Shown: piece after piece, positions 1-64,000 of the stretch
How positions within the stretch are numbered: the first letter of the stretch is position 1
How the letters are laid out: every line of letters starts with the position of its first letter
Source of the DNA: a virus
IMG/VR virus record: IMGVR_UViG_3300021959_008125
Span: 21,866 to 85,865 of that record
Reading direction: 5' to 3' (one strand)
DNA length: 64,000 bases
Position numbers and translations under genes: made by a program
The notes under the pieces: generated by a model
What the model saw: only the letters and a program-made list of their open reading frames with translations
The model's database searches: none
Told to the model about the DNA's origin: nothing

Positions 1-553
1 GCATGTATCAGAGTTATTTAAAGATATATTACAAACAGAAAATATAGAAAACCTTATTTCTAAAGTTCCATTCGACATAGACGAAACAGATAAAACAAAC
101 CACGGTCCTCCTGGGTTTAAACCAGGATATTTTAACGCAGATCTACCATATAACCCAGTTCATTACACGAATACTTTTATAAGTACAGTTATGTGTGCCT
201 TTCCGTTTGTAGAAAACGCATGTCATCTGCACGATTCAACTTATAATCCTATATACTGCGGTCATCCTGTTATTCAATTTGGACCCTACAGACATTTACA
301 AAAGTTAAAAGAACTAGGATTTAAAACTTTCGATCGATGGTGGGATGAAAGTTATGATAATATTGAAGACGGATGGGAAAGATTAAATGCTGTATTCGAT
401 ATTATAAAACAGATTTCTAAACTCTCTAATAAAGATTTATTAAAAATGAATAGAGAAATGAAAGATATACTCATTCATAACTCAGAGTTAATAAACAATT
501 TTGACGTAGAAAAACACCTTGTAAAACGAATTTTTGATGAAACAGTTTTATAG
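1..553 (+). CDS. Putative glycosyltransferase-like phage protein, 5' truncated
   Basis: The frame of ORF 191..553 is open back to base 2. Motif HPVIQFG...LKELGFKTFDRWWDESYD is typical of phage glycan-cluster proteins. Confidence 0.55.
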   Translation, partial: HVSELFKDILQTENIENLISKVPFDIDETDKTNHGPPGFKPGYFNADLPYNPVHYTNTFISTVMCAFPFVENACHLHDSTYNPIYCGHPVIQFGPYRHLQKLKELGFKTFDRWWDESYDNIEDGWERLNAVFDIIKQISKLSNKDLLKMNREMKDILIHNSELINNFDVEKHLVKRIFDETVL

Positions 554-953
554 AAACTACACCATTATTAACTTTTTTAAAAAACCAATTTTAGAAAAGT
601 ACGAAAACATTAAAGTACATAATAATGCTAATGAAAATACTCTATTTGAAATTAAAAACTATGAAATAGACAATCACTTTTTATACAAAGGACATATACT
701 TTTGTTTGGAAAGTTGATTTATCCTATAGAAGATATACTAAAACATTCGTTATCGAGATTTAATTTATATGCCAACCACAGTTCATTGAACACAGTAAAT
801 CATTCTACAGTAGATCGTTCTGTAGTATACTGCAGTTCTTGGGTGCTTCCATTTATTTTTCATAATATGGAAAGTAATAAATCTCTATACGAAGCTTGTA
901 TAAGACATAGAATACAGGTAGAAACATTTGATAAAATTTCTATACTATTATGA
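534..953 (+). CDS. Hypothetical protein
   Basis: 139 aa ORF overlapping both neighbours in the operon. Confidence 0.6.
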   Translation: MMKQFYRNYTIINFFKKPILEKYENIKVHNNANENTLFEIKNYEIDNHFLYKGHILLFGKLIYPIEDILKHSLSRFNLYANHSSLNTVNHSTVDRSVVYCSSWVLPFIFHNMESNKSLYEACIRHRIQVETFDKISILL

Positions 954-1750
954 GAATAGCAGTACTATTAAGCGGTCAAGTAAGAGATTGGATGGTCTGT
1001 AGAGATAACCAAAAGTTCTTTTGGACTTCCTGTACCCAAAAAGACCCTCAAGTAGACTACTTTATACATACATGGGATTATAGTCAAGATAGAACAGGAG
1101 TTACAAAACCTTATCAAAACAGAAATATATCTGAACAAGAATTTGAAGAAATTTTAGATTTTTACCAACCAAAAAAGTATATTATAGAGAGCAAACCTAG
1201 TAAAGATGTATTTTATGATGACCACTGGTGTAACTTATTTTATAGTTTCGTTAAGTCTTTACAGTTTAAAAGAGAGTATGAATTAGAAAATAATTTTAAA
1301 TACGATGTAGTTGTTAAATCGAGATTCGATTTAGCTTTCGATCCAAGATACCATTTCAGGATACCGGTACTTTTTAACAATTGCCTCTATACTACCCACG
1401 GAGGTCCTATGGAAATGGAATGCGGTATGTTTAATTTTAACGACTGTGTATTTCTAGGCAATTCTTATTCTATGGATTTACTTATTAACATCTACCATTA
1501 TCGTCAGTTTCTTATAAGAACATTTGAACAAAAAGATTCTCTAACAGATAATCGAAACAGGCCCGGTCACCCATACGGTCCTGGTACTTTAATGCATGAA
1601 TACTTCAGAGATTATGGAATAACACCTATGTTTAATATGGGTTGGCAAGAAACTATAATTAAAGCAGGTCATCCAGAAGGACTTAATTTATTTAAACCTG
1701 AGGAGTTTGATATTATGGAAAAGTATTTTAGAGACTGGTATCTTAATTAA
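950..1750 (+). CDS. Putative glycosyltransferase-like protein (IAxxxSGQxR family)
   Basis: N-terminal RIAVLLSGQVR, DYFIHTWD, YDVVVKSRFD; paralogs at 8230, 16998 and 40025. Confidence 0.55.
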   Translation: MRIAVLLSGQVRDWMVCRDNQKFFWTSCTQKDPQVDYFIHTWDYSQDRTGVTKPYQNRNISEQEFEEILDFYQPKKYIIESKPSKDVFYDDHWCNLFYSFVKSLQFKREYELENNFKYDVVVKSRFDLAFDPRYHFRIPVLFNNCLYTTHGGPMEMECGMFNFNDCVFLGNSYSMDLLINIYHYRQFLIRTFEQKDSLTDNRNRPGHPYGPGTLMHEYFRDYGITPMFNMGWQETIIKAGHPEGLNLFKPEEFDIMEKYFRDWYLN

Positions 1751-1751
1751 T

Positions 1752-2687
1752 ATGAAAAAAAAGATTGCTTTTTACTGCTGTACTAATGGATTAGGGCATT
1801 TTAAACGAGTTAATGAAATAGCAAAATATTTAACTGACCTGTTTAAAATTACCATCTATTGTAACCAAGTACAGGCAGAAAAAATTGGGAAGCTTGATAC
1901 CGTAGAGTATATTTTTTACTCTCAAGACAATATAAAATGGAATTTAGTTACTCAAGGCCATGGAAAAAAAGCAATAGATACCTATTTTAACTGGCTACAG
2001 CAATACGGTCCAACAGTTAAACAGTATGATATAGTAGTTTCGGATAATTTAGTAGGATTATGTGATTATGGAAATGTACTTCTAATGGGTTCATTTTTTT
2101 GGAAAGACGTTTTTAATTCATATATAGGTGAAAACCTACTCAGTAAAGTTGATGAACGAATACTTTCTGAGAAACAACCTGTAATTTGTACAAATAAGTA
2201 TGTTGAAACACAATCAATTAAAGAATATCCATTTAAATTTCAATCAGGATTTGGATGTGAACAGCAGCTTAAAGTAGCGAGTGAGACTAAACATACAATT
2301 ATACAGTATCCTAGTTTACCTTATTTAGAAAAGTATAATACATATCTAGATAAATTATTTAGTATACAGGAACTTGGATGTACGAAAAATTTATCGTATA
2401 TTTATGATACTCGTATAATCGCAAGACCTGGAGTTGGTACTATTACTCATTGTGTAGAATATAGAATTCCTTTAATTGCTTTGTACAGTAATAAAGATTC
2501 TGCAGAAATTATAGAACTAGCTCATATAGTTGAAGAATTAAAAATAGGGTACAAACAGAATATAGAGGAATCTTTAGATATGACTAAAATTAAGATGTTG
2601 AGATCAAATACAAATTTTTGTTATGTAGATCCACCTTTCGAACTAAACGGATACAGTAAAATTGCAAATTATATAAAAAAATTATGA
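1752..2687 (+). CDS. GT-B fold glycosyltransferase or nucleotide-sugar hydrolase (MurG/PseG-like)
   Basis: GLGHFKR N-terminal motif and ARPGVGTITHC...IPLI C-terminal motif. ATG at 1752 preferred over 1707. Confidence 0.65.
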   Translation: MKKKIAFYCCTNGLGHFKRVNEIAKYLTDLFKITIYCNQVQAEKIGKLDTVEYIFYSQDNIKWNLVTQGHGKKAIDTYFNWLQQYGPTVKQYDIVVSDNLVGLCDYGNVLLMGSFFWKDVFNSYIGENLLSKVDERILSEKQPVICTNKYVETQSIKEYPFKFQSGFGCEQQLKVASETKHTIIQYPSLPYLEKYNTYLDKLFSIQELGCTKNLSYIYDTRIIARPGVGTITHCVEYRIPLIALYSNKDSAEIIELAHIVEELKIGYKQNIEESLDMTKIKMLRSNTNFCYVDPPFELNGYSKIANYIKKL

Positions 2688-3454
2688 AAATAGGTATTAT
2701 AGGAAAAGGAGTCGTCGGCACGGCTATCAAAAAAGGTTTTGAGAAAATTAAACACGAAGTAAGTTATCATGATATTAAACATGATACTAAAATACAAGAT
2801 GTATTAAATACTGAAATTATTTATATCTGTGTTGGTACCCCATCGGATAACGAAGGTAATTGTAATATTTCTGCAGTTATTTCTGTGGTAAAAGAATTAA
2901 GTGAATTAGAATACAGAGGAATAGTAGCAATTAAATCTACTGTTAAACCAGGTACTACTTTAAAACTCAAAGAAAAACACCCAGAACTAACTTTATGTTT
3001 TGTACCTGAATTTTTAAGAGAAAGGTGTGCCTATGAAGACTTTGTGTATAATAATAGTGTTTTAGTGGTTGGTACAGATAATGTTGATGTTTATAAAAAG
3101 ATAGTTAAATCTCATGGTGTTTTACCTACACATAAGTTACAGTTATCTATACCTGAAGCAGAATTAATGAAGTATTTCTCTAATACGTATAAAGCGATGA
3201 GAATAACTTTTGCTAATTCTTTTTACAGGCTTGCTAAACATTTTGGTGCTAATTACGATGCAATTAAAGATGCTTTTTTATTCCATGCAGTAGAAGAAGG
3301 ACATTACTTAAGAGTTAATAAAGACTTTGGGTACGGGTATGGCGGAATGTGTTTACCTAAAGATACTAAAGCGATGAAAAAATTAGTAGAAGAGGAAGGA
3401 CTAGACTTAGGTATATTTAAGTTTATCGATGAAGAGAATGATAAATTTGTATGA
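2684..3454 (+). CDS. ugd: UDP-glucose/GDP-mannose dehydrogenase family, lacking the C-terminal domain
   Basis: GxGxxG (GKGVVG), ICVGTP, IKSTV, PEFLRE, GYGGMCLPKD. Confidence 0.9.
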   Translation: MKIGIIGKGVVGTAIKKGFEKIKHEVSYHDIKHDTKIQDVLNTEIIYICVGTPSDNEGNCNISAVISVVKELSELEYRGIVAIKSTVKPGTTLKLKEKHPELTLCFVPEFLRERCAYEDFVYNNSVLVVGTDNVDVYKKIVKSHGVLPTHKLQLSIPEAELMKYFSNTYKAMRITFANSFYRLAKHFGANYDAIKDAFLFHAVEEGHYLRVNKDFGYGYGGMCLPKDTKAMKKLVEEEGLDLGIFKFIDEENDKFV

Positions 3455-4308
3455 AAATAATTTCTGGAGAAGCTATTCAAGATTTATGTGGAGTAAGTAT
3501 AAGTAAGCAAGAACATAAACCTTTTGAGAGTAGTAATCAAATAGATTCTATAGATATAGATAATTTTGATTTTGAAAATTTTGACAACCCTTATAAAGTA
3601 TATGTAAACAGTTCTCTCATTAATCGAGTAAAGCCAAAGTTAATTGAATCGAAACTATATGAAAAACTTTCTAAGTTTCAAAACCCTTTCGACCTTATAC
3701 TACATAACTCAGATGACTCTTTTAATGATGCACATCTAAACTTTTTCAATTTACCTAAAGTTAAAAGAATATTTTCACAAAATGTCAACACTACTAATAG
3801 TAAGTTGATTCCTTTACCAATAGGTCTAGCAAACAGTTTTTGGAAGTGGGGCGATAAAGAGTACTTTAAAACAGAATTAAAAGAGCTTATTCCAAAAACT
3901 AAATTTATTCACTTTAACTTTACTGTTTATGATGGCGGGGTAAGAGATGAATATAGACCTCAATGTTATGAAGCTGCTATAAGTAAAGGGTTAGAAACTA
4001 CACCCAGCTTTGAATTTAAAGAATATGTAAAAGAGTTAAAAAAATACAAATACAGCTTAAGCCCTGAAGGTAATGGAATAGATTGTTATAGAATGTGGGA
4101 ATGTTTGTACCTTAAAGTTATACCTATATGCCATAGAAACATTTTAACTGAGTATTTTTCTAAGATTTTTCCTATAGTATTAGTAGACGATTGGAATGAT
4201 TTAGATATAAACTACTTAGAAGAAAATTATGAAAAACTTTCTAATTGGAAAAATTACTACTTGTTAGACTTAGATCTATATCTTAAACATATAAATTTTT
4301 ATGATTAA
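3451..4308 (+). CDS. Exostosin (GT47)-like glycosyltransferase
   Basis: YSLSPEGNGIDCYRMWECLYLKVIPI motif. Confidence 0.75.
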   Translation: MKIISGEAIQDLCGVSISKQEHKPFESSNQIDSIDIDNFDFENFDNPYKVYVNSSLINRVKPKLIESKLYEKLSKFQNPFDLILHNSDDSFNDAHLNFFNLPKVKRIFSQNVNTTNSKLIPLPIGLANSFWKWGDKEYFKTELKELIPKTKFIHFNFTVYDGGVRDEYRPQCYEAAISKGLETTPSFEFKEYVKELKKYKYSLSPEGNGIDCYRMWECLYLKVIPICHRNILTEYFSKIFPIVLVDDWNDLDINYLEENYEKLSNWKNYYLLDLDLYLKHINFYD

Positions 4309-4936
4309 CCATATTAATAAGTTTATTTTTTTACATATTCCTAAAACAGGAGGAATGTCTATTGGACAAACTCTATACAATTTGATGGGAGTAACTAAAA
4401 AATATGACGGATTTAGAATACATCATGATGAATTTAATGAAGATATATTTAGAGATTACTTTGTTTTTACTTTTGTCCGAAATCCCTGGGATAGGTTATA
4501 CTCCCAATATAAATTTAGACCTTTTCTTAAAGAACATAATTTTGAATACGCAGTTAATAATTTAGAAGATTTATTTGAACAAGAATTAGGCGGTATACCT
4601 GATAGTGCTAAGTACACTTTGAACACTCCTATTCAAACAGTATCAGATGGTTCCGGTGAATTCATACATTTAGCTAGTCAAGTAGAATTCCTTCAAGGAA
4701 AATTTAGTCAAAATGTTGATAGATTACCTTTTATAAATTTTATAGGTAGATTTGAAAATTTACAAGAAGATTTTAATTATGTGTGCAGTAAGATAGGAAT
4801 ACCACAAACACAGCTCTTACATATGAACAGAGGAAACTCAAGTACACCTTATAAAGATATTTATAATAAAGAGTTAGTAGAAAAAACCAGAAAAAAATTT
4901 TCTGACGATATAAGTTATTTTAATTATGAGTTTTGA
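4301..4936 (+). CDS. Sulfotransferase family 2
   Basis: FLHIPKTGGMS (5'-PSB), FVRNPWDRLYS (3'-PB), FIGRFENLQEDF. Confidence 0.9.
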   Translation: MINHINKFIFLHIPKTGGMSIGQTLYNLMGVTKKYDGFRIHHDEFNEDIFRDYFVFTFVRNPWDRLYSQYKFRPFLKEHNFEYAVNNLEDLFEQELGGIPDSAKYTLNTPIQTVSDGSGEFIHLASQVEFLQGKFSQNVDRLPFINFIGRFENLQEDFNYVCSKIGIPQTQLLHMNRGNSSTPYKDIYNKELVEKTRKKFSDDISYFNYEF

Positions 4937-5741
4937 TAATCTTTATTTTAATAAAGTACACTATTACTTTGATACTTTTTCTCACTTAGAAAATTTTGAT
5001 ATTATACCGTATCAAAAAGTCGTAGACCTGTATTTAAAGAATCATACTACGTTAAAAAAAAGTAACCAAAGTTTTGGTGAAAACGAACGTCCATTAAATT
5101 CTAAAGTAGATAAGTTAGACAGAAAAGGATTTTGGTTTGGTTTTGCCCCTATGTACTTTGAGGTTGATAAGTACGTTCAGACTAAAGCTGATGTAATATC
5201 TATGGATATGGTTGGAGTTGGAGAAACTTGGGATAATTTTATTTATTTAACTATTCCCGGAGAATTAATTAATAAGTTTATGAATAGTGTGCATGATAAT
5301 GAGGACTTGACCCTTGCTAAACAATTTATAGACGAGGTTGAGAAAAAGGACCCTAACTGGGAAACCGAATACTACCTAGAACTACAATCAGAATACGATA
5401 AAAGATATAATGAACATTCAGAATATACTGATTATTTTGAGACTCATAAGGTTCTGAAGTGGAGACAAGATATAAGCTTTGAACAATATCAGTCAATTAA
5501 ACAAAACGGACTTATATACCCAATCTGTTATAATAACTCAGAAGAAATCTTTGACAGAGGTACCCACCGCGCAGTTTTTCTAGCTAAAAGTAAAAGTGAT
5601 GTACCTGTTTTTATACAGTTCCCTATAGATAAACCTTTAAATATGCAAATACATACTCCACCTCACTTTAGAGGATCAAAATTATTAATTGATTTAGATA
5701 TACATAAAAAAAATATGGAGTTTAAATTTAAAGATAGTTAA
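4926..5741 (+). CDS. Hypothetical protein with weak ParB/Srx-like motif
   Basis: SIKQNGLIYPI...DRGTHR near the C-terminus. Confidence 0.5.
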   Translation: MSFDNLYFNKVHYYFDTFSHLENFDIIPYQKVVDLYLKNHTTLKKSNQSFGENERPLNSKVDKLDRKGFWFGFAPMYFEVDKYVQTKADVISMDMVGVGETWDNFIYLTIPGELINKFMNSVHDNEDLTLAKQFIDEVEKKDPNWETEYYLELQSEYDKRYNEHSEYTDYFETHKVLKWRQDISFEQYQSIKQNGLIYPICYNNSEEIFDRGTHRAVFLAKSKSDVPVFIQFPIDKPLNMQIHTPPHFRGSKLLIDLDIHKKNMEFKFKDS

Positions 5742-5742
5742 A

Positions 5743-6558
5743 ATGATACATATAATTACTTCCCACCATAATACTGAAGAGTTCATACTCCCTCAGATTC
5801 ATTTTTTAAAGCAAAATTTAAAACAAGAGTATAAAATATGGGCGTATTTTGACCCTGAGGATAAAAGTAAGATAAAAAAGTATAAAGACTATTTCTATTT
5901 TTTAGAGTATCCACCTTCTTTAATACAGATAATAAAACAAGGAGGTACAAGTAAAGATATAACATATAAAAACGAACCAGGTAGTTTAGATGCACATTAC
6001 TTAAAACTAGACCACCTTACAAGTAAAGTAATTACCGACGAAAATACAGATGATAATGATATTTTATTATTTTTAGACGGAGATTCTTTTCCTATCGCAC
6101 CTATCGACGATTTTATAGAAGAAAAGCTCAAAAGATATGAATTATGTGCTATTCAAAGATTAGAAAATGGATTTGATCTACAACCTCATGGTTCTTTTAC
6201 TTTGACTACTGTAAAGCTTTTCAAAAGAATTAAACCATCTTGGGCTCCTGGCTTTAGCTGGGTAAATGATTTTCTATCAGTAAGATCAGATGTAGGTGGT
6301 GAAATACTTCGTAAATTAATAGAACATAGAGTCGACTGGTTTCCATTAAGAAGATCTAACAAACAAAATATACACCCAGTCTGCTTTGGAGTTTACGATG
6401 ATCTTATTTATCACCACGGTGCAGGGTTTAGAGGTAAAATTGATGGATTTACTCTTAAACATAGACCTAACCAGAATACAGAAGAAATGTACGAGCAAGC
6501 AAGAATACTAGAAGATAGAATGAGTAAATTAGAAACTTTTTATGATGTATTACTATGA
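5743..6558 (+). CDS. GT-A fold glycosyltransferase
   Basis: LLFLDGDSFPI (DxD motif), YHHGAGFR. Confidence 0.7.
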   Translation: MIHIITSHHNTEEFILPQIHFLKQNLKQEYKIWAYFDPEDKSKIKKYKDYFYFLEYPPSLIQIIKQGGTSKDITYKNEPGSLDAHYLKLDHLTSKVITDENTDDNDILLFLDGDSFPIAPIDDFIEEKLKRYELCAIQRLENGFDLQPHGSFTLTTVKLFKRIKPSWAPGFSWVNDFLSVRSDVGGEILRKLIEHRVDWFPLRRSNKQNIHPVCFGVYDDLIYHHGAGFRGKIDGFTLKHRPNQNTEEMYEQARILEDRMSKLETFYDVLL

Positions 6559-7229
6559 AAAAATTAGCAGTTTTAATTCACGCTCGTAGAGAAAGCACAC
6601 GAGTACCTGACAAACATCTTAGACCTTTAGACTCGGCTGGATCATGTATGTTAGACATAGCTCTAAAAAATATAAGGGATTTAAAAAACGTCAACGAAAA
6701 ATGGTTAGCAGCATGGGATGCAGATATAAAAGACAGGTATATACCAGGAGTTTCGATATTACATAGAGAAAGAGCATCTGTCGCACCTGGCAACTGTCAC
6801 CACTCAATAATGTATAAACACTTAGAAGAAGTAAAATCGGATTATATATGTAATTATAATCCATGCCAACCTTTTTTGGATGTTAGCAAAGTTCAAGAAG
6901 TCATAGATTGGTTTATATCTAGTAACTATGAAAGTGCTATAACAGTAAAAAAAGTAAGAAACTTTTTCTGGTACGATAATCTTAAACCAATTAACTTTAA
7001 ACAAAAAGATAGATTATCAACTACTGCTGGTCCTTGGGTTTATGAAGCTACACATTCTTTAGTATTTTATAGAAAAGATTATATGTTGAACAATTGGGAA
7101 TTATTTTCTAATGCAGAAAACGATCCTCATCCGTATGTAATTGACTGGCCAGAAGAAGAGCTTGTGGATGTTGATACTGAGTTAGACTTTAAATTAGTAA
7201 AAACTTTATATAATGAAGTACATAATTGA
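6555..7229 (+). CDS. neuA: Acylneuraminate/nonulosonate cytidylyltransferase
   Basis: ARRESTRVPDK and DVDTELDF motifs. Confidence 0.85.
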   Translation: MKKLAVLIHARRESTRVPDKHLRPLDSAGSCMLDIALKNIRDLKNVNEKWLAAWDADIKDRYIPGVSILHRERASVAPGNCHHSIMYKHLEEVKSDYICNYNPCQPFLDVSKVQEVIDWFISSNYESAITVKKVRNFFWYDNLKPINFKQKDRLSTTAGPWVYEATHSLVFYRKDYMLNNWELFSNAENDPHPYVIDWPEEELVDVDTELDFKLVKTLYNEVHN

Positions 7230-7512
7230 TATAGACAATACAATTTGTAAAGAGGAGGGACCTGTTATAGATAGAAGACCATACCTAGATAGAATAGAAA
7301 AAATTAATCAACTCTATGATGACGGTCATATTATTATATTCTATACAGCAAGAGGAAATAAAAGCGGAAGAGGGGAAGCATATTATAGACCGATAACTGA
7401 AGCTCAATTAGAGAATTGGGGGTGTAAGTATCACCATTTATTCTTTAAGCCTTTTGATGGTGATATATTTATAGATGATAGGAGTATTCATCCAAATGAA
7501 TTTTTCAAGTAA
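7213..7512 (+). CDS. Small HAD phosphatase (capsule biosynthesis phosphatase-like)
   Basis: DIDNT, YTARG, KP and IDDR HAD motifs. Confidence 0.85.
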   Translation: MKYIIDIDNTICKEEGPVIDRRPYLDRIEKINQLYDDGHIIIFYTARGNKSGRGEAYYRPITEAQLENWGCKYHHLFFKPFDGDIFIDDRSIHPNEFFK

Positions 7513-8237
7513 TGAAACAGTTTTTTAATTTAGTTGTACCGATGGCCGGAAGAGGCTCAAGATTTACCGAACAAGGTTACACAGATTCAAAACCTTTTAT
7601 CGATGTAAATGGAAAACCAATGATTCAAAGAGTCATTGAGAACCTTAACTTTGAATTCAATCCAGATTTTAAGACTATAATTCTTTGTCAAAAATCAGAT
7701 TATGAAAGATATGATTTTTCTATCTTTAAAGAGATTATAGGACATAATAATATAGAAATTATTCAAGTCGACGGTATTACCGAAGGTGCAGCATGTACTT
7801 TGTTATTAGCAAAAGAATTCATTGATAGCGACGTTCCTATGTTATCATTTAACACTGATCAAATGATTGACTACGATGTTAACGGTACGTTCTTTAAAAT
7901 GCAAAATTTTGACGGAGGTATACCTTGCTTTAAAGGAGATAGCACAGACTGGTCTTATGCTAAGACAGATGAAGTGGGATATGTAACTGAAGTAGCAGAA
8001 AAGAAAGTCATTTCAAATGATGCTACCGCAGGATACTACTACTGGGCTAAAGGTTCTGATTTTGTTAAGTACGCAGAAGAAATGATTGCAGCTAACGATA
8101 GAGTAAATAATGAATTCTACGTAGCTCCAGTCTATAATTATGCAATTAAAGATGGTAAAAAGATCTGCATTACATATGTAGATAAGGTATACGAATTAGG
8201 TACACCTTACTATTTAAAGAAGTTTTTAAATGGATAA
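7512..8237 (+). CDS. Sugar-phosphate nucleotidyltransferase family
   Basis: VPMAGRGSRF...KPFI, TEGAACT, VAEKKVIS, NNEFYVAPVYN, LGTP. Confidence 0.85.
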   Translation: MKQFFNLVVPMAGRGSRFTEQGYTDSKPFIDVNGKPMIQRVIENLNFEFNPDFKTIILCQKSDYERYDFSIFKEIIGHNNIEIIQVDGITEGAACTLLLAKEFIDSDVPMLSFNTDQMIDYDVNGTFFKMQNFDGGIPCFKGDSTDWSYAKTDEVGYVTEVAEKKVISNDATAGYYYWAKGSDFVKYAEEMIAANDRVNNEFYVAPVYNYAIKDGKKICITYVDKVYELGTPYYLKKFLNG

Positions 8238-8883
8238 AAAAAGAGTTGCTATTTGCTTTTTTGGTCAGGTTAGAACTTTTAGAGTTTTAGATGAACTGTA
8301 TAAAACTTTGAGTAGTGATAAGTTTGATGTAGATTATTTTATAAGCACTTGGGATGATTTCAACGATAAATTTAAGTTTAATTTTTGCACAAAAAAAGAG
8401 TTCATCAAACCAGATATTATAAAATTTAAAAATAATACGGATAGAGCAGCATATACTCTTTTTAGAGTAAATAATTTAAAATCAAGATTTGAAATAGATA
8501 ATAACTTTATATACGACTGTGTGGTATGGACAAGATCAGAAATTCTTTTTAAAGAAGATAGTTTAATAAATTTATTAGAAGATAAAATTTTTAACTGTGA
8601 AGATTACGAAATCAATACTTTGAGTAGTATAAAAGTAAATAAACAGAAAATTCCACATCTTCCTTTAGACTATTTCTACTTAGGTTCATCATTAGCTTTT
8701 GATCTTTACTCTACTGGATGGAAATCTTACTTTAAAAGTAAAAAGAAACCCTATGTAGGTCAAACTTACGGTGGTCATACCTTCCATCCTCATTGTATTT
8801 TAAAAAATAACTTAAAATTGAATGAAGTAAATATTCCTAACAAGTTTTTATTTAATCAAACAAAACAGAGAGAGATAAAGTAA
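8230..8883 (+). CDS. Putative glycosyltransferase-like protein (paralog of 950..1750)
   Basis: RVAICFFGQVR, DYFISTWD, YDCVVWTRSE. Confidence 0.55.
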   Translation: MDKKRVAICFFGQVRTFRVLDELYKTLSSDKFDVDYFISTWDDFNDKFKFNFCTKKEFIKPDIIKFKNNTDRAAYTLFRVNNLKSRFEIDNNFIYDCVVWTRSEILFKEDSLINLLEDKIFNCEDYEINTLSSIKVNKQKIPHLPLDYFYLGSSLAFDLYSTGWKSYFKSKKKPYVGQTYGGHTFHPHCILKNNLKLNEVNIPNKFLFNQTKQREIK

Positions 8884-9818
8884 TGAAACCATTAACATAT
8901 ATAAATCTAGAAACTACTAATTACTGTAATTTAGATTGTTCTTTTTGTGATAGATCTAATGTTATTCACAGACTAGAACATATGTCTGTTGAAAGATTTA
9001 TTCACATAATGGAAAAACTTAAACATCATCCTTTAGATAGAGCAAAACTTATGGGTCTCGGCGAACCATACCTTAATCCTAAATTTGATGTATTATGTAG
9101 AATATTTAAAGAATATTTTCCTAAAACTACTCTCATTGTTGCCACTAATTGCCAGTACCCTATTAAAGAAGGGAGTAAGATGAGAGCTAGATTGCAAGAA
9201 ACAATGAAATATATAGATCTTTTATACTTAAGTATCGACGGTTATGAAGAAAGTTATGAAAGAGATAGATCACCAGCTAAATGGTCAAGGTTATTAGAAT
9301 TTTTAGATAATTTTAAAAATATAGATAAACATAAATGTAAGGTCACTTGTAATTATGTAGTTAACCCTCATAATATTAACGACATACAGACTTTGTACGA
9401 TAATATAATAGTACCTAACAATATAGAAGAATTAAGATTAAATATAGCTCAAGAGTGGGCAGAAGATAAAACTATGGTCGGGGGATACACGAAAGAACAG
9501 CTATCTTATCTTAAAGAAAATTGGTCGGAAAATATTAAAGGGATCCCCTACTGGGATTACGATCAATGTGTTTGGGTAAGAGAGTCTTCTTATATTACTG
9601 TAGACGGCGGGGTAGAAATGTGCTGTATGAATTCCTCTGTGAAAAAATTTGGCAATATACTCGATGATGATATTGATAATATAAGACAGTCGGAAAGATT
9701 CCAAGCAGTTAAAAAAGGATGTGATACTAACAACCCTACTTCACACTGTGTTAACTGTAGTTATAAAGAACTAAATAAAACTCTTAATTATTTAATAGGA
9801 GATGAAAAAACACCTTAA
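8883..9818 (+). CDS. Radical SAM / SPASM-twitch domain protein
   Basis: CNLDCSFC (CX3CX2C), GLGEP, SIDG, C-terminal C...DGGVEMCC...FGNI...CVNC. Confidence 0.9.
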   Translation: MKPLTYINLETTNYCNLDCSFCDRSNVIHRLEHMSVERFIHIMEKLKHHPLDRAKLMGLGEPYLNPKFDVLCRIFKEYFPKTTLIVATNCQYPIKEGSKMRARLQETMKYIDLLYLSIDGYEESYERDRSPAKWSRLLEFLDNFKNIDKHKCKVTCNYVVNPHNINDIQTLYDNIIVPNNIEELRLNIAQEWAEDKTMVGGYTKEQLSYLKENWSENIKGIPYWDYDQCVWVRESSYITVDGGVEMCCMNSSVKKFGNILDDDIDNIRQSERFQAVKKGCDTNNPTSHCVNCSYKELNKTLNYLIGDEKTP

Positions 9819-10803
9819 TAGTATTTATAGAAAGACTAACCAAGAAGATAAATCTAAATATGAGTACGTCCTTACTCAAAATGAGAGAAATCATTCTATA
9901 GATTCGGATTTGTTAAATAAGTTTTTTAACTCCCTTAATCAAAAAGACATATGTTTTTATCCAAACACAGAAAACCTCAAAAGTAAAATAAGCAAATATT
10001 TTAATATTGGGCAAAGTAATTTACTTCTTACACCCGGTTCTTCTTTCTCTATAAAGACTATTTTTGAAACATTTGACGTAAAAGATAAAAACGTAATTAC
10101 ATCAGACTACTTTTTTCCTATGTATCAAGTTTACAGTGATTTATATCAGTGTACTCTTAAAAAAGCTAAATATTGTGGAATGAAGCTTCGTACAACAGAT
10201 TTGATTAATTTGATTGATAGAAATACTAAGTTTATTATTTTAGCTAATCCAAATTCTCCATTAGGAGATACCTACAATCTTACCGATATTTTAGAACTTT
10301 TAAATACCGGTATTTATGTTGTAATAGATGAAGCCTATATTGAATTTACAGATCAACCGTCTGTTGTTTCTTTAGTAGATAAACACAAAAACCTAATAGT
10401 CACAAAAACTTTTTCTAAGGCTTACGGAGCAGCAGGCTGTAGAACTGGTTTTTTAGTAAGCTGTGAAGAAAATATAGAAATACTTTCCAAATTCAGGTTG
10501 ATGTATGAAATAAATTCCATAGGCGTAAAGTATACTGAATTTATTTTAGATAATATAGATTATTTTAATTCGTATATAGAAGAAACTAAAGACAATAAAA
10601 AATTTTTAGTAAATAAACTTAAAAGTAAAGATTTTGAAATTATAGATACTGATGCAAGCTGGTTCTTTTTAAAACGGTATGGCAATATAGATAATCTTAA
10701 GTACTTTAACGACTTAGGTATCAGCCTAAGAACACTTATATTACCTAACGGTCACGAATATATAAAATTTAACTATGATTTAAAGTTAAAAAATCTGTTT
10801 TGA
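9802..10803 (+). CDS. PLP-dependent aminotransferase class I/II (HisC-like)
   Basis: NPNSPLG, DEAY, KTFSKAYGAAGCRTG. Confidence 0.9.
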   Translation: MKKHLNSIYRKTNQEDKSKYEYVLTQNERNHSIDSDLLNKFFNSLNQKDICFYPNTENLKSKISKYFNIGQSNLLLTPGSSFSIKTIFETFDVKDKNVITSDYFFPMYQVYSDLYQCTLKKAKYCGMKLRTTDLINLIDRNTKFIILANPNSPLGDTYNLTDILELLNTGIYVVIDEAYIEFTDQPSVVSLVDKHKNLIVTKTFSKAYGAAGCRTGFLVSCEENIEILSKFRLMYEINSIGVKYTEFILDNIDYFNSYIEETKDNKKFLVNKLKSKDFEIIDTDASWFFLKRYGNIDNLKYFNDLGISLRTLILPNGHEYIKFNYDLKLKNLF

Positions 10804-12164
10804 AAGTTATATTAAATCAAGGTAGTAAAAAAATACTTAGAGAGGTATTTGAAGAAAATAACATATATCATTTTTCAGATTACCCTTATCAAGCTTTATG
10901 TGCTGACGCTAGTGTAAGGGACTTTGAAAAAGAAATGGTTAATTTAAAATGGCTATTTGACCAAGATGGCTTTTATAATAGATTACCTCACTTTAGAACT
11001 TTTCAAAATAGATTAATAGAATTTAAATCGACTGCAGATTACTTACACAGCTTGAGACAGAGGTTGAATATTACTCATGAACTCATAGAATGTAATTTTA
11101 AATCTAATTTACCGGTACATATAAGTATAGTTCCTAGAGAAGATAAAGAAGAGTATACTTTAGATTTAACTAATATAGAATCTTTAAAGCAATTTACTTT
11201 TATTATACACCCTGGTCAGACAAGAGCCCAAGGAGCAGTATTTTTTAGAAAATCTTTAAAAAACGTAATGTTATATTCTCTTAAAAAATATAACATAAAA
11301 GTAAGTACTAATCTAGCATGTGAACAAATTACACAAATAGGTAGACTATTAGATTTTTATATACCCTATTCAAAAGACGGTTCTGATATATCTAATGAAT
11401 CGTTCGTATATGAATTTTATATACCGCATATAAGAATAAAAGAACACGTTCACGGTAAAAAAGCTAGTGTTAAAATTTTAAAAGCTGATTCTATACGCTC
11501 AGAAAATAATAGTGTCCATCCAAGCAGTTGGTATATTACTAAAAGTTTTACAAGTTCTAATAAATTTTTTAATATACTGTTTAATAATAAATTCAAAATA
11601 TATACTACTAATTTACAATTAGCTAAGGCTAATCAATGTAAGGTTTTTAATAAAAATATATCCAAATTTTTAGGTACTGCTGATCCTAATTTAATTAGCA
11701 GGTTTATATACTACTTTAGAATTAATAGTATAGAAAGTTACAATCAACCTAGCACATGGATGAAAAATGCAAGAGTAGAAAATAGATACGACCTATTTAA
11801 CTTAGAGTTAAATGAATTAGAGAAAGTATTTATGAAGAATGAAAGAGAGATAGAGAACGAGTTAGTGGAACAACAACAGCAAATATTTCCTTCAAAGGAA
11901 TATATAGAATGCAAACAGAATTTTGAATTAACATCGATACCTAAATTAAATAAATTTAGAGGCTTCAGTATATTTAATAGACTCGATAAATATGTACCGA
12001 CTATAGACTATTACGAGTTATTATTCTGTATCCCTGCTAATGTCACTATGAGTAAAAATAAAACTGAAAGCTTAGTAATAATTAATAATGAACATCCTTA
12101 CTGGCAAACAGGTAATAACTACTCAGAGTTTATAATAAACGATGATTTCTTAACAAGAATATGA
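10800..12164 (+). CDS. Hypothetical protein
   Basis: 454 aa ORF with TTG start, coupled to neighbours; HPGQTR motif. Confidence 0.55.
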   Translation: MKVILNQGSKKILREVFEENNIYHFSDYPYQALCADASVRDFEKEMVNLKWLFDQDGFYNRLPHFRTFQNRLIEFKSTADYLHSLRQRLNITHELIECNFKSNLPVHISIVPREDKEEYTLDLTNIESLKQFTFIIHPGQTRAQGAVFFRKSLKNVMLYSLKKYNIKVSTNLACEQITQIGRLLDFYIPYSKDGSDISNESFVYEFYIPHIRIKEHVHGKKASVKILKADSIRSENNSVHPSSWYITKSFTSSNKFFNILFNNKFKIYTTNLQLAKANQCKVFNKNISKFLGTADPNLISRFIYYFRINSIESYNQPSTWMKNARVENRYDLFNLELNELEKVFMKNEREIENELVEQQQQIFPSKEYIECKQNFELTSIPKLNKFRGFSIFNRLDKYVPTIDYYELLFCIPANVTMSKNKTESLVIINNEHPYWQTGNNYSEFIINDDFLTRI

Positions 12165-12967
12165 AGACTATAGGATTTTACACACCTTACAAACATCTAC
12201 CAAATTTTAAAGAGTTTGTTGAATCTAAATTTATTTGTAGAGAACTAACAGGACCGATTCCGGAAGATGTAGATTATCTTTTTTGTGCACCAAACTATGC
12301 TAGATTTACAATCACAGATAAACATATAGAAGGAACAGGAGTCAAAGCTATACTAACCCCGTCAACAGGCCGTAATCACATCGATGTTACATCTATACCT
12401 GTTTACGATATATTTCGAAGTAAAATATTAAAAGAGATTTACTCAACAGCTGAACATAACCTTTACCTTTGCTTACAAGTAGTTAGACAAGTTCCTCCTA
12501 TTATAGAACTTAGAGATTTAACTTTAGGTATTATGGGATATGGACGTTTAGGTAAGATGCTAAAAAGAATAGCTAAACCTTTATTTAAAGAAGTCCTAGT
12601 GATGGATATAAATAAAACAGATGAAAGCTTCTATGACAAAGTAGATATGTTAAGCATTAATATCAACCTTACCCCAGAAAATGAAAATATAATAAATGCT
12701 AATTTTATAGGTAAATTTAAAAAAAGTATCTATATTGTAAATACAGCAAGAGGTGAAGTAGTTGATGAATCAGAATTAGTCAGACAAATTAATTTTGGAA
12801 AAGTAAAAGGATATGCAACCGATGTAGTTAAAGAAGAACATACAGCTAGTAGATCCTTTCTTACTATTATAGATCACCCTAAAATTTTCATTACACCTCA
12901 TGTTGGCGGAACAGCATTATCAGCACAAGAAAAAGCCTATAGAGAAATTTTAAATAGCATATTATGA
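12161..12967 (+). CDS. D-isomer-specific 2-hydroxyacid dehydrogenase
   Basis: GIMGYGRLG, VNTARGEVVDE, TPHVGG. Confidence 0.9.
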   Translation: MKTIGFYTPYKHLPNFKEFVESKFICRELTGPIPEDVDYLFCAPNYARFTITDKHIEGTGVKAILTPSTGRNHIDVTSIPVYDIFRSKILKEIYSTAEHNLYLCLQVVRQVPPIIELRDLTLGIMGYGRLGKMLKRIAKPLFKEVLVMDINKTDESFYDKVDMLSININLTPENENIINANFIGKFKKSIYIVNTARGEVVDESELVRQINFGKVKGYATDVVKEEHTASRSFLTIIDHPKIFITPHVGGTALSAQEKAYREILNSIL

Positions 12968-13476
12968 AAGCACATTGGTCTCAATTTACTAAATATACTG
13001 ATGTATTTAAATACATTCAAAAGTATAAACCTAAGTTAATTGTGGAGTATGGAGGCGGGCAGAGTACATTTTATATTAATCAATTACTAGATGAATTAGA
13101 TTATGGCGGTAGAGTAGTAGCTTTTGAGTCAGAAAAGGAATGGATGAATGATCATATCGAAAAAGGATTTAATCGACACGGTAGTATACACTTAGTCCCT
13201 ATTACCATGCAATGTAACATTAAAGGGCATTTAAGGTACGAACACTCTTTAGAAGGATTAGAAAAAGTAGATTTTATAATTTTGGACGGACCTGATTACA
13301 AAACTTACCCTGTTGTAGGAGGTACCCCAAGTAATTTAACAACGAATATAGATGATTTAGTAGAGATTAAGGGAGAACCTATACCGTATTTTATAGACGG
13401 AAGAAGCGGGTGCGTAAACTACTACAGAGCCAAATACCCTACAGAATATCACATAAAACAGTTAACTAGAGAATGA
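12964..13476 (+). CDS. Class I SAM-dependent methyltransferase
   Basis: IVEYGGGQST, VAFES, DFIILDGP. Confidence 0.75.
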   Translation: MKAHWSQFTKYTDVFKYIQKYKPKLIVEYGGGQSTFYINQLLDELDYGGRVVAFESEKEWMNDHIEKGFNRHGSIHLVPITMQCNIKGHLRYEHSLEGLEKVDFIILDGPDYKTYPVVGGTPSNLTTNIDDLVEIKGEPIPYFIDGRSGCVNYYRAKYPTEYHIKQLTRE

Positions 13477-14306
13477 GAATTATCGCTGAACTTTGCCAAA
13501 ACCATAATGGCAATCTAGATATATTAGAGCAGATGGTAAAGGCAGCATCTGAAAGCTGTGATATTGTAAAAATTCAAACCATACTTGCCGATAGTTTATC
13601 CAAAAGAGAACAGTATGAAAGCTTTAGACCTTATGAAGGTGAATATAAAAGACTAAAAGGATTAGAACTATCAGAAGAAGACGAAAAATTCTTTATAGAT
13701 AAATGTAGAGAGTACGGTGTTGAACCTATGACTACTCTATTTTCAAAAAATCAGATAGAAAGATTTAATCGCTTGGGATATAAAAAGCTCAAGATATCTG
13801 GGTATTCTATGAGAGCGTTTGATTACGGGAAAGCATTAAAAGATATTGAGTTTGATGAACTATTCTTTTCTAATTCAAGTATGAGTCATCCTGAAATGAA
13901 GCGAACAGTCATTAATCTTAAGCAGATGGGTATTAAATTTACTATGCTACAGTGTACTTGCATATACCCTACACCGTTAGAAAAAGCTATGCTTCAAAAT
14001 ATTCCTTTCTTAAAACAAGAACTAGCATTAGATAGTATAGGTTATAGTGATCATTCTAATCCTTATGAAGATGGGTTATTGATACCTAAGTTAGCTATAT
14101 TTTCTGGAGCTGATATATTAGAGAGACATTTTACTATATTAGATGAAAAAGATACTAGAGACGGTAAAGTATCTATAACTCCTGAGATGGCTAAAGAACT
14201 TAAAGAATTTAGCCTTAGAGTACCTTTCCAGCAATACTGGAGATTAAATGAATTTAACGAAGAACAAAAATTTAACCATGAATACTACAGAGGAAGGTTC
14301 GTATAA
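13473..14306 (+). CDS. neuB: N-acetylneuraminate/nonulosonate synthase family, no C-terminal SAF domain
   Basis: IIAELCQNHNG, VKIQ, LQCTCIYPT, GYSDHS, ERHFT. Confidence 0.9.
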   Translation: MRIIAELCQNHNGNLDILEQMVKAASESCDIVKIQTILADSLSKREQYESFRPYEGEYKRLKGLELSEEDEKFFIDKCREYGVEPMTTLFSKNQIERFNRLGYKKLKISGYSMRAFDYGKALKDIEFDELFFSNSSMSHPEMKRTVINLKQMGIKFTMLQCTCIYPTPLEKAMLQNIPFLKQELALDSIGYSDHSNPYEDGLLIPKLAIFSGADILERHFTILDEKDTRDGKVSITPEMAKELKEFSLRVPFQQYWRLNEFNEEQKFNHEYYRGRFV

Positions 14307-14532
14307 GATACCTGCAGAAGACCTAGAAAGAATTAATAAATTTTTAAAAAATAAAGAGTTATTAAAGAATGAACTAGGTATTATAAAACTATCCCAATTA
14401 GAATTGGAAGAAAGAGAAAATAACGCTAAGCTGTTTAGAAAAGAGCTTTTAAAAGAAGAAAGTGAAATATCTAAAAAATACGGTAATGGGGTGTTGAATA
14501 CTGATGAAGGAACCTTTGCTCCTAATAGTTAA
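14278..14532 (+). CDS. Small coiled-coil phage protein
   Basis: ELGIIKL...KYGNGVLNTDEGTF; the second Met is preferred as start. Confidence 0.6.
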   Translation: MNTTEEGSYKIPAEDLERINKFLKNKELLKNELGIIKLSQLELEERENNAKLFRKELLKEESEISKKYGNGVLNTDEGTFAPNS

Positions 14533-14608
14533 GTTTGCCTCTTTTTATACATATTTATATATACGAATTCTACACTTAAGTGGCAAATAGTTTTCGGTAC
14601 TTTATTCA

Positions 14609-14616
14609 TATTTATA
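14609..14616 (+). promoter_or_regulatory. Putative phage late promoter TATTTATA
   Basis: The same octamer also occurs at 16438, 17758, 18789, 21067, 27176, 35699, 43192 and 45332, mostly before structural genes. Confidence 0.65.
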
Positions 14617-14645
14617 ATAGATAAAACACTTTAACATAAATTAAC

Positions 14646-16424
14646 ATGGCAGAAACTTTACTCTCTCCCGGTGTATTAGCAAGAGAAAATGATATCTCAG
14701 CTATTGCTCCTCTACCAGTTGAAGCCGGCGCTGCAATTATTGGACCAGCCGTTAAAGGTCCAGTAGAAGAACCTACCTTAGTAACATCTTATGGTCAGTA
14801 TCAAAGAATCTTTGGTACTACTTTCGAATCTGGATCTACTAAACAGGAGTTTATTACTTCTATTGCTGCAAAATCTTACTTTAATCAAGGAGGAAATTCT
14901 CTATTAGTAACCAGAGTAGTTAGCGGTTCATTCTCACAAGCTCAAAACACAGCAATTTCAGCAGCAACAGGATCGATCACTACTGCACCATTTAGTTTAA
15001 AAACTATTGGTAAAGGTGTGATTTACAACAATACTTCTGGTTCTGTTTACAATTCAGGATCACTATTAGATGAAAACTCAGATGGTTCGTTAAAATCAGG
15101 TTCAGCAGATAACCTTAGATGGGAGATCTCTAACATTAATAATGCAAAAGGAACTTTCAGTCTTTTAGTACGAAGAGGAGATGATAGCACTAAGCAAAAA
15201 ATTATATTAGAAACGTTTAACGATTTATCTTTAGATCCTAACTCAGGAAATTATATTGAGAGAGTAATTGGTAATCAATATAAAACTAAGTCAACAGATG
15301 GAGATGTAACATATATCGATACTGTAGGCGAGTATCCAAACAGATCTAACTACGTTTACGTAAGTGGAGTAAATAAACTACTAAACTATGTAGGAACTGA
15401 TGGAATAACTATAGGTTCTAACGCTGACGGTCCTTACTCTAGCTCACTACCTTCAGTACAGTCTGGTTCATTCTATGGTGCTACTGGAAAACTTGTAAAT
15501 AACATATCAGGAAGTGGTGCAGTGGATAACTACTTTAAAGATATCGATAATATCGGTAGTCAAGGAGTACCAGCAACAGTTTATGCTGATTCTATCTCAA
15601 TCTTAGAGAATAAAGATGAATATGTATTTAACATTATTTCAGCACCTGGATTATTATACGACTTTGGAAGTCATAAAATTCAATTAGATTCAATTATTTC
15701 CTTAGCAGAAACAAGAGGAGATTGTATCGCAGTAATTGATTTAGAGCAGCATGGAGCTACAGTATCTAATACAACTGCAGCAGCAGCAACAGTAAATAGT
15801 TCTTATGCAGCTTCTTACTGGCCATGGTTACAAACTCAATCAGCTACAGGAAGAAACGTATGGGTTCCAGCTTCAACAGTAATTCCAGGAGTATACGCAT
15901 TCTCAGACGGAGTATCAGCTCCATGGTTTGCTCCAGCAGGTCTTACTAGAGGAGGTATTCCTAACGTAATTCAAGCAGAAAGAAAATTAACAAGAGGTCA
16001 AAGAGATACTCTATATGCAGCTAATGTTAACCCAATCGCTACATTCCCAGGAAGTGGAATTTCAGTATTCGGTCAGAAAACATTACAGAAACAAGGTACT
16101 GCCTTAGATAGAGTAAATGTAAGAAGATTGTTAATCGACCTTAAGAAATTTATTGGAGATGTTTCTCAAACATTAGTATTCGAACAAAATACTACTTTAA
16201 CACGAAACAGCTTCTTAGCAAGAGTTAATCCTTACTTAGATTCAGTAGTACAAAGACAAGGTCTTTATGCTTACAGAGTAGTAATGGACGATACTAATAA
16301 CACAGCAGACGTGATCGATAGAAACTATTTAGTAGGTCAGATTTATATCCAACCAGCTAAAACAGTTGAATTCATTGTACTAGATTTTACAATCGAACCA
16401 ACAGGAGCTACTTTTACGGCATAA
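14646..16424 (+). CDS. Tail sheath protein
   Basis: SPGV..RE N-terminus, YWPW, PWFAPAG, NPI..FPG, GQKTLQ, LDRVNVRRLL, QPAKTVEFI. Confidence 0.97.
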   Translation: MAETLLSPGVLARENDISAIAPLPVEAGAAIIGPAVKGPVEEPTLVTSYGQYQRIFGTTFESGSTKQEFITSIAAKSYFNQGGNSLLVTRVVSGSFSQAQNTAISAATGSITTAPFSLKTIGKGVIYNNTSGSVYNSGSLLDENSDGSLKSGSADNLRWEISNINNAKGTFSLLVRRGDDSTKQKIILETFNDLSLDPNSGNYIERVIGNQYKTKSTDGDVTYIDTVGEYPNRSNYVYVSGVNKLLNYVGTDGITIGSNADGPYSSSLPSVQSGSFYGATGKLVNNISGSGAVDNYFKDIDNIGSQGVPATVYADSISILENKDEYVFNIISAPGLLYDFGSHKIQLDSIISLAETRGDCIAVIDLEQHGATVSNTTAAAATVNSSYAASYWPWLQTQSATGRNVWVPASTVIPGVYAFSDGVSAPWFAPAGLTRGGIPNVIQAERKLTRGQRDTLYAANVNPIATFPGSGISVFGQKTLQKQGTALDRVNVRRLLIDLKKFIGDVSQTLVFEQNTTLTRNSFLARVNPYLDSVVQRQGLYAYRVVMDDTNNTADVIDRNYLVGQIYIQPAKTVEFIVLDFTIEPTGATFTA

Positions 16425-16461
16425 TTTAATAACAAGATATTTATAATAAAGCAAATATAAA

Positions 16462-16947
16462 ATGGCAGTATTAGATCCTAACGAAATAATGTTTAGAGCT
16501 TTTGAGCCCAAAGTTCAGAACAGATTCATAATGATTGTAGATGGTATTCCATCATTTATGATTAAAGGTGTTTCTGCTCCATCTTTTGAGGACGAAGAAG
16601 TAAAACTAGACCACATCAACACATATAGAAAAATTAGAGGTAAAAGAGAGTGGCAGAATATGGACATGACTTTATATGATCCAATCACACCTTCTGGAGC
16701 TCAAGCAGTAATGGATTGGGCTAGACTTTCTTACGAATCTGTAACCGGTAGAGCTGGATACTCTGACTTCTATAAAAAAGATATTACTTTAAATATCTTA
16801 GGGCCTGTAGGAGATATCGTATCTGAGTGGGTGATTAAAGGAGCATTTATTACTTCTATGTCACAAGGTAGTTTTGATTGGGGTACTTCTGATGCAACTG
16901 AGTTAACTATTTCAGTAGCGATGGATTACTGCATCTTGAATTACTAA
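16462..16947 (+). CDS. Tail tube protein (T4 gp19-like)
   Basis: Follows the sheath; EPK..NRF, W..M.MTLYDPI, YKKDITL...W...GAF. Confidence 0.93.
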   Translation: MAVLDPNEIMFRAFEPKVQNRFIMIVDGIPSFMIKGVSAPSFEDEEVKLDHINTYRKIRGKREWQNMDMTLYDPITPSGAQAVMDWARLSYESVTGRAGYSDFYKKDITLNILGPVGDIVSEWVIKGAFITSMSQGSFDWGTSDATELTISVAMDYCILNY

Positions 16948-16967
16948 GATAAATAATATAGTATACT

Positions 16968-16993
16968 AAAGCCCGGTTAATCCGGGTTTTTTT
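16968..16993 (+). terminator. Rho-independent terminator
   Basis: GCCCGG-ttaat-CCGGGT followed by a T run. Confidence 0.85.
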
Positions 16994-16997
16994 ATTT

Positions 16998-17744
16998 ATG
17001 AAAATAGCAGTTATAATAATAGGTCGTATAGAAGAGCAGTACCAACAACTAAACTTACAGTTACTGCAAGGATGTGATATCTTTATTCACTCAGATATCG
17101 AAAATCAACAATTAGCCCTTCAATATAATCCTAAATTTTTAAAGCTTACAGATTCTACCTATTTAAATCAAACCGTAGAGCTTTTTATAGAACAATATTC
17201 TCATTTAATAGATAAAGTAAGAGAAGAAACTGACCAAGAAAAACCCTTCAGGCATAATTTTGAAAGAATAGTTCAATGGAAAAGATTAAATGAAGTATTG
17301 ATTGAAAATAAATTTGAAGAATACGATTATATTCTTAAATGGAGAGTAGATCTTAATAAATTTAATATTGATACTGAACTTTCAGAAATAATTAAAAAGT
17401 ATAAAACGGTTAAAAACTATATTTCAAGTATTGAGTTGAATAAAAGTTGTATATATACCTATAAAGATTTTTTATTTTTATTTGTTCCATCAAAGAGCTA
17501 TGCTGTAGACGTATATAATAATATAGAAGACTATATTGGTGTAAAAGAAGATAAATTTACGTACGATATTGATATTCTAGAGCAGTGCGACACTGAAGGA
17601 AAGTTTAAATGTGCAAATTTTACATGGTTAACTCCTAAAAATAAACTATTTTCTCATGTATTTACTAGTGAGACTGCTATGATTATACATTGTTTAGTAA
17701 ATAAAGTACCTTTAAAAAACATTTTCAAAGGGTTGTATTCATAA
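16998..17744 (+). CDS. Putative glycosyltransferase-like protein inserted in the tail module
   Basis: KIAVIIIGR, DIFIHS, YDYILKWRVD; paralog of 950 and 8230. Confidence 0.5.
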   Translation: MKIAVIIIGRIEEQYQQLNLQLLQGCDIFIHSDIENQQLALQYNPKFLKLTDSTYLNQTVELFIEQYSHLIDKVREETDQEKPFRHNFERIVQWKRLNEVLIENKFEEYDYILKWRVDLNKFNIDTELSEIIKKYKTVKNYISSIELNKSCIYTYKDFLFLFVPSKSYAVDVYNNIEDYIGVKEDKFTYDIDILEQCDTEGKFKCANFTWLTPKNKLFSHVFTSETAMIIHCLVNKVPLKNIFKGLYS

Positions 17745-17792
17745 TTTTTTATTCATATATTTATATGAAAGACTAGTTTTATAATAAAATTT

Positions 17793-18530
17793 ATGGCAAC
17801 AGAAAACAAATTTCCAACAGAGATTGTAGAATTACCTTCAAAAGGACTTCTTTATCCTAAAGAATCTCCTTTATCTTCTGGTACAGTTGAGATGAAGTAT
17901 ATGACTGCAAAGGAAGAAGATATTCTTACTAATCAAAATTACATTCAAAACGGTACTGTTATTGATAAACTTTTACAGGAACTTATTGTAGATAAAAAAG
18001 TTAATTATGGAGACTTATTAACTGGAGATAAAAATGCATTATTGGTAGCTGCTAGAATCCTTGGGTACGGTAAAGATTATCAATTTAATTATGCCGGGGA
18101 TACCGTTACAGTTGATCTTGCTGAGCTTGATAATAAGACGTTAAATGAAGAACTTTTTAAAGAAGGTAAAAACCAATTTAGCTTTAAATGTCCTACAACA
18201 GGAACTCTTCTTACATTCAAACTTTTATGTCACTCTGACGATGTTAAAATAGATAACGAAGTAAAAGGACTTAAAAAGATTAATAAAAATGCTTCTCCTG
18301 AATTATCCACAAGACTTAAACATATGATCACCTCAGTTGACGGTAATGAAGAGTCTAAAGAAATAAGAGATTTCGTAGATAATAGATTTTTAGCTAGAGA
18401 TTCTAGAGAACTTAGAAAGTATATAGCAGAAATTCAACCAGATGTAGATCTTAAATTTTACCCGGACAATGGGCCGGAGGAAGGAGTGGAGGTCCCTATC
18501 GGGATCAACTTTTTTTGGCCTGACGCCTGA
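17793..18530 (+). CDS. Baseplate hub / tail assembly chaperone (T4 gp26/gp51-like)
   Basis: LPSKG.LYP, MTAKEEDIL, GD..ALL.AARI; ends FFWPDA; lies between tube and tape measure. Confidence 0.8.
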   Translation: MATENKFPTEIVELPSKGLLYPKESPLSSGTVEMKYMTAKEEDILTNQNYIQNGTVIDKLLQELIVDKKVNYGDLLTGDKNALLVAARILGYGKDYQFNYAGDTVTVDLAELDNKTLNEELFKEGKNQFSFKCPTTGTLLTFKLLCHSDDVKIDNEVKGLKKINKNASPELSTRLKHMITSVDGNEESKEIRDFVDNRFLARDSRELRKYIAEIQPDVDLKFYPDNGPEEGVEVPIGINFFWPDA

Positions 18531-18777
18531 GTATAGATTAGACGTATTTAACGTCATACATAACATAGTATTTCACGGAAAAGGTGGCTTTGACTGGCAT
18601 ACAGTATATAATATGCCTATATGGCTGAGAAACTTTACCTACAGGAACATACAAGAATTTTATCAAAAAGAGAAAGAAGCTTACGAAAAAGCACAAGGTA
18701 AATCTCAATTAAAAGGAAATCAACCAAAAGGTCCTGCAATTCGTACACCTTCTTATAATACAAAGGCTCGCAAATAG
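18511..18777 (+). CDS. Downstream tail assembly chaperone segment, probably expressed by frameshift
   Basis: +1 frame relative to the upstream ORF, entered at a T7 run; VYNMPIWLRNF motif; no good independent start. Confidence 0.6.
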   Translation, partial: FFGLTPEYRLDVFNVIHNIVFHGKGGFDWHTVYNMPIWLRNFTYRNIQEFYQKEKEAYEKAQGKSQLKGNQPKGPAIRTPSYNTKARK

Positions 18778-18786
18778 TGGGCCTTT
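18762..18786 (+). terminator. Hairpin / probable terminator
   Basis: AAAGGCTCGC-aaata-GTGGGCCTTT. Confidence 0.55.
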
Positions 18787-18812
18787 CCTATTTATATAAA
18801 ATATAACCACAC

Positions 18813-21065
18813 GTGGATCCAAAAATACAAGAACTTTTAAACGCACTAGACGCAGCTGGAAAAAGCACTGCATCGTTTCGTAATGAGTACGAAAGATTAA
18901 AAAAAGAAGGTCAGGAAGTTAATTCCTTGATGAATACTATGGAGTCTACTCTTAAAGGAGCTCAAGCAGAAGCTAGAGGACTAGGAGATGGTTTTAGAGA
19001 TGTTAGGGATATACTACGAGAATCTTTAGCAGAGTTAAAGGAGACTGAAACTGCAATAAAACAAGGTACTAAAGCTTACCGTAACTTAACCAGTGTTGTC
19101 ACATCTTTAGCACAAGAAGAAGAAGGAATATATACCTATTCGGTAAAGCAACTTGAAACATACGATAAAAGAGCTAAATCTGCATTATCTGAACAAAAAC
19201 TTGCAGCCGAAAGATTAGCGAGAGAAAAAATAGGGTTAAACTTTTCTGGTGAATTAAATGAGCAAACGATAGATAGGTTAAAATTCTTAGGTAAGATAAA
19301 CGATGAAGAAGAGGCTTTATTAAGAGCAGCAGCAAATGGTTTTGATATAGAAGAAGAATCAGTAAGATTAATCGAAAAACGTTTAAAAAGAGAAAAAGCA
19401 CTCGTAAAAACTTTCGGACTAGCAGGAGCAGCATTAGAAGGAGCTACTAAAATAGCTAATAAGTTCGGAATGAGCCATATCTCAGAAGAACTCAACGATA
19501 TAAACTCTCAGCTTAAAGATGAAATGCGTGCTGAAATAAAAGCAAACGGAGATGAATCTTTAGGATTTGGTAGAAAGTTTGCCTATGCAGGTAGAGCCAT
19601 AGGAAAAACTGCTGTTGCTATAGGAAAAGGAATGATGGATCCTTTGTTTATAATTGGAAAGATATTTAATTCTTTTCTTAATATAAATAAAGAAGCAGTA
19701 AACCTTAGCAGATTAGTAGGCCGTTCAAATGTAAGTTTTAATAATTTAAACAGTAGCCTCGCTACAACTGTGGAACTCTTACAAGAAGCTGCAGAATTTA
19801 CAAGACAGACAGGATTAGCAGCAACTTCTATATTTTCAAATGATCAGCTGGCTAATATTGCTGAATCTAAAAAACTACTAGGATTGTCTGCCGAACAGGC
19901 CGGCAACTTAGCCTTATTCTCAAACCAGACAGGAGATAGTATTACTCAATTCGAAGATGGATTAGTAGACGGTATAAAAGCAGCTAATAAATTAGGTAAA
20001 TCAGCTGTTGCACCCGGTGTTGCTTTACAGGATGCTTTATCAGCTGCCAAAGGCATTGCTTTATCTCTAGGTAATAATCCTAAATTATTAGGTCAAGCAG
20101 CAACAGCAGCACGTGCATTAGGTTTAGAACTATCTAGAGTTGATGATATTGCTGAAGGGTTGTTAGACTTTGAATCTTCTATACAGAATGAATTAGAGGC
20201 ACAGCTTTTAACCGGAGGCCGTATAAATTTAGCAAAAGCTAGAGAATTAGCATTAAATAACGATTTAGCCGGCCTATCAGCAGAATTAGCTAAAAACGGA
20301 GCATCAGCAGCTGAATTTGCTAATATGAATCGTATTGCGCAGACTTCATTAGCTAAGGCTTTAGGTATGTCTAGAGATGAATTAGCTAACATGCTTATTC
20401 TACAAGATACCCAAGGTAACTTAACAGATGAACAAAGACAAAAGATACTAGGAGTAACTAAAGAACAACTAAAATCCTTAGATATACAGCAAAGCATAAA
20501 TGACTCTATTACTAAAATGTCAGAAGCTTTAGCTGGCCCTTTAGCATCTTTAGCACAGTTAATAAGCCATGCAACGATATTAAAAGGCATTATAGGTGGT
20601 ATTGCTACTATTATAGGAATTAATATGGTTACTGGATTAATACAAAATTTGAAGTATTTAGGCAGAGTACTAAAACTTTCTAAAGGAATAGCAATTGCTG
20701 AAGCAGCTATAGCATCTGTAAGAGCTTTATCAAATCCTTTTCTAGCTATTGCTGGAATAGCAGCTGCAGCCGCAGTAGCAGGTGCTGCAGGGTACTATAT
20801 CGGTAAAGCAAAACAAACAGGAGACTTACAAATTAATCCTAATGGCGGACCAGTAGTAATGTCCCCAAGAGAAGGAGGCTTATATCAAGGAACTAAAAAT
20901 GACGCCTTAATGATGGCACCTCCAGGTGCTATGGGTGGATCAAATGCCGAGTTAATAGCAGAAATTAGAGCATTAAGAACTGTGGTAGAAAAAGGAGGAG
21001 ACGTAGTAATGGACGGTTCTAAAGTAGGGCAAGTTATTACAATGAATTCATATAAATTATCATAA
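18813..21065 (+). CDS. Tape measure protein
   Basis: 750 aa Ala/Leu-rich helical protein with LLDFESSIQNELEAQLLTG and a hydrophobic C-terminal part; expected position. Confidence 0.85.
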   Translation: MDPKIQELLNALDAAGKSTASFRNEYERLKKEGQEVNSLMNTMESTLKGAQAEARGLGDGFRDVRDILRESLAELKETETAIKQGTKAYRNLTSVVTSLAQEEEGIYTYSVKQLETYDKRAKSALSEQKLAAERLAREKIGLNFSGELNEQTIDRLKFLGKINDEEEALLRAAANGFDIEEESVRLIEKRLKREKALVKTFGLAGAALEGATKIANKFGMSHISEELNDINSQLKDEMRAEIKANGDESLGFGRKFAYAGRAIGKTAVAIGKGMMDPLFIIGKIFNSFLNINKEAVNLSRLVGRSNVSFNNLNSSLATTVELLQEAAEFTRQTGLAATSIFSNDQLANIAESKKLLGLSAEQAGNLALFSNQTGDSITQFEDGLVDGIKAANKLGKSAVAPGVALQDALSAAKGIALSLGNNPKLLGQAATAARALGLELSRVDDIAEGLLDFESSIQNELEAQLLTGGRINLAKARELALNNDLAGLSAELAKNGASAAEFANMNRIAQTSLAKALGMSRDELANMLILQDTQGNLTDEQRQKILGVTKEQLKSLDIQQSINDSITKMSEALAGPLASLAQLISHATILKGIIGGIATIIGINMVTGLIQNLKYLGRVLKLSKGIAIAEAAIASVRALSNPFLAIAGIAAAAAVAGAAGYYIGKAKQTGDLQINPNGGPVVMSPREGGLYQGTKNDALMMAPPGAMGGSNAELIAEIRALRTVVEKGGDVVMDGSKVGQVITMNSYKLS

Positions 21066-21084
21066 CTATTTATAAATAAACAAT

Positions 21085-21282
21085 ATGGGAATTTTAAAAA
21101 ACCAATTACAAGGAAGTAACTTAGGATTTAAAGGAAACACTCCTGCAAAAAGAGAAGGAGCATTACCTACCTCAAACCTACACGCAATCAGTAAAGGACA
21201 GGTATCTTCACCTTCTTTCAACTCAAAGCACGACCTGGACGGACTTACCCCAGACAAATACTCTGATAACAAACCTCAATAA
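21085..21282 (+). CDS. Small virion-associated hypothetical protein
   Basis: Preceded by TATTTATA; DLDG.TP.KY motif. Confidence 0.55.
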   Translation: MGILKNQLQGSNLGFKGNTPAKREGALPTSNLHAISKGQVSSPSFNSKHDLDGLTPDKYSDNKPQ

Positions 21283-21285
21283 TAG

Positions 21286-22794
21286 ATGGGCATAATCCAG
21301 AACTTTAAGGAAGGTAAGATGGATGGACTGCGTTCACTTAAAAACAGTGAATTCGGTACAAAGGATCTATATATAAGTAAAGATCTTCCTCCGTCTAATC
21401 CGTTAAACTCATCTGGATTTTCTTACAATGGAATAAACTCTAGAACTAACGATTTAGGGAGAATTGCAAAACTTATTGCAGATAAACCCGGCTTTAAGTA
21501 TATTAGTAATATTAATCTACTTAACCAGGTAGATACATCTGCTAAGATTCAGAGATCTGGCAATCAAAAAGGACAATTTGATTTAAAGACTTTTGGTAAC
21601 AAAGTTAAGGAAGGAATTATTTCTGGGCTAGTTAATACTGCTTTACAGGTCGGCACAGTTTTAGCTCAAGTTCCTGTAAATGGAACAGGGCTACATTTTA
21701 TAAACGGACTTTCTCCGTCAGGATATCTCCAGACAGGAGCACCTAGAACTTCCGGTTTAGGTCAGTTTTTAGAATCACAGGGTATAGGCGGAGGAGTCAA
21801 CGGAGCAAAAAGTGTACTGAATGGAATGCCTGTTCCTACCGACGTTGAACAAAGACTTGAAAGTATACTAGCTGATCAAGGTTCTTCAACTAACAATATT
21901 AGTGATAGAACTATTAAACCTAAAATTGAAAACAAATACCTTGTAGATGATTTTTCTAAAGGAGCTACTACAACTACCTATAATGTTTCTGGAGTTAGTA
22001 TCGAAAACAAATTCAAAAAAACTCAATCAGGAAATAACCATACTTCAGCCGACTATATAAACGGTCTAGCAGAACAAACTAATTCTATTTTAGGAGATGA
22101 CGACGACATTATACCTTTTGAATTTCATAGATTAGGTATAGAAAAAGAAGATAATGGAATTTTTCTATACTTTAGAGCGTTTTTAGATAGTTTTAACGAT
22201 AACTACTTAGGTGAATGGTCTGGCACACGTTATATAGGTAGAGCAGAGCAGTTCTATACATATCAAGGATTTAACAGAGAGATTCAATTTAGTTTTAAAA
22301 TTGCAGCTTTTAGTAAAGTCGAGATTAATCCTCTTTATAGAAAGTTAAATTTATTAGCCGGAACAACAGCACCATCTTATAATGCCAATAAAGATTTTAT
22401 GAGAGGAACATTAACTTCGATTACAATTGGAGATTATTTAGTAGCTCAAAAAGGATTTATAAGTAACATAGCATTAAGTTGGGAAAAAGGGTATCCATGG
22501 GAAATCACAACCGGAGACACAGAAGAAAAAGGAAACGTAAAACCTGAATCAAGATTAAGAGTTCCTCATATACTAAATGTTGATGTATCATTTACACCTA
22601 TACATGAATTTAATGTTAAAACAGATTTAGAATTAAGTACTAACGATAAGTATATTGGGGGGTCTAATACTTTAAAAAATATACCTATAGAACAGATAAG
22701 AAGACCGAGAACAGAACCTACTGAGGAACAGACTCAAAATTTTGATCAATTTTCCGGAGAACAAGGATTTGGAACTTTAGGTAGCGGATTTTAA
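21286..22794 (+). CDS. Baseplate / tail tube initiator protein
   Basis: FRAFLDSFND.Y.GEW....YIGRAE.FYTYQGF.R.I.FSF tube-like domain. Confidence 0.7.
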   Translation: MGIIQNFKEGKMDGLRSLKNSEFGTKDLYISKDLPPSNPLNSSGFSYNGINSRTNDLGRIAKLIADKPGFKYISNINLLNQVDTSAKIQRSGNQKGQFDLKTFGNKVKEGIISGLVNTALQVGTVLAQVPVNGTGLHFINGLSPSGYLQTGAPRTSGLGQFLESQGIGGGVNGAKSVLNGMPVPTDVEQRLESILADQGSSTNNISDRTIKPKIENKYLVDDFSKGATTTTYNVSGVSIENKFKKTQSGNNHTSADYINGLAEQTNSILGDDDDIIPFEFHRLGIEKEDNGIFLYFRAFLDSFNDNYLGEWSGTRYIGRAEQFYTYQGFNREIQFSFKIAAFSKVEINPLYRKLNLLAGTTAPSYNANKDFMRGTLTSITIGDYLVAQKGFISNIALSWEKGYPWEITTGDTEEKGNVKPESRLRVPHILNVDVSFTPIHEFNVKTDLELSTNDKYIGGSNTLKNIPIEQIRRPRTEPTEEQTQNFDQFSGEQGFGTLGSGF

Positions 22795-22796
22795 AA

Positions 22797-23108
22797 ATGG
22801 CAGATAGATACAAAACTATACAGCAATTTAAAGATGATTTAGGTAGAAGATACTACACTAACCCTATCTACCCTGATGTACCTGTTACTGAAAATGATAC
22901 TTACGTTATAACAACAGCAGGAGATAGGTACGATTTACTAGCACAGCAATTTTATGGTGATAGTACATTATGGTGGGTAATTGCATCAGCTAATGTAGAC
23001 GTATCTAAAACTGACGGAATGGCAACAACTCCCGGTATTCAATTAAGAATACCTGCTAACGCTCAACAGGTAGTGTTTAACTATCAAGAGGTAAATGAAA
23101 AAAGGTAA
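22797..23108 (+). CDS. LysM-like baseplate wedge / tail X protein
   Basis: GDRYDLLAQQFYGDSTLWWVIASAN...PGIQLRIP. Confidence 0.85.
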   Translation: MADRYKTIQQFKDDLGRRYYTNPIYPDVPVTENDTYVITTAGDRYDLLAQQFYGDSTLWWVIASANVDVSKTDGMATTPGIQLRIPANAQQVVFNYQEVNEKR

Positions 23109-25279
23109 TGGCAGAGACATTCGGTTCCGGTATAAGTACAAAGATTACTGATCAATTAAAAGCTAGAACTAAGCTTTTTTCTGATAGAAAAGATCCTAAG
23201 CAATTACAGGTTATAAATTCTAACAGTGCTTGGATTAAAGTACGTTCAAGTGTCAATATAGCAGGTGATAATTCTAAAGCAAAACAATTTATTCTTTCCA
23301 ATAGCGGAAATAAAGAAGGAATAGGAGACACCAATACTTCTTTATACAAAGCTGATAATAGGTTAGGATTTAGACCAGCTCCTGGAATAACAGGTTTCAA
23401 AGTAACATCAAAAAATACCTACGGTACACTACAGGAAGCTACTGTAAATTTTAATGTTTGGACACTAAAGGATTTAGAGGACGCCGAAAAGCTATTCTTT
23501 AGACCTGGGTATAGTGTTTTAGTAGAATGGGGCCACAGTGCATACATTACTAGTGACGGTACTTCTAATATAAAATTTACTAATAGGGAAGCAGTACTTG
23601 ATGATAATAAGTGGTTTCAAAGCAGTACGTATGGGGCAATAGAAAAACTAATAGCTAAAAAACGAGATAACTACTACGGTAATTATGAAGGTTTTTTAGG
23701 GTTAATAGTAAATTTTTCTTGGTCTTATAGATCAGATGGAGGTTATGATTGCTCAATAAAAGTAGTCTCAAAAAATGTTGTATTAGAATCTATTGCTATA
23801 GGAAAAGGAACTGATTTAGTAAAGTCTGAAGAAAATGCTAATAAAAAAGTTGGTCAATTAGATTCTAAAATCCGAAAAAGTCCATTTCATGTTTATTACT
23901 TAGGATTAGAGGGATTTTATAGAATAGAAAATGAAGGTAAAACTGGAGTTCAGGCACTAGGAGGCGGAATCTTAGTAGATTCAGGAGAAGGAGAAAAAAT
24001 TGTAACAGATGCTCTTTACTACAATTTAAAGGCAGCCTTAGGGCAGAAATATAAAGATTCTGTAAAGTTTTACATTAATACTACAGACTTCACTGTCTTT
24101 AGATTAAAAATATCTAAAAGTAATGAATCACACCTTGATTATTCAAAAAATAACGTTATACACTATGTTCCTTTGAGTTCTGTATTAGAGATATATAATA
24201 ATCATATTTGTATTAAAGATAAAAATAACAAAGAAGTACTTATTCCTTTTGACTTAGAATCTGAAGAAAAATTTTTTACTTTTGGCGGACATTATAGTGC
24301 ACTTCCTCATGAAGTTTTAATGCGAACAATTCCGTCGGTTCCTAAAAATAGTATACTCCCCCCACCGTTTGACTATGAGGGTTTTCGTGTATTTAACTTT
24401 CAACCTAATAATACTTTTGATACTAATCCCTTATTAATAAATAATATTTATGTTTCTACAAGAGTTATTTTAGAAGAAGTAGATAAAGTAATTGAAAGTA
24501 ATTCAGAGGGAGTAGGAGTTTTAGAAGCTATTGAAGGTATATTATCAAGAATTGAAAGAGCATACGGTGGAGTAAACGAGTTTGACATAGTAAATGCCGA
24601 TGATAATTCTTCTATGAAAATAGTAGATAGAAAAAACCTAGACCCAACAAAAGCTAAATCTCTTTCAACAAGATTAGATGTAACCGGGCTTGGCTCGACA
24701 GTAGTAGATTTATCGGTCAGCAGCGGAATTACCTCAGACATAGCTTCTCAAATAGCTGTAGCAGCGCAAGCTCCTAGTAATTCTACAGATGACAATGTAG
24801 CTAATTTACTTAGATGGAATAAAAACTTGACTGACAGACATTTAGAGAAAAAAAATACTACAGACGATAGTCTATCAGATCCAGAACCAGAAGCTAGCGA
24901 AGCATTTAAACTGAATCAACTCTGGAAAGCAGTTAATGAAAAGAACAAAGATTCAAGTTCAAACTCATGGACGTTTGAGGAATGGGAAAATTTATACCAA
25001 CAAACTTCTTCACATATTCAAGAACTAGCACAGTTACCTTATATAGTAGGAGATGAATTTGAAGAAGCTGTACCTGGAGTAGTTCCTGTAGAACTTTCAC
25101 TTAAAATGTTAGGTCTAGGAGGATTTAAAGTAGGAACTACTTTTAAATTACAGAAAGGTATTTTACCGGCTAAATATGATGAATTTGGATATATTATTAC
25201 AGGTGTCGAGCATGAAATAGCATCTGATAACAAATGGTATACTAATATTAACACACAATTTTTCGTTCTTAAAAAATAA
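23108..25279 (+). CDS. Baseplate hub protein
   Basis: RP.PGIT, LFFRPGYSVLVEWG, C-terminal YIITGVEHEI...W.T. Confidence 0.7.
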   Translation: MAETFGSGISTKITDQLKARTKLFSDRKDPKQLQVINSNSAWIKVRSSVNIAGDNSKAKQFILSNSGNKEGIGDTNTSLYKADNRLGFRPAPGITGFKVTSKNTYGTLQEATVNFNVWTLKDLEDAEKLFFRPGYSVLVEWGHSAYITSDGTSNIKFTNREAVLDDNKWFQSSTYGAIEKLIAKKRDNYYGNYEGFLGLIVNFSWSYRSDGGYDCSIKVVSKNVVLESIAIGKGTDLVKSEENANKKVGQLDSKIRKSPFHVYYLGLEGFYRIENEGKTGVQALGGGILVDSGEGEKIVTDALYYNLKAALGQKYKDSVKFYINTTDFTVFRLKISKSNESHLDYSKNNVIHYVPLSSVLEIYNNHICIKDKNNKEVLIPFDLESEEKFFTFGGHYSALPHEVLMRTIPSVPKNSILPPPFDYEGFRVFNFQPNNTFDTNPLLINNIYVSTRVILEEVDKVIESNSEGVGVLEAIEGILSRIERAYGGVNEFDIVNADDNSSMKIVDRKNLDPTKAKSLSTRLDVTGLGSTVVDLSVSSGITSDIASQIAVAAQAPSNSTDDNVANLLRWNKNLTDRHLEKKNTTDDSLSDPEPEASEAFKLNQLWKAVNEKNKDSSSNSWTFEEWENLYQQTSSHIQELAQLPYIVGDEFEEAVPGVVPVELSLKMLGLGGFKVGTTFKLQKGILPAKYDEFGYIITGVEHEIASDNKWYTNINTQFFVLKK

Positions 25280-25803
25280 TGTACTTACCTAAATCTAAAT
25301 ATAGAATATTAAATAAAGTTGACGGAAAGTTAATTGATCCTGAAACTAAAGAAGAGTATACCGGTACCTTTATTAAGGATTATAAAGAAAGGTACTACAA
25401 AGGTTCAATACCAAAACGTACCCCAGAGCCGTTAGAATTTATCCCTAACAATGCTCCTATAAGCATTTCAGAGTTTGTGTTCAAAAACGACTATGTGGAA
25501 CCGACTGAAAAAGATTATAAAAGAAAATTCTACTTAAGGTACTTTATTCAAGATACAAGAGATAGAAAAATAGTAGAAGTAAAAGTAGATTCTTTTACTC
25601 AAGCAATAAGAAATCCGGTATTGTATAGAAAACCTTTAAGGATAGAGTGGGAACTAAGTCAACCACTAGAAGATACTGTTTTCAAAGGATTCAAATACGA
25701 AGGATCTCGTACAAAAAATATTAAAACTACCGAAAGAGCTGAAGAAATCCTACCGGGAATCACTGAACAGCATCTTTCTGACCCTGCACAGTTTGTAAAA
25801 TAA
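25279..25803 (+). CDS. Hypothetical tail/baseplate-associated protein
   Basis: MYLPKS start and PT..DY...FY.RYF; translationally coupled to the upstream gene. Confidence 0.6.
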   Translation: MYLPKSKYRILNKVDGKLIDPETKEEYTGTFIKDYKERYYKGSIPKRTPEPLEFIPNNAPISISEFVFKNDYVEPTEKDYKRKFYLRYFIQDTRDRKIVEVKVDSFTQAIRNPVLYRKPLRIEWELSQPLEDTVFKGFKYEGSRTKNIKTTERAEEILPGITEQHLSDPAQFVK

Positions 25804-25838
25804 ACTTTTTATCTTATATTACTTAAAAGGTTATATAA

Positions 25839-27164
25839 GTGTTTTATATAGTAGAGACAGAAATCCAATTAGAAAAGTTAGAAAGACTAGGACGCCTAGG
25901 AGGTTATGTAGATATTATATCTTCTAATAATAACTTCCATCCAAAGCTTACCTCTACTATTGCTATATATCTCAGACCTACAAATAGTAAGCATGGATTT
26001 ATTATTCCTATAAATCACGATGAAGGAATTAATACAGCTAAAGAACGTGTCTCTAAGATACTTAATGCCTACAAACCACTTTATACCTTAGATAAGAAAA
26101 ACCTTCTGTATCACTTTAATATACAGGATAGTATAGATTTATCTTTACTTTATGCTATGACTAATTATAGCAAATTAGAGTATTCTAGAGAAAACTCCTC
26201 TTTAAACTTTTTCTATAATAAGTTTTCTAAACATACAAACATTAATCAGCTTATTCCTATAACAAAATTGTATGAATCTTGTGAAAAAGTATACGAGTCT
26301 GTAAAAGAATTCTTAAATTTAACTATACCTGATAAGTTTGACTTTTATAATAAGACTGCAACTAATGTATTTTTTCTTTTAGAGCAGTCAGGATTAGGAA
26401 TACACTATGAGGCTTTCAATAAAATGTTTAATCCTAGAGATCCTTTATACAATATAAAAGACAATATAACTTATTCGTCATATAATCTATACAATGCTAC
26501 ATCTAGACCTACTAATGCTTTCAATTCTGTTAATTATGCTGCTATCCCCAAGACAGAAGAGCATAGAAAATGTTTTAGGCCCCAAAACGACTTTTTTGTT
26601 GAGCTGGACTTTGACGGTTATCACCTTCGGTTACTTTGTGATCAGATTGACTTTGATATTCCTTCTGATTCTGCTCATAAATATTTAGCACAAATTTACT
26701 TTAATAAAGAAGAGATTAATGAAGAAGAATACCAAGAAGCAAAACAAACTAACTTTCACGCAATTTATGGCAAAATACCAGAGAAGTGGGCGAGCCTTGA
26801 AATCTTTTGCAGAATTAATTCGTATATCCGAGAGCTTTGGAGACAATATGAAAATGACGGAAAAGTCTTGGCTCCTATTAGTGGAAAACCATTTACAAGG
26901 GGATTACGAGACATGAATCCTCAAAAGCTGATGAACTATATCATGCAATCGCTTGAAACCTCAAGAAATATTCTTATATTAAAAGATGTACTTAGGTACT
27001 TAAAAGATAAAAAAACTAAGGTAGCTCTTTATACCTACGATGCGATTTTATTCGACTTTTCAAAAGAGGACGGTAAAGAAACATTACAAAAACTTAAGGA
27101 GATAATGGAATCCGGTGGAAAATACCCAGTAAAATTTAAACACTCCAGGGATTTACGTTTATAG
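25839..27164 (+). CDS. Short, divergent family A DNA polymerase-like protein
   Basis: TSRPTN; motif A ELDFDGYHLRLL; motif B AKQTNFHAIYG; NYIMQS; motif C LYTYDAILFD. Confidence 0.8.
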   Translation: MFYIVETEIQLEKLERLGRLGGYVDIISSNNNFHPKLTSTIAIYLRPTNSKHGFIIPINHDEGINTAKERVSKILNAYKPLYTLDKKNLLYHFNIQDSIDLSLLYAMTNYSKLEYSRENSSLNFFYNKFSKHTNINQLIPITKLYESCEKVYESVKEFLNLTIPDKFDFYNKTATNVFFLLEQSGLGIHYEAFNKMFNPRDPLYNIKDNITYSSYNLYNATSRPTNAFNSVNYAAIPKTEEHRKCFRPQNDFFVELDFDGYHLRLLCDQIDFDIPSDSAHKYLAQIYFNKEEINEEEYQEAKQTNFHAIYGKIPEKWASLEIFCRINSYIRELWRQYENDGKVLAPISGKPFTRGLRDMNPQKLMNYIMQSLETSRNILILKDVLRYLKDKKTKVALYTYDAILFDFSKEDGKETLQKLKEIMESGGKYPVKFKHSRDLRL

Positions 27165-27183
27165 AACTAAAAAGATATTTATA

Positions 27184-27642
27184 ATGAACGAAATAGTTAC
27201 TAAACCGAGGTTTGATTACGACATAGAACCTTTTCAGTTTAACGAAGATATGAGCAATAAGCTTTTTTGCACCTTTGCTACAGAAAATACTCTAGATTCA
27301 GTACTAGAGGAAATTCAGGAAAGGTATAAAATTATTTACAACAAAATTTTTGTCCTTTACTCTAAAAGTCAAGATGAGTATATTTGTACTTATAATGTAG
27401 ACTTTGGAAATGTAGGAGCATTTTTAGATAATACTATTCTCGTCCACAGAAAAAAAGAATCTAACACACTCTATACAATTAATGCCCTTAATACTCTAAT
27501 TAAAGAGTTAAACGGAGGGCAATTAGACACATCTTATAGAGTTAACTGGCCTGATTACAGAAACTGTATACTACTAACCAAAGGACCAGAACTCAAGAGA
27601 GTAAATACAAAACTTTTCCGTATTGTAGAGTTGGATCGTTAA
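27184..27642 (+). CDS. Hypothetical phage protein
   Basis: 152 aa ORF, HRKKESNTLYTINALN. Confidence 0.7.
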   Translation: MNEIVTKPRFDYDIEPFQFNEDMSNKLFCTFATENTLDSVLEEIQERYKIIYNKIFVLYSKSQDEYICTYNVDFGNVGAFLDNTILVHRKKESNTLYTINALNTLIKELNGGQLDTSYRVNWPDYRNCILLTKGPELKRVNTKLFRIVELDR

Positions 27643-27660
27643 GATCTTTTTCTTATATTA
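27630..27660 (+). promoter_or_regulatory. Bacteroidota-type sigma promoter TTG-N20-TATATT
   Basis: TTG at 27631 and TATATT at 27654; the same spacing recurs at about 10 sites. Confidence 0.7.
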
Positions 27661-27688
27661 AAATAAAACGTTATAATAAATTAGTTAT

Positions 27689-28471
27689 ATGGATTTAAAT
27701 GCGATTAAGGCTAAACTAGATGCCTTGAACAACAACGGTCAGCAAAGAGAAAAGACTGACTATTCAACAATTTTTTGGAAACCTGAATTAGGTAAGCAAA
27801 CGATTAGAATCGTTCCTTCTGCCTATGATCCTGCTTTCCCGTTTAAGGAATTAAAATTCCATTACGGAGTAGGAAAGTACCCGATGGTTGCTTTATCAAA
27901 CTTTGGTAAGCAAGACCCAATCGAAGAGTTCGTAAAAGAACTAAGAAAAACTAACGATAAAGATAACTGGTCTTTATCAGGTAAACTCAACCCTAAAACT
28001 AGAATCTTTGCTCCTGTAGTAGTTAGAGGAGAAGAAGATAAAGGAGTTAGATTATGGGGATTCGGTATTACTATCTATAAAGCATTACTTGCTTTGGCAG
28101 AAGATGAGGATATCGGAGACTTTACAGACGTTATTAACGGATGGGATATGGTAGTAGAGCAGGTACAAGGTAACCCTTACCCTGAGACTACTGTTCGTAT
28201 TAAACCTAAACAGACTCCATTATCAGATAATAATGATTTAGTTGATAAATGGTTAAAGGAACAACCTAATCCGGTAGAAGTACATACTCAATATGATTAT
28301 GACTTTATTAAAAAGCAATTACAGAACTATCTTAACCCTGGATCAGGAGACGATTCATCAGATACTCCAGCAGCAGCACCTGCACCTAAGCAATCTGACT
28401 TTACGTTAGAAACTGCTACTGAAGGTAATAAAGATACTGTATCAAAATTTGACGATTTATTTAATGAGTAA
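27689..28471 (+). CDS. Single-stranded DNA-binding protein (T4 gp32-like)
   Basis: FWKP, IRIVP, DPIEE, GVRLWGFG, acidic C-terminal FDDLFNE. Confidence 0.85.
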   Translation: MDLNAIKAKLDALNNNGQQREKTDYSTIFWKPELGKQTIRIVPSAYDPAFPFKELKFHYGVGKYPMVALSNFGKQDPIEEFVKELRKTNDKDNWSLSGKLNPKTRIFAPVVVRGEEDKGVRLWGFGITIYKALLALAEDEDIGDFTDVINGWDMVVEQVQGNPYPETTVRIKPKQTPLSDNNDLVDKWLKEQPNPVEVHTQYDYDFIKKQLQNYLNPGSGDDSSDTPAAAPAPKQSDFTLETATEGNKDTVSKFDDLFNE

Positions 28472-29541
28472 TGGCTAAGAAAAAAGAGACACAACAAAAA
28501 GCTGCAGCAGCAGTACAGAAGTCTTTTAATCTTAGCAACTTCAAAAAGAAGAAAGGTTATTCAAATGCATCTGTTAAGTTTAAAGAGCAAGGATGGATTC
28601 CCCTATCTAAAGCCTTTCAAGATATTACTTCCCTGCCTGGTATCCCAACCGGGCACATCACTCTGTTGAGAGGACATAGTGATACAGGCAAGACAACTGC
28701 CTTGTTAGAAGCTGCGGTGAATGCTCAAAAAATGGGCATTCTCCCTGTCTTCATTATAACTGAGATGAAGTGGTCTTGGGAACACGCTAAAGAGATGGGT
28801 CTTCAATTCGATGAAGTAAAAGATAAAGACGGTAACGTATTAGATTACGAAGGCCATTTCCTTTATGCTGATAGAGGTCAACTGAATACTATTGAAGATG
28901 TAGCAGTTTATATTGCAGACCTTATGGATGAGCAATCCAAAGGAAATTTACCTTTTGATATGTGTTTTTTCTGGGACAGTATTGGCTCAGTACCCTGTGA
29001 TCTTTCGGTTAGATCAAATAAAAACAACAACGAATGGAATGCTGGAGCAATGTCTACTCAGTTTGGTAATAACTTAAATCAAAAGATTCTTCTATCTAGA
29101 AAAGAAAACTCTCCTTATACCAATACTATGGTGGCTATCAATAAGGTTTGGACTATGAAACCTGAATCACCGATGGGTATGCCTAAGTTACAAAATAAAG
29201 GAGGTATGTCTATGTGGTATGATGCTACGTTAGTGATTACTTTCGGTAATATTACTAACCCAGGTACATCAAAGATAAAAGCTATCAAGAACGGACTTCA
29301 GGTTGAATTTGCTAAACGTACAAACGTACAGATAGAGAAGAACCATATTGGTGGAGTTCAATCTAGAGGAAGAGTAGTTATGACCTCACATGGTTTTATA
29401 CCTGATGATAAACGTGCAATCGATAAATATAAAGACGAGCATAAAGATCACTGGTTGAAATTAGTCGGTAGTCTAGACTTTGACCTAATAGAAGAAGGAG
29501 ATTTAGAAGAAGATAATATTACTCCTAATCTATTAGATTAA
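28471..29541 (+). CDS. uvsX: RecA/UvsX-like recombinase
   Basis: GIPTGHITLLRGHSDTGKT (Walker A), WDSIG, KGG. Confidence 0.85.
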   Translation: MAKKKETQQKAAAAVQKSFNLSNFKKKKGYSNASVKFKEQGWIPLSKAFQDITSLPGIPTGHITLLRGHSDTGKTTALLEAAVNAQKMGILPVFIITEMKWSWEHAKEMGLQFDEVKDKDGNVLDYEGHFLYADRGQLNTIEDVAVYIADLMDEQSKGNLPFDMCFFWDSIGSVPCDLSVRSNKNNNEWNAGAMSTQFGNNLNQKILLSRKENSPYTNTMVAINKVWTMKPESPMGMPKLQNKGGMSMWYDATLVITFGNITNPGTSKIKAIKNGLQVEFAKRTNVQIEKNHIGGVQSRGRVVMTSHGFIPDDKRAIDKYKDEHKDHWLKLVGSLDFDLIEEGDLEEDNITPNLLD

Positions 29542-30554
29542 TGGCATACGACGATATTCTAAAAAATCTTAAAGAAACCCCACCCCGAGCTCTTAATGAT
29601 CATATCTTGATCATAGATGCGATGAATACCTTAATCAGGTCATTCTCGCTGCTCAAGGCGATGAATCCATCAGGCACCCATGTTGGCGGTCTGGTGGGTT
29701 TCCTTCGCTCGCTAGGGTACGTAACCCGCATCTTTGACCCGACAAGGGTCATTGTTGTGTGGGACGGTAAAGGTGGTGCCGGAAATAGAAAGAATATCGA
29801 TCCGAATTATAAAGCACAGAGAGCTACAGCTCGAATAACTCACTGGGGTTTATACGATACCAGAGAAGAAGAACAAGAAGCTTTAATCGGACAATTATAT
29901 AGAACCCAGGATTATCTTGAATGTCTACCTATACATCAGATGGGGTTAGAAAAACTTGAAGCTGATGATATCATAGCATATCTAGCTAATAGAGCATCCA
30001 ATGCCGGTAAAAAAGTAACTATAGTATCATCAGATAAAGATTTTTTACAGCTAGTTAATGGTAATATCGAAGTATATGCTCCGGTTAAAAAGAAAACTTT
30101 TACAAAAGATAATATATTTGAAGAATTAAAAGTTCTTCCAGTAAATTATAATATAGTAAAAGCTCTACTTGGAGATAATTCTGATAACTTATTAGGAGTC
30201 AAGGGATTAGGGATAAAGACTATAGTATCTGAATTTCCTAAGCTACTTACCGAGGTATCTGATTTAGATTATGTTTTCAAAACTGCTGAAGAAAAACTTG
30301 AAGGCAAAAAAATCTTTGCTAAAATTATTCATAACTGGGATAGAGTTGAGACTAATTTCAAGTTAATGGACTTACATGAAACTACTTTAGATGAGAAAGA
30401 GATAGAATATGTTGAGTCCATTATGAAAGAAAATATACCTGGACTCCAAACAGGAGCATTCTTGCATCTTATGGACCAAGATAAGATAGAAGGTATTACT
30501 AAGAATACCGAAGGCTGGTTAGAAACATTCCGAGCTTTAACTACTGTAAAATGA
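29541..30554 (+). CDS. 5'-3' exonuclease / flap endonuclease (T4 RNase H-like)
   Basis: IIDAMN, WDG, YKAQR, EADDIIA, SSDKDFLQL, GDNSDNL.GV.GLG.KT. Confidence 0.93.
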   Translation: MAYDDILKNLKETPPRALNDHILIIDAMNTLIRSFSLLKAMNPSGTHVGGLVGFLRSLGYVTRIFDPTRVIVVWDGKGGAGNRKNIDPNYKAQRATARITHWGLYDTREEEQEALIGQLYRTQDYLECLPIHQMGLEKLEADDIIAYLANRASNAGKKVTIVSSDKDFLQLVNGNIEVYAPVKKKTFTKDNIFEELKVLPVNYNIVKALLGDNSDNLLGVKGLGIKTIVSEFPKLLTEVSDLDYVFKTAEEKLEGKKIFAKIIHNWDRVETNFKLMDLHETTLDEKEIEYVESIMKENIPGLQTGAFLHLMDQDKIEGITKNTEGWLETFRALTTVK

Positions 30555-31126
30555 ACACAGGTATACTAAAGTTAAGTTTTAACTTAGATTGGAAAAATAT
30601 AAAACCTATAGCTGAAAAACTTATAGAAAGAAGTAGACGTGATAGTTTAGAGGTAAATACCGATAATACTATGTTTAACAGAGAACAACCAACACACCTA
30701 CTTCCAGAACTAAGGTCTTTTTATACTTTTTTAAAACCTCATTACTTAAATTTAGCTTATAATATTCTCAAATATCCAAAAGATCTTGAATTAGTAGTCT
30801 TACATTCTTGGTTTAACAGGTATAATGATAATGGCTACATTAAGACTCATGATCATGCAGGAGCAATTATTAGTAGTGCTCTATATTTAGAAGTACCTGA
30901 AAATAGTGGAGATCTTTTATTTAGAGATCCGTACTACGACTTTAAGAAAAACTACAGTACAAGTTCATCTGAAGATTGGCTTTGGGAAAAAGCTAATGTA
31001 AAAGTAAACGACCTTTTTATTTTTGATGCAGCAATTTCACATAGAAGTGAACCAAATAAAAGTGGAAAAGAAAGGTGGGTATTAGGTACTAATATTGGAA
31101 TAAAACCTAAAAAAACATTATTATGA
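30551..31126 (+). CDS. 2OG-Fe(II) oxygenase (TIGR02466-like)
   Basis: SWFN, HDH, SALYL, F.DP, H.S.PN...R. Confidence 0.85.
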   Translation: MNTGILKLSFNLDWKNIKPIAEKLIERSRRDSLEVNTDNTMFNREQPTHLLPELRSFYTFLKPHYLNLAYNILKYPKDLELVVLHSWFNRYNDNGYIKTHDHAGAIISSALYLEVPENSGDLLFRDPYYDFKKNYSTSSSEDWLWEKANVKVNDLFIFDAAISHRSEPNKSGKERWVLGTNIGIKPKKTLL

Positions 31127-31521
31127 GAAAAGGAGTTATAGCAGGAAATTTTGATGTAATTCACCCAGGATATATAAAGATGTTTAAGGAATGTAAAGAT
31201 AATTGTGATGAATTTATTATCCTTTTACACTCTGATCCTTCTATAGAACGCCCTCATAAACTTAAACCTATCCTGTCAGTAGAAGAAAGAGACGAAATGC
31301 TTATGTCAATAAAGTATATTGATAATGTATTTACTTATACTTATGAAAGAGAGCTTTTAGAGCTTTTAAAAATAGTAAATCCTCAAGTTAGGTTTTTAGG
31401 TGATGATTATAAAGATAAACCATTTACTGGTTATGATTTAAAAATACCTATTCATTATTTGAATAGAGACCACGGGTGGTCAACTACAAAATTTAAAAAA
31501 TTAATTGCTCAATCGATTTAA
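31123..31521 (+). CDS. Cytidylyltransferase (TagD/RfaE-like)
   Basis: GNFDVIHPGY, KPI...ER, GDDY, R.HG.STT. Confidence 0.85.
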   Translation: MRKGVIAGNFDVIHPGYIKMFKECKDNCDEFIILLHSDPSIERPHKLKPILSVEERDEMLMSIKYIDNVFTYTYERELLELLKIVNPQVRFLGDDYKDKPFTGYDLKIPIHYLNRDHGWSTTKFKKLIAQSI

Positions 31522-31550
31522 TTTTCTTATATTTAAACAAAGGTTACTGA

Positions 31551-32891
31551 ATGACATTAAAGAGTTTACAACAATACGGGAAGGGGTTCCAACTAAAAGT
31601 TTTAGGATCATTACTCACAGATAAAAAGTTCTTACTTAACGTAAGAGACGTTTTACACGATAATTATTTTGATGCTGATTCACATAAGTGGATCATAGGT
31701 CAGATATGTTCTTATTTTGATAAGTACCATACTAATGTTACTATGGACGTTCTTAAAGTAGAGCTTCAAAAACTCGAAAACGAAGTCCTTCAAGTAGCAT
31801 TAAAAGAAGAGTTAAGAAACTCTTATCAAGCCTCTCAAGACGATTTAGAATACGTTCAAGAAGAGTTTACTACTTTCTGTAAGAATCAAGAAATGAAAAA
31901 CGCCATACTTAACTCAGCCGATCTTCTTAAAGAAGGAGATTTCGATGGTATTAGAAACCAGGTCGAAAAAGCAATGAAAGCGGGTATGGATAAAAATATC
32001 GGACATGAATATAATAAAGACGTTGAAACGAGATATCGTACGGATTACCGTCCTACTATTCCTAGTCCTTGGAGCATACTTAATGACGGTATCCAAGGCG
32101 GGTTTGGTCCCGGAGATCTTGCAATTGTGTTTGGTAATCCTGGTGGCGGTAAAAGCTGGACTATGGTTGCTATTGCTGCTCATGCAGTTAAACTTGGATA
32201 CAAAGTCAACTACTATACACTCGAATTGGGAGAGGATTATGTTGGTAAGCGTTTTGATTGCTACTTTACTGGCTATTCTATAGATGAAGTAAATAAACAT
32301 AGAAAAGAAGTACAGACGTACGTCGACAATCTAAAAGGTAAGCTTATAGTAAAAGAATATGCTCCTAAGTCAGCGACGGTAAATACCATAAAGTCACACG
32401 TACAAAAGTGTGTTGACATGGAACATAAACCAGACCTTATTATTATTGACTACGTTGATTATTTAAGAGCACCTTCTAGAGGTAAATCGTTTGAAAGGAA
32501 AGATGAGATTGATGATGTATTTATCGCAACCAAAGGATTAGCTAAAGAATTAAAAATACCTATTTTGACACCATCACAGGTTAATAGAATGGGAGCTAAA
32601 GATTCTGTAATTGAAGGAGATAAGGCAGCCGGATCTTATGATAAGATGATGGTGGCTGATATCTGTCTATCTCTTTCAAGACAGAAAGAAGATAAAGTTT
32701 TAGGTACCGGTAGAGTTCACGTGATGAAAAATCGATATGGTCAAGATGGTATGACTTATAATGTAAAAATGGATACTAATAACGGACATATAGAGTTTTT
32801 AGAAAAAGCAGATGCTAGAGATTTGATACCAGAAGAAGATTCTAAACCTAAATTTAATTTATCTCGCGAACAAATGGAAAAATTATTATAA
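31551..32891 (+). CDS. dnaB: Replicative DNA helicase (DnaB/gp41-like)
   Basis: GNPGGGKS, TLEL, IIDYVD, SQVNR, KNRYG. Confidence 0.93.
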   Translation: MTLKSLQQYGKGFQLKVLGSLLTDKKFLLNVRDVLHDNYFDADSHKWIIGQICSYFDKYHTNVTMDVLKVELQKLENEVLQVALKEELRNSYQASQDDLEYVQEEFTTFCKNQEMKNAILNSADLLKEGDFDGIRNQVEKAMKAGMDKNIGHEYNKDVETRYRTDYRPTIPSPWSILNDGIQGGFGPGDLAIVFGNPGGGKSWTMVAIAAHAVKLGYKVNYYTLELGEDYVGKRFDCYFTGYSIDEVNKHRKEVQTYVDNLKGKLIVKEYAPKSATVNTIKSHVQKCVDMEHKPDLIIIDYVDYLRAPSRGKSFERKDEIDDVFIATKGLAKELKIPILTPSQVNRMGAKDSVIEGDKAAGSYDKMMVADICLSLSRQKEDKVLGTGRVHVMKNRYGQDGMTYNVKMDTNNGHIEFLEKADARDLIPEEDSKPKFNLSREQMEKLL

Positions 32892-32932
32892 AAATATTGC
32901 ATGAAAGTGGAATATATATTATATTTATTAAC

Positions 32933-32965
32933 ACGTCCCCAAGAAAACCTCAAGGGGATGTTTTT
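32933..32965 (+). terminator. Rho-independent terminator
   Basis: ACGTCCCC...GGGGATGT followed by TTTT. Confidence 0.6.
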
Positions 32966-32996
32966 GTCTAATCACCTTACAAATATATAAAGATAT

Positions 32997-33974
32997 ATGA
33001 GTTTACTAGAAGAAAGAGTAGTGTACAAACCTTTTGAATACCCACAAGCATTTGATTACTGGTTAAAACAACAACAAGCTCACTGGTTACATACAGAAGT
33101 ACCGATGGCACAAGATGTTACTGATTGGAAATCTAATATGAAAGATCATGAAAAGAACGTTGTCGGTCAAATTTTAAAAGGGTTTGCACAAACAGAAACT
33201 ATAGTAAACGACTATTGGTCTACACTCGTAACTAAATGGTTCAGAAAACCAGAAGTTATTATGATGGGTACGACTTTAGGGTCTTCAGAAACTATTCATG
33301 CTGAAGCTTATTCATTATTAAACGAGCAATTAGGATTAGACAATTTTGCTGAATTTTTAGAAGATGAAACTACAGCAGCTAAGATAGAGTCATTGATGGC
33401 TGTTAGAGATAATCACGATGGTACACCTAACTGGCATGAAAGAGCTAAGTCACTAGCGATTTTTTCCGCGTTTACAGAAGGTGTGAACCTATTCTCTTCT
33501 TTTGCTGTTTTACTATCTTATAAAATGAGAAACCTACTTAAAGGTGTAGGTCAAATTGTAGAATGGTCTGTAAGAGATGAATCTTTACACTCTGAAGCAG
33601 GCTGTTGGTTATTTAGAACTCTTATGAAAGAGCATCCTGAATTTAAAACTCCAGAACTTATTCAAGAAATTGAAGAAGCAGCTAAGTTAGCTCTTCAATT
33701 AGAATTCGATTTTATCGATAAAGTATTCGAAATGGGAGATTTAGAAAATTTAGGTAAAGAAGAACTTAAAAATTTCATCAGACATAGAGTTAATACTAAA
33801 ATGGCTGACCTTGGGTTAGAACCTATCATCCCAGCTTCTGATATCGATAAAGGTGCATTAAAAACTATGAAATGGTTTGATGCAGTTATCGCAGGTAAAC
33901 AACAAACAGATTTCTTTGCCAATAGAGTGACCAACTATAGCAAAGGACATATGGACTGGTCATCAGCATTTTAA
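32997..33974 (+). CDS. nrdB: Ribonucleotide reductase class I beta subunit
   Basis: YKPFEYP, W...E, ETIHAEAY, EGVNLFSSF, DESLH, DFFA....Y. Confidence 0.97.
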   Translation: MSLLEERVVYKPFEYPQAFDYWLKQQQAHWLHTEVPMAQDVTDWKSNMKDHEKNVVGQILKGFAQTETIVNDYWSTLVTKWFRKPEVIMMGTTLGSSETIHAEAYSLLNEQLGLDNFAEFLEDETTAAKIESLMAVRDNHDGTPNWHERAKSLAIFSAFTEGVNLFSSFAVLLSYKMRNLLKGVGQIVEWSVRDESLHSEAGCWLFRTLMKEHPEFKTPELIQEIEEAAKLALQLEFDFIDKVFEMGDLENLGKEELKNFIRHRVNTKMADLGLEPIIPASDIDKGALKTMKWFDAVIAGKQQTDFFANRVTNYSKGHMDWSSAF

Positions 33975-33981
33975 TTATTTT

Positions 33982-35697
33982 ATGAGTATAGTAGTAGATA
34001 CTTCCAACTGGGAGGCCGGTAAGGATTATCCTGAATGGATGAATGAGGTTTCTCTTGCAACAATATCAAAAGGGTATTTAATGCCCGATGAAACACCTAA
34101 AAAAGCATACCGTAGAGTAGCAGATACTATAGCAAATAGATTAGACCGTCCAGATCTAGCTAATAAATTCTTTCGGTATATGTGGAAAGGTTGGCTAAAT
34201 CTAGCTTCACCAGTTCTATCTAATACAGGAACAGATCGTGGCTTACCTATTTCTTGTTTTGGTATAGATACTCCTGACTCTATTAGAGGAATTGGTCTTA
34301 CAAACGCTGAGTTAATGAGATTAACATCATTAGGAGGTGGTGTAGGCATCGGATTATCTAAAGTCAGAGGTAGAGGTCAAAAAATCGGTAAAGATGACAT
34401 GGGACAATCAGAAGGCATCGTTCCATGGGCTAAAATCTACGATTCAACAATCATAGCAACTAATCAAGGGGCAGTAAGAAGAGGAGCAGCTTCTGTCAAC
34501 TTAGATATAAACCACCCAGACATAGAAGAATTTCTACAGATTAGAAGACCAAAGGGAGATCCTAACAGACAATGTCTAAATCTACACCAGTGTGTTGTAG
34601 TAGACGATGCATTCATGCAAAAGTTAGAGCATAGAGACCCTGAAGCAATGAAATTATGGGTAGAAATATTAAAATCAAGGGTAGAAACAGGTGAACCTTA
34701 CATTATGTTTAAGGATAACGTAAATAACGCTAATCCTCCAGCATACAAAAAGAATAACCTAGATGTTTCAATGACAAATATTTGCTCAGAGATCACTTTA
34801 CACACAGATGAAGAGCATAGCTTTATTTGCTGTCTGTCATCTGTTAACCTTACTAAATGGCATGAATGGCGCAACACAGATCTTATAGAAACCGCAATAT
34901 ATTTTTTAGATGGAGTGTTAGAAGAGTTCTTAGCAAAAACTTCTGGAAGGGAGTCACTGGTAAGAGCCCACAGATCCGCTAAAAAAGGTAGAGCAATCGG
35001 TCTAGGTGTGTTAGGATGGCATACTCTACTGCAGAACGAAAGAATCCCTTTCGCTTCTATTGCAGCTACATCTTTAACACACCAGATCTTCTCTGATATT
35101 AGAAATAAGGCGGAAGCTGCTTCAAGAAAGCTAGCAGATGAATATGGAGAACCTGTATGGTGTAGAGGAACCGGTATGAGAAACAGCCACTTACTTGCTA
35201 TTGCACCAACTGTATCTAACAGTACTATATCAGGAGGAGTATCAGCAGGTATTGAACCTGTTCCTGCTAACGTCTACACGTTTAATTCCGCTAAAGGAAC
35301 GTTTATTAGAAAGAATCAAGCACTTGTAGATTATTTAGAAGAAAGAGGAGCAAATACTGAAGAAGTTTGGGATCAAATTATGAAAGATAGAGGTTCAATT
35401 GCAAATCTACCTGAAGATGTAATGCCGGCAGAAGATAAACCTATCTTTTTAACATTTGCAGAAATAAATCAGCTACAACTTGTAGAACAAGCTGCAGCAA
35501 GACAAAAGTATATAGACCAGACTCAATCACTTAATTTAGCCTTCGATCCAACTGATAGTCCTAAGTTTATTAATGAAGTTCATCAAACAGCTTGGAGATT
35601 AGGAGTTAAAACCTTATATTATTTAAGAACAGATTCAGTAATTAATGGAGATATAGGAAGTAGAACGTCTACTGATTGTTTATCTTGTGATGGGTAA
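33982..35697 (+). CDS. nrdA: Ribonucleotide reductase class I alpha subunit, no ATP cone
   Basis: SPVLSN, ISCF, GGGVG, TNICSEI, APTVS, KTLYY, C-terminal CLSC. Confidence 0.97.
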   Translation: MSIVVDTSNWEAGKDYPEWMNEVSLATISKGYLMPDETPKKAYRRVADTIANRLDRPDLANKFFRYMWKGWLNLASPVLSNTGTDRGLPISCFGIDTPDSIRGIGLTNAELMRLTSLGGGVGIGLSKVRGRGQKIGKDDMGQSEGIVPWAKIYDSTIIATNQGAVRRGAASVNLDINHPDIEEFLQIRRPKGDPNRQCLNLHQCVVVDDAFMQKLEHRDPEAMKLWVEILKSRVETGEPYIMFKDNVNNANPPAYKKNNLDVSMTNICSEITLHTDEEHSFICCLSSVNLTKWHEWRNTDLIETAIYFLDGVLEEFLAKTSGRESLVRAHRSAKKGRAIGLGVLGWHTLLQNERIPFASIAATSLTHQIFSDIRNKAEAASRKLADEYGEPVWCRGTGMRNSHLLAIAPTVSNSTISGGVSAGIEPVPANVYTFNSAKGTFIRKNQALVDYLEERGANTEEVWDQIMKDRGSIANLPEDVMPAEDKPIFLTFAEINQLQLVEQAAARQKYIDQTQSLNLAFDPTDSPKFINEVHQTAWRLGVKTLYYLRTDSVINGDIGSRTSTDCLSCDG

Positions 35698-35709
35698 CTA
35701 TTTATATAT

Positions 35710-36636
35710 ATGCCAAGAAAGTATACATTAACAGCAACATCTTTAGGAGTAGATACAGATATAGTTGATATTTACCATACCTCTGTAACTGCAGGGAATT
35801 TATTAACATCTAGCATCTCAGCTTCAAGTCTGTTGACCGGTGTAGAGTTAATAGTTAATGACAATACTTCATCATTTATTGTAGTTAATTCTAGTACTGC
35901 TTGTTCTGGTTCTTCCGGCAGCGTGGATGAAGGTGTGTATGAACCTAATACAAGATTTTTTGAATTAATTGTTGCCGATACTAACGCAGTGGCAGCCGGG
36001 TCCGGTACAGGTTCTATTTCTATTAGTTCTCCGACATCGGCAGGCCCTTCATCAACTTCCCTTACCCAAACAGTCGATTTTGATGCAGCTTCAACTTTTA
36101 CTACCACTGCAACAGGTAATTCTAATTATGATTTTACTGGGTGGTATACTTCTAGTTTAACATCATCTGGTGCATTAATATCTACTAATGCTACTTTAAA
36201 CATTACTGAAAACGCTTATACTCATAGTTTAAGAGAAGACAGATTTTATGCTGTATTTTCTTACAATCCACCAGCAACTAACTGGAGTGTGACTGGTTCA
36301 CTTACTTCGGGTTTTGTTACTTCTTGGAAAGTTATATACGACTATGGAGGAGTATTTAATGTAGTACATGATTTAGATAGCGGGGGTAATAATTTAGAAG
36401 ATGACAGGATTTCTGGTAATGCTTCAACTGTAGATATTACTGTTTATAAGGTAACTAATGCAGGTGTGGCCCAAGATGCAGGTAATGTAAGCGCTAGAGT
36501 TATTGGAGGTTCAGTACAACAGGATATATTCAACACAAATGATAATATAGGTTCTGGTAATCCCTTTACGTATACTCTTAACATTTCTCCATTCCAACCT
36601 GGTGCACAAGTTGAAGTAATAATAGAAGAAGGATAG
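35710..36636 (+). CDS. Ser/Thr-rich beta-sandwich virion or adhesin-like protein
   Basis: Preceded by TATTTATA; YDFTGWY motif resembling the InlB B-repeat. Confidence 0.6.
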   Translation: MPRKYTLTATSLGVDTDIVDIYHTSVTAGNLLTSSISASSLLTGVELIVNDNTSSFIVVNSSTACSGSSGSVDEGVYEPNTRFFELIVADTNAVAAGSGTGSISISSPTSAGPSSTSLTQTVDFDAASTFTTTATGNSNYDFTGWYTSSLTSSGALISTNATLNITENAYTHSLREDRFYAVFSYNPPATNWSVTGSLTSGFVTSWKVIYDYGGVFNVVHDLDSGGNNLEDDRISGNASTVDITVYKVTNAGVAQDAGNVSARVIGGSVQQDIFNTNDNIGSGNPFTYTLNISPFQPGAQVEVIIEEG

Positions 36637-36683
36637 TTGTTTTTTACGTATAATTTTCTTATATTATATATAAAATAAGTTAT

Positions 36684-36821
36684 ATGTCAAAAAATTCAAG
36701 CAAACAAAATCTTAACCAGTTGATAGAGTGGCTAGCGGCCAATAAAAACGTTAAGAAGGTATACAAAGAAGGAGGAAAAGTAAAATTTAATGCACCTCAC
36801 TTTAACAAAAGAAGAAAATGA
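36684..36821 (+). CDS. Small basic hypothetical protein (45 aa, not in ORF track)
   Basis: MSKNSSKQ...NKRRK; follows a promoter and overlaps the thioredoxin start (ATGA). Confidence 0.55.
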   Translation: MSKNSSKQNLNQLIEWLAANKNVKKVYKEGGKVKFNAPHFNKRRK

Positions 36822-37078
36822 AAAAGTTAATAAAATTTTATGCTGCATGGTGTGCTCCATGTAGAAGTTATGCAAATACCTGGGATGAAGTAACTCCTGA
36901 TTATGCAGATCAAATCGAACTTCATAATATCGATATTGATAAAGATACAACAGGTCTAGCTAATGAATACCAAGTAAGAAGTATTCCTACAACAGTTTTA
37001 GTTAGAGAAGACGGGTCAACTGTTAAAAAAGTAGGAGCTTTATCTAAAGAAGATTTAACCGAACTAATTTTATCATAA
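36818..37078 (+). CDS. trxA: Thioredoxin
   Basis: FYAAWCAPC, VRSIPT. Confidence 0.93.
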   Translation: MKKLIKFYAAWCAPCRSYANTWDEVTPDYADQIELHNIDIDKDTTGLANEYQVRSIPTTVLVREDGSTVKKVGALSKEDLTELILS

Positions 37079-37375
37079 ATGTTACGTAAACCAGATTCAA
37101 TCCCTGCAGGGGATACAATTATCGAAGATCCAGCAATGGAACCATTTTTTATTACTAAATCACAGACAGGTGGATATACTGTTTATGAAAGAGTAACAAA
37201 AGGAGAGAACAATACTAATTATATTAAAACTGTAAGTTACCCTTCAAACTTTGGTGCAGCATTAAAAACTGTATCTTTAGAGCTATTAAATGAAGGAGGA
37301 AAAGTTTATAATATAAAAAGTTATGTAGAACGTTGGGAAGAAATAAAAAATTCCTTAACTTCTGTATTAGAATAG
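37079..37375 (+). CDS. Hypothetical protein
   Basis: 98 aa ORF coupled to thioredoxin. Confidence 0.65.
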   Translation: MLRKPDSIPAGDTIIEDPAMEPFFITKSQTGGYTVYERVTKGENNTNYIKTVSYPSNFGAALKTVSLELLNEGGKVYNIKSYVERWEEIKNSLTSVLE

Positions 37376-37408
37376 CGTTTGCCTATACGCTTAATAATAC
37401 CTGGCAAA
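37374..37408 (+). ncRNA. Putative H-type pseudoknot cis-regulatory element in the queC leader
   Basis: Stem AGCGT/ACGCT; loop TTGCC pairs with downstream GGCAA; promoter-like TTG-N20-TAACTT just upstream. Confidence 0.45.
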
Positions 37409-37427
37409 TTTTATTAATTATTTTATC

Positions 37428-38246
37428 ATGGCAAAAAATGTCGTAGTTAGTCTTTCAGGAGGGATGGACTCCTCTACTCTTTTACTTAGATGTTTATCTG
37501 AGTATGACAATGTAACAGCTTTATCTTTTGATTACGGTCAAAAGCATAGAGTAGAACTTGAAAGAGCACAGTCTTTAGTAGATTATATTAATGAAAATTG
37601 TACTGACGAAAATTGTTTCGGCGGATGCAGAGTTAACTATCAAGTAATTAAGTTAGATGGCTTAGTTAATCTTTTAAACTCTAACCTTGTAGAAGGTGGA
37701 GAAGATGTACCGGAAGGTCATTATGAAGAAGATAACATGAAAGCAACAGTTGTACCTAATAGAAATAAAATCTTTGCTTCTATCACGCAAGCTGTAGCTT
37801 TATCAGCAGCTAATGCTAACGGTTTAGATACCGATATTGCTTTAGGAATTCATGCCGGTGATCATGCTATCTATCCAGACTGTAGACAAGAGTTTAGAGA
37901 TGCAGACGATAATGCATTTAGAATCGGTAACTGGGATGCAGAAAAAGTAGGTTATTTTACTCCTTACTTAGATACTGATAAATTAGGAATTTTAAAAGAT
38001 GGACAAAAATTGGTTAAAGAGTTGGGAATTGAGTTTAATGAAGTTTACAAACGTACTAATACTTCCTATAAGCCTTTTCCTAGCGGGAATAGTGATTATA
38101 AGTCCGCTTCATCTGTTGAGCGAATCGAGGCGTTTATCAACCTCGGTGTGGATGACCCTGTTCAATACGAGGATGAAACTGGACCGGTTGACTATTCAGT
38201 TGCGAAATCTCATGTTGAAAAGCTTTTAGCAGAACACGCAGCATGA
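37428..38246 (+). CDS. queC: 7-cyano-7-deazaguanine (preQ0) synthase
   Basis: SGGMDS, FDYGQKH..E, VPNRN, HAGDHAIYPDCR. Confidence 0.95.
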   Translation: MAKNVVVSLSGGMDSSTLLLRCLSEYDNVTALSFDYGQKHRVELERAQSLVDYINENCTDENCFGGCRVNYQVIKLDGLVNLLNSNLVEGGEDVPEGHYEEDNMKATVVPNRNKIFASITQAVALSAANANGLDTDIALGIHAGDHAIYPDCRQEFRDADDNAFRIGNWDAEKVGYFTPYLDTDKLGILKDGQKLVKELGIEFNEVYKRTNTSYKPFPSGNSDYKSASSVERIEAFINLGVDDPVQYEDETGPVDYSVAKSHVEKLLAEHAA

Positions 38247-38578
38247 AAAAGTTAATTTTATTATTTTCTCTTATGGTAGGTTCTCTTGCTTTCGGGCAAG
38301 AGGATGTACCTTTTGAGGTATACGGAATTTGGCAGAGCGTAGATAATGAGTTTTTACGAGTCTACAGAACAGAAGATGGAAAAGCTGCTTTTCAAAGAGT
38401 AAGCGGTAGATCTATAAAAGCTATGGGAATAATTGAATTTGTTGACGGTGAAATGCATATCACCAGAGGAGATAAAAAAGATGAATATTCTTTAGCTTAT
38501 TTTTTAGGTAATGATAATATGGTAATTGCTAAGCCTAATTCTAACCAAGCATGGTTATGGAGTAAGGTAGGTAGTTAA
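38243..38578 (+). CDS. Secreted hypothetical protein
   Basis: Signal peptide MKKLILLFSLMVGSLAFGQ. Confidence 0.65.
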   Translation: MKKLILLFSLMVGSLAFGQEDVPFEVYGIWQSVDNEFLRVYRTEDGKAAFQRVSGRSIKAMGIIEFVDGEMHITRGDKKDEYSLAYFLGNDNMVIAKPNSNQAWLWSKVGS

Positions 38579-38583
38579 CTACA

Positions 38584-38655
38584 GGCCCCTTCGTCTATCG
38601 GTTAGGACGTTAGGTTTTCATCCTAGAAAGAGGAGTTCGATTCTCCTAGGGGCTA
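38584..38655 (+). tRNA. tRNA-Glu (anticodon TTC), CCA not encoded
   Basis: Acceptor GGCCCCT/AGGGGCT; D arm CGTC..GACG; anticodon arm TTAGG-TTTTCAT-CCTAG; T arm AGGAG-TTCGATT-CTCCT. Confidence 0.95.
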
Positions 38656-38668
38656 CAAATAACTTTCT

Positions 38669-39256
38669 ATGAAAATTCTCTTATTATGTGAACCCAGATC
38701 AGGCTCTACTAGATTAGGGAACTGGTTTGGTTTAAATAATGATTTTGATGTTAGGTATGAATCGGCAGCTTGGGATAGCCCTTGGTGGTACGGTCCTAAA
38801 CCAGAGAATAATATTTTAAGAGACGGGTATAAACATTTAGTACTTAAAGAAGTTTTTTATGGGAGATCTAGTCAAATTAAAACCAATTGGGTCGACTATA
38901 TGGATTATGTAGATAAGACGATATTTCTATACCGTGAAAATGAAGAAGATCAAATCATATCCTGGAATCATGCTCAGGTGACTGGTAACTTCTGCGGTCA
39001 ATATCCTGCGAACACTGTTGAGCTTGTACCGGATAACGTAAATTACTTTAAAAAAATCAAAAAGAATTTTGAAGATTTTAGAGAAGAGCACAAAAATAGA
39101 GCATTGAATATATCTTATGAAGATTTGTATTATAGAAATAAAATTCATATTTTAAAAGAGTACTTAGGATTAGATAAAGAATTGAATTATACGTTTCCTA
39201 TTGGGGTTCGATACCGTTATGAAAAGAAAAAACAAGATCCTAAAAAGTTAATATGA
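38669..39256 (+). CDS. Sulfotransferase (Stf0-like)
   Basis: PRSGST, LYREN...Q..SW, ISYEDL. Confidence 0.8.
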   Translation: MKILLLCEPRSGSTRLGNWFGLNNDFDVRYESAAWDSPWWYGPKPENNILRDGYKHLVLKEVFYGRSSQIKTNWVDYMDYVDKTIFLYRENEEDQIISWNHAQVTGNFCGQYPANTVELVPDNVNYFKKIKKNFEDFREEHKNRALNISYEDLYYRNKIHILKEYLGLDKELNYTFPIGVRYRYEKKKQDPKKLI

Positions 39257-39714
39257 TATACTGGTTTACAGGACAGCCGGCACACGGTAAAACGGTTTTA
39301 GCAAACATGTTAAAACAGCATCTTCCTAATGCTTTTAGGATAGATGGAGATGAGATGAGAGAACTCTTTACTAATAAAGATTACTCTATTAATGGCAGAG
39401 TAGTTAATGTAGGTACAGCTCAAAAGATAGCACACTATCTTCATAATCAAGGAGAAGATGTAATTGTATCTTTAGTTGCACCTTACATAGATCAAAGAGA
39501 AGATTTTAAAAAATTACTTGGTGATAATATAGTAGAGATATATGTACATACATCAGAACCTAGGGAACGAGATCACTTTAGAGCGATAGCTTATGTTGCT
39601 CCTCAGGAAAATTTTATCGATATTGATACTACTGACGATACCCCTGAAGAATCTTTTGAAAAGATAATTGTTGCTATAAATAAAAAATGGAAAAAAAGAA
39701 CACATACTTCGTAG
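39253..39714 (+). CDS. cysC: Adenylyl-sulfate (APS) kinase
   Basis: WFTGQPAHGKT, IDGDEMR, DYS..GR, VSLVAPY...R. Confidence 0.9.
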   Translation: MIYWFTGQPAHGKTVLANMLKQHLPNAFRIDGDEMRELFTNKDYSINGRVVNVGTAQKIAHYLHNQGEDVIVSLVAPYIDQREDFKKLLGDNIVEIYVHTSEPRERDHFRAIAYVAPQENFIDIDTTDDTPEESFEKIIVAINKKWKKRTHTS

Positions 39715-40028
39715 ATATAGACGGGACTATTTTTGTCTATAGAAAATTTGAAACTTATGAGAGTTCCGAAGCTCAAGTTATAAAATCTACAAAACAATTT
39801 CTACAGCAGAAAAAAGATGAAGGCCACTGTATAGTTTTAACTACAGCTAGACCAAATTACCTAAGATTACATACTGAATATGAATTAGAAATAAATAATA
39901 TTCCTTATGACCAATTAGTTATGGGCATAGAAAGAGGACCAAGGTATTTAATTAATGATATGGACCCTAATAATCCCGGAGAACGAGCAATTGCGATAAA
40001 CTTACATAGGGATATAGGAATCAAATGA
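39687..40028 (+). CDS. HAD-family phosphatase
   Basis: DIDGT, TTAR, LIND. Confidence 0.8.
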   Translation: MEKKNTYFVDIDGTIFVYRKFETYESSEAQVIKSTKQFLQQKKDEGHCIVLTTARPNYLRLHTEYELEINNIPYDQLVMGIERGPRYLINDMDPNNPGERAIAINLHRDIGIK

Positions 40029-40759
40029 TTAATATAGGTGTCTGCATCTCAGGAGAGTTTAAGAACTACAACCTTACCAATCAATTATTTCAAACATGGA
40101 ATAGTTTATTTTCAGACGTTAATTTTAAATTTTTTTATTACGCATCAGGAAATTTAACAGATATACCTACAAATATTTCTTGGACGAAAGGCAGCAATAC
40201 AGTTTCTTACGCACATAGTCTACAGGAAGTACATAAATGTAGAGCTTCTTATAAAAATTTTGATATAATTATACAGACTAGACCTGATGTAATAATTTTT
40301 AAATATACTTTAGATTATATTAGAGACTTAGTAGTGAACGGATACGATTCTAACACGTTATTTGTAGGAAAAGGTCTTTATGAAGAAGGAGACGTTAAGT
40401 ATTTGTTAGATGATAATGTAAGTTTCGGTAGTAGTGAAATGATGGATAAGTATTCTAAAATGTATCAATATGGATTTATAGAAAATAAATTTTCTAAAAA
40501 CCAATTAGGACCCCATAGAATAAATGCTGCATGTTTGGACTTTAATGATATTTCTGTTAAAACGACCGGGTTATTTAGTTTCCTTATTAGAGATAAAAAA
40601 CTTTTCAAAAACAATATTACGTTATTAGAAAAAGGATATATAACACCTGAAATTTTAGAAGAAGAATTGAACAACAGCCCTCAAACTTTTTTGACAAAGT
40701 ATAAAAATGTTGGAGAATGGTTGGAGTTTACATTAAATAATTCATATATTACTAAATAA
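40025..40759 (+). CDS. Putative glycosyltransferase-like protein (paralog of 950)
   Basis: NIGVCISGEFK, FDIIIQTRPD. Confidence 0.5.
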   Translation: MINIGVCISGEFKNYNLTNQLFQTWNSLFSDVNFKFFYYASGNLTDIPTNISWTKGSNTVSYAHSLQEVHKCRASYKNFDIIIQTRPDVIIFKYTLDYIRDLVVNGYDSNTLFVGKGLYEEGDVKYLLDDNVSFGSSEMMDKYSKMYQYGFIENKFSKNQLGPHRINAACLDFNDISVKTTGLFSFLIRDKKLFKNNITLLEKGYITPEILEEELNNSPQTFLTKYKNVGEWLEFTLNNSYITK

Positions 40760-40766
40760 AGCTACT

Positions 40767-41168
40767 ATGGCAGAAATAAAAGCAAAGGCAGATAAAGAAA
40801 GTTCATCATCAGAAGTAAAGTATTCATTCTTTGCTGGTAGATGGCAACCACTACACAAAGGACACCTTTGGTTAATCAACGAAAGATTAAAAGAAGGTTA
40901 TAATGTATGGTTAGGAATTAGAGATGTTAAACCTGACGAAAAAAATCCTTGGACTGCTCAGGAAATCTTAGAAATGGTAAAAGAAGGAGAGTTAAAAGAA
41001 CTCATTGAAGCTGGTAAAGTTTTACCTACTATTATTCCAGATATTGAATCTATTAACTACGGTAGAGGAGTTGGTTACGATATAATAGAACATATTCCAC
41101 CTAAAGAAATAGGAGATATATCAGCTACCTCTATTAGAGAACAAATGAAAAAAGATGGTAAGTTATAA
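40767..41168 (+). CDS. HxGH nucleotidyltransferase (cytidylyltransferase-like), candidate minimal ATP sulfurylase
   Basis: GRWQPLHKGH, NP, YGRGVGY, ISATSIR; near cysC. Confidence 0.7.
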   Translation: MAEIKAKADKESSSSEVKYSFFAGRWQPLHKGHLWLINERLKEGYNVWLGIRDVKPDEKNPWTAQEILEMVKEGELKELIEAGKVLPTIIPDIESINYGRGVGYDIIEHIPPKEIGDISATSIREQMKKDGKL

Positions 41169-41361
41169 AAGACATATAGCAAAAACTATTTCATGGAGAA
41201 TCATAGGTACTTTAGATACTATGATACTTTCTGCTATTATAACTGGTAGTTGGAAAATAGGGCTCACCATAGGAGGTATAGAAGTTATTACTAAAATGGT
41301 ACTTTACTTTTTGCATGAAAGAGCATGGTATAAGTTTTCTAAATTTGGACTAAAAAAATGA
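41155..41361 (+). CDS. DUF2061 membrane protein
   Basis: KTISWRIIGT...YFLHERAW. Confidence 0.85.
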   Translation: MVSYKRHIAKTISWRIIGTLDTMILSAIITGSWKIGLTIGGIEVITKMVLYFLHERAWYKFSKFGLKK

Positions 41362-43034
41362 TACAATTAGGTATATCAGCATTCTATCACGACGCTGCAG
41401 CATGTATCGTAAAAGACGGTGTAGTAATTGCAGCTGCAGAGGAAGAAAGGTTTACTGAAATTAAACACGATAGCTCTTTTCCGATAAATGCTATTAAATG
41501 GTGTTTAGAATACACAAATTTTAAAATTCAGCATATTGATGAAGTATGTTGGTATGAAAACCCAGAAACTAAAAAAGATAGGGTACTTAAAATATTTAAA
41601 AAACGACCTTTTCGTACATTTTTACTCAAAAGAAAATTTCTAAAAGAATTTGAAGTTAATAACCCAAAGGTACTTTTAGAAGAAATCGGGTATAAAGGTA
41701 AGATTGTATTTACAGAACATCACTTATCACATGCAGCATTTAGTTTTTTAACTAGCCAATATGATGAAGCTGCTATTTTAACTGTGGATGGTGTTGGGGA
41801 GTGGGAAACTATTACTATTTCACATGGTGACGGTACTAAAATCGAGAAAAAATTATCTATAGATTTTCCTAATTCTCTTGGAATGCTTTACTCTACTATA
41901 ACAGCATATTTAGGGTTTAAACCTAACGAAGGTGAATATAAAGTTATGGGGTTAGCACCTTATGGTGATCCTACAAACTATTTTAGCAAATTAGATAAAA
42001 TTTTCACACATACTACCAATAAATTTTGGATAAAACAGAAATACTTTACTTGGGAATATTCCGATAAAGTAATGTTTAATAAAAAATTCTTTAACTTACT
42101 TAAACTACCCCCTCGGCTACCGGAAGATGAACTTACACAGGAACATAAAGATTTAGCAGCAGCATTGCAAAAAATTTATGAAAGAGAATTCTTAAAGTTA
42201 GTAAGAACTGCTAAATTAATAACAGGAAGTAAAAATTTATGTCTAGGTGGAGGTTGCGCTTATAACGGAGTAGCAAATTCTAAAGCATATAAGTATTTTG
42301 AATCTATACATATACCATTTGCACCATCAGATGCTGGTTCTGCGATTGGAGCCTGCTTATATAATTCCAAATCTAAGTTATTGCAAAATAATTCTCCTTA
42401 TTTAGGTCCTGATTATAGTAATAATTATATTTTAAAGTTACTTAAATCATACAGTAGCAGCATTCAATACTTTAAACTATCAGAACAAAAATTACTTGAA
42501 AAAACAGCAGAAATACTAAACAATCAGAACATAGTTGCTTGGTTTCAAGGAAGAATGGAATTTGGAGCAAGAGCCTTAGGTAACAGAAGCATATTAGCTT
42601 CACCTAAAGATGCTAAAATGAGAGAAAAATTAAATTACGTAATTAAAAAAAGAGAAGGATTTAGACCCTTTGCTCCTTCAGTTATAGAAGATAGTGCCTA
42701 TAAGTACTTTCATATTAAGGAACCAGTTCCTTATATGAATCAAGTTGTAAACGCTATAGATTTAGACGGCTTTGCAAGATTTACTAGATTTCCTGCTGCT
42801 ACACATGTGGATAACACATGTAGAGTTCAAACAGTAAATAAAAATTTAAATGAGAGATATTATAAACTTCTTATAGAATTAAAAAGAATATCAGGCTTCC
42901 CTGTAGTACTTAATACTTCGTTTAACTTAAAAGATCAAACTATTACTATGACTCCTAAACAGGCGATAGAAAGGTATTTGAATTCTGAAATTGATTATCT
43001 GGTAATTAATAACTATTTAATAAAAAAGATATGA
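41358..43034 (+). CDS. O-carbamoyltransferase (NodU/CmcH family)
   Basis: HDAAAC, EEERF, HHLSH, DGVGE, EYKVMGLAPYG, EFGARALGNRS, KKREGFRPFAP, NTSFN. Confidence 0.95.
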   Translation: MIQLGISAFYHDAAACIVKDGVVIAAAEEERFTEIKHDSSFPINAIKWCLEYTNFKIQHIDEVCWYENPETKKDRVLKIFKKRPFRTFLLKRKFLKEFEVNNPKVLLEEIGYKGKIVFTEHHLSHAAFSFLTSQYDEAAILTVDGVGEWETITISHGDGTKIEKKLSIDFPNSLGMLYSTITAYLGFKPNEGEYKVMGLAPYGDPTNYFSKLDKIFTHTTNKFWIKQKYFTWEYSDKVMFNKKFFNLLKLPPRLPEDELTQEHKDLAAALQKIYEREFLKLVRTAKLITGSKNLCLGGGCAYNGVANSKAYKYFESIHIPFAPSDAGSAIGACLYNSKSKLLQNNSPYLGPDYSNNYILKLLKSYSSSIQYFKLSEQKLLEKTAEILNNQNIVAWFQGRMEFGARALGNRSILASPKDAKMREKLNYVIKKREGFRPFAPSVIEDSAYKYFHIKEPVPYMNQVVNAIDLDGFARFTRFPAATHVDNTCRVQTVNKNLNERYYKLLIELKRISGFPVVLNTSFNLKDQTITMTPKQAIERYLNSEIDYLVINNYLIKKI

Positions 43035-43147
43035 AAATTATCCAATATATAAAGAATAAGTTTGTTGAATTCAAAAGAAATAGAGAATTTAAAAAAAAAT
43101 TAAAGGAACTTAAAAAAAGAGATCCTTTTACTTATAAAAATTTCTAG
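43031..43147 (+). CDS. Small basic protein (38 aa, not in ORF track)
   Basis: ATGA overlap with the carbamoyltransferase stop; ends KKRDPFTYKNF. Confidence 0.55.
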   Translation: MKIIQYIKNKFVEFKRNREFKKKLKELKKRDPFTYKNF

Positions 43148-43218
43148 AATACTTCACTTTAGTTCAACGGTTTTTTTACTGAAAAACTTCATATTTATAA
43201 TAAATCGCTGAACACAAT

Positions 43219-43824
43219 ATGTACACATTATTTACAGATAAGGCAGAGAACTTCGAATGTAATATTGATATTGAAGGAGCTTCAATCTCAGACACTCAGG
43301 CTCGCCTAGTTTTAGAAAGTAAAAACATTAATCTTCTATTTGAAGGTTCTGTGGATGCTAACGGACGTTGCAGTATAGTTATACCAAAACTTAAAGACTA
43401 CTTAAAAGAGTCAAAAGAAGGTAATATGAGATTAGAAGTTATCGCGGAAGATACTTTTTTCTCACCTTGGGAAGATTCTTTTGAATTAAGAGCTAGTAAA
43501 AAAGTTCAAGTAGAAGTATTAAGTAATAAAGATGAATTATTAAAAGAAAATAAACCGTCTATAAAAGTTACTATGCCTACTAAAGAAAAAGTAGAGAAAA
43601 AACCTATACAAGAAAAGAAAACAGTAACCCAAAAGTCAAAACCTCTAACATCTAAACATGGAGCAGTTTTAGCTAAACTCTTAGAAAGAAAAGGTATAAC
43701 TTTATCAAATATAGCTAAAAACCCAACTAAAGTAAATTTAGTTTTAGAAAAGTACTTTAAGACTTATGAGGTTAATGTTACTTATGATAAGCTGATAAAC
43801 GAAATATTGAATCATTTAAATTAA
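43219..43824 (+). CDS. Hypothetical, probably virion-associated protein
   Basis: TATTTATA upstream; Ig-like N-terminal half ending LEVIAEDTFFSPW. Confidence 0.6.
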   Translation: MYTLFTDKAENFECNIDIEGASISDTQARLVLESKNINLLFEGSVDANGRCSIVIPKLKDYLKESKEGNMRLEVIAEDTFFSPWEDSFELRASKKVQVEVLSNKDELLKENKPSIKVTMPTKEKVEKKPIQEKKTVTQKSKPLTSKHGAVLAKLLERKGITLSNIAKNPTKVNLVLEKYFKTYEVNVTYDKLINEILNHLN

Positions 43825-43831
43825 TTAAACA

Positions 43832-45277
43832 ATGCCAAAAATTATAGATCCGGATCAGTTGAACCAAGGCACAGAGGTAGAATTCCTTTCAGGTTCACTC
43901 CAAATTAAACTTAATACTGCAGGTAATCTATCGACTGACGGAGTATCAATGCAGGCACTTTATTCATTCATTAAAGAAGAATGGAAAAATGATGATAACC
44001 TCATCAAATTCCCATTCCCAATGGTATCTATTACGACCGAGCAGTTTGAATTTATTAACGGCTGGGATCTATCCGGTTCAGCTGCTGTTTCTGCATTACA
44101 AGATACTGCAGGGTCTTGGACTTATATAAAAGACGGTGGATGGGCAGTTGTTAACTCGGCTGGTAATAATACCCAGGAGTGGATGAATATTACTACACTA
44201 GGTGCTTTTAACGCCGGTACTGACCAAGCCTATTACTACCAGACTTCAAGCGGGGACATAGTTAATACAGTACTTCAAGGTGAAGTTAACCAAGGTATTC
44301 AGATTTTATCTTCTGGTTCTATTCCAGGTGAAGAATTTGACTATAGAACTTTCTTTAAGATCTACTTAAGAGAGCAAGGAAAAGTATATGCATTCTACGA
44401 TCTTATCGCAGAACAGAACTTAACAGCTTTAACATATAGAAAGTTTGCCCTACCTTTAGCAAACTCTTTAGACCTTAATATTGAAGCAACTGATAATGAT
44501 ATTACAGGATCAACTCCTTATACAGGAATGTCGATTACATACTTTACTGAATCGTTTGCAAGAGATATTTCAGGTACATCTAGAAACTTCCACGTATTAA
44601 TTAACGGTAACAGTGGTACAAAACAGCAAATTTACGAATTTGTACAGAAACAATTAAGATCTGGTTCAGGATTTGATATCGATGCTGGTGCATCTTTTGC
44701 TAATGTAACCGGTTCGGTAGCAGAAGAATTATTAGAATTCGTTGGGAACACACTTAAAACTAAATTCCAAACATCAGTAGGTGGAAATGCAGCAATTTCA
44801 GGTGGTGTATTTATCGAAAATACTTTAGCAATTGATGCCAACGACTTGGCATTTAGAGATGACCTTAATGTAGAAAGAACATTTGACTTCGTTGCAGCTG
44901 GTAACTTACTATTTAACTCATTCTTACAGTCGGATACCGATGCAATCTACAAAGTATTCTTTACAAATGATGATGCAGGAGATAACACAGGAAGAGATTT
45001 CGGAACTCAGGATGCTATTATCATTTTCCAGAATGACGGGACTACACCTCTAACAGGTTCTGTTGCAACAAGTGCATCAAGAGATTTTGATTACAACTTC
45101 GATAAAAACGTACAAAGAGGAACAGACTCTTCAGGTTCAGTTGTACCATTTACCGGAGTAGCAATCGGATTAAGCTCAGCACAGTATGTAGTTGTTACAG
45201 GTACAATTACTAGATCAACAACGAATACAATTAACTTCGTTGCAGCACAAGAAAGAAACTATTCTAACCCAGCTTAA
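43832..45277 (+). CDS. Virion structural / appendage protein
   Basis: Gly/Ser/Thr-rich; shares an N-terminal domain with 49728; ends RNYSNPA. Confidence 0.65.
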   Translation: MPKIIDPDQLNQGTEVEFLSGSLQIKLNTAGNLSTDGVSMQALYSFIKEEWKNDDNLIKFPFPMVSITTEQFEFINGWDLSGSAAVSALQDTAGSWTYIKDGGWAVVNSAGNNTQEWMNITTLGAFNAGTDQAYYYQTSSGDIVNTVLQGEVNQGIQILSSGSIPGEEFDYRTFFKIYLREQGKVYAFYDLIAEQNLTALTYRKFALPLANSLDLNIEATDNDITGSTPYTGMSITYFTESFARDISGTSRNFHVLINGNSGTKQQIYEFVQKQLRSGSGFDIDAGASFANVTGSVAEELLEFVGNTLKTKFQTSVGGNAAISGGVFIENTLAIDANDLAFRDDLNVERTFDFVAAGNLLFNSFLQSDTDAIYKVFFTNDDAGDNTGRDFGTQDAIIIFQNDGTTPLTGSVATSASRDFDYNFDKNVQRGTDSSGSVVPFTGVAIGLSSAQYVVVTGTITRSTTNTINFVAAQERNYSNPA

Positions 45278-45301
45278 GAGTTAGATAGTTAAATAATAAA
45301 G

Positions 45302-45330
45302 AATGGGGTCTTTTGATCCCATTTTTTTTT
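45302..45330 (+). terminator. Rho-independent terminator
   Basis: AATGGGGTC-tttt-GATCCCATT followed by a T run. Confidence 0.85.
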
Positions 45331-45375
45331 CTATTTATATATAGAATTAATTCTAAAGTTATTATATTGTAGTAA

Positions 45376-46956
45376 ATGGCCGCAGGAAATTATCAAGTAG
45401 ACTTAACAGTAATAGACTTAGCAGAAGTTAACACTAACTGGGTTGATATTAACCAGGCCGGTGGTGGGGGTGCTAATGAAGCTGCGGTTGACTTTGCTAT
45501 TCAAGGTACTAACGCTATTTCAAGACAGGTTAACAATACTCGAAGGGGTGTACTATATAATAATGGTGCGGGTATAGCTTTAGGTATTGATGATCATGTT
45601 TATGTTTGGACCGTCTCCGCAACCCCTGGTATTACCGATTTAAAATCAGCCGGTGGTATTAGAATATCAATAGGAGACACTACTAATGATTACTATGATT
45701 TTTATGTAAACGGTTCAGACACTCTTCCCCAGGGTGGTATGACTAATTATGCTATATATTATACAGGTTCATTTGCAAGTTTACAAAATGGTACTCCAAC
45801 CGGAAACCCACAGTACTTTGGTTCTCAAATTGTAACAGTTGATACTGCAAGGGGGCTTAATTTTGCATGTGATGCAATTAGATACGGTACAGGATATTAT
45901 ATCTTTGATGGTGATGCTACTACCCCGATTACATTTGATAGTGCTTCTCAAGATAATGATTTAAATGCTAATAGATTTGGAGTACTTACTGCAGTACCTG
46001 GTGGTTTTGCACTTAAAGGTAGGTTTGTAATAGGACAAACAACTGCTAGTGTAGCAACTCAAGCATACTTTCAAGATTCTAACACAGCAGTTACTTTTAC
46101 AGATACAGAATATTCACTACCGGATTTTACACAGGTAAACTTTGATCATCAATCTACAGTAGCAAATTTAACAAACATATCATTTACGGCAATAGGAACA
46201 AACAACCCAGGACAGTTAAATGTGTTAAATGCTTCTACTACTGCCTCTTTTAATTCCCTAGTATTTAATAACATAGGACAAACAAAATTAAATGCTAATA
46301 CTAGTGTTACAGGCTCTACCTGGAATACCTGTGGGGTTATATACCAAAGTGGATCAGGTATAACAACATCTACTTTTAATAGTACCTCATCACCTAGTGC
46401 CTCTATTATATCTAATGATCCATCGTTAATTAATAATTCAAACTTTGTAGGTGATGGAACAAAATTTGGTATAGAAATAGATACAGCCGGTACGTATAAC
46501 TTTACTTCTAATACATTTACCGGTTATGTTTCTGGTTCAGATCCAGGAGCAGAATTACTATTTAACCCAACAACAGGTACCGGTGATTTAACATTAAATG
46601 TGTTAGGAGGAGGAAGTAATCTAAACTTTATTAACCGTTCTACCGGTACAGTAACAATAAATAACAATATTCAGGTAACTTTAACAGGTATGAAAGATTT
46701 TACCGAAGTTAGAATACTTGATGTAACTACTCCTTCTAACCCTATTGAATTAGCAGGTATAGAAAATGTAGTTTCTGCATCAGTTGGTGCAAATGATAAT
46801 GATTTTTCTTTCTCACAACCGGCAGGTACTTTCGTAGATATTGTAGTTCATGCTTTAAACTTTGAATATCAAAGAATATCTAATTTTGAAGTACCAACAG
46901 CTGCAACTGAAATACCAATTCAGCAAAGAGCAGATAGAAATTATAATAATCCATAG
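45376..46956 (+). CDS. Virion structural protein with beta-helix-like region (tailspike/fibre-like)
   Basis: N/S/T/F-rich repeats (FTSNTFTGY); ends RNYNNP; late promoter upstream. Confidence 0.65.
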   Translation: MAAGNYQVDLTVIDLAEVNTNWVDINQAGGGGANEAAVDFAIQGTNAISRQVNNTRRGVLYNNGAGIALGIDDHVYVWTVSATPGITDLKSAGGIRISIGDTTNDYYDFYVNGSDTLPQGGMTNYAIYYTGSFASLQNGTPTGNPQYFGSQIVTVDTARGLNFACDAIRYGTGYYIFDGDATTPITFDSASQDNDLNANRFGVLTAVPGGFALKGRFVIGQTTASVATQAYFQDSNTAVTFTDTEYSLPDFTQVNFDHQSTVANLTNISFTAIGTNNPGQLNVLNASTTASFNSLVFNNIGQTKLNANTSVTGSTWNTCGVIYQSGSGITTSTFNSTSSPSASIISNDPSLINNSNFVGDGTKFGIEIDTAGTYNFTSNTFTGYVSGSDPGAELLFNPTTGTGDLTLNVLGGGSNLNFINRSTGTVTINNNIQVTLTGMKDFTEVRILDVTTPSNPIELAGIENVVSASVGANDNDFSFSQPAGTFVDIVVHALNFEYQRISNFEVPTAATEIPIQQRADRNYNNP

Positions 46957-46958
46957 TT

Positions 46959-47159
46959 ATGAATAGACGATTTAAAATTATAGAAACTAATTTAGAAAAT
47001 ATTACAGATTCACATTTTGAATGTAACACTGTAATAGGAAAAAAGAATAATTTATTGAACTCTACTTTAAGAACGGTAATGTTTGATGGTATCTATGTAG
47101 AGTTGAGAGGCTTTAAAGGATATATAAAAGGAGAAGTTCATGGAATTCAACCAGAATAG
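46959..47159 (+). CDS. Hypothetical protein
   Basis: 66 aa ORF. Confidence 0.45.
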   Translation: MNRRFKIIETNLENITDSHFECNTVIGKKNNLLNSTLRTVMFDGIYVELRGFKGYIKGEVHGIQPE

Positions 47160-47207
47160 TTTGTAGATAAAAATAAAAGTACTATATTAAAATAAAAACT
47201 ATATAAA

Positions 47208-47414
47208 ATGGCAAATAGCGTAGATTTAGCAATCAGAAAAGTAAGAGAATTACAATCATTAGTTTATGATAACAATGCTTCTAGAACAGACTTATTTAAT
47301 AAATGTGAAGAAGTAATGAAAGAAATGAATAATGCTTCGGCTGAGATTAACACTAATTATGAAACAATCTCTGAGAAACTTACTAAACACATGAACACTG
47401 GTCGTAAACAATAG
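47208..47414 (+). CDS. Hypothetical protein
   Basis: 68 aa ORF with a TTG-N19-TATATT promoter upstream. Confidence 0.6.
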   Translation: MANSVDLAIRKVRELQSLVYDNNASRTDLFNKCEEVMKEMNNASAEINTNYETISEKLTKHMNTGRKQ

Positions 47415-47484
47415 AAAATAACTACTATTTATTATTATAATCATGTCTCACAGGCATGGTAAAGTTATGTTATACAATTAAATT

Positions 47485-49728
47485 ATGGCCGGAGAAAAAT
47501 TATTTACCAGAATACCCCCAGCAAGTACTGGTGCTAGAATAGGATTTAGACACAGAGCAATAATTCCTTACGAAAATAGAACAGGAACGTTTGTAGCTGA
47601 TGATATTTTAACTGGAGCTACAAGTGGTATTCAATATCTTATATATAAAGAATTTGCAACCAATGCAACTACCGGATATATAGAGGTAGGATATGATGAT
47701 GCATCGGTATTTAATAACGTAGAACCAACAGCAGGTGAAAATTTAAATGATGTAAATGCCAACACTATCGCTCAGGTATCTAATACTATTGCAGTCACTG
47801 AAGTTTATACAAATGAATCAGTAATCGTCGGTGGGGATAATACTACCAACAGGTTAAATGTAGATGTATTTGGTGCTGCAAACACAACATTTTCCGAAGG
47901 AGCTCCTCAATTATCAGGATTCGGTAAATTAAGAACCACTGAAGATAAGTTACTTGCCAACTACGAATTTAATAATAGTATACTTCCAACTCAATTTGCA
48001 AATACCTTAACTGGATCAGGAGCAATTTCATTTGATTCAGACGGTAAAGCAGCTAAATTAGAAGTGGGCTCAGATACAAATGCACTAGTAACACATACTT
48101 CCAACCTTTATCATCCATACTCTATTGGTAATAACAACTTTTTTGTATTAGGTACTAGAGTAGGAGATACAGGAAAAACAGGAGTAGTTAGAAACTGGGG
48201 ATGTTTTGATTATTTAGATGGATTTTTCTTCCAATTAAATGGTACTTCATTAAGAGTTGTACATAGATGGACGATGGACGGTAACGGTACACAAAATATG
48301 GCCGTTGCACAATCTGCTTGGAATAAAGATACTCTAGACGGTACAGGAGGAGATTCTAACCCATCAGGTATGAACATAGATGTATCTAAATCTAACACAT
48401 ACTGGATTGATTATCAATTTATCGGTGGTGGTAGAACCAGATGGGGTGTATTCTACAAAGGTGAAAGAATTGTATGCCATGAGATGTTCCATCATAACGG
48501 ATTATCTCCATCTCTAACTCCTGCTATCAACAACCCTATAGCTTCTGCGGCAAGACCAATTTGTTGGTCGATGAAAAATACAGGATCACCAGGAGCAGGT
48601 AGTGAATACTACGCCTTAGGTGGTGCAGTATACTATGAAGGTTCAGCAGATTTAAGTCAGGAAGGTTCTACAAAACTTTATGCAACCAATGTAACAATTC
48701 CTTCAGGTTCTGGAGGAACATATTATGCTTTTGCTTTAAGACCTACAAAAAATTTACTAAGTGGGGCAGAAAATCATTCAATTTATACCCCTAAAGAATT
48801 AGATATAGAAGCTTTTAGTTCTGTTGATGAATCTGACGTTAAAGTAGAAGTTAGAATATTTCAAGCCTGTCAAGTAAGAGGAGAAAACTTCCAAAGACAA
48901 ACTTACTCTGAAGTTGAAGTAGATAAGAGTGGAGAGCACGTAGGTCACGGTCCTGAAATATTTAGAAAGCATTTTACCGGAGACGCTACAATTAACTTTG
49001 CAAACATTATCTCAGGGGTACAGTACGGTACTATTAGAAATAATTCAGAAGCAGATGATGCTAAAAATGTACAGCCTTTAACAGCAATCACAAATGCTGA
49101 TCCTGCAGTAGTTACAGTAGGAACTAATCCATTGTTTGGTACTGCAAGACATTATTTTGCAGACAAACAAGCAGTTATTGTACAAGTGGTGACAGCAACA
49201 GATGCAGCAGCAGCATTAAATGGAAATACTTATTATCTATCTTATGTAGATAGTAACGAAACAAAATTATATACTTCAACAAGTGATATAGACGATGATA
49301 GAAAACCTAGAGAAGCTAACCTAACTTTTGCTTCCGGTAGTTCCGTAGCTGTAGGAGAAACTATTACATTTACAGGTGCCGGTACTGCAGTTGTAACTGC
49401 ATTTAGTAGCAATACAGCATCTTTAGAAAACAGAACTAATGCTGCCTTAGACACAGGACTTGCCGGAGGAACAGTATGGTCAGGATCAAGTGGTGCTAAT
49501 GGTACTATTACTAGTATAACACAACAGACTGCTACATATCCTTTGGATTATGAAACTAGCCTTTTAGCTGTAGATGGTTCAGGCTGGTCTGCTCCTGCTA
49601 CTGATGGAGAATTCTTCGGAACACCTCCTTCACAGCCTGCATGGGTATTCATGATACGTCCTTTCTCAGCTAAAGCGTTTGATATCGAAACAAGATGGTC
49701 GCTTAACTGGAGAGAACGTACTCAATAA
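47485..49728 (+). CDS. Virion structural / receptor-binding protein (lectin-like domain)
   Basis: WG.FD..DGFFF, QSAWNKD.LDG, YWIDYQFIGGGR.RWG, ITNADPAVVT. Confidence 0.7.
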   Translation: MAGEKLFTRIPPASTGARIGFRHRAIIPYENRTGTFVADDILTGATSGIQYLIYKEFATNATTGYIEVGYDDASVFNNVEPTAGENLNDVNANTIAQVSNTIAVTEVYTNESVIVGGDNTTNRLNVDVFGAANTTFSEGAPQLSGFGKLRTTEDKLLANYEFNNSILPTQFANTLTGSGAISFDSDGKAAKLEVGSDTNALVTHTSNLYHPYSIGNNNFFVLGTRVGDTGKTGVVRNWGCFDYLDGFFFQLNGTSLRVVHRWTMDGNGTQNMAVAQSAWNKDTLDGTGGDSNPSGMNIDVSKSNTYWIDYQFIGGGRTRWGVFYKGERIVCHEMFHHNGLSPSLTPAINNPIASAARPICWSMKNTGSPGAGSEYYALGGAVYYEGSADLSQEGSTKLYATNVTIPSGSGGTYYAFALRPTKNLLSGAENHSIYTPKELDIEAFSSVDESDVKVEVRIFQACQVRGENFQRQTYSEVEVDKSGEHVGHGPEIFRKHFTGDATINFANIISGVQYGTIRNNSEADDAKNVQPLTAITNADPAVVTVGTNPLFGTARHYFADKQAVIVQVVTATDAAAALNGNTYYLSYVDSNETKLYTSTSDIDDDRKPREANLTFASGSSVAVGETITFTGAGTAVVTAFSSNTASLENRTNAALDTGLAGGTVWSGSSGANGTITSITQQTATYPLDYETSLLAVDGSGWSAPATDGEFFGTPPSQPAWVFMIRPFSAKAFDIETRWSLNWRERTQ

Positions 49729-50456
49729 TGTCAACACTAACACATTTTTACAATTTTTATAATCTTTGGGAACTCTATCATAAGGTAACTTTTGATGGGG
49801 TTAACAAACTTATTCTAATTAATCCAGGAGTAACAGATATAAGTGTACAAACAGATTTATATTCAGATTGGAAAGAATGGGTTAGAAATGAAGATTATTT
49901 AAAGTTTTTACCACCTTTTAATACTGTAGGGGGTGAACCAATTGTTGGGGGACAGTCTCTTGATGTTACATTCTTCCTTATTAATGGCTGGAGGATAAAA
50001 CCCTATTATGGTAGTTACACCTTAAATATAGTCGGTAACTTATTTGAGGTAGATGGAGGGTCTATAAAAGTTGATGCTGATGTAGTTACTAACGTTCCTA
50101 ATAACATTGCAATTAACCTCAATACTTCGGTTATTGTAAGAACAGTAGATGTAGAATCAGTAGCATCAGGCTCTGGTTTAACCGATGCAGAAAGTACAGC
50201 ATTATTTAACATTGAAGGAAAGGTTGTTTCCATCTTTAACGGTGCAACCCCCGTCTCTGCCTCATTAGAGCAAGCGCAACTAACTACTCTTAACGACATA
50301 TCAGCGAAAGTAGCAGAGATATGGGCATTGCATGGATTAGACGTTTCTAATCCGTTAACTGTTACAAGAACTTCTAGAACATTTGATGATATAGTACAAT
50401 CAATATCTACTATCGGTACTGGAAGTGCTCAAGAGACTACAATTACTCGATTGTAA
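49728..50456 (+). CDS. Virion structural protein
   Basis: LYSDWKEW..., FFLINGW domain shared with 43832. Confidence 0.6.
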   Translation: MSTLTHFYNFYNLWELYHKVTFDGVNKLILINPGVTDISVQTDLYSDWKEWVRNEDYLKFLPPFNTVGGEPIVGGQSLDVTFFLINGWRIKPYYGSYTLNIVGNLFEVDGGSIKVDADVVTNVPNNIAINLNTSVIVRTVDVESVASGSGLTDAESTALFNIEGKVVSIFNGATPVSASLEQAQLTTLNDISAKVAEIWALHGLDVSNPLTVTRTSRTFDDIVQSISTIGTGSAQETTITRL

Positions 50457-50803
50457 TGAATAATATAGTCGATACATACGAAATTGCCACTGTAGGGCAA
50501 AATTTGTCTAATACCTTTACTTTAGCTTCAAACGGTATATTGATTGATATATTAATAGAAGATCTTGCACCAGTAGTTCCACCAGTAGAGAAGAAAGGTA
50601 AAGCACCTTCAGGTGTAGGGTATAGAGAAGAAAAAGAGGAAATTACCCGTAAAAAAATTACTGTAATTGTCACTTTAAACGGCAAGCAATACAAAGAAAG
50701 TATAATTGTAGAAGATAAACCTGAACTAAAAGTTGAAGATATAAATGTAGATGTTCAAGAGACTCAAAATAAACCAAGAATCCGAATATCTTTTGATATG
50801 TAG
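50456..50803 (+). CDS. Hypothetical protein
   Basis: 115 aa coupled ORF. Confidence 0.6.
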   Translation: MNNIVDTYEIATVGQNLSNTFTLASNGILIDILIEDLAPVVPPVEKKGKAPSGVGYREEKEEITRKKITVIVTLNGKQYKESIIVEDKPELKVEDINVDVQETQNKPRIRISFDM

Positions 50804-50832
50804 TTGGAGAATAAATTAAAAGTTCTTATATT
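50804..50832 (+). promoter_or_regulatory. Bacteroidota-type promoter TTG-N20-TATATT for the queD/queE operon
   Basis: TTG at 50804-50806, TATATT at 50827-50832. Confidence 0.7.
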
Positions 50833-50850
50833 TATATCAATACTGACTAT

Positions 50851-50878
50851 AGTGTCGTAGCACCACTTTAAAAACACA
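50851..50878 (+). ncRNA. Putative class I preQ1 riboswitch aptamer
   Basis: P1 AGTG/CACT, loop TCGTAGCAC, tail TTAAAAACAC; lies upstream of the queD-queE operon; second copy before folE. Confidence 0.75.
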
Positions 50879-50882
50879 TTTT

Positions 50883-51140
50883 ATGAAAACAGAAGAACAA
50901 AGGTTATTAGATGAACTCTATGATGTAGAGACAAGAAGAGTAACCGGTGATAGCACTTCATCACCGTTAACAGCCGACAACTTACAAGACTACCCAGACG
51001 CAAAAAAACACCAAATTGTGTCGTTTATTAAATCAGGAATTAGAATTTTAGGATATTGCTTTATACCTTTCAATTTGGTAATTTCAGCAATTTTACTTAT
51101 ATTATCTGAAATAGTAGGTATAATCGAAGAATTAGTTTAA
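50883..51140 (+). CDS. Small membrane protein heading the queD-queE operon
   Basis: Hydrophobic C-terminus (IRILGYCFIPFNLVISAILLILSEIVGII). Confidence 0.65.
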   Translation: MKTEEQRLLDELYDVETRRVTGDSTSSPLTADNLQDYPDAKKHQIVSFIKSGIRILGYCFIPFNLVISAILLILSEIVGIIEELV

Positions 51141-51143
51141 GTT

Positions 51144-51608
51144 ATGGGAAAATTTCAATCAACAAAAGTATTTGACGGATTCTCTACAGTATTTCGTCAA
51201 TGGAAAGCAGAAACAACACATTGTAAGTATTTACACGGTTACGGAGTATCTTTTAAACTATGGTTTGAAGGAGATCTAGACGAAAGAAATTGGGTATGGG
51301 ACTTTGGCGGTATGAAAAGAGCTAAAGGAAAAATTGACGGTAAGACTCCTAAAGAATGGATGGATTATATGTTTGATCATACCTTTGTAGTAGCTGAAGA
51401 TGATCCGTATCTACAGTCATTTATTAAAATGGATGGTGTAGTAGCTCAAGTAAGAGTTGTTCCTGCAACAGGAGCAGAAAGATTCGCACAGTTTATCTAT
51501 GATAAAATTAATCCTTTTATTGAAGAAGAAACTGAAGGAAGAGTAAAAATTACAAGAGTAGAATTTAGAGAGCACGGTAAAAATTCAGCGATATATGAGC
51601 CTAGGTAG
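51144..51608 (+). CDS. queD: 6-carboxytetrahydropterin synthase
   Basis: C..LHGY, WVWDFG, FDHTF, TGAE, V.F.EH..N.A.Y. Confidence 0.9.
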   Translation: MGKFQSTKVFDGFSTVFRQWKAETTHCKYLHGYGVSFKLWFEGDLDERNWVWDFGGMKRAKGKIDGKTPKEWMDYMFDHTFVVAEDDPYLQSFIKMDGVVAQVRVVPATGAERFAQFIYDKINPFIEEETEGRVKITRVEFREHGKNSAIYEPR

Positions 51609-52371
51609 AATAGAAGATTACGATAAAGGGCTACCTGTAGTAGAAGTTTATACAGCAGTACAGTCAGAAGGAAGTCGTCAAGGTTATCCTACGGTTGTTA
51701 TTAGAACTACCGGATGTACTCACAGATGTTACTTTGGTGAAGGCGGATGGTGTGATAGCTGGTATACCTCTATTCATCCGGAAAAAGGTAAATATACTTT
51801 TAACGACATTATTAAAAAGTATGATGAAAATCCTCATATATCTGAAATGATGCTAACTGGTGGGTCTCCTACAATGCACCCTAAGCTTGTAAATGAATTA
51901 ACTCACTTTGCTCACGAAAGAGGAATCTTTATTACAATAGAAACTGAAGGAAGTCATTTCTTAGAAACAGATTATCCTATTAATCTCTTATCTATTAGTC
52001 CTAAGTTTTCTAATTCTATTCCTAAAATAGGTGTTTTAACCCCTCAAGGTAGAGAAACTAATCAAAAGATGATAGATAAACATAACAGCTTAAGACTTAA
52101 TTTAGATGCTATTAAGAAATCTATAGAATATCACGATGATTATCATATTAAACCAGTATTGGATAAGAACCTAACGATCTATGGGGAGGTATGGAAATTT
52201 CTAGATGAGTTACAAATTCCTAACGATAAAGTATGGTGTATGCCTGCTGGAGATGATAGAGAATCACTGATGGAAAGTTATCCAGTAGTTATGGATTTTG
52301 TGAGAGATAAAGGATATAGATTTACTGGTAGATCCCACATAATGGCATTTGATACACAGAGAGAAGTTTGA
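51595..52371 (+). CDS. queE: 7-carboxy-7-deazaguanine synthase (radical SAM)
   Basis: VQSEG...G.P.V.IRT.GC, CDS, LTGG.P, IETEG, SISPK. Confidence 0.92.
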   Translation: MSLGRIEDYDKGLPVVEVYTAVQSEGSRQGYPTVVIRTTGCTHRCYFGEGGWCDSWYTSIHPEKGKYTFNDIIKKYDENPHISEMMLTGGSPTMHPKLVNELTHFAHERGIFITIETEGSHFLETDYPINLLSISPKFSNSIPKIGVLTPQGRETNQKMIDKHNSLRLNLDAIKKSIEYHDDYHIKPVLDKNLTIYGEVWKFLDELQIPNDKVWCMPAGDDRESLMESYPVVMDFVRDKGYRFTGRSHIMAFDTQREV

Positions 52372-52532
52372 TGGACGAACTTTGGAATCAAATAGAAGCT
52401 CACTTAAGAATAGTTGATAGCAATTTAGGTATATGCTGCCAAGATTATTGTGATGCAGCTATAGCAAGAAGTGAACTAGAACAAGCCATAGATAAAATGG
52501 TAGAAATAAGATTAAAAATAGAAAACAAATGA
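52371..52532 (+). CDS. Small hypothetical protein with CCxxxC (53 aa, not in ORF track)
   Basis: TGATG and ATGA overlaps on either side. Confidence 0.5.
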   Translation: MDELWNQIEAHLRIVDSNLGICCQDYCDAAIARSELEQAIDKMVEIRLKIENK

Positions 52533-52738
52533 CAAAAGAACTTTACAAAATGTTAAAAACATCTGCAGAAGCAGATAAAGCAAAAGCATTACTATCATTA
52601 GAGTTATTAGGAAATAAAGCTGTAGGTATTGGAGATCATTCCACAGAAGATTTTTATAATAATGCAGAAGAAGCTTTAATTAAACTGGTGGATGCTGATG
52701 ATAGGTTAAATACTTTAGATAAGTACTTTAAAAAGTGA
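52529..52738 (+). CDS. Hypothetical phage protein
   Basis: AVGIGDHS motif. Confidence 0.65.
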   Translation: MTKELYKMLKTSAEADKAKALLSLELLGNKAVGIGDHSTEDFYNNAEEALIKLVDADDRLNTLDKYFKK

Positions 52739-52992
52739 GTCATATTATAGGAAATAAATGTGTTGGCGTCAAAGATGGCGTCTGTATAGAAGTTTGCCCT
52801 ATTGATAACTGTATTGTCGAAGGTGAAACCTCAATGTATATTAACCCAGAAACTTGCATAGATTGTGGAGCTTGCATATGGGAATGTCCTGTAGAAGCTA
52901 TTTATGACAGTGAGGATGAAGCCATTTCAGCCGGCGAAGAAGACGCAGTCCACAAAAATTATGAGTTTTTCGGATTTAAATTCAATAGTTAA
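52735..52992 (+). CDS. Ferredoxin (7Fe/8Fe FdxA-like)
   Basis: C......C..VCP..C and CIDCGAC..ECP. Confidence 0.92.
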   Translation: MSHIIGNKCVGVKDGVCIEVCPIDNCIVEGETSMYINPETCIDCGACIWECPVEAIYDSEDEAISAGEEDAVHKNYEFFGFKFNS

Positions 52993-53279
52993 TGACATTT
53001 CAAGAAATTATTAAGAATTGCCCTACAGTAGATTATTCTTCTATTTATGTTTTTATAGGAGAAGATTGCGTATGGGATTATAAAGAAGGAGATAAGAGTA
53101 TAATGCTTATTTCTGAGCAGCCCTGCATAGATGACGAAAACGTTACTTTAGCCGAGCTAATAAATTATTCTAAAGAGTTGGAAACTCCAGAAGATTTTCT
53201 TACTTTAGAATGTGAATATGAAAGACAAGAATTAAATTCGTTTGAATGGTTAGAAAACAAACTTATATTGTCCTTTTAG
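52992..53279 (+). CDS. Hypothetical acidic protein
   Basis: 95 aa coupled ORF. Confidence 0.55.
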   Translation: MTFQEIIKNCPTVDYSSIYVFIGEDCVWDYKEGDKSIMLISEQPCIDDENVTLAELINYSKELETPEDFLTLECEYERQELNSFEWLENKLILSF

Positions 53280-53857
53280 GACTACTTGCACTAGGCTGCA
53301 CTAAACCAGAGCCAGCATTATCCCAAGAACTTAGAGAAAGAGTAGAATTCAGTATAGATGGATTATTTTCCGGAGTATACTCTGAAGTATTAGAACAGCC
53401 ACTAGAGGTAACTTACATAGTACCATGCCCGGATGGAGATGCATCCAGAACAGGATTAGACTTCTACGAAGACGCAAACATTCATACATCAGATGATGAT
53501 GATTATAGAAATAATGTTTGGGATAAAGGACATTTAGCTCCAGCAGCAGCATTCTCTTGTGATAGAGAAACAATTAAAAAAACTTTTACTTATTTAAATT
53601 CAGCTTTACAGCACCAGTCTTTAAATAGAGGTGCCTGGAACAGATTAGAATCTGTCGAGAGAGGAATGGCCATTTGGCATGAAGTAGAAGTCAAAATAGA
53701 AGTTATATTTGATGAAAACAGTCAGGTTCTACCTTCAGGTGCTACAGTACCTAGAGCATTTAGGAAAACTATTAAAGCTGGGGACGTCACTAAAGTATTT
53801 TACTTCCCTAATATTGATACATCCGGAACGGATTGGGAAGATTACTTAATCCAATAA
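53246..53857 (+). CDS. DNA/RNA non-specific endonuclease, lipoprotein
   Basis: Lipobox LALGC; DKGHLAPAA; N..LQH.SLNRGAW..LE; VP..F.K. Confidence 0.9.
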   Translation: MVRKQTYIVLLGLLALGCTKPEPALSQELRERVEFSIDGLFSGVYSEVLEQPLEVTYIVPCPDGDASRTGLDFYEDANIHTSDDDDYRNNVWDKGHLAPAAAFSCDRETIKKTFTYLNSALQHQSLNRGAWNRLESVERGMAIWHEVEVKIEVIFDENSQVLPSGATVPRAFRKTIKAGDVTKVFYFPNIDTSGTDWEDYLIQ

Positions 53858-53858
53858 T

Positions 53859-54032
53859 ATGCCAGAAAAAGAATTTATTGATTGGTTCAAAGGCTTTGCC
53901 GAAGGAGCCCATCATTTTAATATTTCTCCAAAGCAATGGGAGGAATTGAAAGAAAAACTATCGTCCGTTGGGAAGGAATCTAGTAATAATTATGTAATCG
54001 ATAATAATTACTGGACAACAACGATAGCTTAA
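53859..54032 (+). CDS. Small hypothetical protein (57 aa, not in ORF track)
   Basis: MPEKEFIDWFKGFAEG...QWEELKEKL. Confidence 0.6.
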   Translation: MPEKEFIDWFKGFAEGAHHFNISPKQWEELKEKLSSVGKESSNNYVIDNNYWTTTIA

Positions 54033-54041
54033 AGGTTATAT

Positions 54042-56576
54042 ATGTTTAATTTTAATTTATTTATGATGAGAAATCTCATTTTAACTCTGTTAGGTTTACT
54101 AACAGTTGGAGCTTACGCTCAAGAAAGCGCTGTAAATGACACAATCGTTACACAGCAGTTAGAAGAAGTTGTAGTCTCTTCAAGAGTTATTGACGTTGCT
54201 AAAGCACGTGTTACTCCTGTAGCAGTATCAACAATTTCAGCTAGCGACATTTCGTTGAAAGTAGGTAACTTAGAGTTTCCTGAAATCATGAACAGCACAC
54301 CTGGTGTGTATGCTACAAAACAAGGCGGTGGATATGGGGACTCTCGTATCTCATTACGTGGTTTTGATCAGCGTAACACTTCTTTCCTTATCAATGGACA
54401 ACCAGTTAACGATATGGAAAACGGATGGGTGTATTGGTCAAACTGGCAAGGATTAACCGATGTTGCTTCAGGTATCCAAATCCAAAGAGGATTGGGCGCT
54501 TCAAGGTTAGCAGTACCTTCTGTAGGTGGAACAGTATCCATCTTCACAAAAGCTGCAAGTAAAGATGAAGGAGGATCATTTACTCAAGTAATCGGAAATG
54601 ATGGCTACACTAAAACAACAGCAGCCTACAACACCGGTAAAAACGAGAACGGATGGGCAACTTCTGTTTTATTAAGTAAATGGGCTGGAGACGGTTACAT
54701 TTATAATACATCCGGAGAAGGATGGACTTACTTCTTTGCATTAGGATATGCACCAGAAGATTCTAATCACGCTCTTAACTTATCAGTTTTAGGTGCAGGA
54801 CAATGGCACCACCAAAGAGATGTTTGGGTATCTATTAGAGATTACCAAAACTTCGGAGAAGAAGGAATTGATAGAAGATGGAATTCAAATGGTGGAATTT
54901 TAAATGGAGAAGAATATTCTTTAAGAAGAAACTTCTACAACAAACCATTAGCTACATTGAACTGGGATTGGGATATTTCTGAGAACGTTCAATTAAACAC
55001 TTCTTTCTACGCTTCAGCAGGTAGAGGTGGAGGAACAGGACCTAGAGGTAATAACTTTAGAGGTTCAGCAACAGATATCTTACCTTTTAGAAAAGATCTA
55101 ACTGAGCATTACTTAGAAAATGGTAGAGGTTCAAGATTGGCTAATGGATTTATTGATTTTGATGCTATTGTTGCTTCTAACAGAAATACGACTGATCCTT
55201 ATACTGGAGATATTTCTAGATTTGCTGGTCAAAAAATTGGTTCTAATGGATTTAGAGATGATGGAGTAAATAGAGTAGCTTTAATTAGAAGAGCTTCTAT
55301 GAACTCTCATGACTGGGTAGGTGCAATTTCGTCTTTAGATATTACTTCTGGTAATTTTAAATACTCTTTAGGAGTTGATCTTAGAAACTACACTGGGTAT
55401 CATTACCGAGTAGTTAACGATCTATTAGGATTAGATGGTTATTATTCAACAGGTAACAAGAACTCTGCTGGTCAGATTATTGAAACAACAGTTGAAGCAA
55501 ACCCATTCAAGAACACTGGAATTAGAGGACCTAAAATCGACTACTATAATATCGGTAAAGTAGGTTGGCAAGGTGTTAACGGTTTAGTTGAATATAACAA
55601 CTCTACCTTATCTGCAGTATTACAAGCAGGTCTATCTAACCAATCATTCCAAAGAATAGACTACTTTGATCAACCTGGTAATCCAGAATCTGATGTACAA
55701 AATCAAGGAGGAGGATATGTTAAAGGTGGTGCTAACTATAACTTAGATGAAAAATCTAATGTATTCTTTAATGCAGGTTATATCTCTAGACAGCCACAAT
55801 TTGACGCAGTATTCCCTAACTATGCAAATAACATCAATCCAGATCTACAAAACGAAGAAATTCAATCAGTAGAATTTGGGTATGGATTTATTACAAATAA
55901 GTTAAAATTAAACGTAAACGTTTACTCTACAAACTGGGGTAATAGATTTGTTACAAGAAACTTATCTAACCAGCAAGGAGTAGATGGATTCGCACAATTT
56001 AAAGATATCGATGTTACTCACAACGGTATTGAAATTGAAGGAACTTATAGTTTATCTTATAAAACTAAGTTTAAAGGAATGTTATCAATTGGTGACTGGA
56101 CTTATGATCAAAACTTTGAAGCTGAATTATTTGACGATAATCAGCAATCAATCGGTACTGGAACTCTTTATACTAAAGGAGCTAAAGTTGGTGATGCAGC
56201 ACAATTCGTTGCTAACCTAGCAGTTGATCAAAACTTAGGAAGATTAGGTAAGTTAGATCTTAACTATAGATTCGTAGATGGTTTATATGCTGACTACTCG
56301 ATTACAGATTCAGCATTTACTTCACCAGATAACGATGGTGCGTTAAAACTACCTTCTTACGGTATTGTAGACCTAGGATATACAAAATACTTCGGAAGTA
56401 AATTAAGCTTCAGAGCGAATGTAAATAACGTGTTAGACACAACTTATATTGCTGAGTCTAACTCTAATATTCATGCAGGAGCAGGCTCAACTACATGGAA
56501 TGGAATCGATGTAAGAAACTCAGTATGGTTCGGATTTGGAAGAACTTTCAATGCGTCTCTTAAATATAGATTCTAA
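54042..56576 (+). CDS. TonB-dependent outer-membrane receptor
   Basis: Signal peptide (likely start 54063), TonB box LEEVVV, plug TPGVY/SLRGF/LINGQP/IQRG, C-terminal GRTFNASLKYRF. Confidence 0.95.
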   Translation: MFNFNLFMMRNLILTLLGLLTVGAYAQESAVNDTIVTQQLEEVVVSSRVIDVAKARVTPVAVSTISASDISLKVGNLEFPEIMNSTPGVYATKQGGGYGDSRISLRGFDQRNTSFLINGQPVNDMENGWVYWSNWQGLTDVASGIQIQRGLGASRLAVPSVGGTVSIFTKAASKDEGGSFTQVIGNDGYTKTTAAYNTGKNENGWATSVLLSKWAGDGYIYNTSGEGWTYFFALGYAPEDSNHALNLSVLGAGQWHHQRDVWVSIRDYQNFGEEGIDRRWNSNGGILNGEEYSLRRNFYNKPLATLNWDWDISENVQLNTSFYASAGRGGGTGPRGNNFRGSATDILPFRKDLTEHYLENGRGSRLANGFIDFDAIVASNRNTTDPYTGDISRFAGQKIGSNGFRDDGVNRVALIRRASMNSHDWVGAISSLDITSGNFKYSLGVDLRNYTGYHYRVVNDLLGLDGYYSTGNKNSAGQIIETTVEANPFKNTGIRGPKIDYYNIGKVGWQGVNGLVEYNNSTLSAVLQAGLSNQSFQRIDYFDQPGNPESDVQNQGGGYVKGGANYNLDEKSNVFFNAGYISRQPQFDAVFPNYANNINPDLQNEEIQSVEFGYGFITNKLKLNVNVYSTNWGNRFVTRNLSNQQGVDGFAQFKDIDVTHNGIEIEGTYSLSYKTKFKGMLSIGDWTYDQNFEAELFDDNQQSIGTGTLYTKGAKVGDAAQFVANLAVDQNLGRLGKLDLNYRFVDGLYADYSITDSAFTSPDNDGALKLPSYGIVDLGYTKYFGSKLSFRANVNNVLDTTYIAESNSNIHAGAGSTTWNGIDVRNSVWFGFGRTFNASLKYRF

Positions 56577-56592
56577 TATTGAAAAAAAAATT

Positions 56593-56622
56593 AAGGGGAG
56601 CTTTTTAGCTCCCTTTTTTTTT
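56593..56622 (+). terminator. Rho-independent terminator
   Basis: AAGGGGAGCT-tttt-AGCTCCCTTT followed by a T run. Confidence 0.88.
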
Positions 56623-56636
56623 CTTATATTATTAAT

Positions 56637-57056
56637 ATGAAAGAAAAGGTTTATTTATCATGGAATTGGGTAGATCAACAAGTTATGACTCTTGGGGAGA
56701 CTATCAAAGAATCAGTCAGTGAATTTTTATACGTAACAGGCATTCCAAGAGGAGGTTTAATCCCTGGAGCATACCTTTCACATTATTTAGGAATAAAATA
56801 CATTCCATATGCTGATGCAAAACAGCTTCCTATAAGTCTTAGAAAACAAGTTTTAGTAATAGACGATATCTGTGATAGCGGTATGACTTTATTAGAAGCT
56901 ACAGAATACGGATTCCAGACAGCAGCTTTAGCATACAGATACTCTTCTCCCTATATGCCTGAATGGTATTCAGAAAAAATAGAAGATGATAGATGGCTTG
57001 TATTTCCATGGGAAAGAGTAGATTCAAAAACAATACAAGATTATTTGGATAATTGA
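56637..57056 (+). CDS. Purine phosphoribosyltransferase (Gpt-like)
   Basis: GIPRGGLIP, VLVIDDICDSGMT (PRPP loop), WLVFPWE. Confidence 0.9.
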   Translation: MKEKVYLSWNWVDQQVMTLGETIKESVSEFLYVTGIPRGGLIPGAYLSHYLGIKYIPYADAKQLPISLRKQVLVIDDICDSGMTLLEATEYGFQTAALAYRYSSPYMPEWYSEKIEDDRWLVFPWERVDSKTIQDYLDN

Positions 57057-57073
57057 GATAATATTCCTATATT
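57045..57073 (+). promoter_or_regulatory. Bacteroidota-type promoter TTG-N20-TATATT for the folE operon
   Basis: TTG at 57045-57047, TATATT at 57068-57073. Confidence 0.7.
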
Positions 57074-57086
57074 GTATAATGGTTAT

Positions 57087-57116
57087 GAGTGTCGTAGAAC
57101 CACTTTAAAAAACAAT
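57087..57116 (+). ncRNA. Putative class I preQ1 riboswitch aptamer
   Basis: P1 GAGTG/CACTT, loop TCGTAGAAC, tail TAAAAAACAA, a few nt from the folE ATG. Confidence 0.78.
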
Positions 57117-57118
57117 TA

Positions 57119-57787
57119 ATGAGTAAAGATTTAGAATTAGTAAAAGTAGGTTATGCCAACGGAGTTGCTCCTGGCTTTCCTCTAACAGAAGATGAAAAAT
57201 GGAAAATGGTCGAACTAGCGGCTGAAAAGTATGGAGAGTTTCTCGATGCTTTAGGTTGTGATTGGCGTAATGATCCTAATTCGGCTGATACTCCTAGAAG
57301 AGTAGCTAAAGCCTATGCATTCGATCTATGGAAAGGTAGATACGATGCTATGACTGATATAACAGCATTTCCTTCTGACGGTTATAACGGAATCGTTCAG
57401 GAGTCTAATATCCCGGTGACATCGATGTGTAGCCATCACCATCAGACTATTGGTGGTCGTGTGAGTATCGCTTATGTACCGTCTGAGAATGGTAAAGTAG
57501 TAGGTCTGTCTAAACTCAACCGAATCGTCGAGCATTTCGGTAGAAGAGGTGCTATACAAGAGCAGCTTACTGTAGCCATTCATAATGCAATCGATAAGAT
57601 TTGCGAAGGTAACTTAGGTGTAGCGGTAATGATCGATGCTACCCATAACTGTGTTAGCTGTAGAGGTGTTAAACATCACGGTGCTTCAATGCAAACAGCT
57701 AAACTATCAGGATGCTTCTTAAATGAAGATTCAGCGAGAGCGGAGTTTTACAAGAATATTGAACTAGCAGGAAAATGCAGATCGTAG
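57119..57787 (+). CDS. folE: GTP cyclohydrolase I
   Basis: TPRRVAK, SMCSHH, GLSKLNR, IQEQLT, H.CVSCRGV. Confidence 0.97.
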   Translation: MSKDLELVKVGYANGVAPGFPLTEDEKWKMVELAAEKYGEFLDALGCDWRNDPNSADTPRRVAKAYAFDLWKGRYDAMTDITAFPSDGYNGIVQESNIPVTSMCSHHHQTIGGRVSIAYVPSENGKVVGLSKLNRIVEHFGRRGAIQEQLTVAIHNAIDKICEGNLGVAVMIDATHNCVSCRGVKHHGASMQTAKLSGCFLNEDSARAEFYKNIELAGKCRS

Positions 57788-58209
57788 ACTTCGAAGAAAG
57801 ACCTTGGGGGTATTATGAAGTTCTTTTAGAGCTTCCTGAGACTAAAGTAAAGCAGATTACAGTAGATAACGGTCATAGATTATCTTATCAATATCATGTG
57901 CATAGAGATGAGACTTGGGTTGTTGTTGCTGGAAAAGCTAAAGTAACCTTAGACGGTAAAAATACTATAGTAGAACCAGGTCAGACTATTCAAATTACTA
58001 GAGGTGTAAAACATAGAGTAGAAGCCATAGGTAAAGAAGACTTAACATTTATAGAAGTACAGACCGGAGATTACTTCGGTGAAGATGATATAGTTAGGTT
58101 AGAGGATGATTATGAAAGAGCAGAATTAGAGCATCTTAGAGATAATAACTATATTGGGGGGTTAACTATGCCTATTAAAAATACTAATAAACTAAATAAA
58201 GATGAGTAA
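57775..58209 (+). CDS. Mannose-6-phosphate isomerase type II C-terminal cupin
   Basis: RPWG, LSYQYH.HR.E.W, IEVQTG.Y.GEDDIVR..DDY. Confidence 0.9.
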   Translation: MQIVDFEERPWGYYEVLLELPETKVKQITVDNGHRLSYQYHVHRDETWVVVAGKAKVTLDGKNTIVEPGQTIQITRGVKHRVEAIGKEDLTFIEVQTGDYFGEDDIVRLEDDYERAELEHLRDNNYIGGLTMPIKNTNKLNKDE

Positions 58210-58765
58210 GCAATTATCATTATTCCCAGCAGAAGAACTAGAATGGGTTAACGGAGTCCCGTTTGTGGATGAAGTAGAAACTTTTAACAAAACATTTGGT
58301 AAACCAAATAACTATGAACCAACTATCCCCGCAGAAAAAGAATGGAAGTTTGTCTATGACTTCATACTCGAAGAACTTGAAGAATATAGAGAAGCTTGCG
58401 AAAGGGGCGACATTGTGGAAGTTTTGGACGCTTTGTGCGACATTACTTATGTTTCCCTTGGGAACGGTGTTATGTTACATGGCCTTAAGGATAAGATATG
58501 GGACGCATATCAAGAGGTACAAGCAAGTAATATGTCAAAAGCTTGTAAAACTGAAGAAGAAGCCATACAGACCGTCAGCCAAAGAAGTGAGGAACAAGGT
58601 GAGGCCTGTCATTATGAGAAGATTGCGCAAGGAAGGTTTATTGTCTACCGTTCCAGAGATCGAAAAGTAATGAAATCAATTAACTACTTCAGACCAGACT
58701 TAACTAAGTTTTTTACTGAAGATGATATATTTAGAAATAGACCACAACAACACGTAGGAATATGA
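58202..58765 (+). CDS. All-alpha NTP pyrophosphohydrolase (MazG-like, DR2231/PRA-PH family)
   Basis: EELEEY, DALCDITYV, EV..SNMSK, K..K...Y..PDL. Confidence 0.85.
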   Translation: MSKQLSLFPAEELEWVNGVPFVDEVETFNKTFGKPNNYEPTIPAEKEWKFVYDFILEELEEYREACERGDIVEVLDALCDITYVSLGNGVMLHGLKDKIWDAYQEVQASNMSKACKTEEEAIQTVSQRSEEQGEACHYEKIAQGRFIVYRSRDRKVMKSINYFRPDLTKFFTEDDIFRNRPQQHVGI

Positions 58766-58935
58766 TTAATTTAGATGAACATAAAGTTTACGTAGAGAGT
58801 CATAAAATGGATATGATTCCATATTCAGTTGCTAAACAAGCTGTGCAAGAAGCTTACAATAATGCTGAACAAGTAGAGACTTCATTAAATGATATCATAA
58901 AAGCTTTTAATAAATTAAATTCATTAGATGATTAA
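58762..58935 (+). CDS. Small hypothetical protein (57 aa, not in ORF track)
   Basis: MINLDEHK...; overlaps both neighbours. Confidence 0.55.
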   Translation: MINLDEHKVYVESHKMDMIPYSVAKQAVQEAYNNAEQVETSLNDIIKAFNKLNSLDD

Positions 58936-59755
58936 AATAGCACACGAAGCTCCTATAGATATCTTTGAAGAAGTTCAGAGATTTACAGATTACGATTATG
59001 CTTTAGTTCATTTGCTTGAACAAAATTCTAGATATAGAGATACTTTTGAAAGAGTTATTAAAAAAGGTAGAGAAGTTATTTTAGATAATTCTATCTTTGA
59101 GTTAGAAGAAGCTTTTGAAGCTGATAGATTTGATCAGTGGATTAATAGACTTAAGCCGTACTGGTATATCGTTCCTGATGCATTAGAAGATGCAGAAAAA
59201 ACTATGCGTCAAATGCAAGACTGGAATGATAAAGGATACGGGTATAAAGGTAGCTGTAAGATAGGTGTTGTTCAAGGTAAGACTTATGATGAGATTGTTG
59301 ACTGTTATAACTTTATGAATGAACCTCAACAGGATGTAGATATGATTGCTATATCTTTTGACTATTCGTATTATACTGTATCTGTCCCTCATCCTAACAA
59401 ATATGTAAGTTGGATGCTTGGTAGAGTTAAACTCTTAGGAGACCTATTGAGAGACGGTGTGATAAACACTGAAAAGAAGCATCACCTATTAGGTTGCGGA
59501 TTACCTCAAGAATTTAGTTTTTATAAGCATTCAGATTATAATTGGATCTATTCTTTAGATACTTCTAACCCTATAGTACATGCTATAAAAGGCATAGAAT
59601 ATACCGATCAAGGATTATGGAACAAAGAATCTCAAAAGCTACATGAGCTTATCGATTATGATATTGATAAAATTGATTTGTCTTTAATGAAGACTAATTT
59701 GGTTAAATTTAGATGGTTTACAAATGGAGAAACGCCAGTGGGTAGCATACTTTAG
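58928..59755 (+). CDS. dpdA: TGT-fold 7-deazaguanine transglycosylase-like protein (DpdA family)
   Basis: ILDNS, VPD, GVVQG, HHLLG, SLDTS motifs; located in the que gene cluster. Confidence 0.75.
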   Translation: MIKIAHEAPIDIFEEVQRFTDYDYALVHLLEQNSRYRDTFERVIKKGREVILDNSIFELEEAFEADRFDQWINRLKPYWYIVPDALEDAEKTMRQMQDWNDKGYGYKGSCKIGVVQGKTYDEIVDCYNFMNEPQQDVDMIAISFDYSYYTVSVPHPNKYVSWMLGRVKLLGDLLRDGVINTEKKHHLLGCGLPQEFSFYKHSDYNWIYSLDTSNPIVHAIKGIEYTDQGLWNKESQKLHELIDYDIDKIDLSLMKTNLVKFRWFTNGETPVGSIL

Positions 59756-60269
59756 TCAGACAGGAGCTGAAATAGCTGATATTTGCGAGTCTATCGGTAG
59801 ATGGCCTACTCGCATTATTACTAATAAAAGACCTAAGCACTTAAGAACCATAGATCCTAGAATTACTCAGCATGGTTATTTAGAAATGTCTAATAAACCA
59901 ACCTTTAATGAATATCATGAAATACTTCAATATTTAAATGATCCTATTATTACTTTACATGGATGGCTAAGAATAATGCCTCCTGGAGTTTGTGATGCGT
60001 TTGAAATTTTTAATGGTCATCCCGGACTAATTACTAAGTATCCAGAACTTAAAGGTAAAGATCCTCAAGTAAAAGCTTTTTCAGCTCAATATAAAGAGAT
60101 TGGTTCTGTTATACATAAAGTAGATGCAGGAGTAGACGAAGGTCCTGTATTAGCAGAATCGAGTATTTTTATTGGCGGATTCAGTTTAGAGGATTATTAT
60201 AAAGAACTTAAGATATTAAGTTTAGAACTTTGGGAAGATTTCTTGAGAGAACGTTTAAATATCGAGTAA
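59724..60269 (+). CDS. PurN-like formyltransferase, candidate preQ1 formyltransferase (DpdN-like)
   Basis: FSQTG, LHGWLRI, NGHPGL, G.VIH.VD.GVDEGPV; overlaps the dpdA-like gene. Confidence 0.8.
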   Translation: MEKRQWVAYFSQTGAEIADICESIGRWPTRIITNKRPKHLRTIDPRITQHGYLEMSNKPTFNEYHEILQYLNDPIITLHGWLRIMPPGVCDAFEIFNGHPGLITKYPELKGKDPQVKAFSAQYKEIGSVIHKVDAGVDEGPVLAESSIFIGGFSLEDYYKELKILSLELWEDFLRERLNIE

Positions 60270-60288
60270 TTTTTCGTATATTATTATT

Positions 60289-60807
60289 ATGGTAAAAAGA
60301 ATAGCATTAGTTGGAGCAAGTAGTACAGGTAAAACAACTGTTTATGAATTACTTAAGACTAAGCTACCTAAGTATGAATTTGTAAACGAATCTACTAGAA
60401 CAGTAGGTAATTATGGTTTTCCTATTAATGAGGCTGGTACTTCTGAAACTCAATTAGCTATCAGTAGCTTCCATTTAGAAGCATTACTACAACCTTATAA
60501 TCTTGTATTAGACAGATGTTATATGGATCTAGTAGCATACTCTAGATTCATGCCTAATATAAGCAAAGAGACGTTAAAATATATCTTAGATACATGGCAA
60601 AGGGTTAAAAATGAATATACTCATTATGTATATTTTCCTATCGAATTCGACTCTGTTGATGATGGAGTTAGAAGTATTGACGAGCAGTGGAGAAAAGATA
60701 TAGATGATGAGTTTTTTGAGATGCTGCAAGATGTAAGACAACCTTACTTATCTGTTACAGGATCTCCTATGCAAAGAGTAGAACAAATATTAGAATTTAT
60801 AAAATGA
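60289..60807 (+). CDS. P-loop nucleotide kinase (AAA_28/NadR-like, candidate dNMP kinase)
   Basis: GASSTGKTT, E..R, DRC..D, DDGVR, G....R. Confidence 0.75.
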   Translation: MVKRIALVGASSTGKTTVYELLKTKLPKYEFVNESTRTVGNYGFPINEAGTSETQLAISSFHLEALLQPYNLVLDRCYMDLVAYSRFMPNISKETLKYILDTWQRVKNEYTHYVYFPIEFDSVDDGVRSIDEQWRKDIDDEFFEMLQDVRQPYLSVTGSPMQRVEQILEFIK

Positions 60808-61715
60808 GTGAAGTTAAAAATTACCAAGAAGTAGTAGAGATTGCATCAAAGCACTTAGGACAAGTCGGAGGAGCTGGTTATTCAGATCAATACAATCCTG
60901 AACTACTAGTAAAAGTTCCTAGATACTTAAACAGAGAGGGTTATGGTTTAACATCAGATAGTTTTTTAGGTGTGGATACCTGGAACTGTTACGAAGTATC
61001 AGCGATTACTACCAAAGGTCAGCCTGTTGCCGGAATGCTTAAAATTGTATGTCCTGCAGATTCGGAGTTTCACGTAGAATCTAAGTCAATTAAGTTATAT
61101 TTAAACTCTTTTAATATGACTCAGATTGGCGATAATGCTGCTGATTGTATTAAAGCTATAGAAGCTACAGTTAAAAGAGATTTAGATGAATTATTAGAAA
61201 CTAATACTACAGTTTCATTTTATGCTTCTAATGATGAAGGTGAGGCTCTATCTTTTGAAGGATATCAAGATTTAGGAGATGTTGTAGATTTAGACCAAAT
61301 AGATTTTACCGCATTTAAGTCTGATGCTTCTCAGTTAATGGTTGAAGATACTGATGATGAAGCTAAAGTAATTAAATTTAAATCTAATCTACTTAGATCT
61401 AATTGTAGAGTTACTAATCAACCAGATTGGGGTGATGTATTTATCTACTTAAAAGGAAAAAAACTACCTGCAGCAGATTCGTTAGCAAAATATATAGTAA
61501 GTCATAGAACAGTAAGTCATTTTCATGAAGAAATATGCGAGATGGTTTACAAACATATATCAGATGCATATGAACCTGAGCAGTTAATGGTTGCTTGTCT
61601 TTATACTAGAAGAGGAGGTTTAGATATTAATCCGATTAGAGCATCTCATTCTATGCTAATACCAGAATTTTTTATTAATCCTGATTATAGAATTACTAAA
61701 ACTTTAAGACAGTAA
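60804..61715 (+). CDS. queF: preQ0 nitrile reductase (bimodular QueF)
   Basis: D.W..YE.S, ESKSIKLYLNS, LRSNCRVTNQPDWG, FHEE, YTRRGGLDINP. Confidence 0.95.
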   Translation: MSEVKNYQEVVEIASKHLGQVGGAGYSDQYNPELLVKVPRYLNREGYGLTSDSFLGVDTWNCYEVSAITTKGQPVAGMLKIVCPADSEFHVESKSIKLYLNSFNMTQIGDNAADCIKAIEATVKRDLDELLETNTTVSFYASNDEGEALSFEGYQDLGDVVDLDQIDFTAFKSDASQLMVEDTDDEAKVIKFKSNLLRSNCRVTNQPDWGDVFIYLKGKKLPAADSLAKYIVSHRTVSHFHEEICEMVYKHISDAYEPEQLMVACLYTRRGGLDINPIRASHSMLIPEFFINPDYRITKTLRQ

Positions 61716-61972
61716 TGGCAGTAGAAACACAGGAAGTAATTGAATTAATAGCAGAAAGAATGCCACCTGGCGATAATTGGGAGCTATTGATAGATAGAGG
61801 TAACACAATTGAAGGGTTAGTACAGACATTAACTCAATATATGCGTAAGACTAAATTTAAAGGTCACTATAGATTAGAGCCTTTAAACGGTAAGCTTTTT
61901 ATTATTAAAGAACAGCAGATTGACGTTCCGGAACCTGAACCAGAAGTTTGGGATTTATACGGAGAATATTAA
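61715..61972 (+). CDS. Hypothetical protein
   Basis: 85 aa ORF, ER.PPGD.W. Confidence 0.65.
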   Translation: MAVETQEVIELIAERMPPGDNWELLIDRGNTIEGLVQTLTQYMRKTKFKGHYRLEPLNGKLFIIKEQQIDVPEPEPEVWDLYGEY

Positions 61973-61973
61973 G

Positions 61974-62001
61974 AAAGAGGTTGGTTTATCCAACCTTTTT
62001 T
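61974..62001 (+). terminator. Rho-independent terminator overlapping the next promoter
   Basis: AAAGAGGTTGG-tttat-CCAACCTTTTT; TTG at 61981 and TATATT at 62004. Confidence 0.8.
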
Positions 62002-62026
62002 CGTATATTAAAGTATAATTAAGGTT

Positions 62027-62395
62027 ATGTGTAAAGTTACATGGTGTAATACCCCTATAGAAGAAGGAGCTCACTTTGCTACTAAGTACTGTAAAGTTCA
62101 TAGACAGTATAAGACATACGGTAAAAATGCTCCTAGAAGACCTTGGCTATTTTATAAGACAGAAAGGGTAGTAGCAGGTAATTTAAAATGTGAAAGCTGT
62201 GGTTATGACCCTACGGAATTTTATTCTAGAACTTTAAAAGAATTGAGTGGTTTATTTGACGTAGATCACATAAATTCTAATACTAAACATACTGTAGAAG
62301 GAGAACAACCCTCTAACTATCAACTTGTTTGTAAACATTGTCATATACTTAAATCATATGACGAAGGTGATTTTATTAGAAAAGATTTTAGATAA
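62027..62395 (+). CDS. HNH endonuclease (Zn-binding)
   Basis: CESC...DVDHIN...NYQLVCKHCH..KS. Confidence 0.85.
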   Translation: MCKVTWCNTPIEEGAHFATKYCKVHRQYKTYGKNAPRRPWLFYKTERVVAGNLKCESCGYDPTEFYSRTLKELSGLFDVDHINSNTKHTVEGEQPSNYQLVCKHCHILKSYDEGDFIRKDFR

Positions 62396-64000
62396 ATGCA
62401 ATTAGAAAAAAAGTACTATACCGTCCAAGACTCTGAGACGTTAAAGTTAATGTTCCAACACATTCAAGAGTCAGAAGTAATAGCAGTCGATACAGAGACC
62501 TCCGGTCTTAATCCTAGAAAGAATAAAATTGTAGGATGGTCACTATCTGGTGATGAAGGTATCGGTTTCTATATTCCTACTTTAGTTTGGAATTTTGAGA
62601 AAGGTGAACTAGAGTTACAGACTATTGACGGTACTTCTACCGAAACTATCTCTAAAAATCTACTCAAAGCATTAAAAGGTAAAAAGCTTGTATTTCACAA
62701 TGCTTCTTTCGACGTTCAGTTTATTAAAAACTACTTCGGTGTAGATTTACTACCAGACGTTTGGGTTGATACTGGATTACTTGTACATACAGTTTACGAG
62801 GAGGGTGCTTTTGGATTCGGTAACCCTTTTGGACTAAAGTCCATAGCGATAATGAACCAAGAAGCTCTTGGACTAAATGTCGAAGAGGCTGCTAACCAAG
62901 AACAAATTGAACTAAAAGAAAGTATTAAGAAAAATGGTGGTTCTGTTACTAAAGAAAGTTTTGAGATCTATAAAGCAGATCTTGAGATACTCAGCAAATA
63001 CGCTTCTGCTGATACTGACCTTACCCTTCGCATTTGCAATCTATATTTGGATAAGCTTAGAGATGAAGGACTTGAGAAATTCTTCTTTGAAGAGGAAGTA
63101 ATGCCTATATACCGTGAGGTTACTGTACCTATGGAGGCTTACGGAGTAGATTTAGATACGGAACTTATCGACCGTATTCACGATGAAATCGTAGAAGATC
63201 AGAAAAAGAATAAAGAGATAGTTATGAAGTCTCTTTTAGCTATACCTGAAGTCAAAGAGTGGGTAGTAGCTACGTCTATGGAAAACTATCCTGTCTCGCA
63301 TAAAGGTAATTGGGCTCAGAGTTTAGTAGAAAGATATTCTCTACCTTTACCTAAATCTGAAAAAACTGGTAAGTATTCTCTTACTGCAAAGTATATTAAC
63401 GAACTAGAAGATTCAAACGTCAAGCAATTCCTACTAACCGGAGACGATACCCTTATTGACGATATTGAAAAAGCTAGAATCTCTATGGCTCTATGGAAAG
63501 AGTCTAATGACGGAGACTATATTAATATACAATCTAAAAAGCACTTGGGTGAAATCGTCTTCGGTTACATGGGAATCAAACCTAAAGTATCAGGAGCTAA
63601 TACTAAATCTGGTCGAGATAAGTTCGACATGGATATGGTTGAAGAACTCGCTAAAGAATATCCTTGGGCTGAAAACCTACGCATCTATAATAAGTTATTA
63701 AAGATCAAATCTACCTACGTAGACAGGTTTAGAGACCGTCAGGAAGATGGTAGATACTACTTTTACTTTAAACAAAACGGTACTGTATCAGGCCGCTACG
63801 GTTCTGATGCCCAGCAGCTACCTAAACCTCTTGAACCAGGTGAAGATGCCCCTGTAATCGAAAAGTACGTTAATATTGTTCGTGCTTTCTTGATTGCCGG
63901 AAAAAGTAGAAAGGTAATTGATTGTGACTACGAATCTCTTGAACCTCACTGTTTTGCTTCTGTAACTGGAGATAAGAAACTTCAAGAAATCTTTAATAAT
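62396..64000 (+). CDS. polA: Family A DNA polymerase with 3'-5' exonuclease, 3' truncated (not in ORF track)
   Basis: ATG at 62396; ExoI DTETSG, ExoII FHNASFD, ExoIII YASAD; GTVSGRY; motif A DCDYESLEPH. Confidence 0.92.
   Translation, partial: MQLEKKYYTVQDSETLKLMFQHIQESEVIAVDTETSGLNPRKNKIVGWSLSGDEGIGFYIPTLVWNFEKGELELQTIDGTSTETISKNLLKALKGKKLVFHNASFDVQFIKNYFGVDLLPDVWVDTGLLVHTVYEEGAFGFGNPFGLKSIAIMNQEALGLNVEEAANQEQIELKESIKKNGGSVTKESFEIYKADLEILSKYASADTDLTLRICNLYLDKLRDEGLEKFFFEEEVMPIYREVTVPMEAYGVDLDTELIDRIHDEIVEDQKKNKEIVMKSLLAIPEVKEWVVATSMENYPVSHKGNWAQSLVERYSLPLPKSEKTGKYSLTAKYINELEDSNVKQFLLTGDDTLIDDIEKARISMALWKESNDGDYINIQSKKHLGEIVFGYMGIKPKVSGANTKSGRDKFDMDMVEELAKEYPWAENLRIYNKLLKIKSTYVDRFRDRQEDGRYYFYFKQNGTVSGRYGSDAQQLPKPLEPGEDAPVIEKYVNIVRAFLIAGKSRKVIDCDYESLEPHCFASVTGDKKLQEIFNN

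Follow-up and report, generated by a model that had tools for sequence, protein, structure and literature searches.

Organization of the queC leader

The window analysed here is a 64,000-nucleotide stretch (positions 21,866 to 85,865) of IMG/VR record IMGVR_UViG_3300021959_008125, from a Flavobacterium-type phage. Within it queC (37428..38246, plus strand, ATG at 37428) encodes a protein of 272 aa that matches PF06508 (E 8.3e-38) and the QueC-like phrog_1550, and gives weaker Pfam matches to NAD_synthase and tRNA_Me_trans. Upstream lies a 98-aa open reading frame, orf98 (37079..37375, plus strand), which like the neighbouring small ORFs has no Pfam or PHROG match.

The TAG stop of orf98 (37373-75) runs into a compact element on the same strand, and its last two bases are the first two of the P1 5′ strand, AGCGU (37374..37378). 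Next comes the P2 5′ strand, UUGCC (37379..37383), in which only GCC (37381-83) forms the conserved pairing core; the outer two U residues may instead serve as L1. L2, UAU (37384..37386), ends in an invariant U at the position of the specificity cytosine of preQ1-I riboswitches, and the P2 5′ strand and L2 together read TTGCCTAT in the window (37379-86). The P1 3′ strand, ACGCU (37387..37391), opens with an A that pairs with U37378 to form an invariant U-A pair at the junction. It is followed by L3, UAAUAAUACCU (DNA TAATAATACCT; 37392..37402), whose 5′ part varies in length and letters and whose A-Y-A-C-Y(U) tail is conserved. The P2 3′ strand, GGCAA (core GGC, 37403..37407), is separated from the queC start codon by 20 nt consisting only of A and U (37408..37427). 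TTGCC and GGCAA are fully complementary and their pairing crosses P1, giving an H-type topology with a 34-nt core. The first-pass annotation had read this leader from the letters alone, and its motifs (TTG at 37333-35, TAACTT at 37356-61, AGCGT, ACGCT, GGCAA and the 20 bases to ATG) are all in place, as is the pseudoknot of preQ1-I size and topology that it drew from the interleaved complementary stems.

The same annotation also placed a promoter at TTG-N20-TAACTT. Those letters are real but unsupported as a promoter, and we reject that reading: they lie inside the ORF at 37079-37375, do not appear in a sigma-70 scan, and are common only to relatives that also share that ORF. A different promoter-like word, TTCTTATATTA, occurs in 11 exact copies in the window, all on the plus strand and 10-35 nt before start codons; the nearest same-strand copy (36656..36666) precedes orf45-thioredoxin-orf98-queC and lies about 770 bases upstream. 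Nor is there support, in this window, for the further suggestion that each of the three que transcription units opens with a structured leader: here the queC element is intercistronic and the orf98 stop overlaps P1. The sigma-70 and terminator scan finds no terminator-like site in the queC leader, and the sole one nearby (37457-75) falls within the part of queC that codes for SGGMDS.

This arrangement is one of several among relatives. Of 126 distinct contexts, 35 have a long upstream ORF whose stop falls at -3..+1 relative to P1 and 42 have no ORF ending nearby, numbers that led us to reject stimulation of readthrough or frameshifting. The promoter-like word is found at most 60 nt upstream of the element in 39 of 131 contexts.

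Conservation and covariation of the pseudoknot

A nested minimum free energy fold of 37360-37440 is unremarkable (z -0.24, with 79 of 200 shuffles folding equally well), and since the single sequence gives no signal we dropped this measure as evidence. The case is comparative. The 334 QueC loci give 186 distinct upstream regions, and 155 of these contain the element, with 87 different core sequences; it was found in 81 of the first 82 loci examined. It is absent from 30 of the 186 and thus dispensable. The DNA flanking it cannot be aligned among relatives and the upstream context varies. The spacer from the knot to the ATG is held at 15-23 nt in 152 of the 155 regions.

The most constrained positions cluster at the helical junction and in the distal part of L3. 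L2 reads UAU in most cores (74), with U alone in 11 and AU in two; its last base is U in 87 of 87 cores, a position at which the search rule itself required U, and all 63 sequences of a blind MAFFT alignment (A1) likewise have U there. No variant with the specificity C occurs among the sequences listed. The junction U-A pair is present in 82 of 82 cells of a covariance model (CM) alignment (A2) and in 87 of 87 cores. L3 is A/U-rich and 8-17 nt long in the 87 cores, with tails AUACCU (74 cores), CAUACU (five), AAUACC (three) and others (five). Four features are constant throughout: U-A caps P1, a U immediately precedes its 3′ strand, the junction carries a C-G pair, and L3 has the A-Y-A-C-Y tail.

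The first-pass annotation had staked the element on its conservation and covariation in relatives, and the relatives bear out both: they keep the pseudoknot, and compensatory changes occur in each stem. In P1, the pairs 2-4 from the junction are GC, AU or UA; CG, GC, GU, UA or AU; and GC, AU or GU, respectively, among the 87 cores. On alignment A2, 96.6% of P1 cells are paired and two-sided changes occur in three of four pairs, amounting to 41 changed cells compared with 10.8 ± 2.7 in shuffles; many of the sequences are close kin, and such cell counts exceed the number of independent events. The P1 covariation score on A2 was reached by none of 500 shuffles, slid controls were at most 41% paired compared with 87% (A2 pair counting), and RNAalifold independently recovers the helix.

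The 5-mers that form P2 take at least seven mutually complementary versions, at positions set by independent anchors. The variants include GGCCC/GGGUC, GACCC/GGGUC, GCUAC/GUAGC, ACUCC or GCUCC/GGAGU, AAAGC or GAAGC/GCUUU, AGAGC/GCUCU and GAAGC/GCUUC. Pair 2 from the junction is CG, GC or AU, and pair 3 is GC, CG, AU, UA or GU. The inner three pairs form in 87 of 87 cores, in part because the parse forces them, and the outer two in 44 and 59 of 87. These P2 counts come from a structure-fitted script parse with an energy-weighted choice of register and at least three contiguous pairs per stem; an alternative register for the main type, GCCUA/UGGCA, is weaker than the one so chosen. The unedited CM alignment contains no two-sided change in P2, because the MAFFT and CM alignments shift variant lineages by 1-2 columns and the variant rows are misaligned there; the structure was therefore parsed by script. 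Both stems are of marginal stability, with a median of -4.2 kcal/mol for the P1 hairpin and about -4 kcal/mol for the P2 duplex before loop penalties. Taken comparatively, the sequences place the element decisively beyond chance, which the window alone does not.

Beyond the two stems, RNAalifold identifies neither a conserved helix in the spacer nor a conserved alternative (switch) helix. Masking of the start codon by pairing of the loop UUUGCC with AUGGCAAA was rejected since many relatives use other start codons, and an upstream extension suggested by the minimum free energy fold, GUAUUA/UAAUAC, is conserved only in one subgroup. The knot leaves the start codon unmasked and, in variants that carry a Shine-Dalgarno sequence, GGAG as well.

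Distribution and genomic context

Among 80 pattern matches in viral contigs, 66 have QueC downstream, two more lie at contig ends and 12 are chance matches without P1. Genuine copies always precede queC, on the queC strand, and occur only in phage-type DNA; a model search finds exactly one in the 85.9-kb record. A search of 185,579 species genomes, narrow in that variant P2 types were excluded from the cellular searches, gave 21 exact-pattern matches of which two are genuine, both on phage-like contigs of metagenome-assembled genomes. Across the order of one of these (151 genomes), a good score was obtained only on that contig, and the nine best weak matches cover the 3′ half only. Placement solely before queC is also what would be expected of an autoregulatory protein site.

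In many relatives the element heads a queC-...-queD-queE cluster. In one complete relative, G156 (163.6 kb, CheckV 100%), it heads a tight queC-orf73-trx-queD-queE operon, and no QueF match is found in that genome, a combination that points away from preQ1 as the ligand. The TGT family model has no match in five large relatives. A preQ1-I-like loop word is absent from 63 of 70 distinct queC-to-queD gaps. In the nearest named relative all dG is replaced by fdPreQ1, as described in the preprint by Cui et al., in which the word 'riboswitch' occurs zero times. Our literature search found no earlier report of the queC element; supplementary files and subscription-only papers lay outside it, so a listing in a supplement is possible.

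Comparison with preQ1 riboswitches

The element shares with preQ1-I (RF00522, types I-III) a length of about 34 nt, H-type topology, a 5-bp P1, a very short P2, an A-rich L3, conserved bases at the P1/P2 junction and a place in the leader of a gene for 7-deazaguanine synthesis. In preQ1-I the ligand site is the helical junction, and adenines of L3 lie in the minor groove of P1, where they read the edge of the ligand (PMC11625349); by analogy, L3 of the queC element should also run along P1. The differences fall on the pocket. In preQ1-I the P1 3′ strand is immediately preceded by a strictly conserved specificity cytosine (as UC in type I and AC in types II and III), and a conserved G-C closing pair of P1 forms the pocket floor (PMC11625349). 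The queC element has U in place of this cytosine and U-A in place of the G-C pair, its L3 ends in A-Y-A-C-Y where preQ1-I has an adenine run, and its knot excludes both the Shine-Dalgarno sequence and the start codon.

In agreement with the first-pass remark that the preQ1-I loop consensus is lacking, no Rfam family matches the element: preQ1 families are unmatched at gathering score in the window and at E ≤ 10 in searches of 801 and 76 bases. The same genome carries two miniature preQ1-I-like leaders on the same strand, one before queD-queE (about 50841-50885) and one before folE (57081-57121), the latter matching RF00522 weakly (17 bits, against a gathering score of 39). These leaders serve the same pathway, and all three combine a small hairpin with an A-rich tail near the start codon. 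On our reading of their sequences, AC is retained ahead of the P1 3′ strand in the queD-queE and folE leaders, which end a few bases from the ATG, in contrast to the 20 bases of the queC element, whose conserved letters differ from theirs. Both kinds of leader occur together in three of five large relatives, consistent with the earlier proposal that the queC element is a third sensor.

PreQ1-II (RF01054) and preQ1-III (RF02680) are likewise pseudoknots acting in the same pathway, and are about two to three times larger. They are HLout pseudoknots with four or five helices (P1-P4/P5) and the Shine-Dalgarno sequence in or near a helix, and preQ1-II is restricted to Bacillota (PMC11625349); the queC core has 34 nt, two helices and no match to either model. 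Their pockets combine a floor made of a U-A-U triple with adenines, a uracil and a cytosine (PMC11625349); we speculate that the invariant bases of the queC element (U, U-A, A, A and C) could supply the same set of letters.

Discussion

The comparative data describe a conserved, structured candidate aptamer whose helices covary and in which some unpaired bases never change, lying in the leader of a pathway gene. The two origins first suggested for the leader, a variant aptamer or a protein-binding element, are still the right pair of options, and we favour the aptamer. We consider it probable that this conserved H-type pseudoknot functions as an uncatalogued riboswitch-like sensor acting on translation. 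The binding site for a metabolite of the 7-deazaguanine pathway would be the P1/P2 junction with its cluster of invariant bases, and binding would lock the weak P2 onto P1. The folded knot would then abut the 15-23 nt AU-rich stretch needed for ribosome loading, so as to tune translation of queC or, in many relatives, of the queC-...-queD-queE operon. Control would probably be in the off direction, and preQ0 or CDG is favoured over preQ1 as the ligand. Against this reading, if the ligand were bound as in preQ1-I, the U that stands in for the specificity base would select against all pathway intermediates with a guanine face. Coupling of folding to expression is also hard to see, since the knot stops 15-23 nt short of the ATG and leaves the start codon exposed, as it does GGAG in the variants with a Shine-Dalgarno sequence.

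Among the alternatives, the one that survives best is a protein-binding operator, in which QueC or another phage protein would bind the knot, perhaps spread onto the AU spacer, and repress translation. Such a site would resemble that in the mRNA of T4 gene 32, where a 5′ autoregulatory pseudoknot is followed by an unstructured AU-rich leader up to the start codon and the encoded single-strand-binding protein coats the leader of its own message. The queC knot and its unstructured, AU-only spacer reproduce this layout, but the downstream product is a metabolic enzyme, QueC. QueC is a PP-loop ATPase, a fold that includes RNA-binding enzymes; its own substrate is a free base, however, and it has no known RNA role. 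The absence of a visible expression platform in the RNAalifold analysis would also suit an operator, whereas the conserved bases sit at the junction and in a part of L3 expected in the P1 groove, and so are probably buried, and the letters of P2 are free to vary. Copies found only ahead of queC are consistent with autoregulation, yet in many relatives the element heads the whole queC-queD-queE cluster, and the same pathway already has two metabolite-type leaders in this genome. We consider an operator unlikely.

A structure that works without any ligand, as a stabilizer of the mRNA 5′ end, a ribosome positioner on a leader lacking a Shine-Dalgarno sequence, or a pause site for RNA polymerase before the AU tract, is doubtful to a greater degree. 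Its appeal lies in the lack of a conserved switch helix, in the fixed distance to the ATG and in the promoter-like word that, in the 39 contexts noted above, would put the knot close to where the mRNA begins; a closed base triple might, moreover, form from the invariant U, U-A and A without help from a ligand. A general device of this sort would be expected before other genes as well, whereas the record holds a single copy and elsewhere the element is confined to queC contexts. The weakness of both stems would also be unusual for a purely architectural knot.

That the element is an ordinary preQ1-I member sensing preQ1, too diverged for the Rfam model, is very improbable despite the same size, topology and kind of pathway gene, and despite the L365-type lineage, which in its L3 tail and P1 3′ strand looks like the window's preQ1-I-like leaders. 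In every core the specificity C is U and the G-C floor is U-A (features as defined in PMC11625349), RF00522 is unmatched even in 76 bases while the folE leader scores 17 bits, and a complete relative bears the element with no QueF match. Least likely of all is an inverted repeat that arose by chance, or a site that works as DNA, for instance a palindromic operator. The non-significant single-sequence fold might have pointed that way, but letters change while complementarity is kept and the helices interleave, as expected for selection on RNA and not for a palindrome read in DNA by a protein, and the element is always on the queC strand.

Returning to the riboswitch-like sensor, the preQ1 riboswitch classes are textbook examples of how small a ligand-binding RNA can be. 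If the smallest of these classes has a natural relative with its two key pocket positions exchanged, that relative would show how such a pocket can be retuned. With an RNA of only about 34 nt and a cultured relative, Flavobacterium phage immuto, the question is directly testable. How riboswitches exert control in Bacteroidota-type mRNAs that lack a Shine-Dalgarno sequence is an open challenge according to a 2024 review (PMC11625349), and the element would also provide a test case for it. More tentatively, and with somewhat less than even confidence, we suggest that it represents a fourth, phage-borne structural solution for 7-deazaguanine sensing, in which a rebuilt pocket of preQ1-I size (C to U, G-C to U-A) would read preQ0, CDG or another intermediate and would control, independently of a Shine-Dalgarno sequence, the supply of enzymes for guanine replacement in phage DNA. 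The queC element would then be a rare phage-specific regulatory RNA linked to a DNA-hypermodification (anti-restriction) pathway and, if this is true, the first riboswitch class dedicated to DNA hypermodification.

Results

The window comes from an 85.9-kb IMG/VR phage record whose closest relative among named phages is Flavobacterium phage vB_FspM_immuto (73.5% DNA identity across half of the query). On its plus strand, 52 bases separate a 98-aa ORF without family match (37079-37375) from queC (37428-38246; Pfam QueC, E 8e-38), and the leader between them holds a 34-nt H-type pseudoknot. The 5′ strand of stem P1, AGCGU (37374-78), shares its first two bases with the upstream ORF's TAG stop codon and is followed by UUGCC (37379-83), UAU (37384-86), the P1 3′ strand ACGCU (37387-91), loop L3 with the sequence UAAUAAUACCU (37392-402), and GGCAA (37403-07), which pairs with UUGCC to form P2; after 37407 a 20-base spacer of A and U only runs directly to the queC ATG. 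The letters read at these positions agree throughout with the coordinates that the first-pass annotation gave for this leader. As a single sequence the leader has a nested fold not above chance (z = -0.24), and no terminator-like site was found in it. It is the comparative evidence that shows the element to exceed chance.

The same element precedes queC in 81 of 82 sources (80 IMG/VR loci from a QueC fetch, and the immuto region). Two more QueC-based fetches seeded with divergent copies, together with one pattern scan, enlarged the set to 334 loci and 186 distinct QueC upstream regions. Conservation and covariation in relatives, the check that the first-pass annotation had called for, are both present: a rule-based parse recovers the element, as 87 distinct cores, from 155 of these 186 regions, and both P1 and P2 change in pairs. 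The others comprise one weak copy and 30 regions without the element. A covariance model built from a blind MAFFT alignment finds a single copy in the window (61.6 bits; runner-up 9 bits) and a single copy in the whole 85.9-kb record.

In the model alignment (83 matches) 96.6% of P1 cells are paired, and two-sided changes occur at three of four P1 pairs. Many of the sequences behind the covariation counts are close kin; cells changed on both sides in P1 number 41 vs 10.8 ± 2.7 in shuffles, and the P1 covariation score was reached by none of 500 shuffles, with all slid controls far lower. Run on 54 of the 74 representative leaders, RNAalifold arrives unaided at the same P1 and at no further conserved helix as far as +24 of queC. 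P2 shows no covariation in the model alignment because variant lineages are displaced there by 1-2 columns, and therefore a scripted structure parse was used with sequence anchors independent of P2. The main type has GCC/GGC, and the variant lineages have GGCCC/GGGUC, GACCC/GGGUC, GCUAC/GUAGC, ACUCC or GCUCC/GGAGU, AAAGC or GAAGC/GCUUU, AGAGC/GCUCU and GAAGC/GCUUC; by our own estimate a chance 5-bp match, with about six registers allowed, has a probability near 0.04 per sequence type. Because the parse accepts a stem only with three or more contiguous pairs, inner-pair pairing in 87/87 cores is partly by construction. The outer two P2 pairs form in 44/87 and 59/87 cores, figures given for the main type, in which P2 is thus effectively 3 bp. 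This pseudoknot RNA is real and conserved, covaries, occurs specifically in the queC leaders of phages and is missing from Rfam.

Invariant across the family are the U-A pair closing P1 at the junction, the U immediately 5′ of the P1 3′ strand, the junction C-G pair of P2, and an L3 tail of A-Y-A-C-Y, while L1, the remainder of both stems and the 5′ portion of L3 (8-17 nt overall) vary. Both helices are weak (P1 hairpin median -4.2 kcal/mol; P2 duplex about -4 kcal/mol, loop penalties not yet included). P2 lies 15-23 nt from the ATG in 152 of 155 regions, across a spacer almost wholly A/U. Variant copies upstream of queC in L362, L364, L365, L370 and L390 have a 6-7 bp P1 and different P2 letters, and the leaders behind them carry GGAG or AAGG, which extends the family to phages of hosts that probably rely on Shine-Dalgarno sequences; in these the knot stops a few bases 5′ of that sequence.

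A viral pattern scan gave 80 matches, with QueC downstream of 66, two cut by contig ends and 12 chance matches without P1. Among named phages only immuto records carry the element, unannotated. The exact pattern matched 21 times in 185,579 species genomes; two matches are real, and both come from phage-like contigs in MAG bins and are followed by a phage-type queC. When 151 genomes from the order of one such MAG were searched with the model, only that MAG's contig was found, the best weak matches covering just the 3′ half of the element. Upstream contexts differ (n = 126): in 35 a long ORF has its stop on P1, in 42 it ends farther upstream and in seven inside the element, and in 42 no ORF ends nearby. 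The element therefore travels with queC. In locus L156 (10602-11075) a first, main-type pseudoknot is followed by a 7-codon queC stump and a 62-aa ORF, and a second, variant one (ACUCC/GGAGU) precedes a full queC in an inserted cassette; this looks like replacement of the entire motif-plus-queC cassette. Similar tandem remnants occur upstream in L338 and L339.

The word TTC[TGA]TATATT[AT] has 11 exact copies in the window, all on the coding (plus) strand and 10-35 nt 5′ of start codons (9587, 17752, 26971, 27650, 31524, 36656, 40741, 50823, 56621, 60273 and 62000); copies with one mismatch (58) are not above shuffles (47.9 ± 7.7). The word is probably the promoter motif of this phage. Words of this type stand directly upstream of the queD-queE and folE leaders. 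The first-pass annotation had proposed that all three que transcription units begin with a structured leader, which the window does not support for queC: the nearest same-strand word is at 36656, ahead of orf45-thioredoxin-orf98-queC, so the knot is intercistronic in the window. In 39 of the 131 contexts from relatives, P1 has within 60 nt a copy that departs from the word at one position at most. Numerous unrelated Rfam families, L20_leader (24 bits) among them, match weakly on both strands within 56507-56650, and this clustering suggests that a long hairpin or terminator-like structure stands immediately 5′ of the word at 56621.

A small thioredoxin gene accompanies queC, two genes upstream in the window (36818-37078) and between queC and queD in the relative G156 (locus L401, 1215-1472). 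Downstream of queC, 39253-40028 and 40767-41168 encode a P-loop kinase (APS-kinase/zeta-toxin-like), a small HAD-type phosphatase and a cytidylyltransferase-like protein; these products may assist the modification pathway at the nucleotide level. Between the first and second ORFs downstream of queC is a tRNA-Glu (UUC; 38584-38656), and the corresponding position in immuto is occupied by a tRNA cluster.

Discussion

In size and topology the element matches preQ1-I riboswitches and, as the first-pass annotation observed, it lacks their loop consensus; no Rfam 15 family matches it, even with 76 bases searched at E<=10, and the folE leader of the window matches RF00522 weakly (17 bits). As a 2024 review describes them, all preQ1-I types share a strictly conserved cytosine, just 5′ of the P1 3′ strand, as pairing partner of the ligand, a conserved G-C floor pair that holds the aminomethyl group through its O6, a U in L1 and an adenine-rich L3; classes II and III adopt HLout folds much larger than the element, and changes at key pocket positions often signal a new ligand (PMC11625349). 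In contrast, the element always has U at the position of the cytosine and U-A at that of the floor pair, and since these two defining features fail it is not a preQ1-I member. Changing C to U in the aptamer from B. subtilis reportedly moved its specificity to 2,6-diaminopurine.

The article texts searched contained no earlier report of the element. We lean toward its being a new, putative riboswitch-like sensor acting on translation initiation. The main rival is an operator bound by a protein, which we regard as unlikely. A structural element that works independently of any ligand is less likely still.

A preprint by Cui et al. describes replacement of all dG by formyl-dPreQ1 in immuto, which encodes FolE, QueD, QueE, QueC, QueF and DpdA3. 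Three of five large relatives carry the queC element together with the preQ1-I-like word, which argues for different jobs. In G156 (163.6 kb, judged complete), which has no QueF (PF14489) match and no preQ1-I-like word, the element stands at the front of a tight queC-orf73-thioredoxin-queD-queE operon (L401; G156:C1:75427-78849) whose queE is a radical SAM (QueE-like) gene. More broadly, 120 motif-bearing loci have 2 kb or more of downstream sequence, and 64 of them have queD within 2 kb; by a crude word test the preQ1-I-like loop word is absent from 63 of 70 distinct queC-to-queD gaps. The QueF-less operon and the gaps without this word favor as putative ligand a pathway metabolite upstream of preQ1, either preQ0 or CDG, but the host could supply QueF.

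Follow-up and report, generated by a model that had tools for sequence, protein, structure and literature searches.

In bacteria, preQ1 riboswitches are known to regulate tRNA-queuosine genes. Can a phage carry such an RNA over the genes that build a modified base for its own DNA? The question is raised by a short leader in the window, by which we mean the whole 64,000-nt stretch of DNA analysed here, part of an 85.9-kb virus record. The record is that of a tailed phage, encoding a tail sheath and a ribonucleotide reductase, and among cultured phages Flavobacterium phage vB_FspM_immuto (immuto) is the closest to it. The original prediction had read the leader as a class I preQ1-type aptamer in front of phage deazaguanine genes, able to fold over the translation initiation region.

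Re-reading the sequence confirmed the predicted layout, in which AGTG, a loop, CACT and a tail are set between a TTG-N20-TATATT promoter and the ATG at 50883. The promoter-like element resembles the Bacteroidetes -33/-7 type, with its transcription start unmapped, and in relatives a TA[TC][AC]TT box occurs 12-26 nt 5' of the stem at variable spacing. The element itself (copy A) is compact, comprising a 4-bp stem (P1), a 9-nt loop, an A-rich L3 of 6-9 nt and a tail C within ~28 nt; its L2 is 3 nt long. No terminator was found 3' of the element. P1 alone is weak, at about -1 kcal/mol, and is absent from the predicted minimum-free-energy fold of the copy A leader. That fold is an upstream hairpin, TAC-t-GAC/GTC-GTA (50841-50859, -3.7 kcal/mol), to which the original prediction had given a role mutually exclusive with the aptamer. 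The hairpin can indeed be drawn, but it is neither significant nor conserved: 141 of 200 shuffled sequences fold at least as well (z +0.58), the 5' arm is not kept among relatives, and the GAC arm is found in ~40% of copies. Nor was this competing hairpin adopted after a comparison of 5' flanks across copies, in which real flanks folded with the aptamer only a little better than shuffled ones (mean z -0.69; p <= 0.05 in 16% of cases).

The phage encodes a full deazaguanine pathway, including a DpdA3-like transglycosylase and a DpdN-like formyltransferase (Table 1). The element had been placed in the leader of a queD-queE operon; it does sit in the operon leader, but the first gene is orf85, with queD following from 51144. 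The function of the orf85 product, which has a hydrophobic C-terminal half, is unknown, and Pfam and PHROG searches with it gave no match. The ORF occupies the same position in most relatives; in some others the aptamer lies directly before queD (L041, L069) or queE (L100) rather than before orf85. The gap between orf85 and queD is 3 nt, and queD and queE overlap, from which we infer that coupling could pass repression on. At the DNA level, queD and queE are 73% identical to their immuto counterparts. Every G in immuto DNA is replaced by formyl-dPreQ1 (fdPreQ1) (Cui et al. 2023, PMC10516641); riboswitches go unmentioned in that study. The deazaguanine gene block also contains a TonB-dependent receptor-like ORF of 844 aa with Plug and beta-barrel domains, an outer-membrane receptor gene unusual for a phage, which shows 78-82% amino-acid conservation across related phage contigs. 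Two further phage genes lie elsewhere, one for a tRNA (54.8 bits) and one, an auxiliary metabolic gene, for a Nol-like carbamoyltransferase.

A second copy of the element (copy B) lies 6 nt 5' of the ATG of folE and reads, in DNA letters, AGTG-TCGTAGAAC-CACT-TTAAAAAAC. The 24-nt core AGTGTCGTAGNACCACTTTAAAAA occurs at exactly two sites in the window (50851 and 57088) and at none in 100 shuffles. Across the whole 85.9-kb record, a model of the 28-nt element likewise finds two sites only, copies A and B, one before orf85-queD-queE and the other before folE. No aptamer copy was found at queC, whose leader was read over 37376-37427, or at queF.

Table 1. Features of the phage locus, numbered from the first position of the window.
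Feature	Position	Strand	Description
Promoter-like element	50804..50834	+	TTG (50804-50806), 20-nt spacer, TATATTTA (50827-50834); TATATT box at 50827-50832
Copy A, P1 5' strand	50851-50854	+	AGUG (AGTG in DNA); pairs with 50864-50867
Copy A, loop	50855-50863	+	UCGUAGCAC (RNA), TCGTAGCAC (DNA); 9 nt
Copy A, L1 U	50855	+	U50855; class I contacts in PMC11625349
Copy A, ceiling bases	50856, 50860	+	C50856 and G50860; class I contacts in PMC11625349
Copy A, presumed ligand-pairing (specificity) C	50863	+	C50863; class I contacts in PMC11625349
Copy A, P1 3' strand	50864-50867	+	CACU (CACT in DNA); pairs with 50851-50854
Copy A, tail	50868-50878	+	L3 UUAAAAA (50868-50874), then CACA (50875-50878)
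Copy A, presumed P2 partner of G50860	50875	+	C50875
orf85	50883..51140	+	85 aa; first gene behind copy A
queD	51144..51608	+	6-carboxytetrahydropterin synthase, PTPS fold; PF01242, E 1.3e-14
queE	51595..52371	+	Radical SAM 7-carboxy-7-deazaguanine synthase; PF04055; QueE annotation in relatives
Copy B	57088..57116	+	AGUG-UCGUAGAAC-CACU-UUAAAAAA-CAAU; specificity C 57100, tail C 57113
folE	57119..57787	+	GTP cyclohydrolase I, first pathway step; PF01227, E 1.3e-43; directly 3' of copy B
Downstream pathway genes (block)	58928..61715	+	Pfam
DpdA3-like transglycosylase	58928-59755	+	68% aa identity to immuto DpdA
DpdN-like formyltransferase	59724-60269	+	57% aa identity to immuto formyltransferase
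AAA_28	60289-60807	+	Pfam
QueF	60804-61715	+	Pfam
queC	37428..38246	+	PF06508, E 2.3e-39
TonB-dependent receptor-like ORF	54042-56576		Plug and beta-barrel domains
tRNA	38584-38655		
Nol-like carbamoyltransferase	41358-43034		

The element was found again in dozens of related phage contigs. An open scan of viral contigs used a loop-plus-tail pattern with P1 left free. Of the matches with a pathway gene directly 3', the start of orf85, QueD, QueE or FolE lying within 16-24 nt, 43/43 had a 4-bp P1. Such a gene followed 0/72 of the matches without P1, and 0/10 of a remainder that paired yet belonged to an unrelated coding repeat (eight), a chance match (one) or a contig end (one). A covariance model of the element (R1), applied to loci picked by protein alone, matched 30 FolE loci and 39 QueD loci, out of 80 for each protein, and always immediately 5' of the gene. 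The phage copies thus far recovered always precede orf85-queD, queD, queE or folE. Many related phages have no element before folE, among them the closest FolE relatives, and so it is dispensable and is gained and lost as a module. In the two contigs with the most similar FolE (L127 and L128, 87-88% aa), the folE aptamer is absent from the ~110 nt upstream of folE, with the PRTase-folE junction still alignable; one of the two, the same contig as L327, retains a queD copy. An R1 match in Cellulophaga phage phiST (L008 1019-1058) was discarded as a terminator-like hairpin without the motif, and no copy was found in the 9-kb stretch of phiST examined. Another phage folE leader (L199 1425-1476), which RF00522 does not match, looks related yet differs in its 7-bp P1, GAUGGUG/CACCGUC, in its loop UCGUAGUUC with UC as the last two bases, and in a long tail that carries AAGGA before the ATG.

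Covariation among relatives had been named as a check on the original prediction, which would be refuted if relatives lacked P1 and the loop C. We aligned 54 distinct sequences, pre-filtered for pairing; the unfiltered counterpart is the 43/43 paired in the open scan. P1 occurs in six versions with compensatory changes: AGUG/CACU in 39 of the 54 sequences, UGAG/CUCA in seven, GGUG/CACC in three, GGAG/CUCC and UGUG/CACA in two each, and CCUG/CAGG in one. Both-sided changes are seen at three of the four pairs, while the top pair, G50854-C50864, is GC in 54/54. The covariation score for P1 is 0.385, against 0.062 in shuffles (54 pairing-selected rows); in the relative L165, the outer pair is replaced by an A.A mismatch. 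In the immuto folE leader, GGAG-TCGTAGAAC-CTCC-ATAAAAAC, the loop is that of copy B and two of the stem pairs are changed, each with compensation on the opposite strand. Because the relatives are closely related to one another, the independent compensatory events are few, an estimated six or so.

While P1 varies, there is no change in the loop UCGUAGNAC or in the tail AAAAAC. Five loop bases (U, A, G, A and C, the last being C50863) are the same in 54/54, so that P1 and the loop C are both kept and the outcome named as refuting did not arise; C50856 is retained in 52/54. The loop variants are UCGUAG[C/A/U]AC, UCACAG[C/U]AC and UUGAAGCAC. L3 is 7 nt in 44/54, every copy has a run of at least four A residues followed by C, and this tail C mostly lies 6-9 nt 5' of the ATG. 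For P2, G50860 and C50875 can pair and are both invariant, with a second pair (loop position 4 with tail position +3) possible in only 40/54. Because P2 rests on this one invariant G-C and the second pair is so limited, the pseudoknot is not shown by covariation. Taken as comparative sequence evidence, these features identify a conserved, structured leader element.

The invariant positions can be set against the pocket of class I preQ1 riboswitches. There, a specificity C lies just 5' of the P1 3' strand, with an A before it in type II, and further contacts come from U6 in L1, one L3 adenine and a C7-G11-C30 ceiling; the floor is a G-C pair, in which O6 of the G reaches the ligand's aminomethyl group (PMC11625349). 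The counterparts here are C50863 (with A50862), U50855, A50874, C50856-G50860-C50875 and G50854-C50864, all invariant or nearly so. A50862 and C50863, which make up the type II signature 'AC', are each invariant in 54/54. An alternative internal hairpin, GUGU-CGUA-GCAC, is possible at 50852-50863 and also in relatives with 'CAC' loops; it is formable in queD-type copies, not in 'AAC' folE-type copies. Such a hairpin would sequester the specificity C and the ceiling G, and could be a ligand-free conformer.

A search with the Rfam PreQ1 model (RF00522), the other computational check that had been named, gave no support for copy A, which was unmatched at the gathering score (39 bits) in the window and at E <= 10 over 50700-51000; nor is it among the six sub-threshold RF00522 matches in the record. 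The best of those six is copy B (17 bits, E 0.03, window 57083-57121). No Rfam family ranks above RF00522 for copy B, and the alignment runs end to end, with a P1 pair, three positions in the loop and one in the tail deleted. As copy B aligns over its full length and the model penalises deletions, we do not take the miss of copy A as a refutation. A bacterial copy, from Thalassospira, is also unmatched by RF00522 (E <= 10), pointing to a blind spot whereby the current PreQ1 model overlooks the element in phages and Thalassospira alike.

In the Thalassospira genome, CCUG-UCGUAGCAC-CAGG-UUAAAAACACG is located directly 5' of queC-queD-queE, and the element is therefore not phage-only. Among 151 genomes of the order, 10 species-level genomes share an identical 28-mer, each time before queC (88-100% aa identity), and the flanks vary. 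Since the Thalassospira enzymes are only ~30% identical to those of the phage, the shared aptamer reflects functional constraint or an independent transfer of the RNA, rather than an operon that moved recently. No further copy was detected in the other genomes sampled from the class of Thalassospira, and the phage form was absent from 151 Flavobacteriaceae genomes and from 151 Bacteroidota genomes sampled. R1 matches in the Flavobacteriaceae set (23-28 bits) were rejected as A-rich leaders without the loop, and a canonical PreQ1 element was present in 1 of these 151 genomes (L424). In a bacterial pattern scan, among the matches listed, most were chance matches, and the distribution of P1 pairing was random except in Thalassospira.

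The bacterial copies bear on what the RNA might bind. The same fold could recognise a plain purine or another 7-deazapurine, such as preQ0, CDG or the formyl-preQ1 that the phage formyltransferase produces, and so sense a different point of the pathway. The aptamer is shorter than any characterised preQ1-I aptamer (L2 of 3 nt, P1 of 4 bp), preQ1 is further formylated in this phage, as it is in immuto, and for type II aptamers preQ0 is almost as good a ligand as preQ1, all of which lend this some weight. Against it, none of the alpha-mode contact positions is lost, not even the floor G, the base that touches the aminomethyl group through its O6. An identical loop and tail, moreover, stand before queCDE in Thalassospira, with no formyltransferase among the first four ORFs of the operon, and this classical queuosine context argues for preQ1 or preQ0 as the ligand and against a phage-specific one. 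We consider a switch to some other ligand unlikely, without discounting it; preQ1 or preQ0 is the likely ligand, in the absence of binding data.

A protein could in principle take the place of a metabolite, with the element serving as an operator for a phage RNA- or DNA-binding protein, either as a translational repressor site or as a palindromic DNA site. The short inverted repeat beside a promoter and a start codon would suit such a role, P1 is weak by itself, and ligand binding is undemonstrated. Yet it is the stem that covaries, and the loop and the asymmetric A-rich tail that are fixed. At least eight contigs carry two copies with differing P1 and an identical loop core, and such different stems within one genome argue against a sequence-specific stem-binding protein. 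The invariant positions also coincide with those of preQ1-I, and outside any phage context the element is present in a bacterium whose enzymes are unrelated, leaving an operator a distinctly improbable explanation. Weakest of all, and largely refuted, is an ordinary A/T-rich leader beside a conserved promoter, shared through recent common descent and like preQ1-I by coincidence: copy A has no Rfam call, its fold energy is no better than that of shuffles and A-rich leaders are usual in Bacteroidetes, but the flanks diverge around a fixed 28-mer, the promoter spacing ranges over 12-26 nt, P1 shows compensatory changes, only two sites occur in the genome, the link to the pathway is exclusive (43/43) and the element precedes queC in Thalassospira.

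We thus favour a compact class I, type II-like preQ1 riboswitch that acts as a translational off-switch on folE and orf85-queD-queE, a reading to which we give a probability of about 0.75, with ligand binding, the pseudoknot and regulation all inferred. The core of the original prediction is upheld by the folE copy, the compensation in P1, the invariant loop and tail, the restriction to queD, queE and folE leaders in phages, and the bacterial queCDE copy. A fuller proposal is that the two ~28-nt aptamers gauge free preQ1 or preQ0 and brake FolE, QueD and QueE without a Shine-Dalgarno sequence, forming a distinct, unannotated subtype found also in a marine alphaproteobacterium; this we hold with less assurance, at somewhat better than even.

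Bacteroidetes lack Shine-Dalgarno sequences, and mRNA structure tunes their initiation (Baez et al. 2019, PMC6847099). For the riboswitch proposed here, transcription from the phage promoter would yield a short leader of ~40 nt. Without ligand, the weak P1 would be open and the A-rich stretch before the AUG single-stranded, which would suit the Shine-Dalgarno-less, structure-sensitive initiation of Bacteroidota. As free preQ1 (or preQ0) accumulates, it would pair with C50863 and stack on the G50854-C50864 floor, its edge being read by U50855 and the last L3 adenine and its cap provided by the layer formed by C50856, G50860 and C50875. The L3 adenines would dock along P1, giving an H-type pseudoknot that ends 5 nt 5' of the AUG and may block loading of the 30S subunit. 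Synthesis of FolE, QueD and QueE, which lead from GTP to CDG, would then fall, providing a feedback brake on the GTP drain that comes with replacing G by a preQ1 derivative.

If correct, this would place a viral DNA-hypermodification (anti-restriction) pathway under riboswitch control, with a phage balancing a costly GTP drain through a metabolite-sensing RNA. It would also provide an expression platform independent of the Shine-Dalgarno sequence, and hence riboswitch function in hosts that ignore this signal. Should preQ1 be bound, the lower size limit of a natural aptamer would move to ~28 nt. The hypothesis is directly testable, as a cultured relative exists in Flavobacterium phage immuto, which grows on Flavobacterium sp. 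LMO8. Our literature search found no paper linking a riboswitch to phage deazaguanine or DpdA pathways, and the preQ1 review PMC11625349 does not mention phages.

Among known systems, the element most readily compares with preQ1-I type II (RF00522), as in Thermoanaerobacter tengcongensis and Bacillus subtilis queC. Both have a hairpin and an A-rich 3' tail that could pair into an H-type pseudoknot (inferred for the phage element), and an 'AC' immediately 5' of the P1 3' strand, in which C is the specificity base. They also share a U at the start of the loop, a G-C floor, and the C...G loop bases and tail C from which the ceiling triple is built in the class. Both occupy leaders of preQ1 synthesis genes, here near the start codon, an arrangement also found in the translational Tte switch (PMC11625349). 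The phage element differs in having a P1 of 4 rather than 5 bp, a loop of 9 nt against 12 Rfam consensus positions, a total of ~28 against 34 nt, an L3 of 6-9 nt, a score far under the Rfam cut-off and a tail without a Shine-Dalgarno sequence. It is also phage-encoded and stands over DNA-base synthesis rather than tRNA queuosine. The mini-aptamer is smaller than any preQ1-I aptamer in the review PMC11625349.

Two bacterial RNAs frame the phage element further. The canonical preQ1-I of the Flavobacteriaceae genome L424 (RF00522, 50 bits), which comes from the likely host family of the phage and precedes a 216-aa ORF, would belong to the same class and likewise lies in a short leader ending a few bases before the ATG. 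Unlike the phage element, it has a P1 of 5-6 bp, a 12-nt loop UUCGCAAUUCUC ending in UC (the type I signature) and a tail with CUAAG. The Thalassospira-type mini-aptamer (L238, L425-L434) is closer, with the loop UCGUAGCAC and tail UUAAAAACACG identical to those of the phage, a 4-bp P1 and the same dimensions; it differs in its CCUG/CAGG stem, its chromosomal location, its classical queuosine operon and the ~20 nt that separate it from the ATG. The Thalassospira leaders, unlike those of the phage, have an additional hairpin just 5' of the mini-aptamer, at ~40 nt upstream (L425-L434), with a stem that covaries between species (GGAAGG.../GAAGCG.../GGAACG...). Lastly, the glutamine riboswitches of cyanophages are a case of a phage-borne, metabolite-sensing RNA over an auxiliary metabolic gene. 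The phage element differs from these in its proposed ligand and fold, and the pathway over which it stands feeds a hypermodified DNA base.

Follow-up and report, generated by a model that had tools for sequence, protein, structure and literature searches.

The window analyzed here, a 64,000-nucleotide stretch of viral DNA whose end is also the end of its contig, belongs to a record that is 52% complete and, judging by its genes, is a fragment of a marine, immuto-like phage of Flavobacteriia. The features considered were the following:

37428..38246, plus strand: queC, 7-cyano-7-deazaguanine synthase (PF06508, 2.3e-39; 68.8% identity to immuto QueC by tblastn)
51144..51608, plus strand: queD, 6-carboxytetrahydropterin synthase (PF01242, 1.3e-14; 72% identity to immuto)
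51595..52371, plus strand: queE, radical SAM CDG synthase (PF04055, 1.4e-07; 72.4% identity to immuto QueE and 70% to phiST QueE)
56637..57056, plus strand: Gpt-like 6-oxopurine phosphoribosyltransferase (PRTase) (PF00156, 26.4 bits, the cut-off being 26.3; phrog_8995, 1.4e-19; NF006613 xanthine PRT, 2.1e-12, residues 1-127)
57119..57787, plus strand: folE, GTP cyclohydrolase I (PF01227, 1.3e-43)
57775..58209, plus strand: stand-alone cupin of the C-terminal PMI (mannose-6-P-isomerase) domain type (PF01050, 1.2e-31; TIGR01479, 7e-34, C-terminal part only)
58202..58765, plus strand: MazG-like all-alpha NTP pyrophosphohydrolase (PF01503, PRA-PH, 6.7e-11; phrog_671, 1e-29)
58762..58935, plus strand: 57-aa ORF, with neither a Pfam nor a PHROG match
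58928..59755, plus strand: DpdA3-type protein, a putative guanine transglycosylase of the TGT/DpdA superfamily (68.5% identity to the annotated DpdA of immuto_2-6A)
59724..60269, plus strand: DpdN, PurN-like formyltransferase predicted to convert the preQ1 amine to a formylamine (PF00551, 1.1e-10; TIGR00639, 4.6e-11)
60289..60807, plus strand: small P-loop kinase of the NadR-RNK/thymidylate-kinase/deoxynucleoside-kinase fold (AAA_28, 2.1e-17; phrog_2107, 5e-25)
60804..61715, plus strand: queF, bimodular NADPH-dependent preQ0 reductase (PF14819, QueF_N, 1.8e-28; PF14489, QueF, 1.8e-17; TIGR03138, 8.2e-72)
61715..61972, plus strand: conserved 85-aa ORF without a Pfam match
62027..62395: HNH gene
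62396..64000, plus strand: family A DNA polymerase PolA (3'-5' exo and pol), cut by the contig end (PF00476, 1.8e-20; PF01612, 2.8e-12; 66% identity to immuto PolA)

All the genes named in an earlier, sequence-only reading of this DNA were recovered from the ORF list and the Pfam and NCBIfam searches, on the plus strand in every case. That reading had placed the five preQ1 pathway genes in the interval 56637-64000. The five are indeed present in the window, but only folE and queF lie inside the interval, while queD, queE and queC lie outside it, the last of them 20 kb upstream of the main cluster. From folE through the 85-aa ORF, neighboring genes touch or overlap, apart from a single gap of 19 nt. 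The cupin gene, the 57-aa ORF, the 85-aa ORF and the HNH gene had been overlooked.

By homology and synteny, the window encodes the full module leading from GTP to preQ1 (FolE together with QueD, QueE, QueC and QueF), plus DpdA3 and DpdN. Such a gene set, predicted to replace all G with a formylated 7-deazaguanine, is of an already described kind, that of phage immuto_2-6A, and the window provides a new member. In the account of Cui et al. 2023 (PMC10516641), fdPreQ1 (7-(formylamino)methyl-7-deazaguanine) replaces all G in this cultured relative, and DpdN is a predicted PurN paralogue, which bears out the link drawn in the sequence-only reading to formylated dPreQ1 and DpdN in a Flavobacterium myophage.

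The overlap noted in that reading between a dpdA-like gene and the gene for a PurN-like formyltransferase amounted to 32 nt. The product of the former is assigned to DpdA3 by its homology to the named DpdA3 proteins of immuto_2-6A, CP220 and phiST; its identity to the CP220 group was approximately 40%. The family search returned 1427 representatives at an E value of ≤1e-3, and the family profile (A1) matched phiST CGPG_00065 with a probability of 98.8% (hhalign). Neighbors of DpdA3 in the Atlas carry the names transglycosylase or DpdA. No Pfam match was obtained with the window protein, and in the family PF01702 was found in 1 of 51 members (E value, 0.23) and DUF6610 in 8 of 51. The best PDB profile match was the bacterial DNA-guanine transglycosylase DpdA (7ui4), a weak one (E value, 0.78) confined to the HLLG...D(T/S)(S/T)xP stretch. 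The residues D211-T-S-N-P215 and H185-H-L-L-G189 were at least 95% conserved among 72 sequences.

For its part, DpdN showed 52% identity to immuto DpdN (YP_010114479), which occupies the same position. Residues N97, H99 and D138, conserved in at least 95% of 53 sequences, are presumably the counterparts of N106, H108 and D144 of PurN. The PurN-type domain with its Asn-His-Asp set, co-encoded with DpdA and with FolE to QueF, argues for the assignment of this protein to DpdN. The survey of related loci comprised 159 loci, collapsed into 74 DpdA3 groups; counts out of 68 refer to the groups with at least 2.5 kb of sequence downstream, and some gene counts were made on 58 groups. DpdN was present in 49 of the 68 groups, and two proteins (P0019 and P0055) were DpdA3-DpdN fusions.

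Small-molecule kinases (NadR RNK, TMK and dNK) were the closest solved relatives of the P-loop protein. The family profile matched NadR (1lw7), with a VDDG[VL]RS motif in common, thymidylate kinase (2pbr) over its full length (1.5e-5) and deoxynucleoside kinase (8puu); residues G9, G14, K15, R37, D75, R76 and R128 were invariant, and the window protein was 33% identical to CP220 gp057. An AAA_28 kinase accompanied DpdA3 in CP220 and in 64 of the 68 dereplicated viral groups, lying within 6 kb in 61 of them and farther downstream, at about 7 kb, in the other 3. It was also near DpdA3 in four of seven assessable MAG contigs. No AAA_28 kinase was found within ∼6 kb in the Firmicutes-type MAG contigs L175, L177 and L178, where DpdA3 lies directly beside a DNA polymerase, nor was one found in L149, L087/L093 and L109, which are 6 to 18% fragments. 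The order DpdA3-(DpdN)-kinase-QueF recurred amid unrelated flanks, and in L008 and L014 the kinase was fused to a weak GNAT domain.

The kinase profile gave no match in four complete phage genomes with other DpdA types, and a tblastn search among QueC-bearing genera detected the kinase solely in Campylobacter and Flavobacterium phages. The family is not specific to deazaguanine, being encoded in 89 Streptomyces phage records beside an FkbM methyltransferase and without DpdA3. Its co-inheritance with DpdA3 and its small-molecule-kinase-type fold support the view that the kinase belongs to the DpdA3 system, as a putative kinase of the modified nucleoside or nucleotide.

The PRTase, the MazG-like protein, the P-loop kinase and PolA had all been reported as flanking genes, and profile matches confirmed them. 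The further proposal that kinase, pyrophosphohydrolase and polymerase are the pre-replicative parts of the system is partly supported: the distribution described above ties the kinase to the system, whereas the case for the other two is weak or lacking. The MazG-like protein, a candidate enzyme for the conversion of dGTP to dGMP, retained an intact acidic motif in the window (E57, E58, E61, E73, D76 and D80, at least 95% conserved among 28 sequences), but it was found in 26 of 58 groups and was confined to the immuto-like clade. DpdA3 adjoined family A, family B and DnaE-like polymerases across the loci, and in the partially modified phages of the Seuratvirus type a polymerase likewise lies beside DpdA; adjacency to a polymerase is not specific to DpdA3, and PolA reads as a neighbor rather than a dedicated partner.

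The PRTase, whose RGG and DDIxDxGxT motifs were conserved in at least 95% of 32 sequences, may serve in guanine salvage or act on a deazapurine. In many loci it was embedded among queE, queD and folE. Its tie to the system is weak: 30 of 58 groups have it, and it was not found in CP220 or Youna2. Given these frequencies, both MazG and the PRTase are clade-limited. Among the remaining neighbors, 12 of 58 groups had the cupin and 24 of 74 the family of the 85-aa ORF. The 57-aa ORF, with a family in 26 of 58 groups, immediately preceded DpdA3 throughout the immuto-like clade. A ribonucleotide reductase was encoded in all five DpdA3 records searched.

The constant company of the kinase hints that the swap carried out by DpdA3 may happen on free nucleotides and not on finished DNA. 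We consider it about an even chance (probability of roughly 0.5) that G replacement in DpdA3 systems passes through the nucleos(t)ide level, as a phosphorylated small molecule, before copying. The MazG-like enzyme would remove dGTP from the pool, yielding dGMP, and DpdA3, working on a free deoxynucleoside or deoxynucleotide, would replace its guanine with preQ1. Formylation of the side-chain amine would come next and would be the task of DpdN, in some cases a fusion partner of DpdA3, and the NadR-RNK/TMK-like kinase would phosphorylate the product, the triphosphate being completed by host kinases. Incorporation would fall to whichever replicative polymerase the phage has, and the Gpt-like PRTase would most likely recycle the released guanine to GMP, and to GTP for FolE. 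These steps run parallel to the order of the genes: MazG, 57-aa ORF, DpdA3, DpdN, kinase and QueF. Also in favor of this route, Cui et al. (PMC10516641) detected the ADG nucleoside in CP220-infected cells, and their DpdA3 assays in E. coli failed.

Several observations speak against this nucleotide-level route. To our knowledge, all characterized TGT-superfamily enzymes act on polynucleotides. The kinase family also occurs in the Streptomyces phages lacking DpdA3 and was missing near DpdA3 in the MAG and fragment entries listed above, MazG and the PRTase are clade-limited, and common descent can also give a conserved phage gene order. The published model, which appears possible but rather doubtful, assumes ordinary replication with dGTP, after which DpdA3 would swap every G in DNA for preQ1, with formylation by DpdN before or after insertion; kinase, MazG and PRTase would be general nucleotide-metabolism genes or would serve GTP supply. 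It is in agreement with the probable place of DpdA3 in a superfamily whose known members are polynucleotide-acting, with the alignment of HLLG...DTSNP with 7ui4, with the three contigs in which DpdA3 lies beside a polymerase without a nearby kinase, and with the incomplete distribution of MazG and the PRTase. Bacterial DpdA has DNA as its substrate (Gedara et al., PMC10164549), and Cui et al. 2023 (PMC10516641), the sole paper on DpdA3, proposes post-replicative insertion, arguing from the presence of DpdA in all modified phages. However, the model leaves unexplained the kinase-fold protein beside DpdA3 in the viral groups and CP220, the P-loop proteins of phiST and Youna2, and the absence of the kinase from DNA-acting DpdA types. 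It also calls for 100% motif-free exchange, versus 0.1 to 30% in other DpdA types, and DpdA3 was inactive when assayed on DNA in E. coli (PMC10516641).

The P-loop protein might instead be no kinase but an NTPase partner that powers the action of DpdA3 on DNA. Its role would match that of the bacterial ATPase DpdB, whose ATP hydrolysis DpdA requires for preQ0 insertion into DNA (PMC10164549). A two-protein machine would be equally consistent with the constant adjacency and the fusions, but we regard it as unlikely: DpdB has a ParB fold, whereas the P-loop protein matches NadR RNK, thymidylate kinase and deoxynucleoside kinase and carries a DR motif and a lid arginine. Moreover, ParB_N (PF02195) was found in none of four DpdA3 records (the 52% complete record of the window, immuto, CP220 and phiST), yet it occurs beside DpdA in phiSM. 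A ribonucleotide route, modeled on the PRTase-based biosynthesis of toyocamycin and tubercidin, seems more improbable still. There, the PRTase would join preQ1 and PRPP into a ribonucleoside monophosphate, the kinase would form the diphosphate and the phage ribonucleotide reductase the deoxy form, leaving DpdA3 only to clear residual G or to act on another target. The 6-oxopurine type of the PRTase, its position among queE, queD and folE and the ribonucleotide reductases of the DpdA3 records fit this scheme; nevertheless, DpdA3 and the kinase persist where the PRTase is missing (CP220, Youna2 and 28 of 58 groups), and guanine salvage is a simpler account of the PRTase.

Among known systems, the window most resembles immuto_2-6A, with the same gene order (QueD, QueE, PRTase, FolE, MazG hydrolase, small ORF, DpdA3, DpdN, "thymidylate kinase," QueF and PolA), protein identities of 41 to 72% and a queC far upstream in both. 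In contrast to immuto_2-6A, the window has additional genes for an NS endonuclease and an 844-aa TonB-dependent-receptor-like protein ahead of the PRTase; a cupin replaces DUF4494, and PolA is preceded by an HNH gene. The main text of Cui et al. 2023 (PMC10516641) mentions neither the kinase nor the PRTase.

Complete G replacement is also reported for the DpdA3 phages CP220 of Campylobacter (dADG) and phiST of Cellulophaga (dDG) (PMC10516641). In CP220, an HD and P-loop fusion precedes DpdA3 and the kinase follows it, the HD domain being the nearby NTP (pyro)phosphohydrolase; phiST has an AAA_18 P-loop protein, not an AAA_28 one, beside DpdA3, with MazG nearby, and in Youna2 a P-loop ORF lies directly upstream of DpdA3. 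By sequence, the phiST and Youna2 proteins are non-orthologous to the AAA_28 kinase, although they occupy the same spot. Unlike the window, CP220 and phiST lack QueF and DpdN, and they differ in final base and in polymerase family. The preQ0/preQ1 supply genes, and probably the transglycosylase superfamily, are also common to the bacterial DpdA/DpdB system and to phages whose DpdA belongs to other subfamilies (phiSM, Seuratvirus type and Rosebush type). The other-DpdA systems modify only part of the G, a range given as 0.01 to 30% in the Discussion of Cui et al. (PMC10516641). In phiSM, DpdA has a ParB-like neighbor (PF02195, 6.1e-7) in place of the kinase, and bacteria too pair DpdA with a ParB-fold NTPase (PMC10164549).

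Unlike T4 gp42 or PurZ, to which DpdA3 has no sequence relation, DpdA3 would swap the base and not build it on the nucleotide. Hydroxymethyl-C in T4 depends on dCTPase, dCMP hydroxymethylase and dNMP kinase, and the Z genomes of the S-2L type depend on MazZ/DatZ and PurZ. By analogy, DpdA3 systems may resemble these pool-level systems, reaching complete replacement through a canonical-dNTP pyrophosphohydrolase, an enzyme that produces the modified dNMP, and phosphorylation by a kinase.

The virus record comprises 85,865 bases with a CheckV completeness of 52%, and the window is its final 64 kb. All window genes lie on the + strand (G+C of ∼0.27 to 0.38), and the frames running from folE through the 85-aa ORF overlap or adjoin one another except at one gap of 19 nt. 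PolA is truncated by the contig end of the record. The genes named in the sequence-only reading were correctly identified, but the range it gave for them contains only two of the five preQ1 genes, the other three being located elsewhere in the window, and within that range it had missed the cupin and HNH genes.

Deazaguanine genes and their neighbors in the window (identified by domain searches except where indicated)
37428-38246, +, queC
51144-51608, +, queD
51595-52371, +, queE
53246-53857, +, nonspecific endonuclease
54042-56576, +, 844-aa TonB-dependent-receptor-like ORF (Plug plus beta-barrel)
56637-57056, +, Gpt-like phosphoribosyltransferase (PRTase)
57119-57787, +, folE
57775-58209, +, stand-alone cupin
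58202-58765, +, MazG-like pyrophosphohydrolase
58762-58935, +, 57-aa ORF (ORF call)
58928-59755, +, DpdA3, 275 aa, without a Pfam family (homology)
59724-60269, +, PurN-like formyltransferase (DpdN)
60289-60807, +, AAA_28 P-loop kinase
60804-61715, +, bimodular queF
61715-61972, +, 85-aa ORF (ORF call)
62027-62395, +, HNH gene
62396-64000, +, PolA, running off the contig

No preQ1 riboswitch was detected when window positions 36000-64000 were scanned against Rfam (E≤1), and a megablast search with positions 56000-64000 gave no match in the phage collection. Near queC and a tRNA-Glu gene, positions 38669-43034 contain APS-kinase-like P-loop, HAD phosphatase-like and cytidylyltransferase-like ORFs, together with a 558-aa carbamoyltransferase; these might be part of a second modification or glycan pathway.

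The cluster belongs to an already described system, given its agreement in gene order and protein identity with the cultured Flavobacterium phage immuto_2-6A and the base chemistry of that phage. Gene content and order are the same in the immuto region, with proteins 41 to 72% identical, and the Campylobacter CP220 group has a protein that shares ∼40% identity with the window DpdA3. Cui et al. (2023; PMC10516641) found dG undetectable in immuto_2-6A, with 7-(formylamino)methyl-7-deazaguanine (fdPreQ1) in its stead, and DpdN is the name they gave by prediction to the PurN paralogue, so that the link made in the sequence-only reading between this base and DpdN in a Flavobacterium phage was borne out. 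The same paper (PMC10516641), the only one on DpdA3 known to us, credits this subfamily with permitting the full replacement seen in CP220, phiST and immuto. It reports that tests of DpdA3 in Escherichia coli failed, cites an observation of the ADG nucleoside in cells infected with CP220, and proposes a post-replicative origin for all such modifications, with homology alone as the basis.

The DpdA3 family is large and essentially viral (1,427 representatives at E≤1e-3), with 114 and at least 543 IMG/VR relatives in two scans and only 9 loci, all on MAG contigs, in 185,579 species genomes. The sequence-level relationship of the family to TGT is weak: its top PDB profile match was the bacterial DpdA 7ui4 (E value of 0.78), confined to the HLLG...DTSNP motif. 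The phiST protein aligned to the family with 98.8% probability, and DUF6610 was present in 8 of 51 members. Two proteins, P0019 and P0055, are DpdA3-DpdN fusions, and the extensions of three others (P0006, P0143 and P0145) matched no Pfam family. Single-sequence PDB searches with MazG, the kinase and DpdA3 returned nothing useful.

For the comparison of neighborhoods, 164 loci were retrieved, and ORFs were called in these and in the slice of the window. A DpdA3 ORF was present in 159, and the 5 of the 164 without one at E≤1e-10 were dropped. The IMG/VR samples were nonrandom, being the best 80 of 114 with the window protein as the query and the best 80 of at least 543 with the family member P0126. 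Neighbors were clustered by BLAST, ORFs that were shorter than 45 aa or nested by more than 40% inside a longer one were not counted, and merging the loci at a DpdA3 identity of 85% left 74 groups. Groups short of flank (6 of 74 downstream, 16 of 74 upstream) were excluded from the denominators. Among the 68 groups with at least 2.5 kb downstream, the kinase was found in 61, QueF in 62 and DpdN in 49, while the 58 groups with at least 4 kb upstream contained FolE (36 groups), the PRTase (30), MazG (26), the 57-aa ORF (26) and the cupin (12).

The endonuclease and receptor-like ORF (53246-56576) form an insert that separates queE from the PRTase. Since no more than 5 of 74 group representatives had the receptor, versus 30 of 58 groups for the PRTase, the latter belongs to the deazaguanine genes and not to the insert. 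Between the receptor-like ORF and the PRTase, at ∼56590-56629, a weak model match was read as a hairpin with a U run after it. For its part, the cupin, which overlaps both folE and MazG, corresponds to the C-terminal isomerase domain of mannose-1-phosphate guanylyltransferase/PMI; immuto has DUF4494 in its place.

Seven of the 68 groups lacked the kinase in this count. In three of them, the gene lay ∼7 kb downstream, beyond an inserted block, which raises the count to 64 of 68. The other misses were fragments of 6 to 18% (L109, L087/L093 and L149) and Youna2, where an unrelated 183-aa P-loop ORF immediately precedes the DpdA3-like gene. The order DpdA3-(DpdN)-kinase-QueF was repeated amid very different flanks. 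In CP220 the order is an HD plus P-loop fusion, DpdA3 and a kinase 33% identical to that of the window (E value of 5e-18). The phiST order is MazG, DpdL, an AAA_18 P-loop protein and DpdA3; the AAA_18 protein matched the kinase profile at the P-loop only, and the MazG proteins of phiST and the window had no detectable BLAST similarity. The kinase profile, which did match the DpdA3 loci with the gene ∼7 kb downstream, found nothing in phiSM, Dru_SM1, Arbiter and pVco-14, four complete genomes whose DpdA is of another type. Of 50,697 phage records searched, 117 encode the kinase (Streptomyces, 89; Campylobacter, 17; Bacteroides, 5; Flavobacterium, 4; others, 2) and 263 encode QueC (including Vibrio, 60; Mycobacterium, 48; Escherichia, 34), and the genera common to both lists were only those with DpdA3. 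The view, first put forward from the sequence, that the kinase is part of the system is supported by its presence in 64 of 68 groups and CP220 and in none of the four genomes with other DpdA types. This linkage was found neither in the literature searched nor in the main text of PMC10516641, although the supplementary gene tables of Cui et al. may list these neighbors.

The CP220 fusion (53542-54573), of an HD domain and an AAA_33 P-loop, lies directly upstream of DpdA3. As this phage has no dG, the HD part of the fusion is a candidate for the removal of dGTP. A second AAA_28 paralogue (5419-5844) is located apart from this locus. No kinase fusions were found among longer proteins, a result that is weak evidence, and a whole-MAG search for AAA_28 was discounted because its matches on other contigs were bacterial genes.

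The kinase family profile matched the ribosylnicotinamide kinase (RNK) domain of NadR, with the motif VDDG[VL]RS common to both, thymidylate kinase (TMK) across its full length, and a deoxynucleoside kinase. Its invariant residues were the Walker A lysine, R37, the D75-R76 pair and R128. These features suggest a kinase of the small-molecule type. A role in NAD salvage, as a ribosylnicotinamide kinase feeding the NADPH of QueF, was set aside, since in CP220 and L092 the kinase still accompanies DpdA3 without an adjacent QueF, and no NMN adenylyltransferase is adjacent either.

Some DpdA3 loci without DpdN carry a GNAT acetyltransferase in its slot, either stand-alone (L099, 8819-9268) or fused to a HAD domain (L069, 5528-7054; L076; L077, 6918-8444). 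A weak GNAT domain was found on the kinase in L008 (6123-7079) and L014 (10331-11287), and a subthreshold one (E value of 0.047) at the C terminus of the DpdA3 protein P0096. In three further groups (L089, L145 and L147), an unannotated family of 181 to 190 aa, similar in size to DpdN, lies between DpdA3 and the kinase in the position of DpdN; it may be either a divergent form of DpdN or a different tailoring enzyme.

Beyond gene identification, all that follows is what we infer, namely, that guanine is replaced by a nucleos(t)ide-level route (probability of about 0.5). The MazG-like enzyme would remove dGTP in certain clades, DpdA3 would exchange the base on a free deoxynucleoside or deoxynucleotide, DpdN would formylate the product, the kinase would phosphorylate it, and any polymerase would incorporate it into DNA; the PRTase would salvage guanine. 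Somewhat more tentatively, DpdA3 may be the first TGT-superfamily member acting on free deoxynucleosides or deoxynucleotides, forming a guanine pool-rewriting pathway in which a NadR-RNK/TMK-like kinase is obligatory and a dGTP pyrophosphohydrolase takes part in some clades. As a corollary, the GNAT loci (L099, L069/L077 and L008/L014) should make N-acetyl-dPreQ1 DNA, a base of which we found no description.

The published post-replicative model, in which finished DNA is modified, is a serious rival, even if we consider it rather unlikely. To our knowledge, all known TGT-superfamily enzymes work on polynucleotides. Four of seven assessable MAG contigs had the kinase; L175, L177 and L178 had none within ∼6 kb, and the immediate neighbor of their DpdA3 is a polymerase of family A or B. 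Pool rewriting, if true, would explain why 100% replacement is limited to DpdA3 phages. It is improbable that the P-loop protein plays the part of a DpdB-like NTPase: a ParB-like gene follows DpdA in phiSM, ParB_N is missing from four DpdA3 records (the one that holds the window, immuto, CP220 and phiST), and the profile matches and invariant residues of the kinase do not fit a DpdB-like, ParB-fold partner. Slightly more improbable still is a route through the PRTase and ribonucleotide reductase; a search of five DpdA3 records found the reductase in every one and guanylate kinase in none, and the PRTase is absent from CP220 and Youna2 and from almost half of the groups (present in 30/58).

Other results also counted against the nucleotide-level route. 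The kinase family occurs next to an FkbM methyltransferase in 89 Streptomyces phage records without DpdA3. In these BE-cluster phages (Karimac [L165, 67035-68446] and 88 other records), the AAA_28 kinase lies directly 3' of the FkbM-type gene, with a MazG-like gene 5 kb upstream, which may represent another nucleotide-level modification. The possibility that the 263-aa Karimac "methyltransferase" is a hidden DpdA3 was rejected (hhalign probability of 0.1%; FkbM domain). MazG proved clade-limited (26/58 groups). PolA likewise lost its place as a dedicated part, because the neighboring polymerase varies among DpdA3 phages (family A, family B or DnaE-like); in Dru_SM1 and pVco-14, DpdA also precedes a clamp and polymerase, and this adjacency is therefore not peculiar to DpdA3.

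In the comparative pattern, the kinase travels with DpdA3 in Bacteroidota and Campylobacter phages, P-loop proteins that are not its orthologs occupy its place in phiST and Youna2, and partially modified phages are without it. This reduces the question of how every guanine is swapped for a bulky 7-deazaguanine to a few direct experiments. Were the nucleotide-level route wrong, the kinase would still need explanation. Were it true, it would extend the TGT superfamily by a new type of reaction, provide enzymes for making 7-substituted 7-deaza-dGTPs, and change the virome annotation of such clusters, which have more than 540 IMG/VR relatives. The proposed rewriting of the guanine pool would then be the analogue of the T4 route for cytosine.

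Follow-up and report, generated by a model that had tools for sequence, protein, structure and literature searches.

Aptamers of the class I preQ1 riboswitch (preQ1-I) follow a common plan, in which an H-type pseudoknot is formed and an A-rich loop, L3, docks in the minor groove of the P1 stem (PMC11625349). The specificity cytosine lies directly 5' of the P1 3' strand, preceded by an A in types II and III and by a U in type I, and other shared features are U6 in L1, an adenine of L3 that precedes the tail cytosine, and a G-C pair that closes P1 and forms the floor of the ligand pocket (PMC11625349). The ceiling of the pocket in the Thermoanaerobacter (T.) tengcongensis (Tte) aptamer is C7-G11-C30 (PMC11625349). 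Riboswitches carried by phages are described as rare, and the only examples given by McCown et al. (2017, PMC5473149) are c-di-GMP-I and glutamine riboswitches, with no preQ1 riboswitch among them.

The folE leader (57088-57117) and a twin (50851-50879) in the window, by which is meant the whole stretch of 64,000 nucleotides that was analysed, are likely to be compact class I, type II-like preQ1 riboswitch aptamers of a Flavobacteriales myophage, exerting feedback on translation. Each element possesses a 4-bp P1, a 9-nt loop and a 3-nt L2, and is about 28 nt long overall. The virus is related to Flavobacterium phage vB_FspM_immuto (immuto), and its folE also to those of Cellulophaga phages. 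The parts of both copies and the genes that they precede are listed in Table 1.

Table 1. Coordinates of the two aptamer copies, the promoter-like elements and the associated genes in the window.
Feature	Position	Strand	Basis or remark
Promoter-like elements ahead of folE leader	57046..57080	+	Consensus scan; share bases with the stop codon of the phosphoribosyltransferase-like ORF ahead of them
folE copy, possible extra G.U pair	G57087 with U57105		Could form in the folE copy only
folE copy, P1 5' strand AGUG	57088..57091	+	Alignment, covariation
folE copy, closing G of P1	G57091		Equivalent to pocket-floor G5 of the Tte aptamer
folE copy, loop UCGUAGAAC	57092..57100	+	Columns invariant or nearly so in alignment A1
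folE copy, L1	U57092 and C57093	+
folE copy, P2 5' strand	G57094-G57097	+	Putative helix
folE copy, L2	A57098 and A57099	+	Followed by specificity cytosine C57100
folE copy, P1 3' strand CACU	57101..57104	+	Pairing and two covarying pairs
folE copy, A-rich L3 tail UUAAAAAA	57105..57112	+	-14 to -7 relative to folE AUG
folE copy, putative P2 3' strand CAAUU	57113..57117	+	C57113 would pair with G57097
Twin aptamer, copy A	50851..50879	+	Motif match, A1, R1
Twin, P1	AGUG (50851-54) with CACU (50864-67)	+
Twin, loop UCGUAGCAC		+	Specificity cytosine is C50863
Twin, L3	50868-74	+	C50875 at start of tail ACAU
folE, GTP cyclohydrolase I, 222 aa	57119..57787	+	PF01227, E = 1.3e-43; first gene of a tight block
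Genes 3' of folE	57775..61715	+	Cupin, MazG-like, DpdA-like, PF00551 formyltransferase, AAA_28 kinase-like, QueF; overlapping or abutting
DpdA-like protein, 275 aa	within 57775..61715	+	Counterpart of immuto DpdA
PF00551 formyltransferase	within 57775..61715	+	DpdN-like
Operon led by copy A	50883..52371	+	orf85, queD, queE
orf85, 85 aa	50883-51140	+	Small virus-only protein, hydrophobic C-terminal segment
queD	51144-51608	+	In copy A operon
queE	51595-52371	+	In copy A operon
queC, 272 aa	37428..38246	+	Same pathway, motif absent ahead of gene

An earlier sequence-only reading had described the folE leader as the second of two near-identical motifs, and this observation is confirmed. The letters at 57087-57121 agree on re-reading, with the folE copy spelled AGTG-TCGTAGAAC-CACT-TTAAAAA at 57088-57111, the tail cytosine C57113 does lie 6 nt from the folE ATG (57119-57121), and the two copies differ by one loop base (C50861 versus A57098). 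The motif AGTGTCGTAGNACCACTTTAAAAA, searched for across the window with up to three mismatches allowed, matches only at 50851-50874 and 57088-57111, both times exactly; its chance expectation is 0, and matches were found in 0 of 100 shuffles. The same reading had placed the motif ahead of two deazaguanine operons only, which agrees with a scan of the whole 85.9-kb IMG/VR virus record for the core TCGTAGNACC, where the two copies are the only sites on the + strand. The covariance model R1 recovers the same two copies and none further in the window, with no match ahead of queC.

The likeness to preQ1-I that had been proposed from these letters is upheld by a covarying P1, by conservation of all the pocket positions described for the class (PMC11625349), and by the occurrence of the motif in the leaders of deazaguanine genes only. 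In a first alignment of instances (A1), the loop U, C and G..AG, the AC 5' of the P1 3' strand and the closing G-C are invariant or nearly so. T8, which is the U after the P1 5' strand, and G7 and C17, which form the closing G-C, are invariant, as are the loop G and the specificity cytosine (column 16), whilst the C equivalent to C7 and the A of column 15 are each kept in at least 90% of sequences. With the loop columns mapped onto Tte U6, C7, G11 and A14-C15, the conserved positions correspond to the pocket residues U6, C7, G11, C15, G5-C16 and A29-C30, together with the type II signature (PMC11625349). The bases concerned in the folE copy are G57091-C57101, U57092, C57093, G57097, A57099-C57100, A57112 and C57113. 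L3 is mostly 7 nt long. Of the 104 instances that pass a loose filter, 81 have at least three consecutive A ahead of a C, and the other 23 resemble chance matches. The order of A-run, then C, then A is found in the tails of nearly all instances.

The Rfam PreQ1 model aligns with the folE copy from end to end and scores 17 bits versus a gathering cut-off of 39, which is an operational threshold in a model dominated by longer loops. It does not match the queD copy, and none of 20 related loci carrying the motif scores above the cut-off. As the alignment falls below the cut-off and requires five loop deletions, the element is best described as a shortened preQ1-I variant.

A natural ligand other than preQ1 for the same fold, such as preQ0, CDG, or the formyl- or methyl-preQ1 base, tuned to the phage pathway, is considered unlikely. 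Class I aptamers do also bind preQ0, as in Tte structures with this ligand (PMC11625349), the shorter L2 together with the 4-bp P1 could alter the pocket, and queC lacks the motif in its leader. However, none of the bases that recognise the guanine-like face or the minor-groove edge is altered, nor is the floor G in contact with the aminomethyl group, and the window encodes QueF, the maker of preQ1.

Pairing of P1 provides further evidence for an RNA structure. The first alignment had been chosen for pairing, and an additional scan of IMG/VR was therefore run with an unconstrained 5' strand, the loop and 3' strand skeleton being fixed and three of the four 5'-strand bases left free. This returned 141 matches. 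Among the unique matches ahead of FolE, orf85, QueD or QueE, all four pairs are present in 60 of 61, and three of four in the remaining one. Matches with no recognised downstream gene mostly have only one or two pairs, and many of these are GC-rich and were taken as chance. The R1 alignment comprises 102 matches, of which 64 are distinct sequences, and P1 is paired in 98.8% of cells across the distinct sequences, though such cell counts are inflated by shared descent. The first pair is AU in 40, UA in 11 and GC in 10 of these sequences, and the third is UA in 48 and AU in 16; the remaining two are invariant G-C pairs, with the closing G-C present in 64 of 64. This level of covariation was reached by 0 of 500 shuffles and was lost when the 3' partners were slid. 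There are five standard stem haplotypes, AGUG, GGUG, UGUG, UGAG and GGAG, each found with its complement, and the number of independent compensatory events may be a handful, perhaps about three to five. The cultured phage immuto illustrates the pattern, with a folE leader that reads GGAG-TCGTAGAAC-CTCC-ATAAAAAC. Its RNA, GGAG-UCGUAGAAC-CUCC, has the same loop and tail as the window copy and two compensatory pair changes.

The same element is found in immuto and in more than 100 IMG/VR phage contigs, 12-20 nt ahead of FolE, orf85-QueD-QueE, QueD or QueE. About 35 of the best 80 IMG/VR relatives of FolE have it in the folE leader, and many of these carriers have a second copy approximately 2.3 kb upstream. 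Wherever the stem is intact and the downstream gene is identifiable, that gene is FolE, FolE2, orf85-QueD-QueE, QueD or QueE only. The FolE2 case is a single contig (L209, 8333-8942) in which the motif precedes FolE2/GCYH-IB (PF02649), its stem being AGAG...CUCG with one A.G mismatch. FolE2 is non-homologous to FolE but has the same GTP cyclohydrolase activity, making this a non-orthologous replacement under the same leader, and it links the motif to pathway function and not to one gene family. The closest relatives of FolE (contigs L006-L015, 75-88% identity) have no aptamer ahead of folE, only a TATATT-like element and a short leader; some members of this phage group therefore do without the riboswitch.

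Fragments bearing the motif often also encode DpdA, DpdN, QueC and QueF. In immuto, all G is replaced by fdPreQ1 (formyl-dPreQ1), and FolE through QueF plus DpdN are encoded (PMC10516641); judging from its genes, the window phage probably likewise replaces all G with a preQ1-derived base, formyl-preQ1 as in immuto. The product of orf85 belongs to no Pfam or PHROG family, and the protein Atlas gives virus-only hypothetical clusters only; orf85 is the first gene behind the aptamer in 32 unique contig variants and is thus probably part of the pathway.

Several other features were observed around these genes. The queC gene stands apart from the remaining pathway genes, which begin 13 kb downstream of it, and has a tRNA gene (54.8 bits) behind it at 38584-38655. 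Between the two deazaguanine blocks is an 844-aa ORF (54042-56576, + strand) with TonB-dependent receptor Plug and beta-barrel domains, and a similar ORF of 824 aa is present at 3791-6265 of L209. RNA-library contigs pile up at 54265-55017, in the TonB-dependent receptor ORF, and probably derive from other organisms. A DNA/RNA non-specific endonuclease (PF01223) is encoded behind the queD-queE block (53246-53857), and an HNH endonuclease-like ORF (62027-62395) lies ahead of a family A DNA polymerase.

The covariation of the stem and its proximity to the AUG would also suit any structured translational operator, and the hairpin and A-rich tail might then be an RNA operator recognised by a protein of the phage or its host, for example a repressor of translation or a pathway enzyme that regulates itself. 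The hairpin is indeed too weak for stable folding alone. This explanation is nevertheless improbable: the match at no fewer than six separate preQ1-I ligand-pocket positions would be a coincidence, the persistence of the motif ahead of FolE2 would need explaining, and the motif is not accompanied by any candidate RNA-binding protein. A double-stranded DNA operator, in which a transcription factor would bind the inverted repeat AGTG-N9-CACT, is highly improbable, although the site is just 3' of promoter-like hexamers. Its half-sites vary freely provided that they are complementary, whilst the 9-nt spacer, which is asymmetric, and the A-tail, which occurs on the 3' side only, stay conserved; this is the reverse of a protein-bound palindrome. 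In addition, every instance of the motif is in the sense orientation, 12-20 nt ahead of an ATG.

For the preQ1 aptamer favoured here, the second helix, P2, would have two to three pairs at best, with non-canonical steps, as in Tte. P2 shows no clear covariation: its G-C pair, the only constant one, is invariant and hence gives no covariation signal, and the two types of copy fit different registers. Loop position 9, in a register omitting the A that follows the C, is paired in 57 of the 81 instances (UA in 40, UG in 12 and CG in 4); all four C9 variants face G, and these variants may be close relatives. The energy of the P1 hairpin is -1.9 kcal/mol, with a z-score of about 0, no better than shuffled sequence, although folding-energy z-scores are uninformative for so small a pseudoknot. 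Among loop variants, UUGAAGCAC was observed ahead of folE and UCACAG(C/U)AC ahead of orf85 (L016:2938, L028:2936, L041:167, L028:545), the latter with a CACG tail every time, which fits a C-G pair in P2.

A hairpin that competes with P1 (GGTT...AACC, 57081-57101) had also been proposed in the sequence-only reading. RNAfold does predict it for this leader, as the minimum-energy structure at -4.0 kcal/mol, but as a family feature it was rejected, since its 5' arm is not conserved and its energy is no better than that of shuffles (z = 0.57). The 12 nt 5' of P1 vary freely among homologues, including the GGTT arm (57081-57084), and this arm may even be upstream of the transcription start if the TTGAGA-16-TATAAT promoter described below is used. 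In the queD-type copy, a different alternative hairpin, GUGU-CGUA-GCAC (50852-50863, -2.4 kcal/mol), competes with P1. Its formation would sequester the loop G together with the specificity cytosine. The TCGTAGTAC and TCACAGCAC variants could still form it, and it may represent an apo-state fold or a consequence of CAC being repeated.

The TTG-N20-TATATT promoter suggested previously for folE is present, with TTG at 57045-47 and TATATT at 57068-73. A consensus scan reads this region as TGGATA-16-TATATT (57046-57073, 9/12) and finds a better sigma-70-type match, TTGAGA-16-TATAAT, at 57053-57080 (11/12). From its position, the latter would start the RNA at about the first base of P1, and the TATATT element approximately 7 nt earlier. 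Most homologues have a TATATT-like hexamer 0-20 nt 5' of P1. Contigs from salt-marsh metatranscriptomes span 57100-57322 and 56933-57113 at low depth, with DNA carry-over possible; these are uninformative on transcript starts and were left out of the evidence.

The tail C is mostly 6-13 nt from the AUG, with 6-9 nt in orf85-type leaders, 6 nt in the window folE leader and mostly 12-13 nt in other folE-type leaders. In both copies, no terminator is found on the + strand between the aptamer and the ORF, and the stretch from the tail C to the AUG contains no purine-rich Shine-Dalgarno sequence. Ribosomes of Bacteroidota ignore Shine-Dalgarno sequences, and in F. johnsoniae little structure and adenines at -14 to -11 (including -12/-13), -6 and -3 favour initiation (PMC6847099). 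At folE the A-run of L3 spans -12 to -7, and at orf85 it spans -13 to -9. Because Bacteroidota depend on an unstructured A-rich region and not on a Shine-Dalgarno sequence, folding of the element would hide the initiation region, and because the A-run covers positions that favour initiation, it is proposed that a ligand-induced fold turns translation off.

In this proposal, where the ligand, the pseudoknot and both the direction and the level of control are predictions from sequence, free preQ1 (or preQ0) that accumulates would pair with C57100 and stack between G57091-C57101 as floor and G57097-C57113 as ceiling. With the A-run at 57107-57112 docked in the minor groove of P1, an H-type pseudoknot would result, its end lying 2-6 nt 5' of the AUG. 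The pseudoknot would then hide the A-rich initiation region (about -14 to -3), lowering initiation at folE and also at orf85-queD-queE. The outcome would be a translational OFF switch with negative feedback on the first three steps of the pathway, and overlapping downstream ORFs may spread the effect via translational coupling. The element is probably a phage-borne metabolite sensor, throttling the synthesis of modified guanine for phage DNA.

The motif appears to be a phage feature within the genomes sampled. With strict filters, R1 gave no hit in 151 sampled Flavobacteriales genomes, and the motif pattern gave one in 401, which is chance-like and equal to the reversed-pattern control. RF00522 was likewise found in none of 151 sampled Flavobacteriales genomes, with B. 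subtilis as the positive control. A contig from a metagenome-assembled genome (MAG) that does carry the motif (L088) resembles a binned phage contig. The queuosine cluster of Streptococcus phage Dp-1 has no Rfam preQ1 match at E <= 0.1. Papers on 7-deazaguanine DNA in phages, including PMC10516641, make no mention of a riboswitch, and no published report of a phage preQ1 element was found in a search that lay outside the preQ1-I representatives of McCown 2014.

A wider claim, for and against which the case is evenly balanced, is that this is the smallest natural riboswitch aptamer to date (approximately 28 nt), confined to Flavobacteriales phages, which acts free of a Shine-Dalgarno sequence by folding the A-rich initiation region and matches preQ1 synthesis to complete replacement of G. 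If true, this would mean that viruses regulate DNA hypermodification through metabolite feedback, and the minimal known preQ1 aptamer would become smaller. It would also provide a natural riboswitch in Shine-Dalgarno-free mRNAs, which is a named open challenge in a review of preQ1 riboswitches (PMC11625349). Phage immuto and its host, Flavobacterium sp. LMO8, together with the F. johnsoniae reporters already in use, put these ideas within reach of a test.

The c-di-GMP-I riboswitches of C. difficile prophages and the glutamine riboswitches of cyanophages are also phage-encoded metabolite-sensing leaders, but have another ligand and fold (PMC5473149). With preQ1-I types I and III, the phage element would share the H-type pseudoknot plan and the alpha-mode pocket (PMC11625349). 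Type I differs in that UC precedes the P1 3' strand and UU follows the 5' strand, where the phage element has AC and UC, and in binding two ligands; type III has UU after P1, in contrast to UC in the phage element, and buries an AAGG Shine-Dalgarno sequence. The closest likeness is to preQ1-I type II (T. tengcongensis, B. subtilis; RF00522), with which the element shares the P1 hairpin, the UC at the start of the loop, the pairing partners loop G and tail C, the AC before the P1 3' strand, the closing G-C floor, the A-rich L3 ending in A-C, and linkage to preQ1 synthesis genes. In comparison with type II, the phage element has a P1 of 4 bp and not 5, a 9-nt loop and a 3-nt L2, and, to our knowledge, this L2 is one base shorter than that of any solved type II aptamer. 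Known preQ1-I aptamers are 33-34 nt long, compared with approximately 28 nt here. The element is further set apart from type II by being carried by phages and by having no Shine-Dalgarno or terminator platform, and whereas type II controls queuosine supply for tRNA, the phage element would control the hypermodification of DNA.
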